Shown here in pieces: positions 1 through 64,000 of a stretch of DNA of 64,000 nt. This DNA is from Schmidtea polychroa (taxonomy: Eukaryota), in the NCBI GenBank assembly GCA_044892525.1, contig CM097886.1, forward strand, positions 183,136,312 to 183,200,311, given 5' to 3'. A model generated the notes under the pieces. It made no database searches, was not told the DNA's origin, and worked only from the letters and a program-made list of their open reading frames with translations. The position numbers and the translations under genes are program-made. Numbering within the stretch: the first letter of the stretch is position 1; the number at the start of each line of letters is the position of its first letter.

Positions 1-897
1 GGGTATGATGGTCATATCCTCGGTCTAAGGTGGTCCTCAACCTTCTAAGGGTCAAAAACCGTCGAATTTTGTCAAACCTTATAATATAAACATAATTCGA
101 AAAGTATTTAAGAGGCGAATATGATGGTCATACTCTCTAAAGTTTATGGTGGGTCAATAACCTTCAAAGGGTGTCCAAAAAATATATATATCATTCAAAA
201 GGCTTTTGATGGCAAGTTCAAAGGTCATACCTTCGAAGGGTCCAAGGTGCAAAAATTTTAAAATTTTATAATATACATATCAAATAAAAGACATTTGTGA
301 TGTAAGTATCAAGAGCATATTTTCAAAGGTTGATGAAGGGTCCTGAACCTTCAAAGCTATAAAAACCTTGAAGGGGTCAAAAACCTTTAAACTCTTATAT
401 ATTTCTAGAAGGCCTTAACAAGGCATTCTTGCTCCTTGTGCGGTTCATATATCTGGCGCTCCTAAAACCCGAATTCAAAACAGCCTACCATAATAAATAT
501 AATCTTCATGTTGAAAATGATAACTATGTAATCATCTCCAGCTACTATAATAGGTGGTAATGCTCTGAAAATTCTGATGCTAATTTGAAAAAATGAATAA
601 TAGAAGCTTTAAAAATTAAAAAATTTTAGTGTTTAGTTTTGAATTATAGAGAATATTTAATAATAAAAAAATTTTTTTTAATTTTTAAAAATTTTCAAAA
701 AAAAGTTGATTAATTTTAACCAATGAATTAACCAATGCAATGAAATAAAAGAGAAAATCAAAAATCTTTTTAAAAATAGAAGAAACGAAATTCCTGGAAA
801 TTGACAAGGGATATCTTAAAGTGGAAAATCTTTAATTTGTATTAAATATATTATTTGTAGCAAAAAGCTTAAAATATCATTTAATTGTTTAATATTA

Positions 898-1349
898 NNN
901 NNNNNNNNNNNNNNNNNNNNNNNNNNNNNNNNNNNNNNNNNNNNNNNNNNNNNNNNNNNNNNNNNNNNNNNNNNNNNNNNNNNNNNNNNNNNNNNNNNNN
1001 NNNNNNNNNNNNNNNNNNNNNNNNNNNNNNNNNNNNNNNNNNNNNNNNNNNNNNNNNNNNNNNNNNNNNNNNNNNNNNNNNNNNNNNNNNNNNNNNNNNN
1101 NNNNNNNNNNNNNNNNNNNNNNNNNNNNNNNNNNNNNNNNNNNNNNNNNNNNNNNNNNNNNNNNNNNNNNNNNNNNNNNNNNNNNNNNNNNNNNNNNNNN
1201 NNNNNNNNNNNNNNNNNNNNNNNNNNNNNNNNNNNNNNNNNNNNNNNNNNNNNNNNNNNNNNNNNNNNNNNNNNNNNNNNNNNNNNNNNNNNNNNNNNNN
1301 NNNNNNNNNNNNNNNNNNNNNNNNNNNNNNNNNNNNNNNNNNNNNNNNN
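898..1349. other. N-run (452 N), at the position of an (ATT)n tract in copy B
   Basis: Left flank ttgtttaatatta matches B ~30012-30024, where an ATT microsatellite follows; after ~40 extra bp, A resumes B-like sequence (tatagaggaaacc). Confidence 0.85.
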
Positions 1350-2133
1350 AAGAAATAGTTGATGCTTAGGATAAATTAAGGACCCTTGGTTATAGAGGAA
1401 ACCAAATTTATTCTAAAGGTTTTCAATGGGCATCCATTTATTCAATTTGATTATGGCAACATCAGTTCATGAAATTTGAATGATTTGTTGTTTAAATGAT
1501 ATTATAATATTATGATCATTTTATCATTTTATCGTATTATGCTCATAATATTAATTATCACAAGAGGTCAAAGGACACCTCGAGATTACCTTTGGCAGTT
1601 CATTCAAACAAATTGTAAGATGATGTCATCATTGAATTATTTATATAAATAATTGACATATAAATTGTCCATTGTTAATAAGATATTACCAATTATGAAG
1701 GGCACCCCTGAATCTGGCAATAATCAATAATTAGCTAGAAATTGTACTGAAACAATCAATCGGTTCCTTAAATAAATATTTACAATTCTTATTCAATAAA
1801 CAAAATTATTAAATTCATAATTTTATAATATTCAATATTAAATATATAATAAAAATAATTATTTTTAGCTTTGTTTATTAAAACAAAATAATGAAAGAAT
1901 TTGTGCAATAATAAATTGGTAACCATGGCAACACAATCCATGCAATAAAACAAATTATTTATTATGCAATAACTTAATCAAAAATATATAATAGCGATTC
2001 CAAACATTTTTTGTCTTCGGTACCCTTTGATTAGGCCTTCATTCTTTTTAACAAAATATAATCAATAATATATTCAGCACAAATTATCAATAAAATATAA
2101 TCAATTGTGAAAGTCAGTGAAAAATTCAAAAAA

Positions 2134-5100
2134 TTAATTGAAAAACATTTTAGTCCTGGTGACGATGCCAGCCTTACAGAAGGGGCATTCAAATAACTCC
2201 ATGGAGCAAACATTACATGTCAAATGGCCACATTGGAATACAATTTCCACATTATTACCTGAGCAAATTTGGCACATCTAAATTGCAATAAATCAATACA
2301 AATTCATCATATAATCTTACTGGTATTTCCTTATCATGTTCATTTCCTTCATTATCAGGTCTGGCAGTGTTTCTGTGACATTTCTCGATCTCCTCCTTAG
2401 CAACAATGTCTGTGCACGCATCAATTATCCGCTGGCCACGTGACGTCCTCTTATAAATGTCACCGCCCAATGAAATTATCATTTTAATAGCTGAGATTAA
2501 TTTCCTTTTAGAATTTGCCTAGAAATCGATCAATGCGATAAATCAATAATCAATCAATACATTATTGGCAATCGATATTTTCTCCAATAATTGTGTCAGT
2601 GCACATTTGCCGCTTTCATCCTCACCATCGAATTCCTTTGATTCAGTGATCAATGCGTTCACCAGTTCCATTTCTCCCATTTCAATTGCAATTTGGAGAG
2701 GAATTTGATTCCTTATGTTTCGCAACATGACAAATTTCCCTTGATTTACCGAATCCAATAATTTCCATGCAAATTCCATCTTCCTTTCTTGCAATATAAA
2801 TGTGAATAAATTTTCACCGTTTCCAAATGTTCTCGGTGCCGATATTTCCGTTTGTATCAAATGGTCAAATAGCTCGATATCATCACTATATACAGCTTTG
2901 TAAAGGAGATTCTCTATAACCGACTGCTGCAATATGGAACTAGATTTATTGAATAGTAATCTTATTAGGTTAGCTCCACAAATCTCGCATGATTGGAAGG
3001 TATCCTTAGATATAGCTGACCGCAAAAAATTGTCAGGCAAAAGCTCAATCAATGCTTTTGCATATGAGAACCACTGATTTAGGAAAGCCGTTTGAAAATC
3101 ATTTGAAGTGAAATTTGTCAATCTCGGCTGATTGGACACGAGTGCAAGCATTAATCTGATAAATTGATTTATTAATATATTTCAATAAATTCTACTTTTC
3201 ACTTCCAATATTCGATGCCAATTGGAAAACAGTGATCCCATTGGTTGATTTGACATTGGCATCTGCTCCGTGTGCAATCAATATATTTGTGATATCGATT
3301 AATTTATTCAAGTTCTAAAATTGATATTTACAAGCCAATCAAAATATATCATTACATCATCATTGATATCAATTGGTGGCTCGACAAGCATCTCAAACAA
3401 TGGAGTGCTTCTCAAATTGTTAACACTGTCAACCTGTGCTCCAGCATTGAGTAGTGAACTGCACATATTTGGTTTCAGGCATTTCACCGCGAGATGCAGC
3501 AGTGAATTGTTGTCACCATCATGAGCATTCGAACTACTTAAATCGAGTCGTTCGAGAAAACACGGAAAAAGAATTCCATGAAATTTCATTGACAATGTTA
3601 ACGCGTTTTCATAGCAAGTCAAAGAAATTATTGATTGTGCAAATGGAATAACTGAAAATAATGAAATTCATTAATATTAATTGAATCATGTGTCTTTTAT
3701 GGCTCATTACACATCCCATTCATTTACTGCTTTAAAAAAATTGTTAAATTTAAGTTATGCAAAGTGATTTGATCAGTTATTATTAATTTATAATAATAAT
3801 TAAATATAAAAAAATGGGAAAATATTTTTAATTCCAGAATTTAAATTTAAACAAAATAAGTATAACATTAAGAAATGAAAATATTATTTACATTATAAAA
3901 AATCCAATAAATACACGAAAGTAAAAATCTTAAACATTGTGAAACATTGCAAATTCATTCAATTTTTTAAATAGGTCAACTTAAAAATTTATAGATTTTT
4001 CGATTTTCAAGGTTTTAACGAAAGTTCAATATTAATATTGATTACTTTGATTCTCCCGGTAATTTTATGGAATCGACACCAGCGTAATCTGAAACACAGC
4101 TTATGACATTTTATATTTTTGAATGGCAACTAGTGTTTCCAAATTACAATTCTATATTAAATGCGTTTATTCATTGCAACGCTAAAAATCAACACACAGG
4201 TAAGTTTTTATGTTTATATAATATACACGTATTTTTTTTATTTTTACATTATGGATGAGTTTATTCAATGCATCGGGTTTTGTGACAATTTTCTGTGATT
4301 TTCTGTGTATAAAGTTTGTGATTGAATTGAATATTTATGCGCGTTCATTTGATTAATTTATTGTGGGTAATGATTCCAATGGCTGTCTGTCCACAATTAT
4401 ATTTATTAAACCCGATATTATTCTAGCTTTTGTTTTACTATATTGAAATTTAGAATTAAACTTTTTGTAACAATTAATTTATCAAAAATTAAAATTTTAT
4501 TTTTCAGTTTTTGCTATATTTTTACATTTTTATTGGTTAATAAGAATTTGCAATTTTAATTTCAAGCTTTTACAGCAATTCCTGATAAATCTCTTTTTAA
4601 TACTTTTTCAAAATTTAAACTTCTTTGAATAAGCTAAATTATATTTAATTGTTTTATTGAACAATCATGAGTTATTTTCTGGTTTCCTTATAATGATTTG
4701 TGTCTTCCTGGAAATGGTCTCATAGAAATCTGGATTCAACCAGATAAAGATTTTTTCAAGCTGCCATCATAATTATTGTAAGCTTTTTCAATTTGTTTTT
4801 CATTTGTTATTATTGTTATAAATTATTGAATATATGTTTAGGAATTGTGATGGAAGCCTTTATGATACGCTCGTGTATGTGTACTATTTATTGCATGGAT
4901 ACATCTATTTGACCTACTTTTTTAATAACTTTAAATATACATTCCAGCAGAAGACACAAGCCGTTATGATGATGCGAGTCTATGACCTAGATAATATTTG
5001 AGTTAACCTACATAATATATAAGGCCAAAACAGCCTGTCATGATGGAAGCATATCTACTACTTATAGCAGCCTTTATTCATTGGCAACAGGTGTAATCAT

Positions 5101-8100
5101 TGCAGATCCTGATCCTGAACCAATTAAAATATGGATCGCGTCTGTGTGCGCGTTGATTATTTGTTGGGATTGCTTGGTGAGTGCGCATACAGACACGAGG
5201 CAATGTTTGTGTGTTGGTGCTGACTATTTATTATTTGTGGGTTCTGGAAGGACATTATTATTGGTTGTTTGGATGAACTAATTGGATCGCTTTTGAATAT
5301 TGATATTTTGTTTGGTTCATAAAACTTGCTAATGGTTAGGGCTAATAAATCAGGAATGTGCAAAGGTGGATTTGCCGGAGGTGATGCTTCATGAGCTGTG
5401 GTGCTCTCAATTGCTGGGCGCATTCTAGACATGGAGGTTTGACAGATTATTTGATGGCAATACGAACAGGACGATATTACAGGTTTATAACCACAGCGCA
5501 AAGGAGAATTTGTTCGAGATATTAAAGAACAAATGTGTTTCATTGCTCTTGTTGTTGAGCAAGCAATGCAGGCTACTGCTTTATCATCGCTTCCTGATGA
5601 GTTATGAAATACCAGATGATCAATTTATAACCATTGGAAATGAAATATTGAGATGTCCAGAAGCTTTGTTACATCCATCGTTCTTGTGAATGGATATTGT
5701 TGGTATTCAGGAGGCAACTTATGACAGCATTACATTTTCTGCAGGACTAATAAGATATGATTTGATCCTTCCGTAATGCTTCTAGATCAGGGGTGCCCAC
5801 TAATTTTTCTAGGAGCTACATTCACATCCAAAATGTGTATGCGATCTACTTTTTTAATACTTACATAATATTTACCTAAAATGCAATAAATTCATCACAA
5901 TAAAACAAATATATGTCAAAAGATGGAAAATTAAAGTATATAACTATTTATTATAAAAAAATGTAATATAGGAAATCAAATTTAATGAAAATTATTTTTA
6001 TATAGAACTTTTCGATGTTGATGCTCTACATTGGGTTGAATCCACTAGATTTTTGTAGTTTGGGATATAAGTGCTGATTTGATCCTTCCGTAATGCTTCT
6101 AGATGTTCCCGTGGCATTGTAACCAATGACAACAAATCAAACATTTCATTTGGCACTCAAAATAATTATTTCACAGAAATTATTTCTATTTTCTTTAACA
6201 AATTAATTAAAAGTTTTAGTTTGATAAAGTTTCACATCAATACAAGTATTAATATCGAAATAATAAAAGCAGATCGATTGCATATTAATTTAAATTAAAT
6301 CAATTAATTAATTAATCAATTAAATAATAAATAATTTACCATTTTCATTTCCGGAATATCGATTAATATTCTGTAAATAATAGAAATATAAAATTCAAAT
6401 CAAATAAATTGTGACATTTCCTCACCTCAACAGATCTCATAACATCGGCACCCCGGTTCACCAGTTGAGCACAAACATTTATCATCCCTCGAATAACTGC
6501 ACAGTGTAGGCCAGTCAACCCCATCTATATCTCACATAATTATTCAATCAATAATCAACAAATCTCACAAATCCAGCATGATCAATATCAATTGATCGAT
6601 CTATCAAATATTCACAATTGTCCTCCAATCCACTCGCAATCGCCTCATGCAATGGAGTTTGAAAATACTAAATAATGCCAATATATCAATATCAATATTG
6701 AATACTCTATTGAATTACTTTGTTTTGTGTATTGGTATCGATCTCAAATTGCTGCAATACATTGGTGCATTTCCTATGATGCAGCGAATGGGCCAAGGCC
6801 AACGCAGTCCCCATTGTCTACAAATATATTGATTTGATCATTTCAATAAACACATACTTCATTATTTGCATTGATATCTACAATGTCCTGATTATCTAGT
6901 ATAAATTTGGTCATATCGGCATCATTATCAGATATTGCTGTGTGTAATATGGTGAAATTGACCTTGATAATAAATAAAATTAATTATTGATTTTGCATTA
7001 TTCTGATGCACCTTTTGTCGTGATTCCATCAGAATCATTCGTTCTTGTATTTCTTCTTGTATTTCCACGAATCCTTTTTCCTTTGCTTTGTCAATGGCCT
7101 TGATCCATAACTGAATGATGAAATCAATGCTGATTTAATCAATTTCATCTCAAATTAGTTAATAATAATAATAATAATAACAATAATAACAATAATAACA
7201 TAAAACAGGTAAATGATAAGGTAAGCATTTGCTGCAAAATCTTTATTAAGTGAGAAAATTATTTATATAAAATAATTCAATTCGATCTTTCATAATTTTG
7301 CTTCAATGTTGAAATGCTTGCATGATTTCTTTTTAAAATTCATTTCTGATTTTTATTTGTTGAAAATTGATTAATTAAAATTACTGAAATGTAAAGCATA
7401 AAATATTTACGTGTTGACATATTTGAAAATATGTCCTACCAGTCAACTCAGGAAATTATTCACTATAAAATAGCGCTTAAAAGATTTCAAATATCTCAAC
7501 TGGTTCCACTGTAACTGATGTAAGCGCTTAGGAACACTAATCCCCTAGCCATGGGATATATTAGTCGCTATCATATTATTAATATATTATTATCATATCA
7601 GACTATTATCATATTATTAATTTTGATCCCAGAAGTTATTTGTCGGAAACATTTTTAAAAACCTGTTTGTATGTATCCAATAGTAACAAATTATTACTAT
7701 TATTATTATTAGAACTTATTTTAAAAATTTTACCACAGATTTCCATTGACATTATATTTATTTAAAAGCTTGACTATGAATCAGTAAATATATCGATATA
7801 ATTGATATTCACGAATTTTCGACACCGCCTTTTTCAATTGAATTATTATTATTAATATGATTTGACATAATGAAATAACAAAATTCAAAAATGTATTTTA
7901 TCACAATTTTTAATTATTTAAACAAAATTAATATTTTGGTAAATGGTTTTGTGTGATTAATGCTTTTCTAATCACAACAATTCACTCCTCCTAATTTGAT
8001 TGCTCTGCTGGCTATAGACGATCAACTGATAAATTCTCTAATACATAGCTTGAAATATTTTGGCTGCTTTTCTAATAGACGAAACGGACCATTATATGGA

Positions 8101-11100
8101 GCTTCTAATGATTTCCATACATCTTTTCTCATGTACACGAATTCACAATCCTTAATATATTTATTGATCGTCATACAATCTTGCAATGGTCTTTCGATTA
8201 TTCTGAAGCTCTCAATAATTTCTTTAAATTGATATGGAGAAGCTTCTATTTATGAATTAAAAATAATTCCTGGTACAGCAAGATCACATTCAAATGCTTT
8301 TTGTGTCGGAAAATAACCTGCTGAATCCCGACTGTTCCTTATCGTTAACAGTACCTGAGGTAAAACGTCAAACTTTTAATTTACTTTTATTCATTTTATT
8401 AATTTATTATTAATTTTATCCATTGAAGACATTTCTTGAGATTTTAGTGTCTGATGGAATTCTGCAACTTTAAAATTGGCTTGGGAATGATAAGCGCATG
8501 TTTGATTTGTATTTATTCCAAGAAAGTTGAACATATACTGGAATAAAGAGTTTGTAAATTGATCTGTTACAATTTCAGATGGGATTTCATATCGGGAAAT
8601 CCCCACTTCAATTAGTGATTTTGCCACAGTTTCTGAATCTATATATTTAATGGCCAATACCTCAGGGTAATATGTTTGTCTATCGATCATTGGTAGTAGA
8701 TAGGACTTCTCGTTATTTGCTAGGAAGATTTGCAATTCTGCTTTGATATGACGATATACTTTTGATTTTAAGCAGGAATCGCGTTGCTGACACAACATCT
8801 GGACATCCTTTGTCATCTTGTGTCATGTATATGAACTCAACATCAATATCTTGGCCATTCGTATTTCTGGATGAGCGACATATTTGGGTATATAGACAGT
8901 ACTGTGCGAATTAGTGTGAATATGAAATAATTTACATGTTTTATCATCTAGTTATACGACCATGTCAAAATTAGCTCCAGTTTAGTTTTACTGTTCTTAT
9001 ATTTGTTGTGTAATAACGTATTGGAGTTTACAGACGTGTTGTTATAGATAATTTAGTAAATACTATTGTGCTTCCTTTAATTTTTTACTAAGACTATCCA
9101 AACTATTCTAATCTTTGTTTCTTTCTTATTTTAAAAGATGAATGTTTCTCCCAAGAAGAGCACAAAAATTGTTACCTTAAGTGAACACATCAATGTATCA
9201 AAGAGATATTGCAAAGGAGTGTGGTGCGAGTTTAGGAGCTGTAATCAACATTTTAAAACAAAAGAAGGAAGTTGAGACGGTTTAGGCGAATAGAAAAGGA
9301 AAATGTGGAAGGAAGAGGAAGACAATAATAGATGAATTTATAATAGGAGTAAGTAAATTGAATTCTAGAGAAAATAACCAGCAACTTCAGAAAGGCTTAG
9401 CACATGGTGGAGTTATTATTCCCGATTCCACAGCTTGAAAATGGCTTATCAAAGTTAGAACAAGTCTAATAGACCTCAAAAAACAATTATTGAGCTTTGT
9501 TTAAAAAAGTGACAACGAAAACTTTACGACAGCTCATATCAATAGAATCATTAAACGCGATAAGGACGATGTTTTGATCTGGTTATTGTATAAAGGTACC
9601 GGATCCCTTGTGTCGGTTGAAGGCATGATAAAGGCGCTTTGTTTAATTTCTAGAAATATCTTAGCTGTTTTTAAAGATTATAATTTAAAACGGCATTATT
9701 TTCAAAAATATGTTTCCATGTATGATGATTACGACGGAATGTATCGTAAAGATAAAGTAGCTGGACTTAAGGAAAATCTGTTTTCTCAACAAACATTTTT
9801 CAAGAGAATTGTCACTCAAAATTATTCTGTCGTAAAAGTCAGTTATGTGGTAACAAATATAATTGCAAAGAAGTCGAAACCCTTCACAGATCGCAAATTT
9901 ATTAAGTAATGTTTGGAAAGTCTAGCTGACATTATTTGTCCAGATAAAAAATCAGACATATCAAAAATCAGTTTATCGCAACTAACTATAGGAAGACGAA
10001 TTGAAGATATTCAGGACACCTTTGTCCATTGTGAGGCGTTTTGTAATTTGTATTTAAATAATGGTATGATGTTGTGCTTGTTTGATTGTATGCTGAAATC
10101 CTTACTTATACATTGATTATTATTTTTTAGAAACTCCTCAAACAAATTAACGTTATAATTTGTTTTAATAATATTTGTGTTTTTATAATAAACGTGTTTT
10201 AGTTATGGATTCTATTAATACCCGTAGCTCTGTGGCTAATATGGCGACCACGATTGCAAATTTTATCAAGCCACCAGAAACATATGACATGGATTCAGAC
10301 GCATAAATCAGTGGCTGCATTCGGTGACGAGGATCCAGAGGCTGATTTTGAGTACCCAAATGGGAATGCTCCACCACACGAGGAGGTGATCGGAGCAATA
10401 AATTAAAGGTAATTAATGATATGAGTAAGGGTTGTATGATTTTGAATGATTGTGATAGGTTGAATGATTGTGATAGTTTGAATGATAACTGTTGTGATGG
10501 TGTTTTTGATTATAGAAATTATATTAATATATACATTAATAAATTTTGTATGGATGAAGTTTTTAAAGACCCACCCCTAACTTCTAATGAACTAAATGTT
10601 CTTAATCGTGATAAACGGAATGATATAATAGTATACGATAAAATGCAGGGAAGGCCCAGTGTTACCGTAATGATTAATAATATAAAATTAGTATGCCTAT
10701 TAGATACTGGAGCTAAAATAAGTGTGATTGATTATAATATTTTTAAAAAACTTGGAAATTTGAATATGACTACAAGTAATCTGAAAATAAGATGTGCGAA
10801 TGATAGCCCGATTGAAATTTGCGGTAAAACTTTATTAAATGTAAAAGTTGATAAAATTTCTGATATTAAAAAAGTAGAATTCGTTGTAGCCAAAGATATA
10901 AACCCAAAGTTAATAGGAGGTATAGATTTTCTCGAAAGAAACCGTACAGACGAAATAAATACAATTATGGAAAATTCATTTAATAACCACATAAGTGAAG
11001 ATAAGATTATAAATAATTTAATTTCCACGTTTGACGGTATTTTTATGAAACATAAATGGGATGTTGGAAAACCCGAACTATTAAAGCATGAAATACTTAC

Positions 11101-14100
11101 TAAAGGTAGTCCGATTGTAATAAACCCAAGACGACAACCTATACATTTAATAGAAAAAATTGAAGAAAATATTCAAGAAATGTTGAAATATGGCATTATA
11201 TCAGAATGTACATCTCCTTGGAATTCTCCATTAGTATGTGTTAAAAAGAAAAACAGTAGTGATATAAGAATATGCTTGGACTACCGTGCTTTAAATAATA
11301 TAACCGAAAGACCGATTTTTCCCATTCCAAATACTGATGAATTATTAGAAATTCTTGACGGAGCAAAGTTTTTCTCGACAATTGATTTAGGCAATGCTTA
11401 TTATCAAGTAGAACTCGATGATGCATCAAAATTGAAAACAGCATTTTCGACAAAAAGCAAGCAATATTACTTTAACAGAATGCCATTTGGAATAGCAGCC
11501 GCACCAGCAACATTTCAAAGACTTCTCGTTTCCGCCAATGGAACATTAGTAAAAAGACTACACACATCAAACGAATCCATCATTTCATCATCAGAACTTT
11601 TCTTCAGTGCAGCAATGAATGAAGCAAATTCAAAGCTATCCTTACATTCGAACTCAGACGCCATTAAAGGTTTTAATAACCCATCCAAAAATTTGGCAAT
11701 TTTATATTGAGCGGTTCCTACCATCGATAACACTGGTCTCATAGGCATACCTGCTTTATGTACTTTTGGAAGACCATAAAACTGGTTTATATACAACGCC
11801 TGATAGTTTTTGTGAGTTTAAATATAAAAGGAATATGGTGAGAGGATTAGTGTTTCGTGCTTGGTCACTATCCTCCACGTTTGCTAATTCAGTAAAAAGT
11901 ATTGATGTATTAGTTGAGTTGTTACTTAAAAATGGCTACTCTAAATCTTCTCTTGAGAAGATGACAAAAGTGACCGTGGATAAGTTAATGTTTAAATCTG
12001 ATAACGTTGGTATGCGTACGTCTGAATCTGAGGTACCTATTGATCCTGAGGAAAGTACTAAGTTAAATTCGGAAAGTGACAAGAATCGATCCAATCGCAT
12101 GGAGCAGAAATATGTGTTAGTATTGCCTTATTCGGAGGGTTTCAGAGAATTTAAACATAAAATTCTCAAATATGTAGACAAGGATCAATTCAGGATTGTT
12201 TCCACTTCTTGCAAAGTTAGCAGTATGTTTACTAGTAAATGTCCAACGCCAATTGGTTTGTGTTCTGAGCTTGTGTATCAATTTTCATGTAATGGGTGTA
12301 ATGCCATATACATTGGAGAGACTGCCCGTCATCTCTGCACCCGAGTTCTTGAACACTGTCGACCAAAAGGATTGACTAATATTAGTAATCATGTTAGGAA
12401 ATGTGTCAGTAAAAAAATAGGTATCTCTGATTTTAAAATTATTTCAAAAGGTTTAAGTAATTATTGGGAACGAGTAACTTGTGAGGCATTGTTGATTAGA
12501 TATTTAAATCCAAAAATAAATGATCTAGTTGCCCGTTCCACGGAGATTTTGAATGTGTTTAAGTAATTGAAGGATGAAGGTTTGGAGTCGTGTTTGTGGT
12601 ATAATTATGTTTGTGTTTTGTAAATTATGTAATTTTTTTTAAATTTGTTAACTTTATGTTGAATGTTAAATGTTATTAAATTAAAATTTAATTTTAAAAT
12701 AATATGTATGTGGGGCTATGTAAAATATGGTTTGGTTTTTTAAAATATTGTTTTTGAAATATTTTTTTTTAAATTTTTGATACAGTTTGGAGATGATTAT
12801 TATTAGTTAATTTGTTTAGATATTGCATATTTTATGTCTTATTATTGATTATCCAGATTGCGGCCTGACGAAGATTGTTGTACAATTGAAATATATCGCG
12901 TTTATGTTGAATTTATTGAGTTGGCATTTCTGTATTATTAAATCATTGCCACGTTTTTTTGATTATTAATAATAATAATAATATTAATTATTATTATTAT
13001 AACAATCACTAAATGATGGCATCGATTTAAATATAAATAAAACGACAATCCAATATTAATAACTTTTTTTTAAAATTAAGAAATAATGAAATAACAAGTG
13101 ATTATAAAGTAAAATTATTTATTGGTATATTTTGGATAGAAAAATAGAAATCGTTAATGAATTGCATAATTATATCTTTCTTGAATGTTGCTTTTTAAAT
13201 TGCGTCTTTCAGAAGCTAGAGATATTCGTTTGAATGAGAATGCAAATGCCTTTATTGCTCTATTGATGCTAAATGTGCTAATGTTCATTGGAATTATTTC
13301 ATAAACTTGCGTTCGAATTGACTCTGATGTTATTGAAACATCCTCAAGAAAAAACCTCACGCAAATTCTTTTTCAGGCGTTAACAGTTTTCCTTCGTGGC
13401 TTTTCGTTGATTCAATCCTTCCACCTTTTTGTATACACGGATAACACTCGCAACTGTTTGGTAATTTATATTTAATTAGTTTGAAATTTCTTTTATGCTT
13501 TAGCTGGGATATATTTATCGTAAACAAATAGCTCATCGAATCTGACAGCTTCATACTTACAGAGATTTACATTCACCCTTAATATTTTGATTTTGACATC
13601 ATTATTGAAAAAAGAGAAATAATAATAATAATAATAATAATTTTAAATCAATAAATAATAATAAATTAATAAAATAACTTGTCAATATATTATATAATTC
13701 AGATAAATCAATAATTATTCCATTTCCACAAAGTTTATGAAATATTTCAACATAAAATCGATCGCCTTCACTCAAATGCGAAATTTAAAAAATTTAACAA
13801 ATCGATCTGACGCTTCATAAAATATTTATTTAAAATTCATAAATAAACAAATCAGATATTTTCTCACCGATTTGTCGTAAACCGTTTTCTTCATGATCGA
13901 TTCGACAAACAGATGATGGCCTTGATTGACAGCCAATTCCAGAAACGACAACTCGCCCTAATCAATATCAATACAAATACAAATAATTATTTGACCTTAC
14001 GATTCTGCGCTGCCCATTGATAGTGTGAGCAGAATTGAATCTCTTGAACCCGCTCATGTGCCCGTGAGTGATGCAGCGATAAAGGACGCACTGAAATTAT

Positions 14101-17100
14101 TTATTTATTGATTTATTCAAATAATCAGCTCACTTCTTTCATTAAATTTGCATTTTTGTCCATTTGTGCTGTCAATAATTCCATTGCATTATTGATTTCC
14201 TATTGATGAGAATATTAATTATATCAATCAATAAATCAATCAAACTTTATCATCAATTGGTTTGTCAAGGATTAATTTAATAATCTTATCAGCATTGGAC
14301 TTGATTGCTCCCTCCAGCACAGCCAATCCAGTCTAAATATCAATTATTAACCAATCAGAATATCACAAATTTACATAAATATTCTGCATTATGAAATCAG
14401 AAGATTTGAACAAATCACCAAATGCGATTGCATCATCCCGTTCAATGGCAGCAAATAACTGAAATATTTATTCAAATTGATTCATAATGAAATAATTCAC
14501 ACTTTCTCCGCATGAGTCAATAATTCCACGCAATCAGCACATTTATATTGCTTTGCTATATCCAGCGGACTCTTTCCATCCTAAATAAATAATCCAATCA
14601 AAATATCCGAATCAGCGAATCATTTAAACATCCCCATTCACAAACAGATCATTAAAGCCCTGTGGCAATAAATGGTACTAAAACCGACACTGCAAAACCG
14701 CGTGCAAAGTGTAAATACCCGTGAGATATCATGCTAAAGAAATAGTTGAGAAATGGCAAATCTGATCCGAATTACTAGCCAATGGAATTGCCGATTTGCA
14801 TTTATTAATGAATTCTGTCAGTGGAGATCTCCAAATAAATGAAGTCGACATTTCAATATTGCTTCATTCATTTCAGACATTTACTGCATAAAATCCTCCA
14901 GTGCAAGGAATAAATTGCCAGAAAAGCTGCTAGAAAAGCTTTTCATTCATTTTGAGGCGTTGCAGAAAATATTTCAAATAGCAAAAATTATTTCTGTTGA
15001 GAAGTGAAAAAGTGAATTAAAAATAAAATCGATAGCAAGGAAATAGCCAATTAAAATGCTGAATTTAATGTGAGAAGTAGAGAAATGCAAATTTACAGGA
15101 AATATTTTACATACCAAAACGTAAACAATATTTGTGATGAACATCTGGCCTGCACAATCAATATTCAGTGGCCATTGTTCTGCTTGCATTGCAATTATTG
15201 GCCTGATCTGTTTCACGGTAATTTTGATACAAATGCTATGTAAATATATAATTATTATTTTTAGCTTTGTTTTTATCATTATCATTAAATTATTTGTGAA
15301 ATGTCCGAAATATTGGCAAATACAAATGAGAAACCCGATGAGTATTCTGGCAATGAAAGCGATGAACATTATGACAGTGAATATATCATACAATAGTGAC
15401 AGCGACACTCCTGACAATGAAGGAGCTTCTTCGTCCTCAGAAAGCGAGAGTGAATATGAGAAATTTACAAAATAAAGGTGCGAATGTTACAGTTGATGAG
15501 CAACTATTTCCAACCAAGCTCGATGCTTTATAAATCATGACTTTGTTCTCACAATTTAGAAAGGTAAACCGAACTAAAGTTATTTTTAAACATAAATTCT
15601 CTTTCATTTTATAATAATATATCTGACCGAATGGCAAGGAAATGTAGCGTCAAATCTGGGCCTAGAATATGGCCGCTTCAAGTACCTTTCAATATGCTAG
15701 GCTTAGCTGCAATGAATGCCTCGATACCATATAAGAGAACCGCAGCAGATAACATATCAATATGCTAGGCATAGCTGCAATGAATGCCTCGATACCATAT
15801 AAGGGAACAGCAGCAGATAACATATCAATATGCTAGGCCTAGCTGCAATGAATGCCTCGATACCATATAAGGGAACTGCAGCAGATAACATATCAATATG
15901 CTAGGCCTAGCTGCAATGAATGCCTCGATACCATATAAGGGAACAGCAGCAGATAACATATCAATATGCTAGGCCTAGCTGCAATGAATGCCTCGATACC
16001 ATATAAGGGAACAGCAGCAGATAACATATCAATATGCTAGGCCTAGCTGCAATGAATGTCTCGATACCATACAAGGGAACTGCAGCAGATAACATATCAA
16101 TATGCTAGGCCTAGCTGCAATGAATGCCTCGATACCATACAAGGGAACTGCAGCAGATAACATATCAATATGCTAGGCATAGCTGCAATGAATGCCTCGA
16201 TACCATACAAGGGAACTGCAGCAGATAACATATCAATATGCTAGGCATAGCTGCAATGAATGCCTCGATACCATATAAGGGAATAGCAGCAGATAACATA
16301 TCAATATGCTAGGCCTAGCTGCAATGAATGCCTCGATACCATATAAGGGAACAGCAGCAGATAACATATCAATATGCTAGGCATAGCAGCAATGAATGCC
16401 TCGATACCATATAAGGGAACAGCAGCAGATAACATATCAATATGCTAGGCTTAGCTGCAATGAATGCCTCGATACCATATAAGGGAACTGCAGCAGATAA
16501 CATATCAATATGCTAGGCCTAGCTGCAATGAATGCCTCGATACCATATAAGGGAACTGCAGCAGATAACATATGCTGCTCAATACAAAATCAGAAAGCGT
16601 GTTACCAGTAAATATATCGACACCTTCAAATAGCCTCCATCTCACGCGTAAATGGCGTATGATTGGATATTGCAATAATAATAACATCACAAATAATTAT
16701 TTTCATTGCTTTTAATGAATTATTTCCAGTTTAATAATGAATATTATATTATAATTATATTTATTTATTATTTGATAATATGGCAGCGCATGTAAGGCTA
16801 CTTTATAAAGGTTATTTGCTAATCAATCGCTTCTGCTTGGGGAGCAAGATATTATATTTGATGGCCCATTGAAGCCATTATGACTGTTGCTGGTAGCAAT
16901 TGCTATGATTGTTATTGGCCGTTCTAGTGTTAGTTATCTAAATTGATAAATTATTGGCTGTTGGCAATGCAATTTGCTGCGGCGGCTGGTAAAGGGCAAG
17001 ATCACATGATAATGCTGTCACATCGATATTGGCCATATCGGGCCTGCAGGGAGCTATTGCATTCTCACCCCGCTAACGGTTCCATTGACACCTCATTCTG

Positions 17101-17690
17101 TGCTCTCTTGCCTCTCACTAGAGCTCTCTGAGGCAGTTCTCAATGGCATTTCATTCATTGCTCCTTATGCAATCCATTTCACATATTCAATTAACCAGAT
17201 CGCAACTCACCAGATTTAATTGATATTTCATTATATAAAATGTTAATGTTTACTTTTGTTCGGCAATCGATTCGGCATTTCCGCTGCAGCAATAATTTCA
17301 ATATTTCTGAATGCCCATGGCAGCTAGCATAATGAATCGCTCTCCATCCCTGCAATTTATCAATTGATTATTTATTTGCAATGATTATTTACCCATTTGT
17401 CCTCAGATTCCACATCGCAGTTGCGGTCAAGCAATAACCTGGCAATATCAACAAATCCATAACGGCAAGCAAAGTGAATGGGCAACCGGCCCTGAAATCA
17501 GAAACATTAACCCAATAATTCACATTGCCAATCAATCTCACATAATCATCAACAATCCTATGCACAAATTCTCCCCTCAAATTATCCCTGACGCCCTCCA
17601 CATTTCCCCTCATCAAGTGCTCCTTGAAACATTGAAAATCCCTGCAATGCAAATTATCCAATGCAAATCATAATCAATATTTCACCCCAT
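2134..17690 (-). CDS. Ankyrin-repeat + C-terminal RING-finger protein (probable E3 ubiquitin ligase), copy A, 21 exons, ~892 aa
   Basis: Hand-spliced exons: 17686-17690, 17542-17641, 17393-17491, 17254-17349, 14503-14580, 14375-14458, 14246-14332, 14134-14199, 14001-14090, 13868-13957, 7012-7110, 6858-6962, 6719-6817, 6569-6667, 6426-6524, 6340-6370, 3356-3651, 3196-3314, 2561-3155, 2321-2518, 2134-2277. All introns GT-AG, phases compatible, total 2679 nt with no internal stop. Ankyrin motifs include [58 protein letters not shown] and [15 protein letters not shown]. Last exon: [37 protein letters not shown]. The start ATG is tentative (further 5' exons possible). Confidence 0.88.
5325..6140 (+). 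pseudogene. Actin pseudogene with large internal deletion, inside intron 16 and antisense to the host gene (copy A)
   Basis: Reads [23 protein letters not shown], then directly [38 protein letters not shown], then [43 protein letters not shown]. These match canonical actin segments; stops and frameshifts present; interrupted by hAT sequence at 5788. Confidence 0.9.
5788..6075 (-). mobile_element. 288-bp single-end remnant of the Buster-like hAT that is full length in copy B
   Basis: Starts caggggtgcccactaattt and matches B from 35481 to ~35770; flanked by a 30-bp direct repeat (5758-5787 / 6075-6104). Confidence 0.9.
7990..8880 (-). mobile_element. Gypsy LTR-retrotransposon integrase remnant (copy A)
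   Basis: ORF 8391-8816 has rve-like [40 protein letters not shown]; the downstream minus frame reads [26 protein letters not shown] (GPY/F motif). Confidence 0.8.
8897..9625 (+). mobile_element. Tc1-like transposon remnant (copy A)
   Basis: Terminal cagtactgtgc at 8897; decayed N-terminus [51 protein letters not shown]; DDE-domain fragment [12 protein letters not shown]. Confidence 0.7.
9626..10030 (+). mobile_element. hAT (GTF2IRD2/Buster-like) transposase N-terminal fragment (copy A)
   Basis: [19 protein letters not shown]..., [15 protein letters not shown] and [18 protein letters not shown] motifs. Confidence 0.8.
10241..11522 (+). mobile_element. Gypsy gag(deleted)-protease-RT fragment (copy A)
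   Basis: Protease LLDTGA; RT motifs [50 protein letters not shown]. Most of gag is deleted relative to B; truncated by the Penelope-like insert. Confidence 0.92.
11523..12910 (+). mobile_element. Penelope-like retroelement with inverted 5' RT fragment (copy A)
   Basis: Minus strand 11523-~11780: [28 protein letters not shown] (PLE RT). Plus strand ~11780-12566: RT thumb plus GIY-YIG nuclease [28 protein letters not shown]. Confidence 0.9.
12861..12910 (+). ncRNA. Hammerhead-ribozyme-like motif in the PLE 3' region (copy A)
   Basis: CTGACGA (12865-12871), stem attgt/acaat, GAAA (12888-12891), stem tata/tatg with a G-U pair, then a GTT triplet. Stem I is weak. Confidence 0.5.
13154..13560 (-). 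mobile_element. IS630/Tc1-like transposase remnant (copy A)
   Basis: [34 protein letters not shown], typical of the HTH-linker region of Tc1/IS630-type transposases; fragmented. Confidence 0.6.
15301..16710 (+). mobile_element. piggyBac (PGBD4-like) transposase remnant with internal deletions (copy A)
   Basis: Acidic N-terminus from 15301; [14 protein letters not shown] at 15477; [30 protein letters not shown] at 15631; Cys-domain relic [12 protein letters not shown] after the array. No TIR/TTAA ends found. Confidence 0.8.
15691..16573 (+). repeat. 68-bp minisatellite, 13 units (copy A)
   Basis: Unit aatatgctaggcctagctgcaatgaatgcctcgataccatataagggaactgcagcagataacatatc; unit starts at 15691+68n up to 16507. 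Confidence 0.97.
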
Positions 17691-19179
17691 CTTGATATTT
17701 CCTTTCTGTTTTATCTATCAATTAATTCAAAAATCAATAAATTTAATTATAATTTAATTAACAAGTTCAAAATCAAAAAATCTTACTTCCTAAAATCCAA
17801 ATGAAATCAATTAAATAGCAGCCAATCAATTCTCAAGGCCAAATTATAAATTTGAAGCGATAAAACAAATCAATTGCAATCAATAATAAATGTAATATAT
17901 ATAATGGAATTGTCAGGCTGATAAAATTGATATTCAATATTCAATGCGAGAACCGAACGATCTGACGGATTCCCCCGATGCGGCAATTATTATCAATGAT
18001 TACAACATTCCATGGAGCTGCAAATATTATTATTATTATTCTTTGGTAACTTTCAAGTAATTTCCAATTATAATTTGCAAGCATTACACAAATGCCTAAA
18101 TATTATTTTAAATGCTCAATTATATCCACTCAAATCCTCATGCTAATAAATAACAATATTAATAACAATTTTATACAAATCATTTAATTGCTTTATAATT
18201 GCTGATATTTCATAACATCACATATAATTGTTACATAAAATGAATAAATTTATTAATTAAATAATAAATCAAATAGAAATTATATTAATAAATACAAAGA
18301 TGAAAAACATAAAAAATTAAACATTTGAATAATTATAAAAGCCAACATAATTATATAAACAAATATACAAAAATATTATAATGGTAATATAATTGAAAGC
18401 ACATTAACGCAAAACAAATATATTTCACTAAAACTGGAAATAATAATGCTTAAATTAAATCAGCAAATGTTTAACAAAAAATATCATAATATTCTAAAAA
18501 TTTAAATATTTTAATTTCAAATATATAATGCATTAGTAAGATGGGAAACTACTTACAAAATTATTAAAAGTTTGTTTAAAATTAATGGTTTTTTGAATTT
18601 GACTTTGGAATTTGATTTACTGTTCACCTCTTAAGTGGTAATTGATAACATTTTTGTGAACATAATTTTTCAAAGTTTCTCTATGTCTCAATTCGAATTT
18701 GGAATTTTCAGTTTTCATCATTATTTACAATCGTCTTTCTTCCAAAAGTGTATTGTTGGTTTCTGAACTATGCCGAAATTCCGAGCATTTTGAAAGCTAC
18801 AGAATATTATTATTTTTACTTCATGATTCATTAGTCGAGAACACTTCAGATCTATTTCAGGACGAGGAGATTTTAATCGGTTTTTCCTTATTAGTTTCAT
18901 TCATTAAATTGCTTCAAGTTACGATCAAGGACATTTTGGATTGGTACTTATTCTGAGGATCCATAAAAACTCGAGGTTTCGAGCTTATATGATATCACTG
19001 GAGTAATTACAAGATATAATTCTGCGTTCAATAAGGCTCATTTATAATTATTCATCTGACAATTCCACTCATATTTCATTAATGATTTTGCCAATCATGA
19101 CAGAAAATAGCTATTTTAGCTCCTCGGTTTATAAAAAATTGATCAAAGATTGAACCGTAACTAATAAAGCAATTGTTGG

Positions 19180-22100
19180 GTCGCTTAGGGGTGTGTCATT
19201 TTATTGCTAAAATGTTTTAGGGGTATTATATGTAAGGAATTGACTCCTTTCTAAACGCCTTAATGACTATTGTACTTTAGACCATCTGTGTACCCATGTC
19301 AGAGGTGTACGCAATGATTGAAAATCAATGACCAGGTGAGCTCTATTGCTAAAATTACTCCTTATTGCATTTTCTTTTCAGATTCTGGAATCCGATAAAA
19401 AGTCTTACGTCATTATTCAGTATCTGTTCTATCGCTAGATCATTGTCATGTTTTCATTTAACTGTGGTCTTCATTGCCCATTTCAATAATCTATTTTATG
19501 TATCCTTATGATTCTATAGCCCTTCAAATGTTTTATGGTCTGTTCTAATAACTACCTCTGTTCTATATATATGGCCTAAATTATTTCTATTGTTGAATAT
19601 CTTAATTGGGCACCTTTTAACGTTTTACTTGCATTAGCTATTACATAAACTTTACATTTTTCTTCTTCTTGTATTAAGACTGCCCCTACGGCTTTACCGC
19701 TGGCGTCAGTCATAACTATAAATTGTTTTTTAAAGTCTGGGTATCTTAATATTGGTGCAGTTACTAATTTTTCGTTTATTGATCAATGTTTTTGATGTTT
19801 TGCTGTCCATTTCTTTTGTGGTTTATTGATTTTATCGTTTATACTTTGTACTATGAACACATTTTTACTTTCTCCCTTGGTTTTTATTCCTTTAGTTAAT
19901 TCTATCATCGGTGCTTCTATTTTTGCATACTCTTGTATAAATTTACGATAATACCTTGTTAAACCTAAAAATCCTTGCACTTGTAATGTTTTTGGGACTG
20001 GAAACTTTTTTACAGCTTCAATTTTATCTGGGTTTAGTGTTATGCCCTCCACACTAACAATATGTTCCAAATATAACGCTGAGGGCTCCGCCCATTTACA
20101 TTTAGTTGATTTAATCTTTATCTTTGTCTTTCTTAATCGCTGTAATACGTTTGTAATGTCTTTTAAATGTTCCTCAAATGTTTTTGATGATATTAGTATG
20201 TCGTCCATGTAAACTGCGCAATGATGTACACCTACTAATATTGTATTCATTAAACGCTGGAAGGTTGATGGTGCATTGGTTAACCCAAAAGGTAATCTTT
20301 ATTTGCATAAATGGCTGAAAAATATTTAGAGTCTCTTAATTTATCAAATTGTTCTTGTGCTTTTGGAAATGGGTATGAGTCTTTTACTGTTACGTCATTT
20401 AGTTTATGATAGTCAATGCACATTCTTATTTCTCCATCTTTTTTTCTAACTGGTACTATTGGTAGTGCCCATTGTGAAAAACTTTGTTTAATTACACCTG
20501 CCTGTTTTAATTCTTTAATTTTTCGTTTTATTTCCTCCTTCAATTTATAAGGTACTCATTAGGGTCTTTGTTTTATGGGTCTATCATTATCTGTATCTAT
20601 CACATGTCTAATGATGTCTGTATCTCCTAAATTAAATTCATGTTTAGCAAAAACATCGTTACATTCATCAATTAAGGTTTCTAATTGTGATTGTTGATTT
20701 TCATTTAAATATTTATTATCAATTTTTACTTTATCGTAGAATTTTATGTTATTTGGTTTAACCAGTTCGACAACGTTTTCACTCGTATTCTCCGTTATTC
20801 ACATCTCACTTATTTCAATAATTTGTTCTGCTTTTCCTTTAAATAGCTTTCATAGTTTTGTATCTTTATGTATTTTTATATTATTATTTTCATAATTTGC
20901 AAATCGTATCAGGATTATTCCGTTTTTTGGAGTTACACACTCGTCTATCAGCATACATTGTGATTTTTTGTGATTGCCGTAACAAGCTCAAAAATAAAAG
21001 TGTCCTCACTTTTGATATTAACTTTTACAGGAACTATATGACTACATTTGTATTCTAGCTCTAAACCTTCTAAAACGATTACCTCTGAAAATTTTGCGTT
21101 ACGGTGGTTTGCTTTCCTTTTAACTGTACTATTTGTTAAATCTATCACACAATTTTCTAGTTTATTAAGTATGTCCATTCCAAGAACACATATGCTTTTG
21201 CACTCCTCAGCGACTTTAATATATATGATTTATTGTTTGACTTGCCAAATGGGCAGTTAGCTCAATGTTTTCTTTTAATGGAATATCGTGTGCTGACAAT
21301 GATACCACTCTTTCTCTTGTCGTTACAATATTTTTCTTTTGATTCTCTGTTAATTAACCCTCTCTTATCAATGATGCTGCTGCTCCTGTATCAACTTGAG
21401 CATATATGCTTATAATATCTATTGTTATTTGAAGTAGTGGTCTTGCTTCATTTGCCGATCCCCATAGGTCATTTATGCAAAGTTCCAAACTATAGCACCC
21501 GTATATATTTTCTGGGTATACCATGACAACCTTTGCTTAGTTTTGGCATCTTAATTTCAATATTATTTTCCATTTCTTTTAATAAATCTCTTTGATTATC
21601 GTATAGGCCTTTGCTTGGCTGTTGTTCTGATTCTTCCGGGTTTCTTCATCTTTTTCTATGATCATTATTTGCTGCTAGTCTTTTCTTTGTCTTTTTATTA
21701 ATCGGATCTATTTGTCATGTTTTGCTGTTATTAAATATTTCGCTATGAATGGACAAAAACATGCTATTAGCTTGTACGAATTTCCAAACACTTGTCTGAG
21801 CTACTTTAATGACACTAATGATGGGCAAATCATTTTCAATAGAGTCACTGTATAGTATATTCATAATATTGCTGAGAACATGTTTCCGAGGATTGCGAAA
21901 TATCCCAATATAATATATAATATTTGGTATAATACTCAGTATACCACCTTTTTTTAAATGTTCCTCTACCTGAATAGTTTCCATATATACTTCATAATCA
22001 TTGTAATTGCTCCGTTTATGACCTAATTGGTTTTGACTTCCTTAGTTATCGTTCTTAATTAGTTATTTCTGTTGACCATTTTAGTAATTCCCCTTCTTCT

Positions 22101-22510
22101 GTTTACTCTCGTTTATCCTACTGTTTAGATAATTGCTCTCTAAATTCTCAAATTGTTTATTTCCCCAAATTGCCGCGCTCAGGTTTTCTTCATCGCTCGG
22201 GTTCTCCATTGGCTCGGACTTCCCATTAGCTCCGGTTATCCATTAGTCAATTAATTAATAGTTTGTGTTTTTCCATATTTGGCTGTTTTTCGACCTTTCT
22301 AAACATTTTCTAACAATTTATTGCTCACTGTTCTTCATTATTCCCAAATCTACAGCTGTCCCGTTTTTCAGCTTCAATTTCGATAACATTTCACTTTATC
22401 CCACTTCCTCAGATTTGCAAATGTTTTTATTTCGTGTCTGATTGTACTATTTTATAGTTCTGTTTTTGTCATATCTTTCTTTGCCATTAATTCTCCGCTT
22501 GATCACCATT
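19180..22510 (-). mobile_element. Decayed Gypsy LTR retrotransposon (gag/PR/RT/IN remnants), copy A
   Basis: RT fragments SQWALPIVPVRKKDGEIRMCIDYHKLN and YMDDILISSKTFEEHLKDI..VQGFLGLTRYYRKFI; many frameshifts; LTRs not resolved. Confidence 0.85.
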
Positions 22511-22839
22511 CTCTTTCGTTCAATTTTGGTTTTCTTTTTACTCGAAATTATTTAATTTAACGTAATTTAATAATTCACTTTTACAACCTCATCATAAATA
22601 ATATTTGTAAATATTATATTAATAATTAAACATTAGGTAAAATTATAATATAATTATATAATTGAAATTAATAGAAATATTGTAGAATGATGTTTTCTTG
22701 CTTTATATATTGTTGGTGTAAAATAATCCTCTTGTTTTGTACTGGACAAGACCCATGCTCAAAATAATCAACGTTTTACGGATTTCGTAATGTGACAAAT
22801 TTTTTTGGGGTACTCGAACCAAAATATATAGTCAAATTA

Positions 22840-23200
22840 TCAACAGTATCCGGAGGTTATATTTTCTGAGTTTCACACCCAGCTTCTGAATGTTATCTCA
22901 ATTGTGAAGAATGAATTGAAGGAAAAGATATAAATTAAAACATTTGCGGAATTACTTCTTACAAAATATAGCTTTTTAAAAAGTGAATTTTCGGAAATCT
23001 TTATAGCTTTCATGTTGTTTTTACACTTTCTGTTACAGGAGCTTTTCTATACAGAGAGGATATTTAGCAAATTCAACATTATCAAAGATTACAAAAGAAA
23101 TTCTATTGTCCAAACTAGACTACGTGATCTTGCTATCCTAAACATAGAACATGCAGAAGCAGATAAAATGGATCTCAAAGACCTTGGCAGTTGACGTTCC
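22840..23200 (+). mobile_element. hAT C-terminal dimerization-domain fragment (ZMYM1-like), copy A
   Basis: ERIFSKFNIIKDYKRNSIVQTRLRDLAILNIEH. Confidence 0.75.
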
Positions 23201-24123
23201 ACACGGGATGTTTATATTCTCACGATGAAATGTTCTTATGAAATATGTAATTAAGTTCCATTATCGCAGTTGTCGCAGACCGGATGTCTACGTGATGGAT
23301 GAATTGGTAAACCTAATCTCGTAGTACAGAATCGAATACATGTGCTTTTGAATTTTTTCCTTGGGAAAATACGATGGAGCAATGAAATGGTCGTGTATGC
23401 TTCTTGGAATAATAAAATTTACTGATATCGGAAATTGGCTTGGAAAAATCTATCTAGCAAGATGCAAAGAAGTCGAAAATTCAGAATTGGAGTCTAAAAA
23501 GAAAATCCTATTCATTGAACCGATGATATTTAATGTCTAATCGTTGTGAAGGTAGTCATGGAAAAATTCGTTTCCAATTGTTGACGAGTGCATCATCATC
23601 GAGGAGTGGAGATTTGCTCATAGACTAAAGGTAATATTCCGTGTAGTGAGAAGTCGTTGCCTCGGTATCACCATTCATGCGGATCAACTGAGAACTACTG
23701 ACACAAGTGCCATCAATTCTCAATCAACCCCCCGAACGGGTCAAACCACATCTATAAATCATATTAAGTTATAAAAAATTCTCAATGCAAATGTTTAATA
23801 CATTTATATGAAAAATTCAAATAGTTATAAGTTCAATCAAGGTCAATATTCAGCAGTTATCTCGCCCAAGATGGAATCCTACGAAAGTTTCTCTCTCCCA
23901 CAGCACAATAAATTTCTCATTTCAGACTTATTATCACACGTCTCTCCATCATGCCTCTATTTTCTCATCTCCTTCCTTTAGTTGGTCATCTCATTCGATT
24001 TCCATAGATGTCGGATTTATCCCCTCATCTTCACATGTCCATGCGATTTCCCAATGTCCTACCAAAGTTTCTGACATTCAACTATTTTCTTTCTTACTCA
24101 GTCCAATTTCTAGTGGCTGTGAT

Positions 24124-26935
24124 TAGGGAATCCATTTTTTAACAAAAACCGAATTCCGGAATTTTCGGATTTACGTAAGATGAAATTCAGAATTCCGGAA
24201 TTATTCTGGAATTGAAAAATAAAAAGTCAAGAGCAAAAAAAATGTTAACCAGCATAAATTTATTTCAAAGTAAACAAAGAAAATTTTTATTTTTGTATTA
24301 ATATTAATAAAAAAAACATAAACAAAACAAATTCAATATTTAAAAAAATATAATATAAAAATAAAAATTACTATATAAATAAAAATTTATGTTTGCTTTT
24401 TGAAGAAGCTTCTCAGCATACACAAATTGTCCAATGTAGTATCATTAAGTCTTGACCTAATTTTTGTTGAAAATGCTCCAGCGGCGGAAAAGGCTCTCTC
24501 TGCTTCAACACTTGTTGGGGGAATACACAAAAGGTTTTGTAAATTATTTCCAAAAATGGTCCACGAAATACACCTTCGTCCCAAAATTTTAATTCATTTC
24601 GAATAGCAAATTGAATTGATATTTTTTTTTTAAGTTTTTGTAGTCGGCTGTAAAAGTGACTGCTGGATTTTTTGCTGCAACAATTTCTGTAAGGAGGGCT
24701 GCGTTTCACTTTCAAAAGATTCGTTGGGTTCAAATACTAAATCAGAATCAGACTCGGAATCCGTTGAATCAACTTCAGCAGTAATTTCATCATTAAGTCG
24801 CCGGGCCAGTAATAGAATAATTTTATTTATTTCTGTTTTCGAGTGACCGGAAATGCTCTTGTGAATTTTTGTTTTGCCACCATTATGCAAATATTGTAGC
24901 ACATCAGATAAAATAGTTCTTCTCCGATTGAACTGGAGTTCTATCTCTTTTTTCAATTCAAGGGCAAATTCGTCATTCTCACTAAAATTTTGTAACATAA
25001 ACGTAAATGTTGCATCCGCAGAAATTAAATTAGCATCTGCACGGCATAATGCGTCTACGGTTAATTTTACTGGCATCAAATTTTTAGATATTCGTGATAC
25101 CGAATCCCATTCTGATTCATATAAAATTATGTCCGTTTCAATGTCAATTAATGCTTTTTTAATGAACTTTTCAAAATATTAAAACGCTCTAACATAGACA
25201 ACATGCTATTGCATCTAGTTTTCGAATCTAACACAAGCTGTAATTCTTTTTTATGATCTTGCTTCACGTATTTTTGAAGCACTTCTTTTTTCAAAGAAGA
25301 ACGACGAAAGGTTTTAACAATTTTCCGAACTTTTGTGATTAATGCTCGTAGTTGAAAGTTTTCAGTTGTTTCCATAACATCAGTTTCAATTCCCATATCT
25401 ACCCGCATTCCATTGTCATCATCCTCATCATCAGTAAGATTTTCTTCATCTACCTCAAAGTTCCGTTCATTTTCATTATTGTCCTGCTCTACTTCGTTTT
25501 CTGTTGCATTATCTACTAAATCCAACGTTTGCTTTTTATAGAGTACATTACCAATTGCAATTTGAATTGCATGAGCAAAACATAAAATTTGTTCGCAGGA
25601 TAACAATCTACTAACTTTTTGCATCATGGAGGCACTATCTCTAACAATGCACAAAATATCATTTCCAATATTTAATTGGCATGATTCAAGCTTTTTTTCC
25701 AGCAATTTTATACAATCTTTAGACGCAAATCGGCCATTTTTACGAGCCAATCCCAAATTCCAGACCCGATCTCCTGATCCATGCACGTTAATATTTCGAG
25801 AAGAAGTCCATTCGTCAAGTGTCAGATTGAAACGTACGTTTCTGTTTTTTTCAGAAATAATTCCCGAAATTATCGACTGCCGAATTTTTTTGCTGTAATC
25901 CATCACGACTTTTTGTATACTGGTAGGTGATTTCGGAATATCACAAAATCCCCGCGTTCATAAACATTTTCTTAAATCGTCTGAACTACAAAATATGCGA
26001 AACGGTAATCCGTCTGAAGCTACCATTCGAGATATTACTGCGGCAAAACTTTCGTCTACTTTTGAAATATAAAAATCTTTAATCGTTTTGATTTTTGTAG
26101 CTAAATCGCCGGTATTCGCACCAGCAGCATCCGTATCATCAATTTTTCGTTTATTTAAAATCTTGTTATGTTTAGTCCGCAAATGGGTGCGTATGGGTGT
26201 TGTACACCCACCCAATATCTTTAAAGCCTTCCTACATTGTGTACATTTCGCCACTTGAGTTTTTGTCCCTCGTAAAAAATGAGTCCACACCAAATTTGAA
26301 GTACTCTCTTTGGAGACATCTATAAAAATTTTGTCTTGCTTATCCGCATTCCTTGGGATTAAACATATGTACACAAGAAATATATGAAATTTTGAAACTA
26401 ATAAAACCTACCTATATCAAATGCTACCGTGAAGAATTGAACTTGAATGGTTAATTAAATATTTATATTATTAAAATAAAATGAAATGATTTGCTGATTA
26501 GTAAATTTAATATTAAATATTAGACAAGAGGACGTTATTAAAATGATAATGATTTACTGTTTATTTATACTAAATTTACTATTACACTTAAATATAACAT
26601 ATAACACAACACAACAAAGGAAAAAACATTTCTATTATGATATAATTTCACAAAAAATTTAAATGTCAAAACGAATAACATTATTTTTATTTCTCATGGC
26701 AAACTGTTTGTATTTTTTTTTAAAAATAAATCGTTACAATACAAGGTAATAATATAGTTTTTTTGTATAATTTTTTGTCAGTCGCTGGAATTCCGTGTAA
26801 TTTGTTAAAAACAAAAAAATATTTAAATGCGAATAATCGGGAATTCGATTTATTTCAATTCCGGAATTTCGAATATAAAAAACAAGGCGGAATTTCGGAA
26901 TTCCGAAATTTCGAAATCCGGATTTCGATTCCCTA
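24124..26935 (-). mobile_element. Ac/ZBED-like hAT transposon, 2812 bp, frameshifted transposase (copy A)
   Basis: TIR tagggaatc (24124) / gattcccta (26927-26935); subterminal GGAATTCC-type repeats at both ends; BED finger VWTHF..AKCTQCRK..TTPIRTHLRTKH; catalytic TLDEWTS; dimerization LLCIPPTSVEAERAFSAAG; degenerate flanks gctgtgat / ctggtgac. Confidence 0.92.
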
Positions 26936-27082
26936 CTGGTGACGCTTTCTCTACTCAGTCTTTATTCCCATTAGGTTGACTTTTCAAACCTCTCGTGACT
27001 GGCGACGCTTTCCCTACTCAGCCTTACTTATTCTTATTTGACTTTTCAAACCTCTCGATACTGGCGGCGCTTTCCTTACTCA
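26936..27082. repeat. ~62-63 bp degenerate tandem repeat, ~2.4 units (copy A)
   Basis: ctggYgRcgctttcYYtactca unit starts at 26936, 26999 and 27061. Confidence 0.75.
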
Positions 27083-28512
27083 TTGTTATTTAATTTAAGC
27101 TGATTTTTCTAGTTTCTATTACTATCCTCTTTTTGTGTGTTTTCTATCGTTACTGGTTCAAGTCCTAGGTTCACTATACTATTGTCTTTACTCCTTACGT
27201 TGTGTCCTTTTATAAACGTTTACTTCCCCTACTGTAGGTCCCAACATGCCTCTTTTTGTTACTCTTCCGTGTTTTCCCCACTCTTCTAACTCGGATGCGA
27301 AACACTCGCACTGGTCGGTCTCCGATCGTGTGGTGGATCAGTCACACACAGAAACGTTCCAGTAGATGCGATGGGCTCTGTTCCATATCTTTCGTCAGGA
27401 CAGTTGGTATTTCCCTGTGCCTTATCCACACTACGCTGAGTGAAGCTCATGGGTCGTGGATTTGTCAAACAAGAAAACCAGAAATAAAGAAAAGGAATGG
27501 AACAATTAATCCTATATCCCTACATATCTCTACATTTATTATATATCATTTTGATTTGGGTGTATACACCGATGTAAGCAATTATTTATGTATTATTAGT
27601 CTTATTCTTGGCACTCTGTTCTTCCAATACCATCTCTTTTCAATGTTGTCTTGGTTCTTCCTACCATACGGATCTTTTATAACATAGGTTATCACTATCC
27701 GCCTGAAACCTTTCTCATACCTCATTTTGTTGCATAATATTGCTAATCATATAACAGTCCTGAATTACCGTGCTAATAATTCGTTGTTTTCTCATTTACG
27801 CAACAGGAAAAACACAGATACATGTGTTCCATTAATCGTTCTATCTCCATCTGGATATATTTTTAAATTCCACTTGTAACCATTTTTCTATGAATATAAT
27901 GCTAGATTAGTTATAGCTATTTATGTACTGTTTTCAGCTCGTTGCATTTTCCTTTTTACATCCGGTATTCTCCGTTAAGTTCTCTAGATGTATTCCTTTA
28001 TCCAGTACTATTCATAAAAATGAGCAAGTACTAGCCTTTCCACAATGTTACCCATCCTGGATTCGCATTCGCAGCGGTTAGCCTTTAAGAGACGATTCGA
28101 TTATCTCTAGGTTAAGTCTTGATTAAGATTCTCTTTATTTGATATTTGGTGCCTTATTATTTATTGTGTTTTGTTATATTTTTATTTGAATGCCTTTTTA
28201 ATAGACTTTTGCTGTTCCGACTTTCCAATTTATCATCATGCATTTTGACATCCTTGGGTACTCCACCCTTGGATTGGTGTGTGTACAGAATACAAAATAT
28301 TAGTACTATTAATTGGCTAGATACTCATGATAATTAATCGTGATTATTACTCGAGGTAATTTGATCTTTCATGTAGCCTCTAATCCACACATTCATATAA
28401 TCACCCATCCCTCTTTTAGAGTACGTTCCAAAAGAATTCCGTTCTATGAGAACTATCACTGGATCCATTCATCTATTCACGATTCTGGTAATATTCAAAA
28501 ATTAACATTTGA

Positions 28513-28686
28513 NNNNNNNNNNNNNNNNNNNNNNNNNNNNNNNNNNNNNNNNNNNNNNNNNNNNNNNNNNNNNNNNNNNNNNNNNNNNNNNNNNNNNNNN
28601 NNNNNNNNNNNNNNNNNNNNNNNNNNNNNNNNNNNNNNNNNNNNNNNNNNNNNNNNNNNNNNNNNNNNNNNNNNNNNNNNNNNNNN
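28513..28686. other. N-run (174 N)
   Basis: Flanks aacatttga / cctaaacaaactg are the same as for the 214-N run at 63104-63317. Confidence 0.9.
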
Positions 28687-30025
28687 CCTAAACAAACTGT
28701 TAACTCATTACTCAATCATTCAAAAAAAATTACCAAGAAAAAGAATTTTTATTTACTTTCATAAAAAATTAACCTAGCTTACTTACAAAATTCCGATTTT
28801 TGAATTGGTTCTATTAATCAAATCTTCATTAGCGAGGAAAATATTCGAGATTCAGTTTGATAATCTATATTCCAAATAAATTTAATCCGAAATTGAGTAA
28901 GATAATTCATTCCATTCCAGAAACATTTTTCATTAGCAAGCCCGTTCACTCGATCAACAAACGCGAACTGAAATAAATCGTGCTTTCAAGTGAGACCAAC
29001 CATAATTTCCACGAATCGATTATCGTATCCAACAGAAACGACATTTATTTTACTACATTCCATTCGATTTGACCAGAGACAGTGAATATTTAACTTATCC
29101 TTCAAAAAATATTTGAGTAGGGTTCAGCCCTTATTTCCAAGTTAATAAAGGTTGTTCCACGCTTCCCATAATATTTAAATTATTCTTCAAAAATTTTGAG
29201 CAGGATCCCTAAGTGTGACCAAAATTACTTCCAGCGACGGACCCGTGGGAGGTAGGGTATGATGGTCATATCCTCGGTCTAAGGTGGTCCTCAACCTTCT
29301 AAGGATCAAAAACCGTCGAATTATATATCATTCAAAAGACTTTTGATGGCAAGTTCAAAGGTCATACCTTCGAAGGGTCCAAGGTGCAAAAATTTAAAAT
29401 TTTATAATATACATATCAAACAAAAGATATTTGTGATGTAAGTATCAAGAGCATATTTTCAAAGGTTGATGAAGGGTCCTGAACCTTCAAAGCTATAAAA
29501 ACCTTGAAGGGGTCAAAAACATTTAAACTCTTATATATTTCTAGAAGACCTTAACAAGGCATTCTTGCTCCTTGTGCGGTTCATATATCTAGCGCTCCTA
29601 AAACCCGAATTCAAAACAGCCTACCATAATAACTATAATATTCATGTTGAAAATGTTAACTATGTAATCATCTCCAGCTGCTATAATAGGTGGTAATGCT
29701 CTGAAAATTCTGATGCTTATTAGAAAAAATGAATAATAGAAGCTTTAAAAATTAAAAAATTTTAGTGTTTAGTTTTGAATTATAGAGAATATTTAATAAT
29801 AAAAAATTTTTTTTAATTTTTAAAAATTTTCAAAAAAAAGTTGATTAATTTTAACCAATGAATTAACCAATGCAATGAAATAAAAGAGAAAATCAAAAAT
29901 CTTTTTAAAAATAGAAGAAACGAAATTCCTGGAAGGGCTATCTTAAAGTGGAAAATCTTTAATTTGTATTAAATATATTATTTGTAGCAAAAAGCTTAAA
30001 ATATCATTTAATTGTTTAATATTAG

Positions 30026-30059
30026 TATTATTTTTATTATTATTCTGATTATTATTATG

Positions 30060-30127
<68 letters not shown>
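30026..30127. repeat. (ATT)n microsatellite
   Basis: Pure ATT run from ~30060 to 30127 with a degenerate 5' part. Confidence 0.95.
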
Positions 30128-30128
<1 letters not shown>

Positions 30129-30826
30129 GAGGAAACCAAATTTATCCTAAAGGTTTTCAATGGGCATTCATTTATTCAATTTGGTTATGCAACATCAGTT
30201 CTTGAAATTTGAATGATTTGTTGTTTAAATGATATTATAATTTTATGATCATTTTATCATTTTATCGTATTATGCTCATAATATTAATTATCACAAGAGG
30301 TCAAAGGACACCTCGAGATTACCTTTGGCAGTTCATTCAAACAAATTGTAAGATGATGACATCATTGAATTATTTATATAAATAATTGACATATAAATTG
30401 TCCATTGTTAATAAGATATTACCAATTATGAAGGGCACCCCTGAAACTGGCAATAATCAATAATTAGCTAGAAATTGTACTGAAACAATCAATCGGTTCC
30501 TTAAATAAATATTTACAATTCTTATTGAATAAACAAAATTATTAAATTCATAATTTTATAATATTCAATATTAAATATATAATAAAAATAATTATTTTTA
30601 GCTTTGTTTATTAAAACAAAATAATGAAAGAATTTGTGCAATAATAAATTGGTAACATGGCAACACAATCCATGCAATAAAACAAATTATTTATTATGCA
30701 ATAACTTAATCAAAAATATATAATAGCGATTCCAAACATTTTTTGTCTTCGGTACCCTTTGATTAGGCCTTCATTCTTTTTAACAAAATATAATCAATTG
30801 TGAAAGCCAGTGAAAAATTCAAAAAA

Positions 30827-33800
30827 TTAATTGAAAAACATTTTAGTCCTAGTGACGATGCCAGCCTTACAGAAGGGGCATTCAAATAACTCCATGGAGC
30901 AAACATTACATGTCAAATGGCCGCATTGGAATCCAATTTCCACATTATTATCTGAGCAAATTTGGCACATCTAAATTGCAATAAATCAATACAAATTCAT
31001 CATATAATCTTACTGGTATTTCCTTATCATGTTCATTTCCTTCATTATCAGGTCTGGCAGTGTTTCTGTGACATTTCTCGATCTCCTCCTTAGCAACAAT
31101 GTCTGTGCACGCATCAATTATCCGCTGGCCACGTGACGTCCTCTTATAAATGTCACCGCCCAATGAAATTATCATTTTAATAGCTGAGATTAATTTCCTT
31201 TTTGAATTTGCCTAGAAATCGATCAATGCGATAAATCAATAATCAATCAATACATTATTGGCAATCGATATTTTCTCCAATAATTGTGTCAGCGCACATT
31301 TGCCGCTTTCATCCTCACCATCGAATTCCTTTGATTCAGTGATCAATGCGTTCACCAGTTCCATTTCTCCCATTTCAATTGCAATTTGGAGAGGAATTTG
31401 ATTCCTTATGTTTCGCAACATGACAAATTTCCCTTGATTTACCGAATCCAATAATTTCCATGCAAATTCCATCTTCCTTTCTTGCAATATAAATGTGAAT
31501 AAATTTTCACCGTTTCCAAATGTTCTCGGTGCCGATATTTCCGTTTGTATCAAATGGTCAAATAGCTCGATATCATCACTATATACAGCTTTGTAAAGGA
31601 GATTCTCTATAACCGACTGCTGCAATATGGAACTAGATTTATTGAATAGTAATCTTATTAGGTTAGCTCCACAAATCTCGCATGATTGGAAGGTATCCTT
31701 TGATATAGCTGACCGCAAAAAATTGTCAGGCAAAAGCTCAATCAATGCTTTTGCATATGAGAACCACTGATTTAGGAAAGCCGTTTGAAAATCATTTGAA
31801 GTGAAATTTGTCAATCTCGGCTGATTGGACACGAGTGCAAGCATTAATCTGATAAATTGATTTATTATCAATGATTTATTAATATATTTCAATAAATTCT
31901 ACTTTTCACTTCCAATATTCGATGCCAATTGGAATACAGTGATCCCATTGGTTGATTTGACATTGGCATCTGCTCCGTGTGCAATCAATATATTTGTGAT
32001 ATCGATTAATTTATTCAAGTTCTAAAATTGATATTTACAAGCCAATCAAAATATATCATTACATCATCATTGATATCAATTGGTGGCTCGACAAGCATCT
32101 CAAACAATGGAGTGCTTCTCAAATTGTTAACACTGTCAACCTGTGCTCCAGCATTGAGTAGTGAACTGCACATTTTTGGTTTCAGGCATTTCACCGCGAG
32201 ATGCAGCAGTGAATTGTTGTCACCATCATGAGCATTCGAACTACTTAAATCGAGTCGTTCGAGAAAACACGGAAAAAGAATTCCATGAAATTTCATTGAC
32301 AATGTTAACGCGTTTTCATAGCAAGTCAAAGAAATTATTGATTGTGCAAATGGAATAACTGAAAATAATGAAATTCATTAATATTAATTGAATCATGTGT
32401 CTTTTATGGCTCATTACACATCCCATTCATTTACTGCTTTAAAAAAATTGTTAAATTTAAGTTATGCAAAGTGATTTGATCAGTTATTATTAATTTATAA
32501 TAATAATTAAATAAAAAAATAATGGGAAAATATTTTTAATTCCAGAATTTAAATTTAAACAAAATAAGTAAGAAATGAAAATATTATTTACATTATAAAA
32601 AATCCAATAAATACACGAAAGTAAAAATCTTAAACATTGTGAAACATTGCAAATTCATTCAATTTTTTAAATAGGTCAACTTAAAAATTTATAGATTTTT
32701 CGATTTTCAAGGTTTTAACGAAAGTTCAATATTAATATTGATTACTTTGATTCTCCCGGTAATTTTATGGAATCGACACCAGCGTAATCTGAAACACAGC
32801 TTATGACATTTTATATTTTTGAATGGCAACTAGTGTTTCCAAATTACCCAAATTACAATTCTATATTAAATGCGTTTATTCATTGCAACGCAAAAAATCA
32901 ACACACAGGTAAGTTTTTATGTTTATATAATATACACGTATTTTTTTTATTTTTACATTATGGATGAGTTTATTCAATGCATCGGGTTTTGTGACAATTT
33001 TCTGTGATTTTCTGTGTATAAAGTTTGTGATTGAATTGAATATTTATGCGCGTTCATTTGATTAATTTATTGTGGGTAATGATTCCAATGGCTGTCTGTC
33101 CACAATTATATTTATTAAACCCGATATTATTCTAGCTTTTGTTTTACTATATTGAAATTTAGAATTAAACTTTTTGTAACAATTAATTTATCAAAAATTA
33201 AAATTTTATTTTTCAGTTTTTGTTATATTTTTACATTTTTATTGGTTAATAAGAATTTGCAATTTTAATTTCAAGCTTTTACAGCAATTCCTGATAAATC
33301 TCTTTTTAATACTTTTTCAAAATTTAAACTTCTTTGAATAAGCTAAATTATATTTAATTGTTTTATTAAACAATCATGAGTTATTTTCTGGTTTCCTTAT
33401 AATGATTTGCGGCTTCCTGGAAATGGTCTCATAGAAATCTGGATTCAACCAGATAAAGATTTTTTCAAACTGCCATCATAATTATTGTAAGCTTTTTCAA
33501 TTTGTTTTTCATTTGTTATTATTGTTATAAATTATTGAATATATGTTTAGGAATTGTGATGTAAGCCTTTATGATACGCTCGTCTATGTGTACTAGTGTT
33601 ATTGCATGTATACATATATTTGACCTACTTTTTTAATAACTTTAAATATACATTTCAGCAGAAGACACAAGCCGTTATGATGATGCGAGTCTGACCTAAA
33701 TAATATTTGAGTTGACCTACATAATATATAAGGCCAAAACAGCCTCAGCAGGTCGATCAGTGGTGCTGTCATGATGGAAGCATATCTACTACTTATAGCA

Positions 33801-36800
33801 GCCTTTATTCATTGGCAACAGGTGTAATCATTGTAGATCCTGATCCTGAACCAATTAAAATATGGATCGCGTCTGTGTGCGCGTTGATTACACCTAACCG
33901 CGAAAGTTAACATTGTCTATAATATAAGTTGGTGTGCACACCACCTGAGGTGAGTCACCAATTATATGACAATGTTAACTTAATTTCATTTATTCAATTT
34001 TCCAAAAATCGTTTAAAGGTAAGTTTTTGCATTGAAGTAATTTTTAGGACTTGATTTTGATTTTATATAATTATGAGATCATTATTCAAGTTCTTAAATA
34101 TTACTGTTAGTCAGCATTTATAATATTGATAATATATAACATTGATAATTAAATTTCAGGTGTTTTTTTAGGAATTTTATCGTATTTTATTTGGATTTAT
34201 TTGGATTTATTTCGTAAAAATGTAAGTTAGATATTTTTATAATTATAAATATGTAAAGTAATCACTAAACATTTATTTTTTAAAGACATTTAGTAAAGAA
34301 TGGATAAAATATTTTTTAAGTTTTTGTAATCTTCTTTCGAATTTTGTCTATTTCTGTAATTCTATGATTTAATTTATTAAAATTTACGATTTGCGATGTT
34401 TTTCCTGCAAATTCAAAGATGTCGAAGGATCTTCTTCAATATCTGTAAATCTAAAGAAATTTTATATTCTAAATTATTTTATAATTAAATCTTACGATGT
34501 ATTTACTTCTTTTTCCCTAAAGCTCAACGTAGAGCAGTCGGAATCTGATTCAAAAGTTTTTTTGTACATAATTTTTTAAATAATTTTAAAATATTGATAT
34601 GTTAATTATATGTTAATCAATCTGAATTTCGCATGAAAAACACTTTACTTAATTTTGTATGTATTTTTCATTATGTGTGCTGTGTTTGTATGCTTAATTA
34701 TTTTCTCTCACTTTTTAGATTCCTATAATAAATATGTTAAATTTCGCGGCATTAAATTTCTACACACAGGTAAGTTTGTGTGTTCCTATAATATATATTT
34801 ATTGATTTTTTTTTTAGATTATAGATAATGTTATATTTCGCGGTTAGGTGTATTTGTTGGGATTGCTTGTTGAGTGCGCACACAGACACGAGGCAATGTT
34901 TGTGTGTTGGTGCTGGCTATTTATTATTTGTGGGTTCTGGAAGGACATTATTATTGGTTGTTTGGATGAACTAATTGGATCGCTTTTGAATATTGATATT
35001 TTGTTTGGTTCATAAAACTTGCTAATGGTTAGGGCTAATAAATCAGGAATGTGCAAAGGTGGATTTGCCGGAGGTGATGCTTCATGAGCTGTGGTGCTCT
35101 CAATTGCTGGGCGCATTCTAGACATGGAGGTTTGACAGATTATTTGATGGCAATACGAACAGGACGATATTACAGGTTTATAACCACAGCGCAAAGGAGA
35201 ATTTGTTCGAGATATTAAAGAACAAATGTGTTTCATTGCTCTTGTTGTTGAGCAAGCAATGCAGGCTGCTGCTTTATCATCGCTTCCTGATGAGTTATGA
35301 ACTACCAGATGATCAATTTATAACCATTGGAAATGAAATATTGAGATGTCCAGAAGCTTTGTTACATCCATCGTTCTTGTGAATGGATATTGTTGGTATT
35401 CAGGAGGCAACTTATGACAGCATTACATTTTCTGCAGGACTAAAAAGATATGATTTGATCCTTCCGTAATGCTTCTAGATCAGGGGTGCCCACTAATTTT
35501 TCTAGGAGAGCTACATTCACATCCAAAATGTGTATGCGATCTACTTTTTTAATACTTACATAATATTTACCTACAATGCAATAAATTCATCACAATAAAA
35601 CAAATATATGTCAAAATATGGAAAATTAAAGTATATAACTATTTATTATAAAAAAATGTAACTTAGGAAATCAAATTTAATGAAAATTATTTTTATATAG
35701 AACTTTTCGATGTTGATGCTCTACATTGGGTTGAATCCACTAGATTTTTGTAGTTTGGGATATAAGTGCTAAGACAACTTCTTAGGCTGGATTCCAAATG
35801 GTCATCTGTTAATGTTGCTCGGTACTTTGACTTTATAATTTTCAGATTGTGAAAAAGCAGAATCACATAAATAAGTTGAACCAAAACATGATACTAAATT
35901 TTCGAAGCATTTTTTCAAGTTTGAATATTTATCCTCTGATAGATATTTCCATACATTTGCTTCGGAAGATCTTGATTTAATGAAGATATCATTTTGAAGT
36001 GTGATTATTTCCATTTCAAGTATAGGGATATCCATTTTAAACAAAGTTGAAATTGAATCTGCAACAATTTCTGGTTTTATTTTTGGATTAAACGGAAAGG
36101 ACATAAATGCAGCCACAATTTCAAGTTTCTTGGAGTCTTGAAAACGTCTCTCGAACTCTAAAACCAAAATTTTGATCTGTTTCGCATATCTCGTAATATT
36201 AAAGTTGACATTTTCAGATTCTTTTAATTGTGACAACATATTTGGAAAATAACTTAAATTTTTGTCTTCTATTTTGGTAATAAGTAAATGAAGCTTCTGT
36301 ATAAATGCATTGATTGAACTTATCATATCGAATATCAATTTATCCTTACCTTGTAAATCGAGATTTAATTCATTCAGAATTGCAGTAATATCTACTAAAA
36401 ATGCCAAATCCAAGAGCCAAACATCATCTTCCAATTGCTTGAACTCATCACCTCTTGCGGCAAGGAACAACTTAATCTCAGAAAGCAAATCTCTAAATCT
36501 TTGTAAGAATTTTCCTCTACTTAGCCATCTTACATCTGAAGGCATCAGTAATTCAGTAGGACCTTCGCTATTACTTTCTTCAATTTGTAATTTGAAAAGT
36601 CGTCTCTGAAGACTTCTTGCACGAATCGAGTTAGCAATTTTGAATGTTATTTCCATAATATCTCTCATATTCAGAATTTTAGCACACAAGGCTTGTTGAT
36701 GAATAATACAGTGGTAGGAAAGAAAATCTGGGAATTCACAATCATTCCTACAATATGCTATAAATCCGTTGTGACGCCCTGTCATAGCTGGTGCGCCATC

Positions 36801-39800
36801 TGTTGTTATCGATACAAGCTTACAAATTTGGAGCTGAATGCTGTTGGCATAAGCTTTAAAATTCTGAAATATATCCTCACCTCGAGTTTTACTTTTGAGT
36901 GGTATAATTGTTAATAATTCTTCCTTCGTAGAAAAATCTTTAAAGACCATTCGAATAAAAATTATAAGCTGCGAAATATCAGCCGCATCAGTTGATTCGT
37001 CTGCTTGCAATGAAAATGCGGTACAATTTCCTATGTCTAACATTAACTGATTTTTTAAATTGGAACTTATTTCTTGGACTCTCCGTGTAACTGTATTACG
37101 GGACAATTGCATATCAGTAATAGCAGAAATTATATCTGATTTATTTTTAAAATCACAAAATAATGATTCTGCCGCTTCTAAAAATGCTTCTTTTACAATT
37201 ACTCCATCACTAAAAGATTTCTTATTTTTTGCCAGAATGTAGCTTACCGGAAAGATGCAGCTGTAGCTGACTTTGATTTGGATGTTAACTTCGTAAAAAA
37301 TGACTGTTGAAAAGAAATGCATGTTTTCAGTTCCATGATTTTAGACTTGCGTAGTTCACTGTCAAGTGGATAATCAACTGCAAAAGTCTTATGAATTGTC
37401 TTGAAATGCCTTTCCAAATTCCCTCTTTTTGGTAATGAAATAGTAGCTTTACAAATTAAGCAACAACATTTACCTTTAATCATTACAAAAAAGTACTCCT
37501 TCTCCATTTCTTCGCTATAATGATAAGTCTTGGCTTTTTAATTTAGCATTTTTAAACAAAATTAATTTAACAAAAAAGCTTAAGAAAATTTTTCACTTTG
37601 TTACACCAACCAAAATTAAATTTAACTAAATAAACAAAATTAAATTAAACTAAATTAAACTAAATAACATTTTGGAAATAGTGAAATCAAAATTAAAAAA
37701 TGTTATTTAGTATTACCATAGAAATGGAACACAGAACATGAAAATTGGCAAAAAATTTAAGCATAAAATAGAAATTTTATATAAAATCTAAATTTATATA
37801 AAAAATATTTTTATGAAGATCTACTAAAAAATCCTTCGCGATCTACCGGTAGATCGCGATCGACCTTATGGGCACCCCTGTTCTAGATGTTCCCGTGGCA
37901 TTGTAACCAATGACCAAATAATAACCAAATCAAACATTTCATTTGGCACTCAAAATAATTATTTCACAGAAATTATTTCTATTTTCTTTAACAAATTAAT
38001 TAAAAGTTTTAGTTTGATAAAGTTTCACATCAATACAAGTATTAATATCGAAATAATAAAAGCAGATCGATTGCATATTAATTTAAATTAAATCAATTAA
38101 TTAATTAATCAATTAACTAATAAATAATTTACCATTTTCATTTCCGGAATATCGATTAATATTCTGTAAATAATAGAAATATAAAATTCAAATCAAATAA
38201 ATTGTGACATTTCCTCACCTCAACAGATCTCACAACATCGGCACCCCGGTTCACCAGTTGAGCACAAACATTTACCATCCCTCGAATAACTGCACAGTGT
38301 AGGCCAGTCAACCCCATCTATATCTCACATAATTATTCAATCAATAAACAACAAATCTCACAAATCCAGCATGATCAATATCAATTGATCGATCTATCAA
38401 ATATTCACAATTGTCCTCCAATCCACTCGCAATCGCCTCATGCAATGGAGTTTGTGAATACTAAATAATGCCAATATATCAATATCAATATTGAATACTC
38501 TATTGAATTACTTTGTTTTGTGTATTGGTATCGATCTCAAATTGCTGCAATACATTGATGCATTTCCTATGATGCAGCGAATGGGCCAAGGCCAATGCAG
38601 TCCCCATTGTCTACAAATATATTGATTTGATCATTTCAATAAACACATACTTCATTATTTGCATTGATATCTACAATGTCCTGATTATCTAGTATAAATT
38701 TGGTCATATCGGCATCATTATCAGATATTGCTGTGTGTAATATGGTGAAATTGACCTTGATAATAAATAAAATTAATTATTGATTTTGCATTATTCTGAT
38801 GCACCTTTTGTCGTGATTCCATCAGAATCATTCGTTCTTGTATTTCTTCTTGTATTTCCACGAATCCTTTTTCCTTTGCTTTGTCAATGGCCTTGATCCA
38901 TAACTGAATGATGAAATCAATGCTGATTTAATCAATTTCATCTCAAATTAGTTAATAATAATAATAATAATAATAACAATAATAACAAAAAACAGGTAAA
39001 TGATAAGGTAAGCATTTGCTGCAAAATCTTTATTAAGTGAGAAAATTATTTATATAAAATAATTCAATTCGATCTTTCATAATTTTGCTTCAATGTTGAA
39101 ATGCTTGCATGATTTCCTTTTAAAATTCATTTCTGATTTTTATTTGTTCAAAAATTGATTAATTAAAATTACTGAAATGTAAAGCATAAAATATTTACGT
39201 GTTGACATATTTGAAAATATGTCCTACCAGTCAACTCAGGAAATTATTCACTATAAAATAGCGCTTAAAAGATTTCAAATATCTCAACTGGTTCTACTGT
39301 AACTGATGTAAGCGCTTAGGAACACTAATCCCCTAGCCATGGGATATATTAGTCGCTATCATATTATTAATATATTATTATCATATCAGACTATTATCAT
39401 ATTATTAATTTTGATCCCAGAAATTATTTGTCGGAAACATTTTTAAAAACCTGTTTGTATGTATCCAATAGTAACAAATTATTACTATTATTATTATAAG
39501 AACTTATTTTAAAAATTTTACCACAGATTTCCATTGACATTATATTTATTTAAAAGCTTGACTATGAATCAGTAAATATATCGATATAATTGATATGCAC
39601 GAATTTTCGACACCGCCTTTTTCAATTGAATTATTATTATTAATATGATTTGACATAATGAAATAACAAAATTCATAAATGTATTTTATCACAATTTTTA
39701 ATTATTTAAACAAATTTAATATTTTGGTAAATGGTTTTGTGTGATTAATGCTTTTCTAATCACAACAATTCACTCCTCCTAATTTGATTGCTCTGCTGGC

Positions 39801-42800
39801 TATAGACGATCAACTGATAAATTCTCTAATACATAGCTTGAAATATTTTGGCTGCTTTTCTAATAGACGAAACGGACCATTATATGGAGCTTCTAATGAT
39901 TTCCGTACATCTTTTCTCATGTACACGAATTCACAATCCTTAATATATTTATTGATCGTCATACAATCTTGCAATGGTCTTTCGATTATTCTGAAGCTCT
40001 CAATAATTTCTTTAAATTGATATGGAGAAGCTTCTATTTATGAATTAAAAATAATTCCTGGTACAGCAAGATCACATTCAAATGCTTTTTGTGTCGGAGA
40101 ATAACCTGCTGAATCCCGACTGTTCCTTATCGTTAACAGTACCTGAGGTAAAACGTCAAACTTTTAATTTAATTTTATTCATTTTATTAATTTATTATTA
40201 ATTTTATCCATTGAAGCCATTTCTTGAGATTTTAGTGTCTGATGGAATTCTGCAACTTTACAATTGGCTTGGGAATGATAAGCGCATGTTTGATTTGTAT
40301 TTATTTCAAGAAAGTTGAACATATACTGGAATAAAGAGTTTGTAAATTGATCTGTTACAATTTCAGATGGGATTCCATATCGGGAAATCCCCACTTCAAT
40401 TAGTGATTTTGCCACAGTTTCTGAATCTATATATTAAATGGCCAATACCTCAGGGTAATATGTTTAACTATCGATCATTGTTAGTAGATAGGACTTCTCG
40501 TTATTTGCTAGGAAGATTTGCAATTCTGCTTTGATATGACGATATACTTTTGATTTTAAGCAGGAATCGCGTTGCTGACACAACATCTGGACATCCTTTG
40601 TCATCTTGTGTCATGTATATGAACTCAACATCAATATCTTGGCCATTCGTATTTCTGGATGAGCGACATATTTGGGTATATAGACAGTACTGTGCGAATT
40701 AGTGTGAATATGAAATAATTTACATGTTTTATCATCTAGTTATACGACCATGTCAAAATTAGCTCCAGTTTAGTTTTACTGTTCTTATATTTGTTGTGTA
40801 ATAACGTATTGGAGTTTACAGACGTGTTGTTATAGATAATTTAGTAAATTCTATTGTGCTTCCTTTAATTTTTTACTAAGACTATCCAAACTATTCTAAT
40901 CTTTGTTTCTTTCTTATTTTAAAAGATGAATGTTTCTCCCAAGAAGAGCACAAAAATTGTTACCTTAAGTGAACACATCAATGTATCAAAGAGATATTGC
41001 CAAAGAGTGTGGTGCGAGTTTAGGAGCTGTAATCAACATTTTAAAACAAAAGAAGGAATTTGAGACGGTTTAGGCGAATAGAAAAGGAAAATGTGGAAGG
41101 AAGAGGAAGACAATAATAGATGAATTTATAATAGGAGTAAGTAAATTGAATTCTAGAGAAAATAACCAGCAACTTCAGAAAGGCTTAGCACATGGTGGAG
41201 TTATTATTCCCGATTCCACAGCTTGACAATGGCTTATCAAAGTTAGAACAAGTCTAATAGACCTCAAAAAAAAAACAATTATTGAGCTTTGTTTAAAAAA
41301 GTGACAACGAAAACTTTACGACAGCTCATATCAATAGAATCATTAAACGCGATAAGGACGATGTTTTGATCTGGTTATTGTATAAAGGTACCGGATCCCT
41401 TGTGTCGGTTGAAGGCATGATAAAGGCGCTTTGTTTAATTTGTAGAAATATCGTAGCTGTTTTTAAAGATTATAATTTAAAACGGCATTATTTTCAAAAA
41501 TATGTTTCCACGTATGATGATTACGACGGAATGTATCGTAAAGATAAAGTAGCTGGACTTAAGGAAAATCTGTTTTCTCAACAAACATTTTTCAAGAGAA
41601 TTGTCACTCAAAATTATTCTGTCGTAAAAGTCAGTTATGTGGTAACAAATATAATTGCAAAGAAGTCGAAACCCTTCACAGATCGCAAATTTATTAAGTA
41701 ATGTTTGGAAAGTCTAGCTGACATTATTTGTCCAGATAAAAAATCAGACATATCAAAAATCAGTTTATCGCAACTAACTATAGGAGGACGAATTAAAGAT
41801 ATTCAGGACACCTTTGTCCATTGTGAGGCGTTTTGTAATTTGTATTTAAATAATGGTATGATGTTGTGCTTGTTTGATTGTATGCTGAAATCCTTACTTA
41901 TACATTAATTATTATTTTTTAGAAACTCATAAAACAAATTAACGTTATAATTTGTTTTAATAATATTTGTGTTTTTATAATAAACGTGTTTTAGTTATGG
42001 ATTCTATTAATACCCGTAGCTCTGTGGCTAATATGGCGACGACGATTGCAAATTTTATCAAGCCACAAGAAACATATGACATGAATTCAGACGTGGAAGA
42101 TTTTATCTTAGAAACGGAACGATTCTTCGAGATGACAAATATTGTCGATGAATACAGAAGCAAATTCGTCAAAGCTTTTCTATCAATCAATTCAACGAAG
42201 AAATATGAGTTGACTAATGAAACTCTGCATTATACAGAAAGATTAAGAAACGCTTTTGCTAAGAACAGAAGTCTTATCGATGATCTCAACGAAGCGCTAA
42301 ATTATCGTCAAGGAAATGAGGCTGCCGAAGAATTCTGCTCAAAAATTGAGAAACTTGCAAAAAATATTTTGAAGCATAAACTTGATGAAGAAGAACTAAA
42401 GAAATTTTTGCTATTCAATTCGCTTGAAGATAAAGAAGTTAAAAAAGATCTCAAAATGCAAGATTTAAAATCATTTGATGAAATGAAAGAAAGATTAAAG
42501 AGACACGACCAAGTTTCAAAAGAAATTAATGTATTTCATGCTGATGTAGCTTCAATGAATAAAACACAACGCTATGCTGATGCTGTTAAGAAGAGCTTAC
42601 CAAGATATAGTTATGATAACAGATCAATTCGAGAACGAGAAGCTAATCCCAGATTCAAAGATGAATATAAAAGAGAACCTCAACATAATCCAAGATTCAA
42701 AGGCGATCTTACCAGAGAACATCGATATGCTATTTCAAATGAATGAAAACCTATGAATAGAAGTAAGCCTTATAATACCAGGGAATTTCATTCGCGAGAT

Positions 42801-45800
42801 CATGTCCAAACAAATCAAATTTTGCGATGTTGGGCGTGCCACGAAGAAGGTCATAGAAGATCTGAATGCCCCAATATTCAATGTGCCCATTGTAAAAGAT
42901 CTGGACATTTCAAACATCAGTGCCATGAGTTATTTCCAGGCAGACGTCGAAAATTCCATAAATCAGTGGCTGCATTCGGTGACGAGGATTCAGAGGCTGA
43001 TTTTGAGTACCCAAATGGGAATGCTCCACCACACGAGGAGGTGATCGGAGCAATAAATTAAAGGTAATTAATGATATGAGTAAGGGTTGTATGATTTTGA
43101 ATGATTGTGATAGGTTGAATGATTGTGATAGTTTGAATGATAACTGTTGTGATGGTGTTTTTGATTATAGAAATTATATTAATATATACATTAATAAATT
43201 TTGTATGGATGAAGTTTTCAAAGACCCACCCCTAACTTCTAATGAACTAAATGTTCTTAATCGTGATAAACGGAATGATATAATAGTATACGATAAAATG
43301 CAGGGAAGGCCCAGTGTTACCGTAATGATTAATAATGTAAAATTAGTATGCCTATTAGATACTGGAGCTAAAATAAGTGTGATTGATTATAATATTTTTA
43401 AAATACTTGGAAATTTGAATATGACTACAAGTAATCTGAAATTAAGATGTGCGAATTATAGCCCGATTGAAATTTGCGGTAAAACTTTATTAAATGTAAA
43501 AGTTGATAAAATTTCTGATATTAAAAAAGTAGAATTCGTTGTAGCCAAAGATATAAACCCAAAGTTGATAGGAGGTATAGATTTTCTCGAAAGATTTGGA
43601 ATGCAATTGCAAATAGAAAACCGTACAGACGAAATAAATACAATTATGGAAAATTCATTTAATAACCACATAAGTGAAGATAAGATTATAAATAATTTAA
43701 TTTCCACGTTTGACGGTATTTTTATGAAACATAAATGGGATGTTGGAAAAACCGAACTATTAAAGCATGAAATACTTACTAAAGGTTATAATAAACCCAA
43801 GACGACAACCTATACATTTAATAGAAAAAATTGAAGAAAATATTCAAGAAATGTTGAAATATGGCATTATATATGAATGTACATCTCCTTGGAATTCTCC
43901 ATTAGTATGTGTTAAAAAGAAAAACAGTAGTGATATAAGAATATGCTTGGATTACCGTGCTTTAAATAATATAACCGAAAGACCTATTTTTCCCATTCCA
44001 AATACTGATGAATTATTAGATATTCTTGACGGAGCAAAGTTTTTCTCGACAATTGATTTAGGCAATGCTTATAATCAAGAAGAACTCGATGATGCATCAA
44101 AATTGAAAACAGCATTTCCGACAAAAAGCAAGCAATATTACTTTAACAGAATGCCATTTGGAATAGCAGCCGCACCAGCAACATTTCAAAGACTTCTCGT
44201 TTCCGCCAATGGAACATTAGTAAAAAGACTACACACATCAAACGAAACCATCATTTCATCATCAGAACTTTTCTTCAGTGCAGCAATGAATGAAGCAAAT
44301 TCAAAGCTATCCTTACATTCGAACTCAGACGCCATTAAAGGTTTTAATAACCCATCCAAAAATTTGGCAATTTTATATTGAGCGGTTCCTACCATCGATA
44401 ACACTGGTCTCATAGACATACCTGCTTTATGTACTTTTGGAAGACCATAAAACTGGTTTATATACAACGCCTGATAGTTTTTGTGAGTTTAAATATAAAA
44501 GGAATATGGTGAGAGGATTAGTGTTTCGTGCTTGGTCACTATCCTCCACGTTTGCTAATTCAGTAAAAAGTATTGATGTATTAGTTGAGTTGTTACTTAA
44601 AAATGGCTACTCTAAATCTTCTCTTGAGAAGATGACAAAAGTGACCGTGGATAAGTTAATGTTTAAATCTGATAACGTTGGTATGTGTACGTCTGAATCT
44701 GAGGTACCTATTGATCCTGAGGAAAGAACTATGTTAAATTCGGAAAGTGACAAGAATCGATCCAATCGCATGGAGCAGAAATATGTGTTAGTATTGCCTT
44801 ATTCGGAGGGTTTCAGAGAATTTAAACATAAAATTCTCAAATATGTAGACAAGGATCAATTCAGGATTGTTTCCACTTCTTGCAAAGTTAGCAGTATGTT
44901 TACTAGTAAATGTCCAACGCCAATTGGTTTGTGTTCTGAGCTTGTGTATCAATTTTCATGTAATGGGTGTAATGCCATATACATTGGAGAGACTGCCCGT
45001 CATCTCTGCACCCGAGTTCTTGAACACTGTCGACCATAAGGATTGACTAATATTAGTAATCATGTTAGGAAATGTGTCAGTAAAAAAATAGGTATCTCTG
45101 ATTTTAAAATTATTTCAAAAGGTTTAAGTAATTATTGGGAACGAGTAACTTGTGAGTCATTGTTGATTAGATATTTAAATCCAAAAATAAATGATCAAGT
45201 TGCCCGTTCCACGGAGAATTTGAATGTGTTTAAGTAATTGAAGGATGAAGGTTGGGAGTCGTGTTTGTGGTATAATTATGTTTGTGTTTTGTAAACTATG
45301 TAATTTTTTTTAAATTTCTTAACTTTATGTTGAATGTTAAATGTTATTAAATTAAAATTTAATTTTAAAATAATATGTATGTGGGGCTATGTAAAATATG
45401 GTTTGGTTTTTTAAAATATTGTTTTTGAAATATTTTTTTTAAAATTTTTGATACAGTTTGGAGATGATTATTATTAGTTAATTTGTTTAGATATTGCATA
45501 TTTTATGTCTTATTATTGATTATCCAGATTGCGGCCTGACGAAGATTGTTGTACAATTGAAATATATCGCGTTTATGTTGAATTTATTGAGTTGGCATTT
45601 CTGTATTATTAAATCATTGCCACGTTTTTTTGATTATTAATAATAATAATATTAATTATTATTATTATAACAATCACTAAATGATGGCATCGATTTAAAT
45701 ATAAATAAAACGACAATCCAATATTAATAACTTTTTTTTAAAATTAAGAAATAATGAAATAACAAGTGATTATAAAGTAAAATTATTTATTGGTATATTT

Positions 45801-46285
45801 TGGATAGAAAAATAGAAATCGTTAATGAATTGCATAATTATATCTTTCTTGAATGTTGCTTTTTAAATTGCGTCTTTCAGAAGCTAGAGATATTCGTTTG
45901 AATGAGAATGCAAATGCCTTTATTGCTCTATTGATGCTAAATGTGCTAATGTTCATTGGAATTATTTCATAAACTTGCGTTCGAATTGACTCTGATGTTA
46001 TTGAAACATCCTCAAGAAAAAACCTCACGCAAATTCTTTTTCAGGCGTTAACAGTTTTCCTTCGTGGCTTTTCGTTGATTCAATCCTTCCACCTTTTTGT
46101 ATACACGGATAACACTCGCAACTGTTTGGTAATTTATATTTAATTAGTTTGAAATTTCTTTTATGCTTTAGCTGGGATATATTTATCGTAAACAAATAGC
46201 TCATCGAATCTGACAGCTTCATACTTACAGAGATTTACATTCACCCTTAATATTTTGATTTTGACATCATTATTGAAAAAAGAGA

Positions 46286-46330
<45 letters not shown>

Positions 46331-49300
46331 TTTAAATCAATAAATAATAATAAATTAATAAAATAACTTGTCAATATATTATATAATTCAAATAAATCAA
46401 TAATTATTCCATTTCCACAAAGTTTATGAAATATTTCAACATAAAATCGATCGCCTTCACTCAAATGCGAAATTTAAAAAATTTAACAAATCGATCTGAC
46501 GCTTCATAAAATATTTATTTAAAATTCATAAATAAACCAATCAGATATTTTCTCACCGATTTGTCGTAAACCGTTTTCTTCATGATCGATTCGACAAACA
46601 GATGATGGCCTTGATTGACAGCCAATTCCAGAAATGACAGCTCGCCCTAATCAATATCAATACAAATCCAAATAATTATTTGACCTTACGATTCTGCGCT
46701 GCCCATTGATAATGTGAGCAGAATTGAATCTCTTGAACCCGCTCATGTGCCCGTGAGTGATGCAGCGATAAAGGACGCACTGAAATTATTTATTTATTGA
46801 TTTATTCAAATAATCAGCTCACTTCTTTCATTAAATTTGCATTTTTGTCCATTTTTGCTGTCAGCAATTCAATTGCATTATTGATTTCCTATTGGTGAGA
46901 ATATTAATTATATCAATCAATAAGTCAATCAAACTTTATCATCAATTGGTTTGTCAAGGATTAATTTAATAATCTTATCAGCATTGGACTCGATTGCTCC
47001 CTCCAGCACAGCCAATCCAGGCTAAATATCAATTATTAAACAATCAGAATATCACAAATTTACATAAATATTCTGCATTATGAAATCAGAAGATTTGAGC
47101 AAATCACCAAATGCGATTGCATCATCCCGTTCAATGGCAGGAAATAACTGAAATATTTATTCAAATTGATTCATAATGAAATAATTCACACTTTCGCCGC
47201 ATGAGTCAATAATTCCACGCAATCAGCACGATTATATTGCTTTGCATAATCCAGCGGACTCTTTCCACCCTAAATAAATAATCCAATCAAAATATCCGAA
47301 TCAGCGAATCATTTAAACATCCCCATTCACAAACAGATCATTAAAGCCCTGTGGCAATAATTGGGTCTAAAACCGACACTGCAAAACCGCGTGCAAAGTG
47401 TAAATACCCGTGAGATATCATGCTAAAGAAATAGTTGAGAAATGGCAAATCTGATCAGAATTACTAGCCAATGGAATTGCCGATTTGCATTTATTAATGA
47501 ATTCTGTCAGTGGAGATCTTCAAATGAAGTCGACATTTCAATATTGCTTCATTCATTTCAGACATTTACTAAGACTGCATAAAATTCTCCAGTGCAAGGA
47601 ATAAATTGCCAGAAAAGCTGCTGGAAAAGCTTTTCATTCATTTTGAGGCGTTGCAGAAAATATTTCAAATAGCAAAAATTATTTCTGTTGAGAAGTGAAA
47701 AAGTGAATTAAAAATAAAATCGATAGCAAGGAAATAGCCAATTAAAATGCTGAATTTAATGTGAGAAGTAGAGAAATGCAAATTTACAGGAAATATTTTA
47801 CATATCAAAACGTAAACATTATTTGTGATGAACATCTGGCCTGCACAATCAATATTCAGTGGCCATTGTTCTGCTTGCATTGCAATTATTGGCCTGATCT
47901 GTTTCACGGTAATTTTGATACAAATGCTATGTAAATATATAATTATTATTTTTAGCTTTGTTTTTATCATTATCATTAAATTATTTGTGAAATGTCCGAA
48001 ATATTGGCAAATACAAATGAGAAACCCGATGAGTATTCTGGCAATGAAAGCGATGAACATTATGACAGTGAATATATCATACAATAGTGACAGCGACACT
48101 CCTGACAATGAAGGAGCTTCTTCCTCCTCAGAAAGCGAGAGTGAATATGAGAAATTTACAAAATAAAGGTGCGAATGTTACAGTTGATGAGCAACTATTT
48201 CCAACCAAGCTCGATGCTTTATAAATCATGACTTTGTTCTCACAATTTAGAAAGGTAAACCGAACTAAAGTTATTTTTAAACATAAATTCTCTTTCATTT
48301 TATAATAATATATCTGACCGAATGGCAAGGAAATGTAGCGTCAAATCTGGGCCTAGAATATGGCCGCTTCAAGTACCTTTCAATATGCTAGGCTTAGCTG
48401 CAATGAATGCCTCGATACCATATAAGGGAACCGCAGCAGATAACATATCAATATGCTAGGCATAGCTGCAATGAATGCCTTGATACCATATAAGGGAACT
48501 GCAGCAGATAACATATCAATATGCTAGGCCTAGCTGCAATGAATGCCTCGATACCATACAAGGGAACTGCAGCAGATAACATATCAATATGCTAGGCCTA
48601 GCTGCAATGAATGCCTCGATACCATACAAGGGAACTGCAGCAGATAACATATCAATATGCTAGGCATAGCTGCAATGAATGCCTCGATACCATATAAGGG
48701 AACAGCAGCAGATAACATATCAATATGCTAGGCCTAGCTGCAATGAATGCCTCGATACCATACAAGGGAACTGCAGCAGATAACATATCAATATGCTAGG
48801 CCTAGCTGCAATGAATGCCTCGATACCATATAAGGGAACTGCAGCAGATAACATATCAATATGCTAGGCCTAGCTGCAATGAATGCCTCGATACCATATA
48901 AGGGAACCGCAGCAGATAACATATCAATATGCTAGGCCTAGCTGCAATGAATGCCTCGATACCATATAAGGGAACTGCAGCAGATAACATATCAATATGC
49001 TAGGCCTAGCTGCAATGAATGCCTCGATACCATATAAGGGAACTGCAGCAGATAACATATCAATATGCTAGGCATAGCTGCAATGAATGCCTCGATACCA
49101 TATAAGGGAATAGCAGCAGATAACATATCAATATGCTAGGCCTAGCTGCAATGAATGCCTCGATACCATATAAGGGAACTGCAGCAGATAACATATCAAT
49201 ATGCTAGGCCTAGCTGCAATGAATGCCTCGATACCATATAAGGGAACCGCAGCAGATAACATATCAATATGCTAGGCCTAGCTGCAATGAATGCATCGAT

Positions 49301-52297
49301 ACCATATAAGGGAGCTGCAGCAGATAACATATCAATATGCTAGGCCTAGCTGCAATGAATGCCTCGATACCATATAAGGGAATAGCAGCAGATAACATAT
49401 CAATATGCTAGGCATAGCTGCAATGAATGCCTCGATACCATATAAGGGAATAGCAGCAGATAACATATCAATATGCTAGGCCTAGCTGCAATGAATGCCC
49501 CGATACCATATAAGGGAACTGCAGCAGATAACATATCAATATGCTAGGCCTAGCTGCAATGAATGCCTCGATACCATACAAGGGAACTGCAGCAGATAAC
49601 ATATCAATATGCTAGGCATAGCTGCAATGAATGCCTCGATACCATATAAGGGAATAGCAGCAGATAACATATCAATATGCTAGGCCTAGCTGCAATGAAT
49701 GCCTCGATACCATATAAGGGAACTGCAGCAGATAACATATCAATATGCTAGGCTTAGCTGCAATGAATGCCTCGATACCATATAAGGGAACAGCAGCAGA
49801 TAACATATCAATATGCTAGGCATAGCAGCAATGAATGCCTCGATACCATATAAGGGAACTGCAGCAGATAACATATCAATATGCTAGGCCTAGCTGCAAT
49901 GAATGCCTCGATACCATATAAGGGAACTGCAGCAGATAACATATCAATATGCTAGGCCTAGCTGCAATGAATGCCTCGATACCATATAAGGGAACTGCAG
50001 CAGATAACATATCAATATGCTAGGCCTAGCTGCAATGAATGCCTCGATACCATACAAGGGAACCGCAGCAGATAACATATCAATATGCTAGGCCTAGCTG
50101 CAATGAATGCCTCGATACCATATAAGGGAACTGCAGCAGATAACATATCAATATGCTAGACCTAGCTGCAATGAATGCCTCGATACCATATAAGGGAGCT
50201 GCAGCAGATAACATATCAATATGCTAGGCCTAGCTGCAATGAATGCCTCGATACCATACAAGGGAACAGCAGCAGATAACATATCAATATGCTAGGCCTA
50301 GCTGCAATGAATGCCTCGATACCATATAAGGGAACTGCAGCAGATAACATATCAATATGCTAGACCTAGCTGCAATGAATGCCTCGATACCATATAAGGG
50401 AGCTGCAGCAGATAACATATCAATATGCTAGGCCTAGCTGCAATGAATGCCTCGATACCATACAAGGGAACAGCAGCAGATAACATATCAATATGCTAGG
50501 CCTAGCTGCAATGAATGCCTCGATACCATATAAGGGAACTGCAGCAGATAACATATCAATGTGCTAGGCCTAGCTGCAATGAATGCCTCGATACCATATA
50601 AGGGAACTGCAGCAGATAACATATCAATGTGCTAGGCCTAGCTGCAATGAATGCCTCGATACCATATAAGGGAACAGCAGCAGATAACATATCAATATGC
50701 TAGGCCTAGCTGCAATGAATGCCTCGATACCATATAAGGGAACCGCAGCAGATAACATATCAATGTGCTAGGCCTAGCTGCAATGAATGCCTCGATACCA
50801 TATAAGGGAACTGCAGCAGATAACATATCAATGTGCTAGGCCTAGCTGCAATGAATGCCTCGATACCATATAAGGGAACCGCAGCAGATAACATATGCTG
50901 CTCAATACAAAATCAGAAAGCGTGTTACCAGTAAATATATCGACACCTTCAAATAGCCTCCATCTCACGCGTAAATGGCGCATGATTGGATATTGCAATA
51001 ATAATAACATCACAAATAATTATTTTCATTGCTTTTAATGAATTATTTCCAGTTTAATAATGAATATTATATAATAATTATATTTATTTATTATTTGATA
51101 ATATGGCAGCGCATGTAAGGCTACTTTATAAAGGTTATTTGCTAATCAATCGCTTCTGCTTGGGGAGCAAGATATTATATTTGATGGCCCATTGAAGCCA
51201 TTATGACTGTTGCTGGTAGCAATTGCTATGATTGTTATTGGCCGTTCTAGTGTTAGTTATCTAAATTGATAAATTATTGGCTGTTGGCAATGCAATTTGC
51301 TGCGGCGGCTGGTAAAGGGCAAGATCATATGATAATGCTGTCACATCGATATTGGCCATATCGGGCCTGCAGGGAGCTATTGCATTCTCACCCCGCTAAC
51401 GGTTCCATTGACACCTCATTCTGTGCTCTCTTGCCTCTCACTAGAGCTCTCTGAGGCAGTTCTCAATGGCATTTCATTCATTGCTCCTTATGCAATCCAT
51501 TTCACATATTCAATTAACCAGATCGCAACTCACCAGATTTAATTGATATTTCATTATATAAAATGTTAATGTTTACTTTTGTTCGGCAATCGATTCGGCA
51601 TTTCCGCTGCAGCAATAATTTCAATATTTCTGAATGCCCATTGCTGCTAGCAGAATGAATCGCTCTCCATCCCTGCAATTTATCAATTAATTATTTATTT
51701 GCAATGATTATTTACCGCTTTGTCCTCAGATTCCACATCGCAGTTGCGGTCAAGCAATAATTTCAATATTTCTGAATGCCCATTGCTGCTAGCATAATGA
51801 ATCGCTCTCCATCCCTGCAATTTATCAATTAATTATTTATTTGCAATGATTATTTACCGCTTTGTCCTCAGATTCCACATCGCAGTTGCGGTCAAGCAAT
51901 AATTTCAATATTTCTGAATGCCCATTGCTGCTAGCATAATGAATCGCTCTCCATCCCTGCAATTTATCAATTGATTATTTATTTGCAATGATTATTTACC
52001 CCATTGCTCTCAGATTCCACATCGCAGTTGCTGTCAAGCAATAACCTGGCAATATCAACAAATCCATAACGGCAAGCAAAGTGAATGGGCAACCAGCCCT
52101 GAAATCAGAAACATTAACCCAATAATTCACATTGCCAATCAATCTCACATAATCATCAACAATCCTATGCACAAATTCTCCCCTCAAATTATCCCTGACG
52201 CCCTCCACATTTCCCCTCATCAAGTGCTCCTTGAAACATTGAAAATCCCTGCAATGCAAATTATCCAATGCAAATCATAATCAATATTTCACCCCAT
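30827..52297 (-). CDS. Ankyrin-repeat + RING protein, copy B, 23 exons, ~958 aa
   Basis: Same splice sites as copy A and all exons appear open. 5' exons: 52293-52297, 52149-52248, 52000-52098, two extra exons 51858-51956 and 51716-51814, 51577-51672, 47192-47269. Large introns 47270-51576, 38904-46556, 32359-38132. RING exon ends at stop 30827-30829. A 14-nt insertion (non-multiple of 3) falls inside predicted intron 31849-31902, supporting the model. Confidence 0.87.
33891..34850. mobile_element. 960-bp non-autonomous TIR element (Tc1/mariner-type MITE), copy-B-specific
   Basis: TIR cacctaaccgcgaaa / tttcgcggttaggtg (imperfect to ~33 bp); TA at 33889-33890 and 34851-34852; copy A has the empty site gttgatTAtttgttggg near 5158. 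Confidence 0.93.
35018..37915 (+). pseudogene. Actin pseudogene (copy B), split by the 2.4-kb hAT
   Basis: Same actin segments as A 5325-6140; continues after the TSD at 37881. Confidence 0.88.
35481..37880 (-). mobile_element. Full-length Buster-like hAT transposon (2400 bp); GTF2IRD2/EPM2AIP1-like transposase with two frameshifts
   Basis: 12-bp TIR caggggtgccca / tgggcacccctg; perfect 8-bp TSD ttctagat (35473-35480, 37881-37888) with central TA; ORFs 37244-37507, 35802-37322 and 35693-35884 join into ~600 aa ([51 protein letters not shown]). Confidence 0.96.
39778..40670 (-). mobile_element. Gypsy integrase remnant (copy B)
   Basis: Homologous to A 7990-8880. Confidence 0.8.
40685..41417 (+). 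mobile_element. Tc1-like remnant (copy B)
   Basis: Homologous to A 8897-9625; cagtactgtgc at 40685. Confidence 0.7.
41418..41820 (+). mobile_element. hAT (GTF2IRD2-like) fragment (copy B)
   Basis: [22 protein letters not shown]; homologous to A 9626-10030. Confidence 0.8.
42033..44193 (+). mobile_element. Gypsy gag-protease-RT fragment (copy B)
   Basis: Gag [11 protein letters not shown].. with an in-frame TGA at 42744-42746 and two CCHC knuckles ([28 protein letters not shown]); protease LLDTGA; RT frameshifted near 43787. Confidence 0.93.
44194..45581 (+). mobile_element. Penelope-like element with inverted RT fragment (copy B)
   Basis: Homologous to A 11523-12910; GIY-YIG ORF broken by a stop at ~45039. 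Confidence 0.9.
45532..45581 (+). ncRNA. Hammerhead-like motif (copy B)
   Basis: Identical to A 12861-12910. Confidence 0.5.
45822..46228 (-). mobile_element. IS630/Tc1-like transposase remnant (copy B)
   Basis: Translations identical to A 13154-13554. Confidence 0.6.
47992..51030 (+). mobile_element. piggyBac remnant (copy B)
   Basis: Homologous to A 15301-16710, with an expanded internal array. Confidence 0.8.
48382..50896 (+). repeat. 68-bp minisatellite, 37 units (copy B)
   Basis: Unit starts at 48382+68n up to 50830. Confidence 0.97.
51612..52044 (-). repeat. 142-bp exon+intron unit present 3x (1x in copy A)
   Basis: gcaataa anchor at 51612, 51754, 51896 and 52038; unit = 99-nt exon + 43-nt intron. 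Confidence 0.95.
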
Positions 52298-53770
52298 CTT
52301 GATATTTCCTTTCTGTTTTATCTATCAATTAATTCAAAAATCAATAAATTTAATTATAATTTAATTAACAAGTTCAAAATCAAAAAATCTTACTTCCTAA
52401 AATCCAAATGAAATCAATTAAATAGCAGCCAATCAATTCTCAAGGCTAAATAATAAATTTGAAGCGATAAAACAAATCAATTGCAATCAATAATAAATGT
52501 AATATATATAATGGAATTGTCAGGCTGATAAAATTGATATTCAATATTCAATGCGACAACCGAACGATCTGACGGATTCCCCCGATGCGGCAATTATTAT
52601 CAATGATTACAACATTCCATGAAGCTGCAAATATTATTATTATTCTTTGGTAACTTTCAAATAATTTGCAAGCATTACACAAATGCCTAAATATTATTTT
52701 AAATGCTCAATTATATCCACTCAAATCCTCATGCTAATAAATAACAATATTAATAACAATTTTATACAAATCATTTAATTGCTTTATAATTGCCATTATT
52801 TCATAACATCACATATAATTGTTACATAAAATGAATAAATTTATTAATTAAATAATAAATCAAATAGAAATTATATTAATAAATACAAAGATGAAAAACA
52901 TAAAAAATTAAACATTTGAATAATTATAAAAGCCAACATAATTATATAAACAAATATACAAAAATATTATAATGGTAATATAATTGAAAGCACATTAACG
53001 CAAAACAAATATATTTCACTAAAACTGGAAATAATAATGCTTAAATTAAATCAGCAAATGTTTAACAAAAAATATCATAATATTCTAAAAATTTAAATAT
53101 TTTAATTTCAAATATATAATGCATTAGTAAGATGGGAAACTACTTACAAAATTATTAAAAGTTTGTTTAAAATTAATGGTTTTTTGAATTTGACTTTGGA
53201 ATTTGATTTACTGTTCACCTCTTAAGTGGTAATTGATAACATTTTTGTGAACATAATTTTTCAAAGTTTCTCTATGTCTCAATTCGAATTTGGAATTTTC
53301 AGTTTTCATCATTATTTACAATCGTCTTTCTTCCAAAAGTGTATTGTTGGTTTCTGAACTATGCCGAAATTCCGAGCATTTTGAAAGCTACAGAATATTA
53401 TTATTTTTACTTCATGATTCATTAGTCGAGAACACTTCAGATCTATTTCAGGACGAGGAGATTTTAATCGGTTTTTCCTTATTAGTTTCATTCATTAAAT
53501 TGCTTCAAGTTACGATCAAGGACATTTTGGATTGGTACTTATTCTGAGGATCCATAAAAACTCGAGGTTTCGAGCTTATATGATATCACTGGAGTAATTA
53601 CAAGATATAATTCTGCGTTCAATAAGGCTCATTTATAATTATTCATCTGACAATTCCACTCATATTTCATTAATGATTTTGCCAATCATGACAGAAAATA
53701 GCTATTTTAGCTCCTCGGTTTATAAAAAATTGATCAAAGATTGAACCGTAACTAATAAAGCAATTGTTGG

Positions 53771-56700
53771 GTCGCTTAGGGGTGTGTCATTTTATTGCTA
53801 AAATGTTTTAGGGGTATTATATGTAAGGAATTGACTCCTTTCTAAACGCCTTAATGACTATTGTACTTTAGACCATCTGTGTACCCATGTCAGAGGTGTA
53901 CGCAATGATTGAAAATCAATGACCAGGTGAGCTCTATTGCTAAAATTACTCCTTATTGCATTTTCTTTTCAGATTCTGGAATCCGATAAAAAGTCTTACG
54001 TCATTATTCAGTATCTGTTCTATCGCTAGATCATTGTCATGTTTTCATTTAACTGTGGTCTTCATTGCCCATTTCAATAATCTATTTTATGTATCCTTAT
54101 GATTCTATAGCCCTTCAAATGTTTTATGGTCTGTTCTAATAACTACCTCTGTTCTATATATATGGCCTAAATTATTTCTATTGTTGAATATCTTAATTGG
54201 GCACCTTTTAACGTTTTACTTGCATTAGCTATTACATAAACTTTACATTTTTCTTCTTCTTGTATTAAGACTGCCCCTACGGCTTTACCGCTGGCGTCAG
54301 TCATAACTATAAATTGTTTTTTAAAGTCTGGGTATCTTAATATTGGTGCAGTTACTAATTTTTCGTTTATTGATCAATGTTTTTGATGTTTTGCTGTCCA
54401 TTTCTTTTGTGGTTTATTGATTTTATCGTTTATACTTTGTACTATGAACACATTTTTACTTTCTCCCTTGGTTTTTATTCCTTTAGTTAATTCTATCATC
54501 GGTGCTTCTATTTTTGCATACTCTTGTATAAATTTACGATAATACCTTGTTAAACCTAAAAATCCTTGCACTTGTAATGTTTTTGGGACTGGAAACTTTT
54601 TTACAGCTTCAATTTTATCTGGGTTTAGTGTTATGCCCTCCACACTAACAATATGTTCCAAATATAACGCTGAGGGCTCCGCCCATTTACATTTAGTTGA
54701 TTTAATCTTTATCTTTGTCTTTCTTAATCGCTGTAATACGTTTGTAATGTCTTTTAAATGTTCCTCAAATGTTTTTGATGATATTAGTATGTCGTCCATG
54801 TAAACTGCGCAATGATGTACACCTACTAATATTGTATTCATTAAACGCTGGAAGGTTGATGGTGCATTGGTTAACCCAAAAGGTAATCTTTATTTGCATA
54901 AATGGCTGAAAAATATTTAGAGTCTCTTAATTTATCAAATTGTTCTTGTGCTTTTGGAAATGGGTATGAGTCTTTTACTGTTACGTCATTTAGTTTATGA
55001 TAGTCAATGCACATTCTTATTTCTCCATCTTTTTTTCTAACTGGTACTATTGGTAGTGCCCATTGTGAAAAACTTTGTTTAATTACACCTGCCTGTTTTA
55101 ATTCTTTAATTTTTCGTTTTATTTCCTCCTTCAATTTATAAGGTACTCATTAGGGTCTTTGTTTTATGGGTCTATCATTATCTGTATCTATCACATGTCT
55201 AATGATGTCTGTATCTCCTAAATTAAATTCATGTTTAGCAAAAACATCGTTACATTCATCAATTAAGGTTTCTAATTGTGATTGTTGATTTTCATTTAAA
55301 TATTTATTATCAATTTTTACTTTATCGTAGAATTTTATGTTATTTGGTTTAACCAGTTCGACAACGTTTTCACTCGTATTCTCCGTTATTCACATCTCAC
55401 TTATTTCAATAATTTGTTCTGCTTTTCCTTTAAATAGCTTTCATAGTTTTGTATCTTTATGTATTTTTATATTATTATTTTCATAATTTGCAAATCGTAT
55501 CAGGATTATTCCGTTTTTTGGAGTTACACACTCGTCTATCAGCATACATTGTGATTTTTTGTGATTGCCGTAACAAGCTCAAAAATAAAAGTGTCCTCAC
55601 TTTTGATATTAACTTTTACAGGAACTATATGACTACATTTGTATTCTAGCTCTAAACCTTCTAAAACGATTACCTCTGAAAATTTTGCGTTACGGTGGTT
55701 TGCTTTCCTTTTAACTGTACTATTTGTTAAATCTATCACACAATTTTCTAGTTTATTAAGTATGTCCATTCCAAGAACACATATGCTTTTGCACTCCTCA
55801 GCGACTTTAATATATATGATTTATTGTTTGACTTGCCAAATGGGCAGTTAGCTCAATGTTTTCTTTTAATGGAATATCGTGTGCTGACAATGATACCACT
55901 CTTTCTCTTGTCGTTACAATATTTTTCTTTTGATTCTCTGTTAATTAACCCTCTCTTATCAATGATGCTGCTGCTCCTGTATCAACTTGAGCATATATGC
56001 TTATAATATCTATTGTTATTTGAAGTAGTGGTCTTGCTTCATTTGCCGATCCCCATAGGTCATTTATGCAAAGTTCCAAACTATAGCACCCGTATATATT
56101 TTCTGGGTATACCATGACAACCTTTGCTTAGTTTTGGCATCTTAATTTCAATATTATTTTCCATTTCTTTTAATAAATCTCTTTGATTATCGTATAGGCC
56201 TTTGCTTGGCTGTTGTTCTGATTCTTCCGGGTTTCTTCATCTTTTTCTATGATCATTATTTGCTGCTAGTCTTTTCTTTGTCTTTTTATTAATCGGATCT
56301 ATTTGTCATGTTTTGCTGTTATTAAATATTTCGCTATGAATGGACAAAAACATGCTATTAGCTTGTACGAATTTCCAAACACTTGTCTGAGCTACTTTAA
56401 TGACACTAATGATGGGCAAATCATTTTCAATAGAGTCACTGTATAGTATATTCATAATATTGCTGAGAACATGTTTCCGAGGATTGCGAAATATCCCAAT
56501 ATAATATATAATATTTGGTATAATACTCAGTATACCACCTTTTTTTAAATGTTCCTCTACCTGAATAGTTTCCATATATACTTCATAATCATTGTAATTG
56601 CTCCGTTTATGACCTAATTGGTTTTGACTTCCTTAGTTATCGTTCTTAATTAGTTATTTCTGTTGACCATTTTAGTAATTCCCCTTCTTCTGTTTACTCT

Positions 56701-57101
56701 CGTTTATCCTACTGTTTAGATAATTGCTCTCTAAATTCTCAAATTGTTTATTTCCCCAAATTGCCGCGCTCAGGTTTTCTTCATCGCTCGGGTTCTCCAT
56801 TGGCTCGGACTTCCCATTAGCTCCGGTTATCCATTAGTCAATTAATTAATAGTTTGTGTTTTTCCATATTTGGCTGTTTTTCGACCTTTCTAAACATTTT
56901 CTAACAATTTATTGCTCACTGTTCTTCATTATTCCCAAATCTACAGCTGTCCCGTTTTTCAGCTTCAATTTCGATAACATTTCACTTTATCCCACTTCCT
57001 CAGATTTGCAAATGTTTTTATTTCGTGTCTGATTGTACTATTTTATAGTTCTGTTTTTGTCATATCTTTCTTTGCCATTAATTCTCCGCTTGATCACCAT
57101 T
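53771..57101 (-). mobile_element. Decayed Gypsy element (copy B)
   Basis: ORF translations identical to copy A at offset +34591. Confidence 0.85.
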
Positions 57102-57430
57102 CTCTTTCGTTCAATTTTGGTTTTCTTTTTACTCGAAATTATTTAATTTAACGTAATTTAATAATTCACTTTTACAACCTCATCATAAATAATATTTGTA
57201 AATATTATATTAATAATTAAACATTAGGTAAAATTATAATATAATTATATAATTGAAATTAATAGAAATATTGTAGAATGATGTTTTCTTGCTTTATATA
57301 TTGTTGGTGTAAAATAATCCTCTTGTTTTGTACTGGACAAGACCCATGCTCAAAATAATCAACGTTTTACGGATTTCGTAATGTGACAAATTTTTTTGGG
57401 GTACTCGAACCAAAATATATAGTCAAATTA

Positions 57431-57791
57431 TCAACAGTATCCGGAGGTTATATTTTCTGAGTTTCACACCCAGCTTCTGAATGTTATCTCAATTGTGAAG
57501 AATGAATTGAAGGAAAAGATATAAATTAAAACATTTGCGGAATTACTTCTTACAAAATATAGCTTTTTAAAAAGTGAATTTTCGGAAATCTTTATAGCTT
57601 TCATGTTGTTTTTACACTTTCTGTTACAGGAGCTTTTCTATACAGAGAGGATATTTAGCAAATTCAACATTATCAAAGATTACAAAAGAAATTCTATTGT
57701 CCAAACTAGACTACGTGATCTTGCTATCCTAAACATAGAACATGCAGAAGCAGATAAAATGGATCTCAAAGACCTTGGCAGTTGACGTTCC
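57431..57791 (+). mobile_element. hAT dimerization-domain fragment (copy B)
   Basis: ORF 57603-57785 identical to A 23012-23194. Confidence 0.75.
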
Positions 57792-58714
57792 ACACGGGAT
57801 GTTTATATTCTCACGATGAAATGTTCTTATGAAATATGTAATTAAGTTCCATTATCGCAGTTGTCGCAGACCGGATGTCTACGTGATGGATGAATTGGTA
57901 AACCTAATCTCGTAGTACAGAATCGAATACATGTGCTTTTGAATTTTTTCCTTGGGAAAATACGATGGAGCAATGAAATGGTCGTGTATGCTTCTTGGAA
58001 TAATAAAATTTACTGATATCGGAAATTGGCTTGGAAAAATCTATCTAGCAAGATGCAAAGAAGTCGAAAATTCAGAATTGGAGTCTAAAAAGAAAATCCT
58101 ATTCATTGAACCGATGATATTTAATGTCTAATCGTTGTGAAGGTAGTCATGGAAAAATTCGTTTCCAATTGTTGACGAGTGCATCATCATCGAGGAGTGG
58201 AGATTTGCTCATAGACTAAAGGTAATATTCCGTGTAGTGAGAAGTCGTTGCCTCGGTATCACCATTCATGCGGATCAACTGAGAACTACTGACACAAGTG
58301 CCATCAATTCTCAATCAACCCCCCGAACGGGTCAAACCACATCTATAAATCATATTAAGTTATAAAAAATTCTCAATGCAAATGTTTAATACATTTATAT
58401 GAAAAATTCAAATAGTTATAAGTTCAATCAAGGTCAATATTCAGCAGTTATCTCGCCCAAGATGGAATCCTACGAAAGTTTCTCTCTCCCACAGCACAAT
58501 AAATTTCTCATTTCAGACTTATTATCACACGTCTCTCCATCATGCCTCTATTTTCTCATCTCCTTCCTTTAGTTGGTCATCTCATTCGATTTCCATAGAT
58601 GTCGGATTTATCCCCTCATCTTCACATGTCCATGCGATTTCCCAATGTCCTACCAAAGTTTCTGACATTCAACTATTTTCTTTCTTACTCAGTCCAATTT
58701 CTAGTGGCTGTGAT

Positions 58715-61526
58715 TAGGGAATCCATTTTTTAACAAAAACCGAATTCCGGAATTTTCGGATTTACGTAAGATGAAATTCAGAATTCCGGAATTATTCTGG
58801 AATTGAAAAATAAAAAGTCAAGAGCAAAAAAAATGTTAACCAGCATAAATTTATTTCAAAGTAAACAAAGAAAATTTTTATTTTTGTATTAATATTAATA
58901 AAAAAAACATAAACAAAACAAATTCAATATTTAAAAAAATATAATATAAAAATAAAAATTACTATATAAATAAAAATTTATGTTTGCTTTTTGAAGAAGC
59001 TTCTCAGCATACACAAATTGTCCAATGTAGTATCATTAAGTCTTGACCTAATTTTTGTTGAAAATGCTCCAGCGGCGGAAAAGGCTCTCTCTGCTTCAAC
59101 ACTTGTTGGGGGAATACACAAAAGGTTTTGTAAATTATTTCCAAAAATGGTCCACGAAATACACCTTCGTCCCAAAATTTTAATTCATTTCGAATAGCAA
59201 ATTGAATTGATATTTTTTTTTTAAGTTTTTGTAGTCGGCTGTAAAAGTGACTGCTGGATTTTTTGCTGCAACAATTTCTGTAAGGAGGGCTGCGTTTCAC
59301 TTTCAAAAGATTCGTTGGGTTCAAATACTAAATCAGAATCAGACTCGGAATCCGTTGAATCAACTTCAGCAGTAATTTCATCATTAAGTCGCCGGGCCAG
59401 TAATAGAATAATTTTATTTATTTCTGTTTTCGAGTGACCGGAAATGCTCTTGTGAATTTTTGTTTTGCCACCATTATGCAAATATTGTAGCACATCAGAT
59501 AAAATAGTTCTTCTCCGATTGAACTGGAGTTCTATCTCTTTTTTCAATTCAAGGGCAAATTCGTCATTCTCACTAAAATTTTGTAACATAAACGTAAATG
59601 TTGCATCCGCAGAAATTAAATTAGCATCTGCACGGCATAATGCGTCTACGGTTAATTTTACTGGCATCAAATTTTTAGATATTCGTGATACCGAATCCCA
59701 TTCTGATTCATATAAAATTATGTCCGTTTCAATGTCAATTAATGCTTTTTTAATGAACTTTTCAAAATATTAAAACGCTCTAACATAGACAACATGCTAT
59801 TGCATCTAGTTTTCGAATCTAACACAAGCTGTAATTCTTTTTTATGATCTTGCTTCACGTATTTTTGAAGCACTTCTTTTTTCAAAGAAGAACGACGAAA
59901 GGTTTTAACAATTTTCCGAACTTTTGTGATTAATGCTCGTAGTTGAAAGTTTTCAGTTGTTTCCATAACATCAGTTTCAATTCCCATATCTACCCGCATT
60001 CCATTGTCATCATCCTCATCATCAGTAAGATTTTCTTCATCTACCTCAAAGTTCCGTTCATTTTCATTATTGTCCTGCTCTACTTCGTTTTCTGTTGCAT
60101 TATCTACTAAATCCAACGTTTGCTTTTTATAGAGTACATTACCAATTGCAATTTGAATTGCATGAGCAAAACATAAAATTTGTTCGCAGGATAACAATCT
60201 ACTAACTTTTTGCATCATGGAGGCACTATCTCTAACAATGCACAAAATATCATTTCCAATATTTAATTGGCATGATTCAAGCTTTTTTTCCAGCAATTTT
60301 ATACAATCTTTAGACGCAAATCGGCCATTTTTACGAGCCAATCCCAAATTCCAGACCCGATCTCCTGATCCATGCACGTTAATATTTCGAGAAGAAGTCC
60401 ATTCGTCAAGTGTCAGATTGAAACGTACGTTTCTGTTTTTTTCAGAAATAATTCCCGAAATTATCGACTGCCGAATTTTTTTGCTGTAATCCATCACGAC
60501 TTTTTGTATACTGGTAGGTGATTTCGGAATATCACAAAATCCCCGCGTTCATAAACATTTTCTTAAATCGTCTGAACTACAAAATATGCGAAACGGTAAT
60601 CCGTCTGAAGCTACCATTCGAGATATTACTGCGGCAAAACTTTCGTCTACTTTTGAAATATAAAAATCTTTAATCGTTTTGATTTTTGTAGCTAAATCGC
60701 CGGTATTCGCACCAGCAGCATCCGTATCATCAATTTTTCGTTTATTTAAAATCTTGTTATGTTTAGTCCGCAAATGGGTGCGTATGGGTGTTGTACACCC
60801 ACCCAATATCTTTAAAGCCTTCCTACATTGTGTACATTTCGCCACTTGAGTTTTTGTCCCTCGTAAAAAATGAGTCCACACCAAATTTGAAGTACTCTCT
60901 TTGGAGACATCTATAAAAATTTTGTCTTGCTTATCCGCATTCCTTGGGATTAAACATATGTACACAAGAAATATATGAAATTTTGAAACTAATAAAACCT
61001 ACCTATATCAAATGCTACCGTGAAGAATTGAACTTGAATGGTTAATTAAATATTTATATTATTAAAATAAAATGAAATGATTTGCTGATTAGTAAATTTA
61101 ATATTAAATATTAGACAAGAGGACGTTATTAAAATGATAATGATTTACTGTTTATTTATACTAAATTTACTATTACACTTAAATATAACATATAACACAA
61201 CACAACAAAGGAAAAAACATTTCTATTATGATATAATTTCACAAAAAATTTAAATGTCAAAACGAATAACATTATTTTTATTTCTCATGGCAAACTGTTT
61301 GTATTTTTTTTTAAAAATAAATCGTTACAATACAAGGTAATAATATAGTTTTTTTGTATAATTTTTTGCCAGTCGCTGGAATTCCGTGTAATTTGTTAAA
61401 AACAAAAAAATATTTAAATGCGAATAATCGGGAATTCGATTTATTTCAATTCCGGAATTTCGAATATAAAAAACAAGGCGGAATTTCGGAATTCCGAAAT
61501 TTCGAAATCCGGATTTCGATTCCCTA
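58715..61526 (-). mobile_element. Ac/ZBED-like hAT transposon (copy B)
   Basis: TIRs tagggaatc / gattcccta; ORF translations identical to copy A. Confidence 0.92.
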
Positions 61527-61673
61527 CTGGTGACGCTTTCTCTACTCAGTCTTTATTCCCATTAGGTTGACTTTTCAAACCTCTCGTGACTGGCGACGCT
61601 TTCCCTACTCAGCCTTACTTATTCTTATTTGACTTTTCAAACCTCTCGATACTGGCGGCGCTTTCCTTACTCA
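61527..61673. repeat. ~62-63 bp degenerate tandem repeat (copy B)
   Basis: Same as A 26936-27082. Confidence 0.75.
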
Positions 61674-63103
61674 TTGTTATTTAATTTAAGCTGATTTTTC
61701 TAGTTTCTATTACTATCCTCTTTTTGTGTGTTTTCTATCGTTACTGGTTCAAGTCCTAGGTTCACTATACTATTGTCTTTACTCCTTACGTTGTGTCCTT
61801 TTATAAACGTTTACTTCCCCTACTGTAGGTCCCAACATGCCTCTTTTTGTTACTCTTCCGTGTTTTCCCCACTCTTCTAACTCGGATGCGAAACACTCGC
61901 ACTGGTCGGTCTCCGATCGTGTGGTGGATCAGTCACACACAGAAACGTTCCAGTAGATGCGATGGGCTCTGTTCCATATCTTTCGTCAGGACAGTTGGTA
62001 TTTCCCTGTGCCTTATCCACACTACGCTGAGTGAAGCTCATGGGTCGTGGATTTGTCAAACAAGAAAACCAGAAATAAAGAAAAGGAATGGAACAATTAA
62101 TCCTATATCCCTACATATCTCTACATTTATTATATATCATTTTGATTTGGGTGTATACACCGATGTAAGCAATTATTTATGTATTATTAGTCTTATTCTT
62201 GGCACTCTGTTCTTCCAATACCATCTCTTTTCAATGTTGTCTTGGTTCTTCCTACCATACGGATCTTTTATAACATAGGTTATCACTATCCGCCTGAAAC
62301 CTTTCTCATACCTCATTTTGTTGCATAATATTGCTAATCATATAACAGTCCTGAATTACCGTGCTAATAATTCGTTGTTTTCTCATTTACGCAACAGGAA
62401 AAACACAGATACATGTGTTCCATTAATCGTTCTATCTCCATCTGGATATATTTTTAAATTCCACTTGTAACCATTTTTCTATGAATATAATGCTAGATTA
62501 GTTATAGCTATTTATGTACTGTTTTCAACTCGTTGCATTTTCCTTTTTACATCCGGTATTCTCCGTTAAGTTCTCTAGATGTATTCCTTTATCCAGTACT
62601 ATTCATAAAAATGAGCAAGTACTAGCCTTTCCACAATGTTACCCATCCTGGATTCGCATTCGCAGCGGTTAGCCTTTAAGAGACGATTCGATTATCTCTA
62701 GGTTAAGTCTTGATTAAGATTCTCTTTATTTGATATTTGGTGCCTTATTATTTATTGTGTTTTGTTATATTTTTATTTGAATGCCTTTTTAATAGACTTT
62801 TGCTGTTCCGACTTTCCAATTTATCATCATGCATTTTGACATCCTTGGGTACTCCACCCTTGGATTGGTGTGTGTACAGAATACAAAATATTAGTACTAT
62901 TAATTGGCTAGATACTCATGATAATTAATCGTGATTATTACTCGAGGTAATTTGATCTTTCATGTAGCCTCTAATCCACACATTCATATAATCACCCATC
63001 CCTCTTTTAGAGTACGTTCCAAAAGAATTCCGTTCTATGAGAACTATCACTGGATCCATTCATCTATTCACGATTCTGGTAATATTCAAAAATTAACATT
63101 TGA

Positions 63104-63317
63104 NNNNNNNNNNNNNNNNNNNNNNNNNNNNNNNNNNNNNNNNNNNNNNNNNNNNNNNNNNNNNNNNNNNNNNNNNNNNNNNNNNNNNNNNNNNNNNNNN
63201 NNNNNNNNNNNNNNNNNNNNNNNNNNNNNNNNNNNNNNNNNNNNNNNNNNNNNNNNNNNNNNNNNNNNNNNNNNNNNNNNNNNNNNNNNNNNNNNNNNNN
63301 NNNNNNNNNNNNNNNNN
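63104..63317. other. N-run (214 N)
   Basis: Same flanks as 28513-28686. Confidence 0.9.
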
Positions 63318-63885
63318 CCTAAACAAACTGTTAACTCATTACTCAATCATTCAAAAAAAATTACCAAGAAAAAGAATTTTTATTTACTTTCATAAAAAAT
63401 TAACCTAGCTTACTTACAAAATTCCGATTTTTGAATTGGTTCTATTAATCAAATCTTCATTAGCGAGGAAAATATTCGAGATTCAGTTTGATAATCTATA
63501 TTCCAAATAAATTTAATCCGAAATTGAGTAAGATAATTCATTCCATTCCAGAAACATTTTTCATTAGCAAGCCCGTTCACTCGATCAACAAACGCGAACT
63601 GAAATAAATCGTGCTTTCAAGTGAGACCAACCATAATTTCCACGAATCGATTATCGTATCCAACAGAAACGACATTTATTTTACTACATTCCATTCGATT
63701 TGACCAGAGACAGTGAATATTTAACTTATCCTTCAAAAAATATTTGAGTAGGGTTCAGCCCTTATTTCCAAGTTAATAAAGGTTGTTCCACGCTTCCCAT
63801 AATATTTAAATTATTCTTCAAAAATTTTGAGCAGGATCCCTAAGTGTGACCAAAATTACTTCCAGCGACGGACCCGTGGGAGGTA

Positions 63886-64000
63886 GGGTATGATGGTCAT
63901 ATCCTCGGTCTAAGGTGGTCCTCAACCTTCTAAGGGTCAAAAACCGTCGAATTATATATCATTCAAAAGACTTTTGATGGCAAGTTCAAAGGTCATACCT
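63886..64000. repeat. Start of a third tandem unit (copy C)
   Basis: Matches 29255-29369 and shares B's lack of the 117 bp found at A 69-185. Confidence 0.9.

Follow-up and report, generated by a model that had tools for sequence, protein, structure and literature searches.

Does the minus strand between positions 17690 and 2134 of this window (the whole 64-kb stretch of Schmidtea polychroa DNA that was analysed) encode one large protein, or are its scattered open fragments joined only by the removal of putative introns? An open frame alone is no evidence for a gene here, because naive GT-AG threading from an ATG also yielded an open frame of 9456 nt in 88 exons, which runs through a satellite and transposons; this unconstrained threading was dropped as a method and retained as a chance null.

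Exon cores were placed by tblastn of two spliced homologs, P0003 (774 aa) and P0044 (614 aa), against the window; all in-frame GT..AG pairs between adjacent cores were then listed, and a junction was retained if its peptide fitted the homologs. The resulting model (Table 1) comprises 2679 nt with the stop codon, spread over 21 exons, for a product of 892 aa. The frame is open through all 21 exons, and the splice-site dinucleotides are canonical (40/40), with GT-AG at every one of the 20 introns. Seventeen introns are small (44, 50, 43, 44, 42, 46, 43, 43, 49, 40, 51, 44, 55, 41, 40, 42 and 43 nt; those among exons 5–10 are of 44, 42, 46, 43 and 43 nt). This independent rebuild gave figures identical to those of the first-pass annotation, which had described 21 exons, 2679 nt, 17 small GT-AG introns of 40–55 nt and three large ones; its description of the gene as invisible to the ORF track stands in part only, as a 202-aa ORF (2543–3151) and several more do figure in the ORF list. 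We estimate at about 0.85 the probability that the region is a single planarian protein-coding gene, specifying an ankyrin solenoid with a terminal RING, and a member of a tandemly amplified family. The gene model is supported by three independent lines of evidence: homology, RNA joints and conservation among paralogs.

Table 1. Exons of the homolog-guided model, its first intron and its three large introns, with the evidence for each (window coordinates; a slash within a peptide or nucleotide string marks a splice junction).
Feature	Coordinates	Strand	Evidence or remark
Exon 1, coding part, ATGGG (start codon plus 2 nt), then GT donor	17686–17690	-	ATG-RG/GT kept in paralogs
Intron 1, 44 nt	17642–17685	-	Intron of ~44 nt kept in paralogs
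Exon 2, N-terminal cap (33 protein letters)	17542–17641	-	Matches P0044 residues 41–72
Exon 3, ankyrin repeat, 99 nt, phase 0	17393–17491	-	Pfam Ank 30.9 bits
Exon 4, ankyrin repeat, 96 nt, donor of 2673-nt intron	17254–17349	-	Pfam Ank 28.6 bits
Large intron 4, 2673 nt	14581–17253	-	Junction CRTK/DGKSPLD fits P0044 CKTKSGMSPLD
Exons 5–10, divergent ankyrin-like helical repeats, all phase 0	13868–14580	-	Junction peptides all fit P0044 or P0003
Exons 5, 6, 7	14503–14580, 14375–14458, 14246–14332	-	Phase 0
Exons 8, 9, 10	14134–14199, 14001–14090, 13868–13957	-	Phase 0
Large intron 10, 6757 nt	7111–13867	-	Removed in RNA contigs
Exons 11–16	6340–7110	-	57–91% identity to P0003; RNA joints
Exons 11, 12, 13	7012–7110, 6858–6962, 6719–6817	-	Phase 0
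Exons 14, 15, 16	6569–6667, 6426–6524, 6340–6370	-	Exons 14–15 phase 0
Large intron 16, 2688 nt	3652–6339	-	Joint in X1 and X2; almost without RNA-like depth
Exon 17, 296 nt, ankyrin repeats, acceptor of 2688-nt intron	3356–3651	-	RNA joint; Pfam Ank below cut-off
Exon 18, 119 nt, ankyrin repeat	3196–3314	-	RNA joint 3315–3355
Exon 19, 595 nt, 198 aa, family-specific divergent ankyrin region	2561–3155	-	Pfam Ank_2 28.2 bits
Exon 20, 198 nt, last helical repeats and linker to RING	2321–2518	-	Matches P0003 and P0001; RNA joint
Exon 21, C3HC4 RING and C-terminal tail ...TRTKMFFN, stop	2134–2277	-	zf-C3HC4_3 34.2 bits

Comparison with the homologs revealed that P0003 and P0044 are colinear with the model through all four exon clusters, and all junction peptides agree. 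At the N-terminal end, the junction IVDDY/GRLPIH across the 50-nt intron fits the homolog peptide IVDKHGKFPIH, and the alternative donors of intron 2, leading to introns of 32 or 62 nt, were ruled out, the 50-nt choice being the one that fits P0044. The in-frame ATG at 17613 was rejected as a start, since this Met is absent from paralogs, which retain ATG-RG/GT. In keeping with the first-pass annotation, ankyrin motifs continue across kilobase-scale introns: CRTK/DGKSPLDIA spans the 2673-nt intron with the register kept, exon 4 being one codon short and exon 5 beginning one position early.

The same organization is found in other members of the family. Eight paralogs of 35–95% identity gave solely colinear, same-strand matches, with the exon order kept within the fetched DNA; five of them hold all four clusters A-B-C-D, with large introns of about 0.1 to 11 kb, and in the remaining three the 20 kb of DNA that was fetched covered part of the gene only. 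All five paralogs with cluster A retain the 5-nt first coding exon ATG-RG/GT, and paralogs of 35–45% identity share both the motif ATG-RG/GT(A/G)A and the ~44-nt intron after it. The junctions of exons 1–10 are predicted from homologous junction peptides and from this conservation.

For the remainder of the gene we compared two RNA-like contig sets from two studies (X1 and X2) with two DNA runs (X5 and X7); we infer the RNA nature of X1 and X2 from their joints and their missing intron depth, the label "RNA?" being a guess. Of the 11 introns tested, all at or below 13867, the RNA-like contigs reveal 10 directly or by implication, among them those of 2688 and 6757 nt, which bears out the splicing first proposed for this part of the locus. 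Joints occur in both X1 and X2 at 2519–2560, 3315–3355 and 3652–6339 (the latter being 3651->6340, CT..AC on the plus strand), and RNA joints were also found at 6371–6425 and 6963–7011. Intron 2278–2320 is represented by an X1 joint 2277->2323, with 2 letters between, and loose ends or variant joints were seen at 6818–6857, 6668–6718 and 6525–6568; intron 3156–3195 is not among the displayed joints. A contig end that comes loose at 7111 is identical to 13869–13898, the last 30 letters of exon 10, and continues for 165 further letters, therefore implying removal of the 6757-nt intron. Within the 2688-nt intron the depth of X1 and X2 is near zero except in repeat-like bins. The DNA runs X5 and X7 cover this and the other introns, and none of the X1/X2 joints was seen in them.

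The large introns carry repetitive DNA. Intron 4 contains a 68-bp satellite array (15689–16573; 13 copies, 97% matches in TRF) and measures 530–1400 nt in paralogs. Intron 10, of about 0.1–3 kb in paralogs, holds transposon remains with a protease-RT ORF on the plus strand (10421–11710; Pfam RVT_1 and gag-asp_proteas); its remaining ORFs were without match in a Pfam scan, and a motif-based guess that ORF 11766–12566 is a Penelope-type GIY-YIG endonuclease was dropped, as this ORF had no Pfam match either. Such transposon remains could carry promoters or terminators, and the RNA-tested introns end at 13867, below the 2673-nt intron; both points would suit two or more transcription units, with an ankyrin-only gene at 13.8–17.7 kb and an ankyrin-RING gene at 2.1–7.1 kb. 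We nevertheless regard such a division as very improbable, given that an RNA contig links exon 11 to the end of exon 10, that P0044 unites N-terminal repeats, middle clusters and RING within one protein, that the order is conserved in paralogs in which the same introns span only 0.1–1.4 kb, and that the ankyrin register is unbroken over the junctions.

The single gene so defined has relatives in its genome: the family counts at least 34 loci, and seven of these make up a local tandem array. Exon 19 gave 56 matches in its own genome; 34 of these, with 43–100% identity, cover nearly the whole exon (194 or more of its 198 residues). Seven copies are 97–100% identical in exon 19, so that the RNA-like contigs are not assignable to the copy in the window. 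The same 64-kb window contains a near-identical copy B, with 96–99% identity to copy A, introns included. Differences between the two copies are unevenly distributed: exons 3–7 show 17 replacement and no silent changes, and exons 8–21 show 10 replacement and 11 silent ones (Fisher p = 3e-4 for the contrast). The deficit of replacements in exons 8–21 is significant (p = 0.0013) and therefore indicates purifying selection there. Instead of independent substitutions under selection, gene conversion between paralogs could also account for the clustered differences. Among the features that set copy A apart are residues 66–68 and 75–79 and the letter at 2240.

The extreme similarity of these copies also raises the question of whether the copy in the window is a silent or decaying recent duplicate, with RNA contigs coming from near-identical neighbours and a frame that is intact merely through youth. 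Besides the high identity of copies A and B and of the seven exon 19 sequences, two positions agree with this: at 2158 all four runs carry the copy B letter and not that of the window, and at 2240 X2 contains only the B-type letter. X1 contigs, however, do include the A-type letter at 2240; moreover, the 21 open exons and 40 canonical splice-site dinucleotides, together with a replacement deficit in exons 8–21 that indicates constraint on at least one lineage since duplication, argue for an intact gene, and we consider a silent duplicate improbable.

Homologs outside this genome are scarce. A search of 5.8 billion database proteins yielded no more than four relatives, each an unnamed Metaclust entry, which fits the earlier proposal of a lineage-specific protein; with the pre-RING and RING region of P0003 as query, a word-indexed search retrieved P0003 and P0044 only, and no contigs encoding P0003 are on record. 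A literature search found no description of a planarian ankyrin-RING family. The ankyrin domain of a planarian nidovirus (PMC6211748) was considered and set aside, being akin to RHD-ankyrin host proteins and not to this family. Gene annotation of the assembly that contains the window has been published (PMC11410931); the gene may well be included in it, and is therefore probably not, in itself, new to the field.

The predicted product begins with a short N-terminal cap. Some two dozen repeats of the ankyrin type follow in a nearly continuous solenoid, a number of them encoded one per exon between phase-0 introns, and the protein ends in a single C3HC4 RING finger of the IAP/MIB-RING3 type. Pfam detects Ank or Ank_2 above cut-off at exons 3, 4 and 19, with weaker matches at exons 5, 14, 15 and 17, and Ank_2 with 104 bits in the homolog P0003. 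Exons 11–15 each carry one repeat unit of ~33 residues in phase 0, with Pfam Ank at E<=0.001 at exons 14–15 only. An AlphaFold2 model of P0003 reached a pLDDT of 80–95 at residues 340–715, a region that includes the part homologous to exon 19, and was unusable at residues 1–340 and in the RING (pLDDT below 50) because the alignment was shallow. The top Foldseek matches of this model are all ankyrin solenoids, and an ESM Atlas search with exon 19 returned generic ankyrin clusters only.

Exon 21 scores 34.2 bits with zf-C3HC4_3 (PF13920), above the cut-off of 27. Together with Ank_2, this is the domain combination that the first-pass annotation had led us to expect, and ankyrin and zf-C3HC4_3 were the sole domain types found by Pfam in the exons and homologs. 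The eight zinc ligands of exon 21 (C2, C5, C16, H18, C21, C24, C31 and C34) follow the cross-brace spacing C-X2-C...C-X-H-X2-C-X2-C...C-X2-C. The nearest solved RINGs are those of BIRC7 (3.8e-7), XIAP (2e-6) and MIB1 RING3 (2.6e-6); the alignment reaches to within one residue of the IAP C-terminus, and the tail is as long as in IAPs and carries an aromatic residue at the third position from its end. A prediction of the RING homodimer with zinc scored 0.31 against a mark of 0.32. By sequence class the protein is a putative RING-type E3 ubiquitin ligase of the zf-C3HC4_3/IAP-like type, with predicted ligase activity.

The closest architectural parallel is the C-terminal half of Mind bomb, in which an ankyrin block also precedes a zf-C3HC4_3-type RING at the extreme C-terminus. 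MIB1 has three RINGs, and MIB2 has fewer. A planarian Mind bomb orthologue (MIB1 or MIB2) acting on Notch ligands, whose N-terminal domains had been missed, would account for the proximity of MIB1 RING3 (8v0d) among the nearest RINGs and for the first place of the MIB1 ankyrin region (8v0e) in Foldseek, although there it is tied with DARPins and ankyrins; in a sister species, ~20 RING transcripts likewise have MIB1 or MIB2 as weak best human matches (PMC8807557 supplement). Pfam scans, however, detected neither MIB/HERC2 nor ZZ domains in the exons or in P0003, P0044 and P0001, and the conserved start codon directly precedes the ankyrin cap. Genomic MIB_HERC2 matches lie elsewhere, at C3:12.77 Mb (two), C3:110.6 Mb, C2:5.96 Mb and C1:45.1 Mb, that is, on other chromosomes or 177 Mb away, and the pair at C3:12.77 Mb looks like the true MIB gene. 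The planarian protein also lacks REP domains, has one RING instead of the three of MIB1, and has a much longer and more divergent solenoid; and whereas Mind bomb is a conserved single-copy gene of the Notch pathway, a multi-copy, fast-changing family of 34 loci is not an orthologue. The earlier statement that this is not Mind bomb proper thus holds, and we consider orthology highly improbable.

The planarian RING is most similar in sequence to those of the IAPs (BIRC7, XIAP and cIAP1/2; 3.8e-7 to 2.7e-5), with the same spacing, an equal tail length and an aromatic residue at -3 (KMFFN versus RTFLS and KIFMS). The remainder of the protein is different, with no BIR domain in any exon or homolog in Pfam scans, no CARD, and an ankyrin solenoid as the putative substrate-binding part. 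Plant XBAT/XB3 ligases likewise combine N-terminal ankyrin repeats for binding with a RING for E2 recruitment, but the planarian RING scores 16.7 bits against the XB3/XBAT31 model (PF24921), below its cut-off of 50, and XBATs have far fewer ankyrin repeats. Since plants are a different kingdom, this likeness most likely reflects convergent domain shuffling.

A further parallel is with expanded families of substrate adaptors, such as fish finTRIMs, nematode and plant F-box and MATH-BTB genes, and planarian TRAF-like genes, which share with the present family a tandem amplification, a variable recognition surface on a conserved ligase part and a restricted lineage. The expansion of TRAF-like genes in planarians has been noted (PMC8807557). 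The present family differs in that its putative recognition module is an ankyrin solenoid of exon-sized repeats fused directly to the RING. The number of exon-3-like ankyrin exons varies from 2 to 5 among paralogs, and of the eight positions that vary most in the N-terminal repeats, five (5, 13, 3, 14 and 2) belong to the set randomised in designed ankyrin binders (DARPins). This variation among members in the number of repeat exons and in binding-surface residues suggests many target specificities.

In the proposed mechanism, the concave ankyrin surface would bind a target protein, and the RING, probably dimerised through its aromatic C-terminal tail in the manner of IAPs, would recruit an E2 charged with ubiquitin; the bound target, or the ligase itself, would then be ubiquitinated. 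Ligase activity, dimerisation, substrate choice and biological role are predicted properties. The pattern of substitutions between copies A and B supports the putative role of the ankyrin repeats in selecting substrates. It is conceivable, if rather unlikely, that the family provides a repertoire of recognition ligases, encoded in the germline, whose hypervariable ankyrin surfaces single out for ubiquitination foreign or selfish proteins that evolve fast and are of viral, transposon-derived or microbial origin; its members would then be natural counterparts of DARPin-E3 fusions, with the number of repeat exons shifting by duplication of an exon plus its intron. If so, flatworms would possess a type of innate-immune or genome-defence system so far undescribed in them.

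For annotation, ORF-based tracks miss genes of this type, and frames obtained by removing GT-AG introns need outside evidence. Planarians are models of regeneration whose innate immunity is little known, and a large tandem family of putative ligases whose modular binding surfaces change rapidly would be a candidate recognition system in them; the family would also be a clean natural case of the evolution of repeat proteins via the duplication of exon units.

Comparison with homologs, paralogs and RNA-like contigs confirmed that copy A (2134–17690, minus strand, 892 aa) is a real, intact gene belonging to a large family of planarian ankyrin-RING genes. The surrounding region is AT-rich (~30% G+C) and its bacterial-style ORF list for the minus strand gives fragments only. 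On these pieces, Pfam located Ank or Ank_2 at 2.5–3.7, 6.4–6.7, 14.5 and 17.2–17.5 kb, and the last piece matched zf-C3HC4_3 at 34.2 bits, above the cut-off of 27; this is the outcome, including the C-terminal C3HC4-type RING, anticipated by the first-pass annotation. Joining such fragments by GT-AG removal is, by itself, no evidence in this sequence, because a dynamic program started at the ATG at 17690 and free to remove any GT..AG intron threaded a 9456-nt open frame with 88 "exons" through 68-bp satellite and transposon remains; independent support was therefore needed. The gene had been described as invisible to the ORF track, and this is only partly so, as the ORF list contains a 202-aa ORF and several others; since a published schPol2 annotation of Schmidtea polychroa exists, with 41,915 genes (PMC11410931), the gene is probably hidden from that track only and may well be included in the annotation.

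An exhaustive profile search of proteins with the 198-aa exon 19 retrieved a handful of specific relatives; among 5.8 billion database proteins there are only four, all unnamed and from Metaclust. Two of these homologs, P0003 (774 aa) and P0044 (614 aa), contain Ank domains followed by a C-terminal zf-C3HC4_3 and, aligned to the window, are colinear with all four exon clusters of copy A. No locus of the S. polychroa genome is more than 70% identical to P0003, which therefore comes from another organism. Another homolog, P0013 (609 aa), is a chimera in which the C-terminal part of the family, with a truncated RING, reads into retrotransposon gag-protease-like sequence, an arrangement suggesting that a family gene of another organism took up a transposon or is read through into one. 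We enumerated all in-frame GT..AG options between adjacent exon cores and compared them with the homolog peptides; for each pair of cores, one option combined consensus-like splice sites with the junction peptide of the homolog. The resulting model has 21 exons (2679 nt), 17 introns of 40–55 nt and three of 2673, 6757 and 2688 nt, figures identical to those first proposed, and the CRTK/DGKSPLD junction postulated across a large intron has its counterpart in the homolog. Exons 3–15 are 66–105 nt long and all start in phase 0, so that several are exactly one ankyrin repeat each.

Features of the window and splice junctions of copy A (slash, exon boundary)
Feature	Position	Strand	Remarks
RING-like ORF, 47 aa	2134–2277	minus	ORF list
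ORF, 202 aa	2543–3151	minus	ORF list
Ankyrin-like ORF pieces, several	up to 17661	minus	ORF list
Junction IVDDY/GRLPIH			homolog IVDKHGKFPIH
Junction CRTK/DGKSPLD			homolog CKTKSGMSPLD
Junction YDKS/LWIKAID			homolog YDKSLWIKAID
Junction RSVE/NINRYSGN			homolog RSVEIINQYSGKEN
68-bp satellite, copy A	15689–16573		inside large intron 4; 13 units, 97% identity
68-bp satellite, copy B	48380–50896		inside large intron 4; ~37 units
Aspartyl-protease and reverse-transcriptase ORF	10421–11710	plus (antisense to gene)	intron 10
Long ORF	11766–12566	plus	intron 10; no Pfam match
Long ORF	8391–8816	minus	intron 10; no Pfam match
ORFs in the spacer between copies A and B	19783–20250, 24413–26374	minus	transposon-derived-looking ORFs, by eye

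Splicing was also examined by placing four sequencing runs on positions 2110–7140. Runs X5 and X7 are genomic DNA, as every bin is covered and their contigs pass unbroken through the introns. Contigs from X1 and X2, RNA-like runs from two other studies, show depth on the exon clusters and almost none across 3790–6309, apart from repeat-like bins. They display joints that end in CT..AC, hence GT..AG when read on the minus strand, at 2519–2560, 3315–3355, 3652–6339, 6371–6425 and 6963–7011, and loose ends or variant joints consistent with 2278–2320, 6525–6568, 6668–6718 and 6818–6857. Additionally, an X1 contig runs on for 165 letters at 7111, the first 30 being identical to 13869–13898, the end of exon 10, and hence the 6757-nt intron is also removed. 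The proposed junctions are seen or implied in this interval, including those of the 2688- and 6757-nt introns, with the exception of 3156–3195, the one tested intron absent from the displayed joints of the four runs. Among the RNA-like contigs, a joint from 3649 to 6426 has 33 different letters in place of exon 16, most probably those of a paralog; the joint from 6667 to 7070 is non-canonical, takes exon 14 directly into exon 11 with the loss of 402 nt, and may stem from exon skipping, a contig chimera or a paralog in which repeats are fewer. The family is expressed, judged by these contigs, and expression is not assignable to one copy because short-read contigs collapse near-identical copies. 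The window has G at 2158, where each of the four runs, whether DNA or RNA-like, shows A, the letter of copy B; both variants occur at 2240; the copy-A-type letter at 2240 in X1, the sole one of its kind pointing to transcription of copy A, hints that this copy is itself transcribed.

The exons of copy A and the full-length homologs matched no Pfam models other than Ank-type and RING. Ankyrin plus RING is indeed the architecture of the Mind bomb C-terminus and of XBATs, as first noted, and, judging from these domains, the product of copy A would be a ligase that selects its substrate through the ankyrin part, resembling the C-terminal half of MIB and the XBATs in its predicted ankyrin binding and RING. 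Identity with known families was rejected: neither MIB/HERC2 nor ZZ domains occur in these exons or homologs and the MIB_HERC2 exons of the genome lie far off, in agreement with the earlier view that this is not Mind bomb proper; PF24921, for XBATs, scored 16.7 against a cut-off of 50; and the BIR domain of IAPs is absent. A pair of MIB_HERC2 exons on contig C3 (12772577–12777491, plus strand), separated by 4.7 kb, is likely the true Mind bomb gene of S. polychroa. The closest RINGs are those of BIRC7, XIAP, cIAP and MIB1 RING3 (E from 4e-7 to 3e-5), and the alignment of the copy A RING with those of IAPs extends to within one residue of their C-terminus, position −3 being Phe. In IAPs, the residue at this Phe position supports RING dimer activity. 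An AlphaFold2 model of P0003 was confident for residues 340–715, corresponding to exons 17–20 of copy A, and poor for the N-terminal half and the RING; Foldseek retrieved with it only ankyrin solenoids (MIB1 ANK, DARPins, ankyrin-B/R and tankyrase ARCs). An S. mediterranea RING-gene catalogue lists, without discussion in its text, ~20 transcripts with weak best human matches to MIB1 or MIB2 (PMC8807557, supplement), which may be relatives of this family.

The genome contains 56 matches to exon 19, of which 34 are near full length (≥194/198 residues; 43–100% identity) and 32 of these stop-free. Seven copies form a same-strand array on contig C2 (183.07–183.27 Mb) spaced 29–37 kb apart, with a period of ~32 kb, the next copy beginning ~1.9 kb past the window end; further loci occur on C2 at 183.38–183.40 and 185–188 Mb, and on C1, C3 and C4. 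Eight paralogs were compared with 20 kb of surrounding DNA each; matches were colinear and on a single strand throughout: clusters A-B-C-D were complete in five, with large introns of ~0.1 to 11 kb, a sixth contained B, C and D, and two contained only D within the sequence taken. As intron positions are kept while sizes vary to this extent, the kb-scale introns of copy A are conserved positions swollen by insertions, namely a protease-reverse transcriptase remnant and satellite. Transposon remains account for most of the 6.8 kb of intron 10, and large intron 4 (2673 nt) holds a long satellite, whose array differs about threefold in length between copies A and B. Judged by eye, one piece among the spacer ORFs is reverse-transcriptase-like, and others show a BED-like CxxC...HxxxxH motif. 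The 5-nt first coding exon is supported because paralogs of only 35–45% identity keep ATG-RG, GT(A/G)A and a ~44-nt intron upstream of exon 2, and two of them lack the in-frame Met of exon 2.

Copy B (30633–52606) is 96–99% identical to copy A, introns included, and has all splice sites intact. It contains 23 exons, owing to two extra N-terminal 99-nt ankyrin exons (~51.6–52.1 kb) made by repeat of a 142-nt unit (99-nt exon plus 43-nt intron). Over the shared 2679 nt, exons 3–7 differ by 17 replacement and no silent changes (p = 0.02 under neutrality), versus 10 replacement and 11 silent changes in exons 8–21, where replacements are too few (p = 0.0013); the contrast is significant (Fisher p = 3e-4). 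Among the differences, those at residues 67, 68, 78 and 79 are at ankyrin positions 2, 3, 13 and 14; when 15 N-terminal repeats from ten gene copies (A, B and the eight paralogs) were compared, variability was highest at positions 5, 13, 26, 3, 14, 10, 30 and 2. Five of these eight are among the positions that Binz and colleagues, in 2003, reportedly randomised in designed ankyrin binders. The pattern fits diversification of a putative binding surface while the body of the ligase stayed constrained; gene conversion between paralogs could also lie behind such clusters. The ankyrin plus RING architecture was already known; the new aspect is an amplified, modular and surface-variable family.

Follow-up and report, generated by a model that had tools for sequence, protein, structure and literature searches.

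Organization of the locus

The window, i.e. the whole 64-kb stretch of DNA that was analysed, is occupied by a tandem duplication with 29-35 kb per unit. Each unit carries one minus-strand gene of 21 exons and 892 codons, and in both copies, designated A and B, ankyrin repeats are followed by a C-terminal RING of the IAP/MIB type. With the genes rebuilt on the minus strand, all introns of both models are bounded by GT/AG and the frame is open. Every exon of A has a counterpart of equal length in B, where the frame is likewise open and the splice sites are kept. The features of the two units are listed below; replacements are given from A to B.

2134..17690, minus strand: copy A gene, 21 exons and 892 codons, with GT/AG sites and an open frame; the paralog protein P0003 aligns exon by exon
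17393..17491, minus strand: A exon 3, a single ankyrin repeat of 33 residues (Pfam Ank 30.8 bits, cutoff 21.1); R37W, R58S, DKW>SNG
17254..17349, minus strand: A exon 4, ankyrin repeat (Pfam Ank 29.8 bits); Y75S, CH>SN (positions 10, 13 and 14)
15689..16573, no strand: 68-nt satellite inside A intron 4, 13 copies; B counterpart at 48380-50896, 37 copies
14503..14580, minus strand: A exon 5, partial ankyrin repeat (Pfam Ank 17.0 bits, below the cutoff of 21.1); D101G, I108Y, KC>NR, E125A
14375..14458, minus strand: A exon 6, helical segment without Pfam match; A129P, F143L
14246..14332, minus strand: A exon 7, helical segment without Pfam match; T155P, K165E
14134..14199, minus strand: A exon 8, where silent A/B differences first occur (2, alongside 2 replacements)
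2134..2277, minus strand: A exon 21, which ends the protein with a C3HC4 RING (Pfam zf-C3HC4_3 34.2 bits, cutoff 27)
30827..52297, minus strand: copy B gene, 21 A-equivalent exons plus two extra chimeric ankyrin exons
51577..52098, minus strand: B exons 3, 3', 3'' and 4, a repeated 142-nt exon-plus-intron unit that adds two identical chimeric repeats in frame
46935..47269, minus strand: B exons 5-7, counterparts of A exons 5-7

Copy A reads from an N-terminal cap through ankyrin repeats, helical segments and further ankyrin repeats to the RING. The N-terminal ankyrin repeats are encoded one per exon, with phase-0 borders and introns of about 43 nt, and their number differs between the copies (2 in A vs 4 in B). 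Kilobase insertions in introns 10 and 16 also separate A from B. Exon 8 is missing from the paralog model P0003, yet it is spliced in according to loose ends of RNA contigs and one contig joint. Along the duplicated unit the divergence is a mosaic, with 0-0.1% in the part upstream of the gene and about 1% in the rest. The satellite of A intron 4 lies within the interval 14246-17491 that the original prediction covered, where it went unmentioned. Rfam and tRNA scans of the whole window returned no matches. An origin as cargo of a giant LTR retroelement was considered and is unsupported, as the gene has 20 introns and shares the orientation of a nearby RT fragment; self-comparison detected no LTR-like repeat pair within a unit.

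Domain composition and relatives

The C-terminal domain belongs to the RING-HC class (PF13920, zf-C3HC4_3), scoring 34.2 bits against a cutoff of 27. As read from the translation, its spacing is C-x2-C-x10-C-x-H-x2-C-x2-C-x6-C-x2-C, with all eight zinc ligands present and an aromatic residue near the C-terminal end; in copy B the ligands are kept, its two RING replacements lying between the second and third cysteines at non-ligand residues. The closest solved RINGs are those of BIRC7, XIAP, MIB1 (RING3) and cIAP, with the alignment extending almost to the last residue. The IAP RINGs (BIRC7, XIAP, cIAP1/2) are the best solved-structure matches, but the flatworm gene lacks BIR domains. The C-terminal tail of IAP RINGs works in RING dimers and primes E2~ubiquitin. 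For the ankyrin family (PF00023, cutoff 21.1), exons 3 and 4 exceed the cutoff, exon 5 falls below it, and exons 6 and 7 give no match.

Several known ankyrin-containing ligases are similar in layout. Proteins named mib1-like and plant XB3/XBAT proteins are among the Atlas neighbours. Mind bomb (MIB1/MIB2) and arthropod mib1-like proteins likewise end in a zf-C3HC4_3 RING that comes after ankyrin repeats, and the flatworm RING aligns with MIB1 RING3. In Mind bomb the substrate is recognised by the N-terminal MZM/REP modules, and the ankyrin block acts mainly as a spacer. The flatworm gene differs by the missing MIB/HERC2 and ZZ domains, which are N-terminal in the MIB family, by a single RING in place of two or three, and by the variable ankyrin end: Pfam detected no MIB/HERC2 or ZZ in the paralog protein P0041 or the window exons tested, and P0041 comprises ankyrin families and one RING. 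Plant XB3/XBAT proteins also combine N-terminal ankyrin repeats with a C-terminal RING, but they are much shorter and give no sign of common descent; against RING_XB3-XBAT31 (PF24921) the score is 16.7 bits, where the cutoff is 50. In ASB proteins and the poxvirus/Wolbachia ankyrin-F-box (PRANC) proteins, ankyrin repeats are the substrate-recognition module, and cullin ligases are recruited through a SOCS box or F-box, whereas the flatworm RING lies in the same chain. Neither a SOCS box nor F-box/PRANC was found by Pfam in P0041 or the C-terminal exons.

With P0003 as the query, a protein search recovered five family members, each a UniParc-only entry without DNA. Nothing beyond the query was returned by a search with the N-terminal part, generic ankyrin matches alone came from a metagenome locus scan for further copies, and the exact look-up of the exon 19 ORF had no match. 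One distant metagenomic relative (L003) is related in the C-terminal region only. In the literature, no description of a flatworm ankyrin-RING family was found.

Substitutions between the two copies

Replacement and silent changes were counted by the Nei-Gojobori method for copy A against copy B, a comparison of only two sequences. In exons 3-7 (444 nt), 17 codons are changed and none silently (Nd 19.5, Sd 0.5): R37W, R58S, D66S, K67N, W68G, Y75S, C78S, H79N, D101G, I108Y, K113N, C114R, E125A, A129P, F143L, T155P and K165E. The by-eye count of 17 changed and no synonymous codons in the original prediction was thus reproduced with an identical list, as were its 3 replacements and at least 6 silent changes in exons 17-21 (1352 nt), where 3 and 6 were counted. 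With a pN/pS of 0.13, exons 17-21, the C-terminal part, are under purifying selection. The ratio reaches 10.5 in exons 3-7 (Fisher 0.0076) and drops to 1.3, which is not significant, over exons 3-10; exon 10, like exon 8, has 2 silent A/B changes. The value for exons 3-7 is therefore subject to a post hoc caveat, since this range was chosen after looking and its boundary lies just before the first silent changes.

Comparison with neutral proxies points in the same direction as the ratio for exons 3-7. Replacement divergence in these exons is 5.6%, compared to 0.78% in introns 3-6 (Fisher 1.3e-8), 1.0% in all 20 introns (Fisher 2.9e-9) and 2.2% at gene-wide silent sites (Fisher 0.005), and correction for choosing any run of exons leaves P = 0.004. 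Total divergence is 4.5% in exons 3-7 (20/444 nt) and 0.98% in all other exons (22/~2,235 nt), and the profile along the duplicated unit has two peaks, exactly at the N-terminal exons. These values support a real replacement excess relative to neutral proxies, localised to the N-terminal ankyrin exons. Compositional mutation bias was rejected as its source: the other exons have a GC content of 38% and are 0.98% diverged all the same, and the mutation spectrum matches that of the introns (Ts/Tv 0.54 in exons 3-7 vs 0.75 in introns, difference not significant). The GC gap between exons 3-7 (42%) and introns (29.5%) is too small to account for an excess of about 5-fold.

The changes are partly clustered. 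When DKW>SNG, ATA>TAT, KC>NR and CH>SN are each collapsed, about 13-14 independent events remain, which gives P = 0.08-0.12 against the silent-site rate and 1e-4 against the intron rate. The N-terminal repeats might accordingly be simply unconstrained (dN/dS about 1), with the excess produced by the choice of window after the fact, by multi-nucleotide mutations in clusters and by introns that understate neutral divergence. Such an explanation, considered unlikely, draws on the ratio of 1.3 for exons 3-10, on the non-significant excess of the 13-14 events over the silent-site rate and on the discordance of the neutral proxies, silent sites diverging at twice the intron rate (2.2% vs 1.0%); the gain of two prolines in B (A129P and T155P) is also compatible with it. 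Relaxed constraint, however, cannot lift replacement divergence above the neutral level, and the density of events in exons 3-7 is about 3%, compared to 1.0% in introns and 0.98% in other exons.

Position of the changes on the ankyrin repeats

The changes were placed on the 91 residues of exons 3-5 by Ank consensus numbering; single-sequence structure prediction of the paralog N-terminus had a mean pLDDT of 37, too low for surface mapping. By Pfam, residue 1 of each exon corresponds to position 2 of the Ank profile, the consensus G. R37W then falls on position 5, K67N and W68G on positions 2 and 3, C78S and H79N on positions 13 and 14, and D101G on position 3. In this register, the four motifs that the original prediction had assigned to the x positions of the consensus are correctly placed.

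Six of the 13 canonical-repeat changes lie on positions randomised in DARPins, which make up 15 of the 91 sites (hypergeometric P = 0.0065). For the randomised position set of ANK-N5C (PMC4308713), also 15/91 sites, the figure is 7/13 (P = 0.0008), and for the union of both sets (18/91 sites) it is 8/13 (P = 0.0004). The remaining 7 of the 13 canonical-repeat changes are off the DARPin x positions, and the four changes of exons 6-7 are located in helical segments without Pfam ankyrin match, outside the mapping. In a comparison of ten repeats from A, B and the paralog P0041, variability is greatest at positions 14, 10, 29, 13, 5 and 3, and the hairpin codon that ends the exon-3-type repeat occurs in three states (W, G and A). 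As mapped by consensus, the A/B changes thus appear concentrated on putative interaction-surface positions. Unconstrained repeats would be expected to change evenly, and the enrichment on binder positions speaks against them.

The flatworm N-terminal repeats are near the consensus, and many of the best solved matches of P0041 are DARPin constructs. However, DARPins and ANK-N5C are engineered libraries, and the flatworm case is limited to a few copies in the germline, far from a large repertoire.

Integrity and transcription of the copies

Polarisation by P0041 and P0003 indicates that A is derived at K113, C114 and K165, and B at A125, P129, L143 and P155; derived replacements on each side mean that both lineages have changed since the duplication. 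Pseudogene decay of one copy was rejected, as frames and splice sites are intact, the C-terminal pN/pS is 0.13 and both lineages are derived. Change in both lineages with frames still open also counts against a lack of constraint on the N-terminal repeats.

In RNA contigs from two studies and from a related species, depth is high in exons and low in introns, and the predicted junctions are present; contig joints and loose ends back junctions 4-5, 5-6, 6-7, 7-8, 8-9, 9-10 and 10-11. The family and its B-type letters are transcribed and spliced as predicted, and copy-A-specific letters are absent from the RNA runs examined. Copy A's own letters at 14541, 14175 and 14302 are absent from the contigs of all four RNA runs. 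In a weak search with only three sampled words of A exon 5, none of the three was shared with the RNA runs, and at most one of the three occurred in any run listed. The contigs contain at least 6 further variants at the same exons, those listed all being replacements. In the related-species run, mismatches to copy A amount to 7 in 61-65 letters for contigs of exon 5 and to 1-4 in 60-88 letters for those of exons 6, 7, 9 and 10. Codon 124 has three states among the contigs of a single run, indicating that more than two sequences exist, and intermediate haplotypes occur, e.g. K113 with R114.

Intermediate haplotypes of this kind are compatible with the differences having been imported as short patches, with other array members or neighbouring repeats as donors and non-allelic gene conversion or templated repair as the route; they would then be older diversity instead of substitutions that arose newly in either copy. 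The mosaic of blocks with unequal divergence makes exchange with unseen array members possible, several differences are tight multi-nucleotide clusters, and in B the 9-mer AGCAATGGG of the exon 3 hairpin recurs in the repeats that follow, at positions 13-15. This explanation is nevertheless judged quite unlikely. With 0-1 differences in the introns of about 43 nt that separate the changed exons, a diverged donor is unlikely to have supplied contiguous tracts; no silent differences were carried along, and no donor of at least 11 nt was found in the window for any changed patch. Replacement-only diversity would, moreover, still need selection.

The absence of the private letters of copy A from the contigs of four public runs, together with the recovery of at most 1/3 of the sampled A exon 5 words in any run listed, could also be taken to mean that a single locus was assembled in tandem as two haplotypes or strain variants, A and B, and that the pattern is allelic polymorphism. 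A divergence of about 1% is within the range of heterozygosity, and runs of N are found at corresponding points of the two units (28513-28686 and 63104-63317). Set against this are the uninterrupted sequence across the A/B junction near 29258-29400, the structural differences (13 vs 37 satellite copies, 2 vs 4 repeats, insertions in introns 10 and 16) and the three states at codon 124 in contigs of a single run. A single locus is considered very unlikely; the replacement excess would persist under it, and would then point to balancing selection.

Evolution of the ankyrin-RING pair

Diversifying selection on the recognition module of the ankyrin-RING pair is the best reading of the sequence comparison and is judged somewhat more likely than not. 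A and B would be two members of a young tandem array within a predicted flatworm-lineage family of RING-type ubiquitin ligases. The C-terminal IAP/MIB-type RING would recruit a charged E2, and purifying selection preserves the central and C-terminal ankyrin blocks. The first few ankyrin repeats may form a variable recognition end where the substrate would be bound. Replacements would have been fixed there in both copies since the duplication, faster than neutral sites, with a probable preference for the hairpin tip and the groove face of helix 1, and unequal exchange of the 142-nt exon-plus-intron unit may alter the number of repeats. Selection as the cause, substrate binding by the repeats and ligase activity are what we infer from this pattern.

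Diversifying selection on substrate recognition had also been proposed in the original prediction, together with a hypothetical role in immunity or genetic conflict. The localised excess, the enrichment on binder positions, the integrity of both copies, the purifying selection seen outside the N-terminal repeats, the transcription and predicted splicing of the family and the varying repeat number are all in favour of such selection. The part that does not hold firmly is dN/dS>1, which is no longer significant when exons 3-10 are taken together (1.3) or the clusters are collapsed (P = 0.08-0.12 against the silent-site rate). As there are two copies only, no site model is possible and diversifying selection is unprovable from this pair. 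The ankyrin-RING pair is at present a well-documented candidate, not a demonstrated system.

Lineage-specific tandem families of ubiquitin-ligase components include TRIM5/TRIM22, the finTRIM genes of fish, and the F-box and MATH-BTB proteins of nematodes and plants; in these families, replacements are concentrated on the target-binding surface and the ligase-recruiting part is conserved. The flatworm scaffold is different, being an ankyrin solenoid fused to a RING instead of SPRY, FBA or MATH, and the flatworm case consists of two copies, not a family-wide site model. The suggestion that this is an undescribed system goes too far: the family does lack annotation, but tandem E3 families that evolve fast and vary in their recognition domains are already known. 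By analogy with TRIM5 in primates, it is conceivable, with low probability, that flatworm germline ankyrin-RING arrays act as intracellular restriction factors. The layout of one exon per repeat, with tiny phase-0 introns, would let whole repeats duplicate or recombine in frame, and hairpin and groove residues would be retuned by selection against viruses or genome-filling giant retroelements.

One repeat per exon, together with the in-frame 142-nt unit, offers a simple and testable route to variation in repeat number. If the present reading is confirmed with more copies, the ankyrin solenoid would join SPRY, FBA and MATH among the selected recognition scaffolds of ubiquitin ligases, and the example would come from a phylum with poorly known innate defences.

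Structure of the tandem units

Self-comparison divides the window into two collinear tandem units, A (about 120-29369) and B (about 29258-64000), and the A-to-B offset rises from about 29.1 to 34.6 kb because of additional insertions in B. The 10 kb located 5' of the gene are near-identical, with 3 differences between 19000-29369 in A and 53600-64000 in B, unlike the gene body, where the divergence is about 1%; the history of the duplication is therefore mosaic. Both units have, at an identical position, a 62-nt tandem repeat (2.4-2.8 copies; 26934-27109 and 61525-61700). Runs of N also occupy matching places, about 0.6 kb before the end of each unit (28513-28686, 174 letters; 63104-63317, 214 letters), representing either one masked element or an element by which the assembly was broken twice.

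Based on minus-strand open frames, tblastn of the paralogous protein P0003 and splice-site inspection, each unit contains one 21-exon gene with a CDS of 892 codons. All 21 exons of A have a B counterpart of identical length, with open frames and intact splice sites in both copies. The introns are all GT/AG and mostly 40-55 nt, and many ankyrin repeats correspond to one 99-nt exon each with phase-0 borders. Only introns 4, 10 and 16 are long, and all three contain transposon fragments. The main features are as follows.

2134-17690 (A) and 30827-52297 (B), minus strand: ankyrin-RING gene
17393-17491, 17254-17349, 14503-14580, 14375-14458, 14246-14332, minus strand: exons 3 to 7 of A
15689-16573 (A, 13 copies) and 48380-50896 (B, 37 copies): 68-nt satellite in intron 4, 96-97% identity
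7111-13867 (A) and 38904-46556 (B), minus strand: intron 10, transposon debris, longer by 0.9 kb in B
8394-8822: weak rve integrase match, intron 10 of A
11518-11817: reverse-transcriptase-like frame without Pfam hit, intron 10 of A
3652-6339 (A) and 32359-38132 (B), minus strand: intron 16, transposon debris, longer by 3.1 kb in B
19783-20250: reverse-transcriptase fragment (RVT_1), upstream near-identical block
25958-26374: zf-BED open frame, upstream near-identical block

The satellite lifts local GC to about 40%, and its overlapping frames of 44-47 aa were rejected as repeat artefacts.

Exons 3 and 4 each encode a canonical ankyrin repeat (Pfam Ank, 30.8 and 29.8 bits) and exon 5 a partial one; no Pfam match was found for exons 6 and 7. 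Further ankyrin repeats are present in exons 11-15 and 17-19. Exon 21 encodes a C3HC4 RING of the zf-C3HC4_3 type, whose closest solved structures are the RINGs of BIRC7, XIAP, MIB1 (RING3) and cIAP, aligned nearly to the C-terminal residue.

Repeat number differs between the copies. At 51577-52098 in B, a 142-nt unit (99-nt exon and 43-nt intron) occurs three times in tandem and gives rise to two identical extra chimeric repeats, each made of the 5' half of exon 4 and the 3' half of exon 3; the crossover behind them lies within the shared TTATTGCT. Repeats of the exon-3/4 type number two in A, four in B and four in the paralogous protein P0041. Repeat number would be altered through duplication of the exon-intron unit.

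Excess of replacements in exons 3-7

According to Nei-Gojobori counting, the 17 changed codons originally predicted for exons 3-7 were reproduced exactly (Nd 19.5, Sd 0.5), as were the 3 replacements and 6 silent changes of exons 17-21 (pN/pS 0.13). Exons 8 and 10 have 2 silent changes each, along with 2 replacements in exon 8, so the exons 3-7 interval stops just short of the first silent differences; over exons 3-10 pN/pS is 1.3.

All 20 introns were aligned, leaving out the satellite. Differences were found at 20 of 444 sites in exons 3-7 (4.5%), compared with 15 of 1913 in introns 3-6 (0.78%), 121 of about 11,960 in all introns (1.0%) and 22 of about 2,235 in the remaining exons (0.98%). 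A 1-kb divergence profile has a background of about 1% at 1-13 kb, is nearly nil at 19-29 kb, and shows two peaks, 2.6% exactly over exons 5-9 and 2.0% exactly over exons 3-4; between the peaks, intron 4 as aligned without its satellite is at about 0.45%.

Fisher tests of pN in exons 3-7 (reference sites, P)
Local introns 3-6, 1.3e-8
All introns, 2.9e-9
All silent sites, 0.005
Own silent sites of exons 3-7, 0.0076

When any contiguous exon run may be picked, simulation at the silent-site rate gives P = 0.004. Counting each cluster of changes as one event (13-14 in all) leaves P at about 1e-4 against introns; against the silent-site rate significance is lost (P 0.08-0.12). The mutation spectrum of exons 3-7 is no different from that of introns, and composition was rejected as a cause, its difference being far too small. 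Relaxed constraint alone is an unlikely explanation, as it could not lift replacement divergence beyond that of introns and other exons. It is also unlikely that a contiguous conversion tract from a diverged donor brought in the differences, because the very short introns that separate the changed exons hardly differ between the copies and no silent differences accompany the replacements. A false duplication, with A and B as haplotypes of one locus, is improbable, and it would leave the replacement pattern in place.

Positions and direction of the changes

The repeats were numbered with exon residue 1 as the consensus glycine according to Pfam, which gives the numbering of designed libraries. 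We take the randomised positions of DARPins to be 2, 3, 5, 13, 14 and 33, a set matching the consensus string of the original prediction, and 6 of the 13 changes in three canonical repeats fall on them (hypergeometric P 0.0065). In ANK-N5C, positions 2, 3, 5, 10, 13 and 33 are randomised, forming one continuous binding surface of beta-turn and helix 1 (PMC4308713). The corresponding counts are 7 of 13 for this set (P 0.0008), with position 10 changed twice, and 8 of 13 for the union (P 0.0004). The changes outside both sets lie at positions 1, 15, 16, 26 and 27, and the four changes of exons 6-7 have no assignable position. Variability over ten repeats of A, B and P0041 is greatest in columns 14, 10, 29, 13, 5 and 3. 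The last codon of exon-3-type repeats (position 3) has three states, W, G and A, within the window.

The 9-mer AGCAATGGG is present at two places in B: it closes exon 3 (hairpin S-N-G; 52000-52010) and covers positions 13-15 in the repeats that follow (51922-51930). A has other letters in each case. The recurrence could be coincidental or reflect a short templated change from one repeat to its neighbour; because of the repeated 9-mer, a short templated patch is possible for one cluster.

With P0041 and P0003 as references, the derived residues are K113, C114 and K165 in A and A125, P129, L143 and P155 in B; residues 101 and 108 vary among almost all the sequences compared. Neither copy alone is therefore decaying, and one-copy decay was ruled out.

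Transcription and further copies

Logan contigs of four public runs were used: RNA from two studies on the same organism, RNA of a related species, and one DNA-like run. In all three RNA runs the exons have high depth and intron 4 has little or none. Contig joints agree with introns 5, 6, 8 and 9, and loose ends with junctions 4-5, 7-8, 8-9 and 10-11, indicating that the gene model is transcribed and that exon 8 is real. These contigs show exon 8 (14134-14199, 22 codons) spliced in, although the P0003 protein model lacks it; it may be a cassette or have been gained specifically in this family.

At codons 113 and 195 both A and B states are present in RNA, whereas codons 114, 165 and 192 show the B state only, also in the DNA-like run. 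Of only three sampled words of A exon 5, none was found in RNA runs and one in DNA-like runs. The transcription evidence thus concerns the gene model and not copy A specifically; strain differences or assembler loss of rare variants could explain the missing A letters.

The best-supported contig variants of exons 5-9 outside A and B among those listed (D101Y, A124V, A124T, G140D, G162R, V207I) are all replacements, 6 of 6. Codon 124 has three states inside single runs, so more than two copies exist. At position 14087, every contig from the four public runs has T and both window copies have C (V207I; P0003 likewise has I); therefore, either the sequenced samples differ from the reference in both copies, or other copies dominate. 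In the related species, 7 of 61-65 letters differ from A in exon 5 contigs, and 1-4 of 60-88 in those of exons 6, 7, 9 and 10.

Family and interpretation

Searched exhaustively without a profile, exon 19 returned only five proteins at E < 1e-30, followed by generic ankyrin proteins. The family members are nameless UniParc-only entries. P0003 belongs to a 50-member protein atlas cluster whose known taxa are Platyhelminthes, with mib1-like and XBAT33-like names among its neighbours. A description of this ankyrin-RING family was not found in the literature search. MIB and plant XBAT proteins have a similar architecture, but Pfam comparisons with window exons and P0041 gave no match above cutoff to their defining domains. 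By analogy, its evolutionary behaviour may resemble that of TRIM5, finTRIM, and nematode and plant F-box and MATH-BTB families, and ASB and ankyrin-F-box proteins likewise use ankyrin repeats for recognition.

The observation behind the original prediction is confirmed, and its interpretation is partly supported: the replacement excess over introns and other exons favours diversifying selection, while the ratio over exons 3-10 and the collapsed comparison with silent sites weaken it. The best reading, somewhat probable from sequence comparison, is that the N-terminal ankyrin repeats encoded by this tandem pair of predicted ankyrin-RING ligase genes are under diversifying selection, together with change in repeat number through duplication of the exon unit. 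For this flatworm family, recognition of substrates, activity as a ligase and involvement in immunity or conflict are putative functions.

Follow-up and report, generated by a model that had tools for sequence, protein, structure and literature searches.

The 64-kb window of Schmidtea polychroa DNA analysed here contains two genes, copies A and B, that belong to a head-to-tail array whose members are about 29-35 kb long. Since ankyrin repeats are combined with a C-terminal RING finger, the product of either copy is predicted to be a probable single-chain E3 ubiquitin ligase. In the N-terminal ankyrin domain each repeat is encoded by one 99-nt phase-0 exon, with 43-nt introns between the exons; the 33 residues per exon and the cap exons on both sides are consistent with repeats predicted to stack as a capped solenoid. 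The features of the two copies are, by position and strand:

ends at 52293 (-), ATG exon of copy B, with the ATG at 52297-52295; it precedes the cap exon and has a 5'-UTR intron upstream
52149-52248 (-), exon of the N-terminal cap helix pair, copy B; RNA joint 52247>52292, open frame
52000-52098 (-), ankyrin exon 3, copy B; 99 nt, phase 0, Pfam Ank 29.5 bits
51957-51999 (-), intron after exon 3; 43 nt, spliced out in RNA
51858-51956 (-), extra exon N1; 99 nt, AG/GT, exon-4 head and exon-3-type tail
51815-51857 (-), intron after N1; 43 nt, GT..AG
51716-51814 (-), extra exon N2; 99 nt, phase 0, AG/GT
51673-51715 (-), intron after N2; 43 nt, GT..AG
51577-51672 (-), ankyrin exon 4, copy B; 96 nt, Pfam Ank 26.6 bits
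51611-52044 (-), tandem array of three 142-bp units and a closing 8-nt TTATTGCT, from Tandem Repeats Finder and the unit register
47192-47269 (-), exon 5, copy B, encoding the last repeat of the N-terminal ankyrin domain; from tblastn with P0003, splice sites and open frame
30839-32356 (-), exons for the C-terminal part of copy B, RING finger included; from tblastn
17254-17491 (-), copy A counterpart: exon 3 (17491-17393), intron, exon 4 (17349-17254); a single unit, no hybrid exon
2137-3667 (-), C-terminal exons of copy A, the equivalents of 30839-32356 in copy B

The RING finger of copy A (2137-2277, minus strand) matches Pfam zf-C3HC4_3 (PF13920) at 34.2 bits against a cut-off of 27, and its pattern can be read directly as C-x2-C-x10-C-x-H-x2-C-x2-C-x6-C-x2-C, an eight-ligand C3HC4 arrangement at the C-terminus; tblastn places the equivalent in copy B at 30839-30970. 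Pfam searches of the homologues P0003 and P0151 and of the scanned window exons returned ankyrin and RING families only. Membership of the Mind-bomb (MIB) family was considered and rejected because the MIB/HERC2 and ZZ domains that precede the ankyrin repeats in that family are absent from them. The N-terminus, MGDFQCF, agrees with that of homologue P0155. In copy B a 4.3-kb intron containing a 68-bp satellite separates exon 5 from exon 4, and the remainder of the gene is present with no stop within the exon-matching stretches; exon boundaries were refined as far as exon 5.

Transcription was followed in short assembled contigs from two RNA runs (X1 and X2), alongside those from two DNA-type runs (X15 and X23). 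The RNA contigs, from a non-reference strain, show transcription of the family and confirm the modelled splicing: the joints 52247>52292 and 52321>52394 occur in both X1 and X2 and are absent from X15 and X23. They also reveal an additional 72-nt intron within the 5' UTR, so the exon numbers of the original prediction, kept here, are one too low in transcript terms. The 3' end of exon 3 is joined by splicing to the exon that follows it (51955>51999 in X1, a loose end in X2), and from 51577 the contigs of both runs continue, as loose ends, into exon-5-like sequence.

The 142-bp unit is present three times head to tail on the minus strand of copy B (51611-52044, 434 bp) and once in copy A. Tandem Repeats Finder reports a period of 142, 3.1 copies, 97% matches and a score of 819 for this interval, and dividing the minus strand into 142-nt stretches from 52098 gives the order of exons and introns listed above. 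Each unit of the array takes in the rear portion of an ankyrin exon, beginning at its Leu-Leu-Leu codons, then a 43-nt intron, then the front portion of the following ankyrin exon as far as the matching codons. The word TTATTGCT recurs in the array at 52044-52037, 51902-51895, 51760-51753 and 51618-51611. Thus the original prediction of a tripled unit was correct to the base, and its coordinates for the extra exons (51716-51814 and 51858-51956) and their 33-residue translation proved exact. The unit count of copy B is that of the assembly, since the RNA and DNA contigs are too short to count identical units. Exon N1 with its intron and exon N2 with its intron are identical at 142 of 142 positions. 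An AG acceptor and a GT donor are present at every exon of the array, and the N-terminal reading frame is open with both, one or neither of N1 and N2. Four copies of the 43-nt intron lie within the 64-kb window, against none expected by chance; one mid-intron base is T in the copies at 51673-51715 and 51815-51857 and C in that at 51957-51999 and in copy A. Searches of the whole window with the unit (blastn and tblastn) returned the array and the copy A counterpart only, with no relic or inverted exon copies.

N1 and N2 each open with 54 nt from the start of exon 4, pass through TTATTGCT and finish with the 37 nt that close exon 3. The head of exon 4 itself equals that of N1 and N2 except for one base (Y to S), and its tail is distinct. 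Exons 3 and 4 have no longer exact word in common than TTATTGCT, which stands at offset 54 in both and is where the breakpoints had been predicted; the predicted chimeric make-up (5' part of exon 4, 3' part of exon 3), intact splice sites and in-frame outcome were all recovered. Against Pfam PF00023 (cut-off 21.1 bits), N1 and N2 score 31.1 bits, higher than exon 3 (29.5) or exon 4 (26.6), and the hybrid exon is a good, bona fide ankyrin repeat. With the two identical hybrid repeats, the domain has four full repeats instead of two between the cap and exon 5. As for tandem duplication of an exon unit, there are head-to-tail copies with a period of one exon plus one intron, a hybrid junction and a reference copy lacking the duplication.

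Exons 3 and 4 are identical at 51 of 96 positions (53%), with no shared word longer than 8 nt, and homologous recombination between them was rejected as the founding event on this ground. The founding junction is thus best described as an 8-nt microhomology event. The original prediction of in-register recombination stands as to the junction in TTATTGCT, but ordinary homologous recombination does not describe the founding step; ordinary homologous unequal exchange or slippage is possible only for the later step from two to three units. We consider it likely that copy B came to hold three units, against one in copy A, by a hybrid-making exchange followed by a change in unit number. An exchange one repeat out of register, or a template switch, at the 8-nt TTATTGCT would have produced the hybrid unit, in this lineage or at an earlier stage of the family's history. 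Unequal exchange between sisters or paralogues, or replication slippage, between identical units would then have altered their number. The last such step in copy B would be very recent, as two units are without any difference.

The opposite direction of change must also be weighed: the ancestor of A and B may have had one or two hybrid repeats. A would have lost them when a hybrid exon and exon 4 exchanged unequally through their identical heads, and the units of B would have been homogenised later by exchange or conversion. This is a tentative alternative that we hold to be rather unlikely, and the homologues speak for it. Two of them, P0041 and P0155, have the same layout as copy B: an exon-3-type repeat, two or three hybrid-type repeats and an exon-4-type repeat. 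The middle repeats number two in P0041 (diverged) and three in P0155 (two of them near-identical). From this shared layout it follows that hybrid-type repeats are old in this family, and copy A may be a contraction. A deletion across 54-62 nt of identity is also mechanistically easier than an 8-nt founding event, and the tail of the N exons equals the exon-3 tail of copy A in protein (11 of 11 residues). At the nucleotide level this tail matches exon 3 of copy A at 35 of 37 positions and exon 3 of copy B itself at 32 of 37, so if the units arose simply by duplication within B, additional changes or another parental copy must be assumed. Nevertheless, the N sequence agrees with exon 4 of copy B at 61 of 62 nt and with exon 3 plus intron of copy A at 77 of 80 nt, as a young duplication predicts; old units would require conversion in both halves, and N1 and N2 are identical to each other. 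The predicted "gain in B" accordingly holds for the two extra exons relative to A, but its direction is unproven given the layout shared with P0041 and P0155. Under the favoured reading, a hybrid-making exchange followed by a change in unit number, the variation in unit number (one in A, three in B, two or three middle repeats in the homologues) means that the repeat number has changed at the same site in relatives, and the site would behave as a small coding minisatellite.

An alignment of A and B has one 284-nt gap, at the array. Eight substitutions separate the copies in the 195 nt of exons 3 and 4 versus three in the adjoining 1071 nt (Fisher P = 3e-5), which bears out the original prediction that the same region is diversifying. 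All eight are non-synonymous; this pattern was dropped as standalone evidence because it arises by chance with a probability of about 0.075-0.10, and it is the clustering that is significant. Six of the eight differing positions fall on what we take to be the seven positions randomised in DARPin libraries (hypergeometric P = 1.7e-4). The 68-bp satellite lies in the same intron region, 680 bp from the array, and numbers 13 copies in A against 37 in B; this second length change nearby shows that the neighbourhood is prone to unequal exchange.

A mis-assembly of alleles or paralogues could in principle create either the unit number or the A/B duplication. In favour of this, the new units do not differ from each other, A and B agree at 100% over about 8.4 kb upstream, and none of the contigs spans the array. 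Set against this, the 434-bp array fits inside a single long read, and numerous substitutions set A and B apart, as do transposon insertions and the length of the satellite. A hybrid-type exon with its intron also turns up in X23 (record 27), a DNA run that is independent, and X15, the run nearest the assembly, fits the B-type flanks without mismatch, with zero depth over 51650-51751. Such an artefact is very improbable.

Whether the extra exons are used is a separate matter. If they were skipped, or if copy B were silent, the protein would be unchanged. Skipping keeps the frame, and in the RNA contigs, which derive from a different strain, neither the N-specific last codon (GCG) nor an N-N or N-exon 4 junction was found; an A-type junction of exons 3 and 4 was seen in X1, as were junctions of other paralogues. 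However, rare variants are lost in contigs, and the RNA animals differ from the assembly, with 18-26% of sampled words matched and fixed differences at 51878 and 52020. A hybrid-type word across the junction is present in an RNA contig (X2 record 19, 51861-51912) as well as in the X23 contig, the splice sites and introns match the intron seen spliced save for the one mid-intron base, and homologous proteins contain such repeats. Unused exons are, on balance, a doubtful explanation. With the exons included, the effect would be a longer target-binding groove on the predicted E3 ligase, among fast-diverging surface residues, and we infer this from sequence.

Domain repeats are known to expand by internal tandem duplication, and repeats bounded by exons can be copied as exon units, with recombination rather than simple slippage favoured as the cause (Bjorklund, Ekman and Elofsson 2006, PMC1553488). 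In that survey ankyrin domains mostly duplicated several at a time and the breakpoints could not be located, whereas here a single repeat forms the unit, its breakpoint can be narrowed to 8 nt within the exons, and so young an event can be read directly. In the alga Ectocarpus, LRR and TPR repeats are each encoded by one small exon of fixed length and are partnered with ROCO or NB-ARC domains (2012, PMC3341825). Recent neighbouring duplicates there are near-identical outside the repeat domain and can differ in exon number, for example 13 versus 17 (PMC3341825). The planarian genes are similar in having one-exon repeats, neighbours that differ in exon number (two versus four) and surface residues that diversify, but the repeats are ankyrin rather than LRR or TPR, the partner is RING rather than ROCO or NB-ARC, and the organism is an animal rather than an alga. 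Moreover, unlike exon shuffling in Ectocarpus, the change is an in-place tandem duplication without shuffling between loci, and the window holds no relic or reverse-strand exons in introns. Vertebrate ankyrin genes have 99-nt exons that each encode one 33-residue repeat, and in the kringle IV-2 region of LPA exon-containing tandem units vary the number of protein domains between alleles. Relative to both, the unit here is only 142 bp, it is offset by half a repeat, and each new exon is a hybrid of its neighbours.

The array is thus a real, clean but ordinary new instance of a known mechanism by which repeat proteins gain and lose length. Tandem duplication of exons in such proteins is already textbook, so the array on its own adds little to theory. 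It is an unusually legible snapshot, since the unit, the 8-nt junction and an unchanged sister copy lie in one window and the same site is altered in relatives. A literature search found no paper describing this ankyrin-RING family, and a whole-library search with a 212-residue exon, with word searches using P0003 and P0041, returned nothing beyond relatives that share about 45-56% identity across the tested stretch, all UniParc entries.

The context adds a further point of value, in that the genes form a tandem array of probable E3 ligases in which ankyrin surface codons diverge and the surrounding kilobases are identical. DARPins are 33-residue modules stacked between caps, and their binding depends on a small set of surface positions and on how many internal repeats there are (PMC8683736); in comparison, the repeats described here are natural, encoded in the germ line and fused to a RING finger, and are putative binders. 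TRIM5 and TRIM22 are an example of tandemly clustered, neighbouring paralogous RING E3 ligases under positive selection with a fast-changing target-recognition part (PMC2151084). The recognition domain here is ankyrin rather than SPRY, and the likeness lies in neighbouring paralogous predicted E3 ligases whose putative target-recognition part changes fast. A family-wide expandable 142-bp cassette together with replacement of contact residues at a far higher rate than in the DNA around them might constitute a germ-line repertoire of DARPin-like binders, variable in paratope as well as in internal repeat number, possibly directed against parasites or mobile elements, with changes perhaps coming from a targeted process such as short-patch conversion between paralogues rather than from chance mutation and selection; this is speculative, and we think it improbable. 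If the array is a recognition repertoire, then variation in repeat number would be one of two sources of diversity.

Exon 3 of copy B has an unusual tail with SNG at its end. The 9-nt word AGCAATGGG is an example of the changed patches among the clustered codon differences between A and B.

The ankyrin exons of copy B contain a tandem array in which the unit is one exon plus one intron. Tandem Repeats Finder, run on the assembly, reports a period of 142 bp, 3.1 copies and 97% identity at 51611-52044, limits that match exactly the first and last of four occurrences of TTATTGCT, the 8-nt word common to exons 3 and 4. The arrangement listed below comes from walking the minus strand from 52098 in steps of 142 nt, and the coordinates, translation and splice sites of the two new exons in the original prediction were all correct.

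Ankyrin exons of the array in copy B and their counterparts in copy A
52098-52000, minus: exon 3, copy B
51956-51858, minus: N1, first hybrid exon, preceded by a 43-nt intron
51814-51716, minus: N2, second hybrid exon, preceded by the same 43-nt intron
51672-51577, minus: exon 4, copy B, preceded by the same 43-nt intron
17491-17393, minus: exon 3, copy A, followed by one intron
17349-17254, minus: exon 4, copy A

N1 with its intron and N2 with its intron are identical at 142/142 positions, and the alignment of the two copies has one 284-nt gap at the array and no second. As read from the assembly, copy B would have three units.

In both N exons, 54 nt from the start of exon 4 are followed by TTATTGCT and then by the 37 nt that end exon 3. 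In register, exons 3 and 4 match at just 51/96 positions, and TTATTGCT, at offset 54 in each, is their longest common exact word. All array exons have AG and GT sites and phase 0. The N-terminal reading frame runs without a stop through exon 5 (126 codons in copy A, 192 in copy B), and the copy B frame remains open with one or both new exons skipped. The proposed hybrid origin, frame and junction hold. As an ankyrin repeat, the hybrid exon reaches 31.1 bits, more than its parents with 29.5 and 26.6. N is identical to exon 4 of copy B at 61/62 nt and to exon 3 plus intron of copy A at 77/80 nt; its tail, however, matches exon 3 of copy A (35/37 nt) better than that of copy B (32/37 nt). Either exon 3 of copy B later acquired five base changes, or the exchange that made the unit took place between two array members.

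Relatives with 45-56% identity came from searching the whole library with a 212-residue exon. Two homologous proteins from other sources, P0041 and P0155, reach the N-terminus, and both begin like the gene in the window. Their repeats run from one with an exon-3-type head and tail, through repeats with an exon-4-type head and exon-3-type tail, to one with an exon-4-type head and a distinct tail beginning QRKC. P0041 has two middle repeats, unlike each other, while P0155 has three, two of them nearly identical. This layout means that the hybrid repeat type is no invention of copy B; judging by these proteins, it is an old family feature whose copy number has altered repeatedly, one case being a recent duplication in P0155. 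Since N is nearly identical to its neighbours and N1 equals N2, the copy B units are young or recently homogenised. In copy A the hybrid units were either never present or lost. Behind its N-terminal domain, P0155 continues as a long periodic region (residues ~330-757); of the nine tail-like motifs (NIECE/NIEYE) in this predicted protein, six lie there. The region looks as if the gene model had read, in shifting frames, through many additional degenerate unit copies, and unit expansion at that locus may be far larger.

Of the gain by recombination originally proposed, the hybrid make-up and the junction are retained, but in view of P0041 and P0155 the change may have been a gain in copy B or a loss in copy A. 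Exons 3 and 4 are only 53% identical, which makes ordinary homologous recombination an improbable founding event. The unit is offset by about half a repeat and its edges lie inside TTATTGCT; it may have arisen when an exchange or template switch took place at this microhomology with a displacement of exactly one repeat. Given two identical units, unequal exchange or slippage would easily shift unit number, up or down.

Joints removing three introns are present in assembled contigs of RNA runs X1 and X2 and absent from those of the DNA-type runs X15 and X23.

Introns removed in RNA contigs
52321-52394, minus: 72-nt intron in the 5' UTR
After ATGGG: 44-nt intron
After exon 3: 43-nt intron

The 5' UTR intron gives the transcript one more upstream exon than first numbered, and in RNA contigs exon 4 leads on into exon-5-like sequence. 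Several further spliced junctions are from other family members or alleles. A copy A-type junction joins an exon 3 tail ending TGG to exon 4, a second junction joins a tail ending GGG to an exon starting GYRAIHH, and one exon 2 variant is a codon longer. The hybrid junction, from exon-4-type side to exon-3-type tail, is crossed by a 52-nt RNA contig (X2 record 19, 51861-51912) and, in the independent DNA run X23, by the contig of record 27, where the intron follows. Together these indicate that hybrid-type exons exist in other animals and are transcribed. The N-specific last codon GCG and any N-N or N-exon 4 junction were not seen among the RNA contigs, which drop rare variants and come from animals differing from the assembly, and no contig of the runs spans the whole array. 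Fixed differences occur at 51878 and 52020, and 18-26% (RNA) or 47-72% (DNA-type) of sampled assembly words were found in the runs. Inclusion of N1 and N2 in copy B mRNA is therefore a prediction, and the three-unit count is that of the assembly. Summed X23 depth inside the unit reaches thirty times that of the flank, a sign that the genome has many related exons.

Repeat number changes where the sequence diversifies, as had been suggested. The copies differ at 8/195 positions in exons 3-4 and at 3/1071 around the array outside them (Fisher P = 3e-5); a further Y/S difference in exon 4 is hidden by the alignment gap. All of the exon 3-4 changes alter the protein, and exon 5 has seven substitutions in 78 nt (14503-14580 / 47192-47269). 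Many of the substitutions are multi-base codon replacements on the surface of loops and helix 1; replacements of several bases include GAC AAA TGG to AGC AAT GGG closing exon 3, TGC CAT to AGC AAT in exon 4 and ATA to TAT in exon 5. Of the eight variable repeat positions, six coincide with positions randomised in designed ankyrin binders (P = 1.7e-4). The clustering may reflect selection or short-patch conversion. The window has just four occurrences of the 9-nt word AGCAATGGG (0.46 expected), all of them in the copy B array.

Occurrences of AGCAATGGG
52000-52008, minus: end of exon 3
51921-51929, minus: N1 loop
51779-51787, minus: N2 loop
51637-51645, minus: exon 4 loop

At either kind of site copy A reads differently, and AGCAATGGG is possibly a short templated patch.

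That repeat domains grow through internal tandem duplication is well established (PMC1553488), and the copy B array adds a new case to this known mechanism. Among described systems, the LRR and TPR genes of Ectocarpus, with one repeat per exon, come closest: young duplicate neighbours there are near-identical apart from how many repeat exons they have and in which order, and their surface residues diversify (PMC3341825). The ankyrin-RING gene differs in fold and partner domain, scattered relic exons were not found in the window, and the change in copy B is a simple in-place duplication with its junction inside an exon. A literature search found no publications on this gene family. The value of the case comes chiefly from its setting, a hypervariable tandem family of predicted E3 ligases.

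The two copies form a large head-to-tail duplication with 97-100% identity, each with one many-exon minus-strand gene whose product matches only ankyrin repeats and a C-terminal C3HC4 RING finger. A Mind-bomb-type ligase was rejected, as the product lacks MIB/HERC2 and ZZ, the domains that define that type.

Duplicated copies and features of their surroundings
~1400-29369: copy A
~30100 to window end: copy B
54374-54841: RVT_1 transposon remnant, within the identical upstream stretch
60549-60965: zf-BED transposon remnant, within the identical upstream stretch
15689-16573 (copy A) and 48380-50896 (copy B): 68-bp satellite, intron after exon 4

Upstream of the gene the copies are 100% identical over ~8.4 kb (18206-26573 vs 52797-61164), while the gene body differs by 0-3%. 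The identical stretch suggests recent conversion or exchange between array members, and the contrast is expected if members keep exchanging sequence. The satellite, ~680 bp from the 142-bp array in the large intron, is repeated 13 times in A and 37 times in B (96-97% matches), a second length change in which B is again the larger. Satellite copy-number change and the 8.4-kb identity support a recombination-prone neighbourhood. Two insertions absent from copy A are in introns of the copy B gene, at 35771-37880 (~2.1 kb) and 42094-42956 (~0.86 kb); the larger carries an open frame of 512 codons that weakly matches DUF4371 (hAT-like) and lies beside a zinc-finger frame. Runs of N of unequal length occupy equivalent positions in the two copies (28513-28686, 174; 63104-63317, 214).
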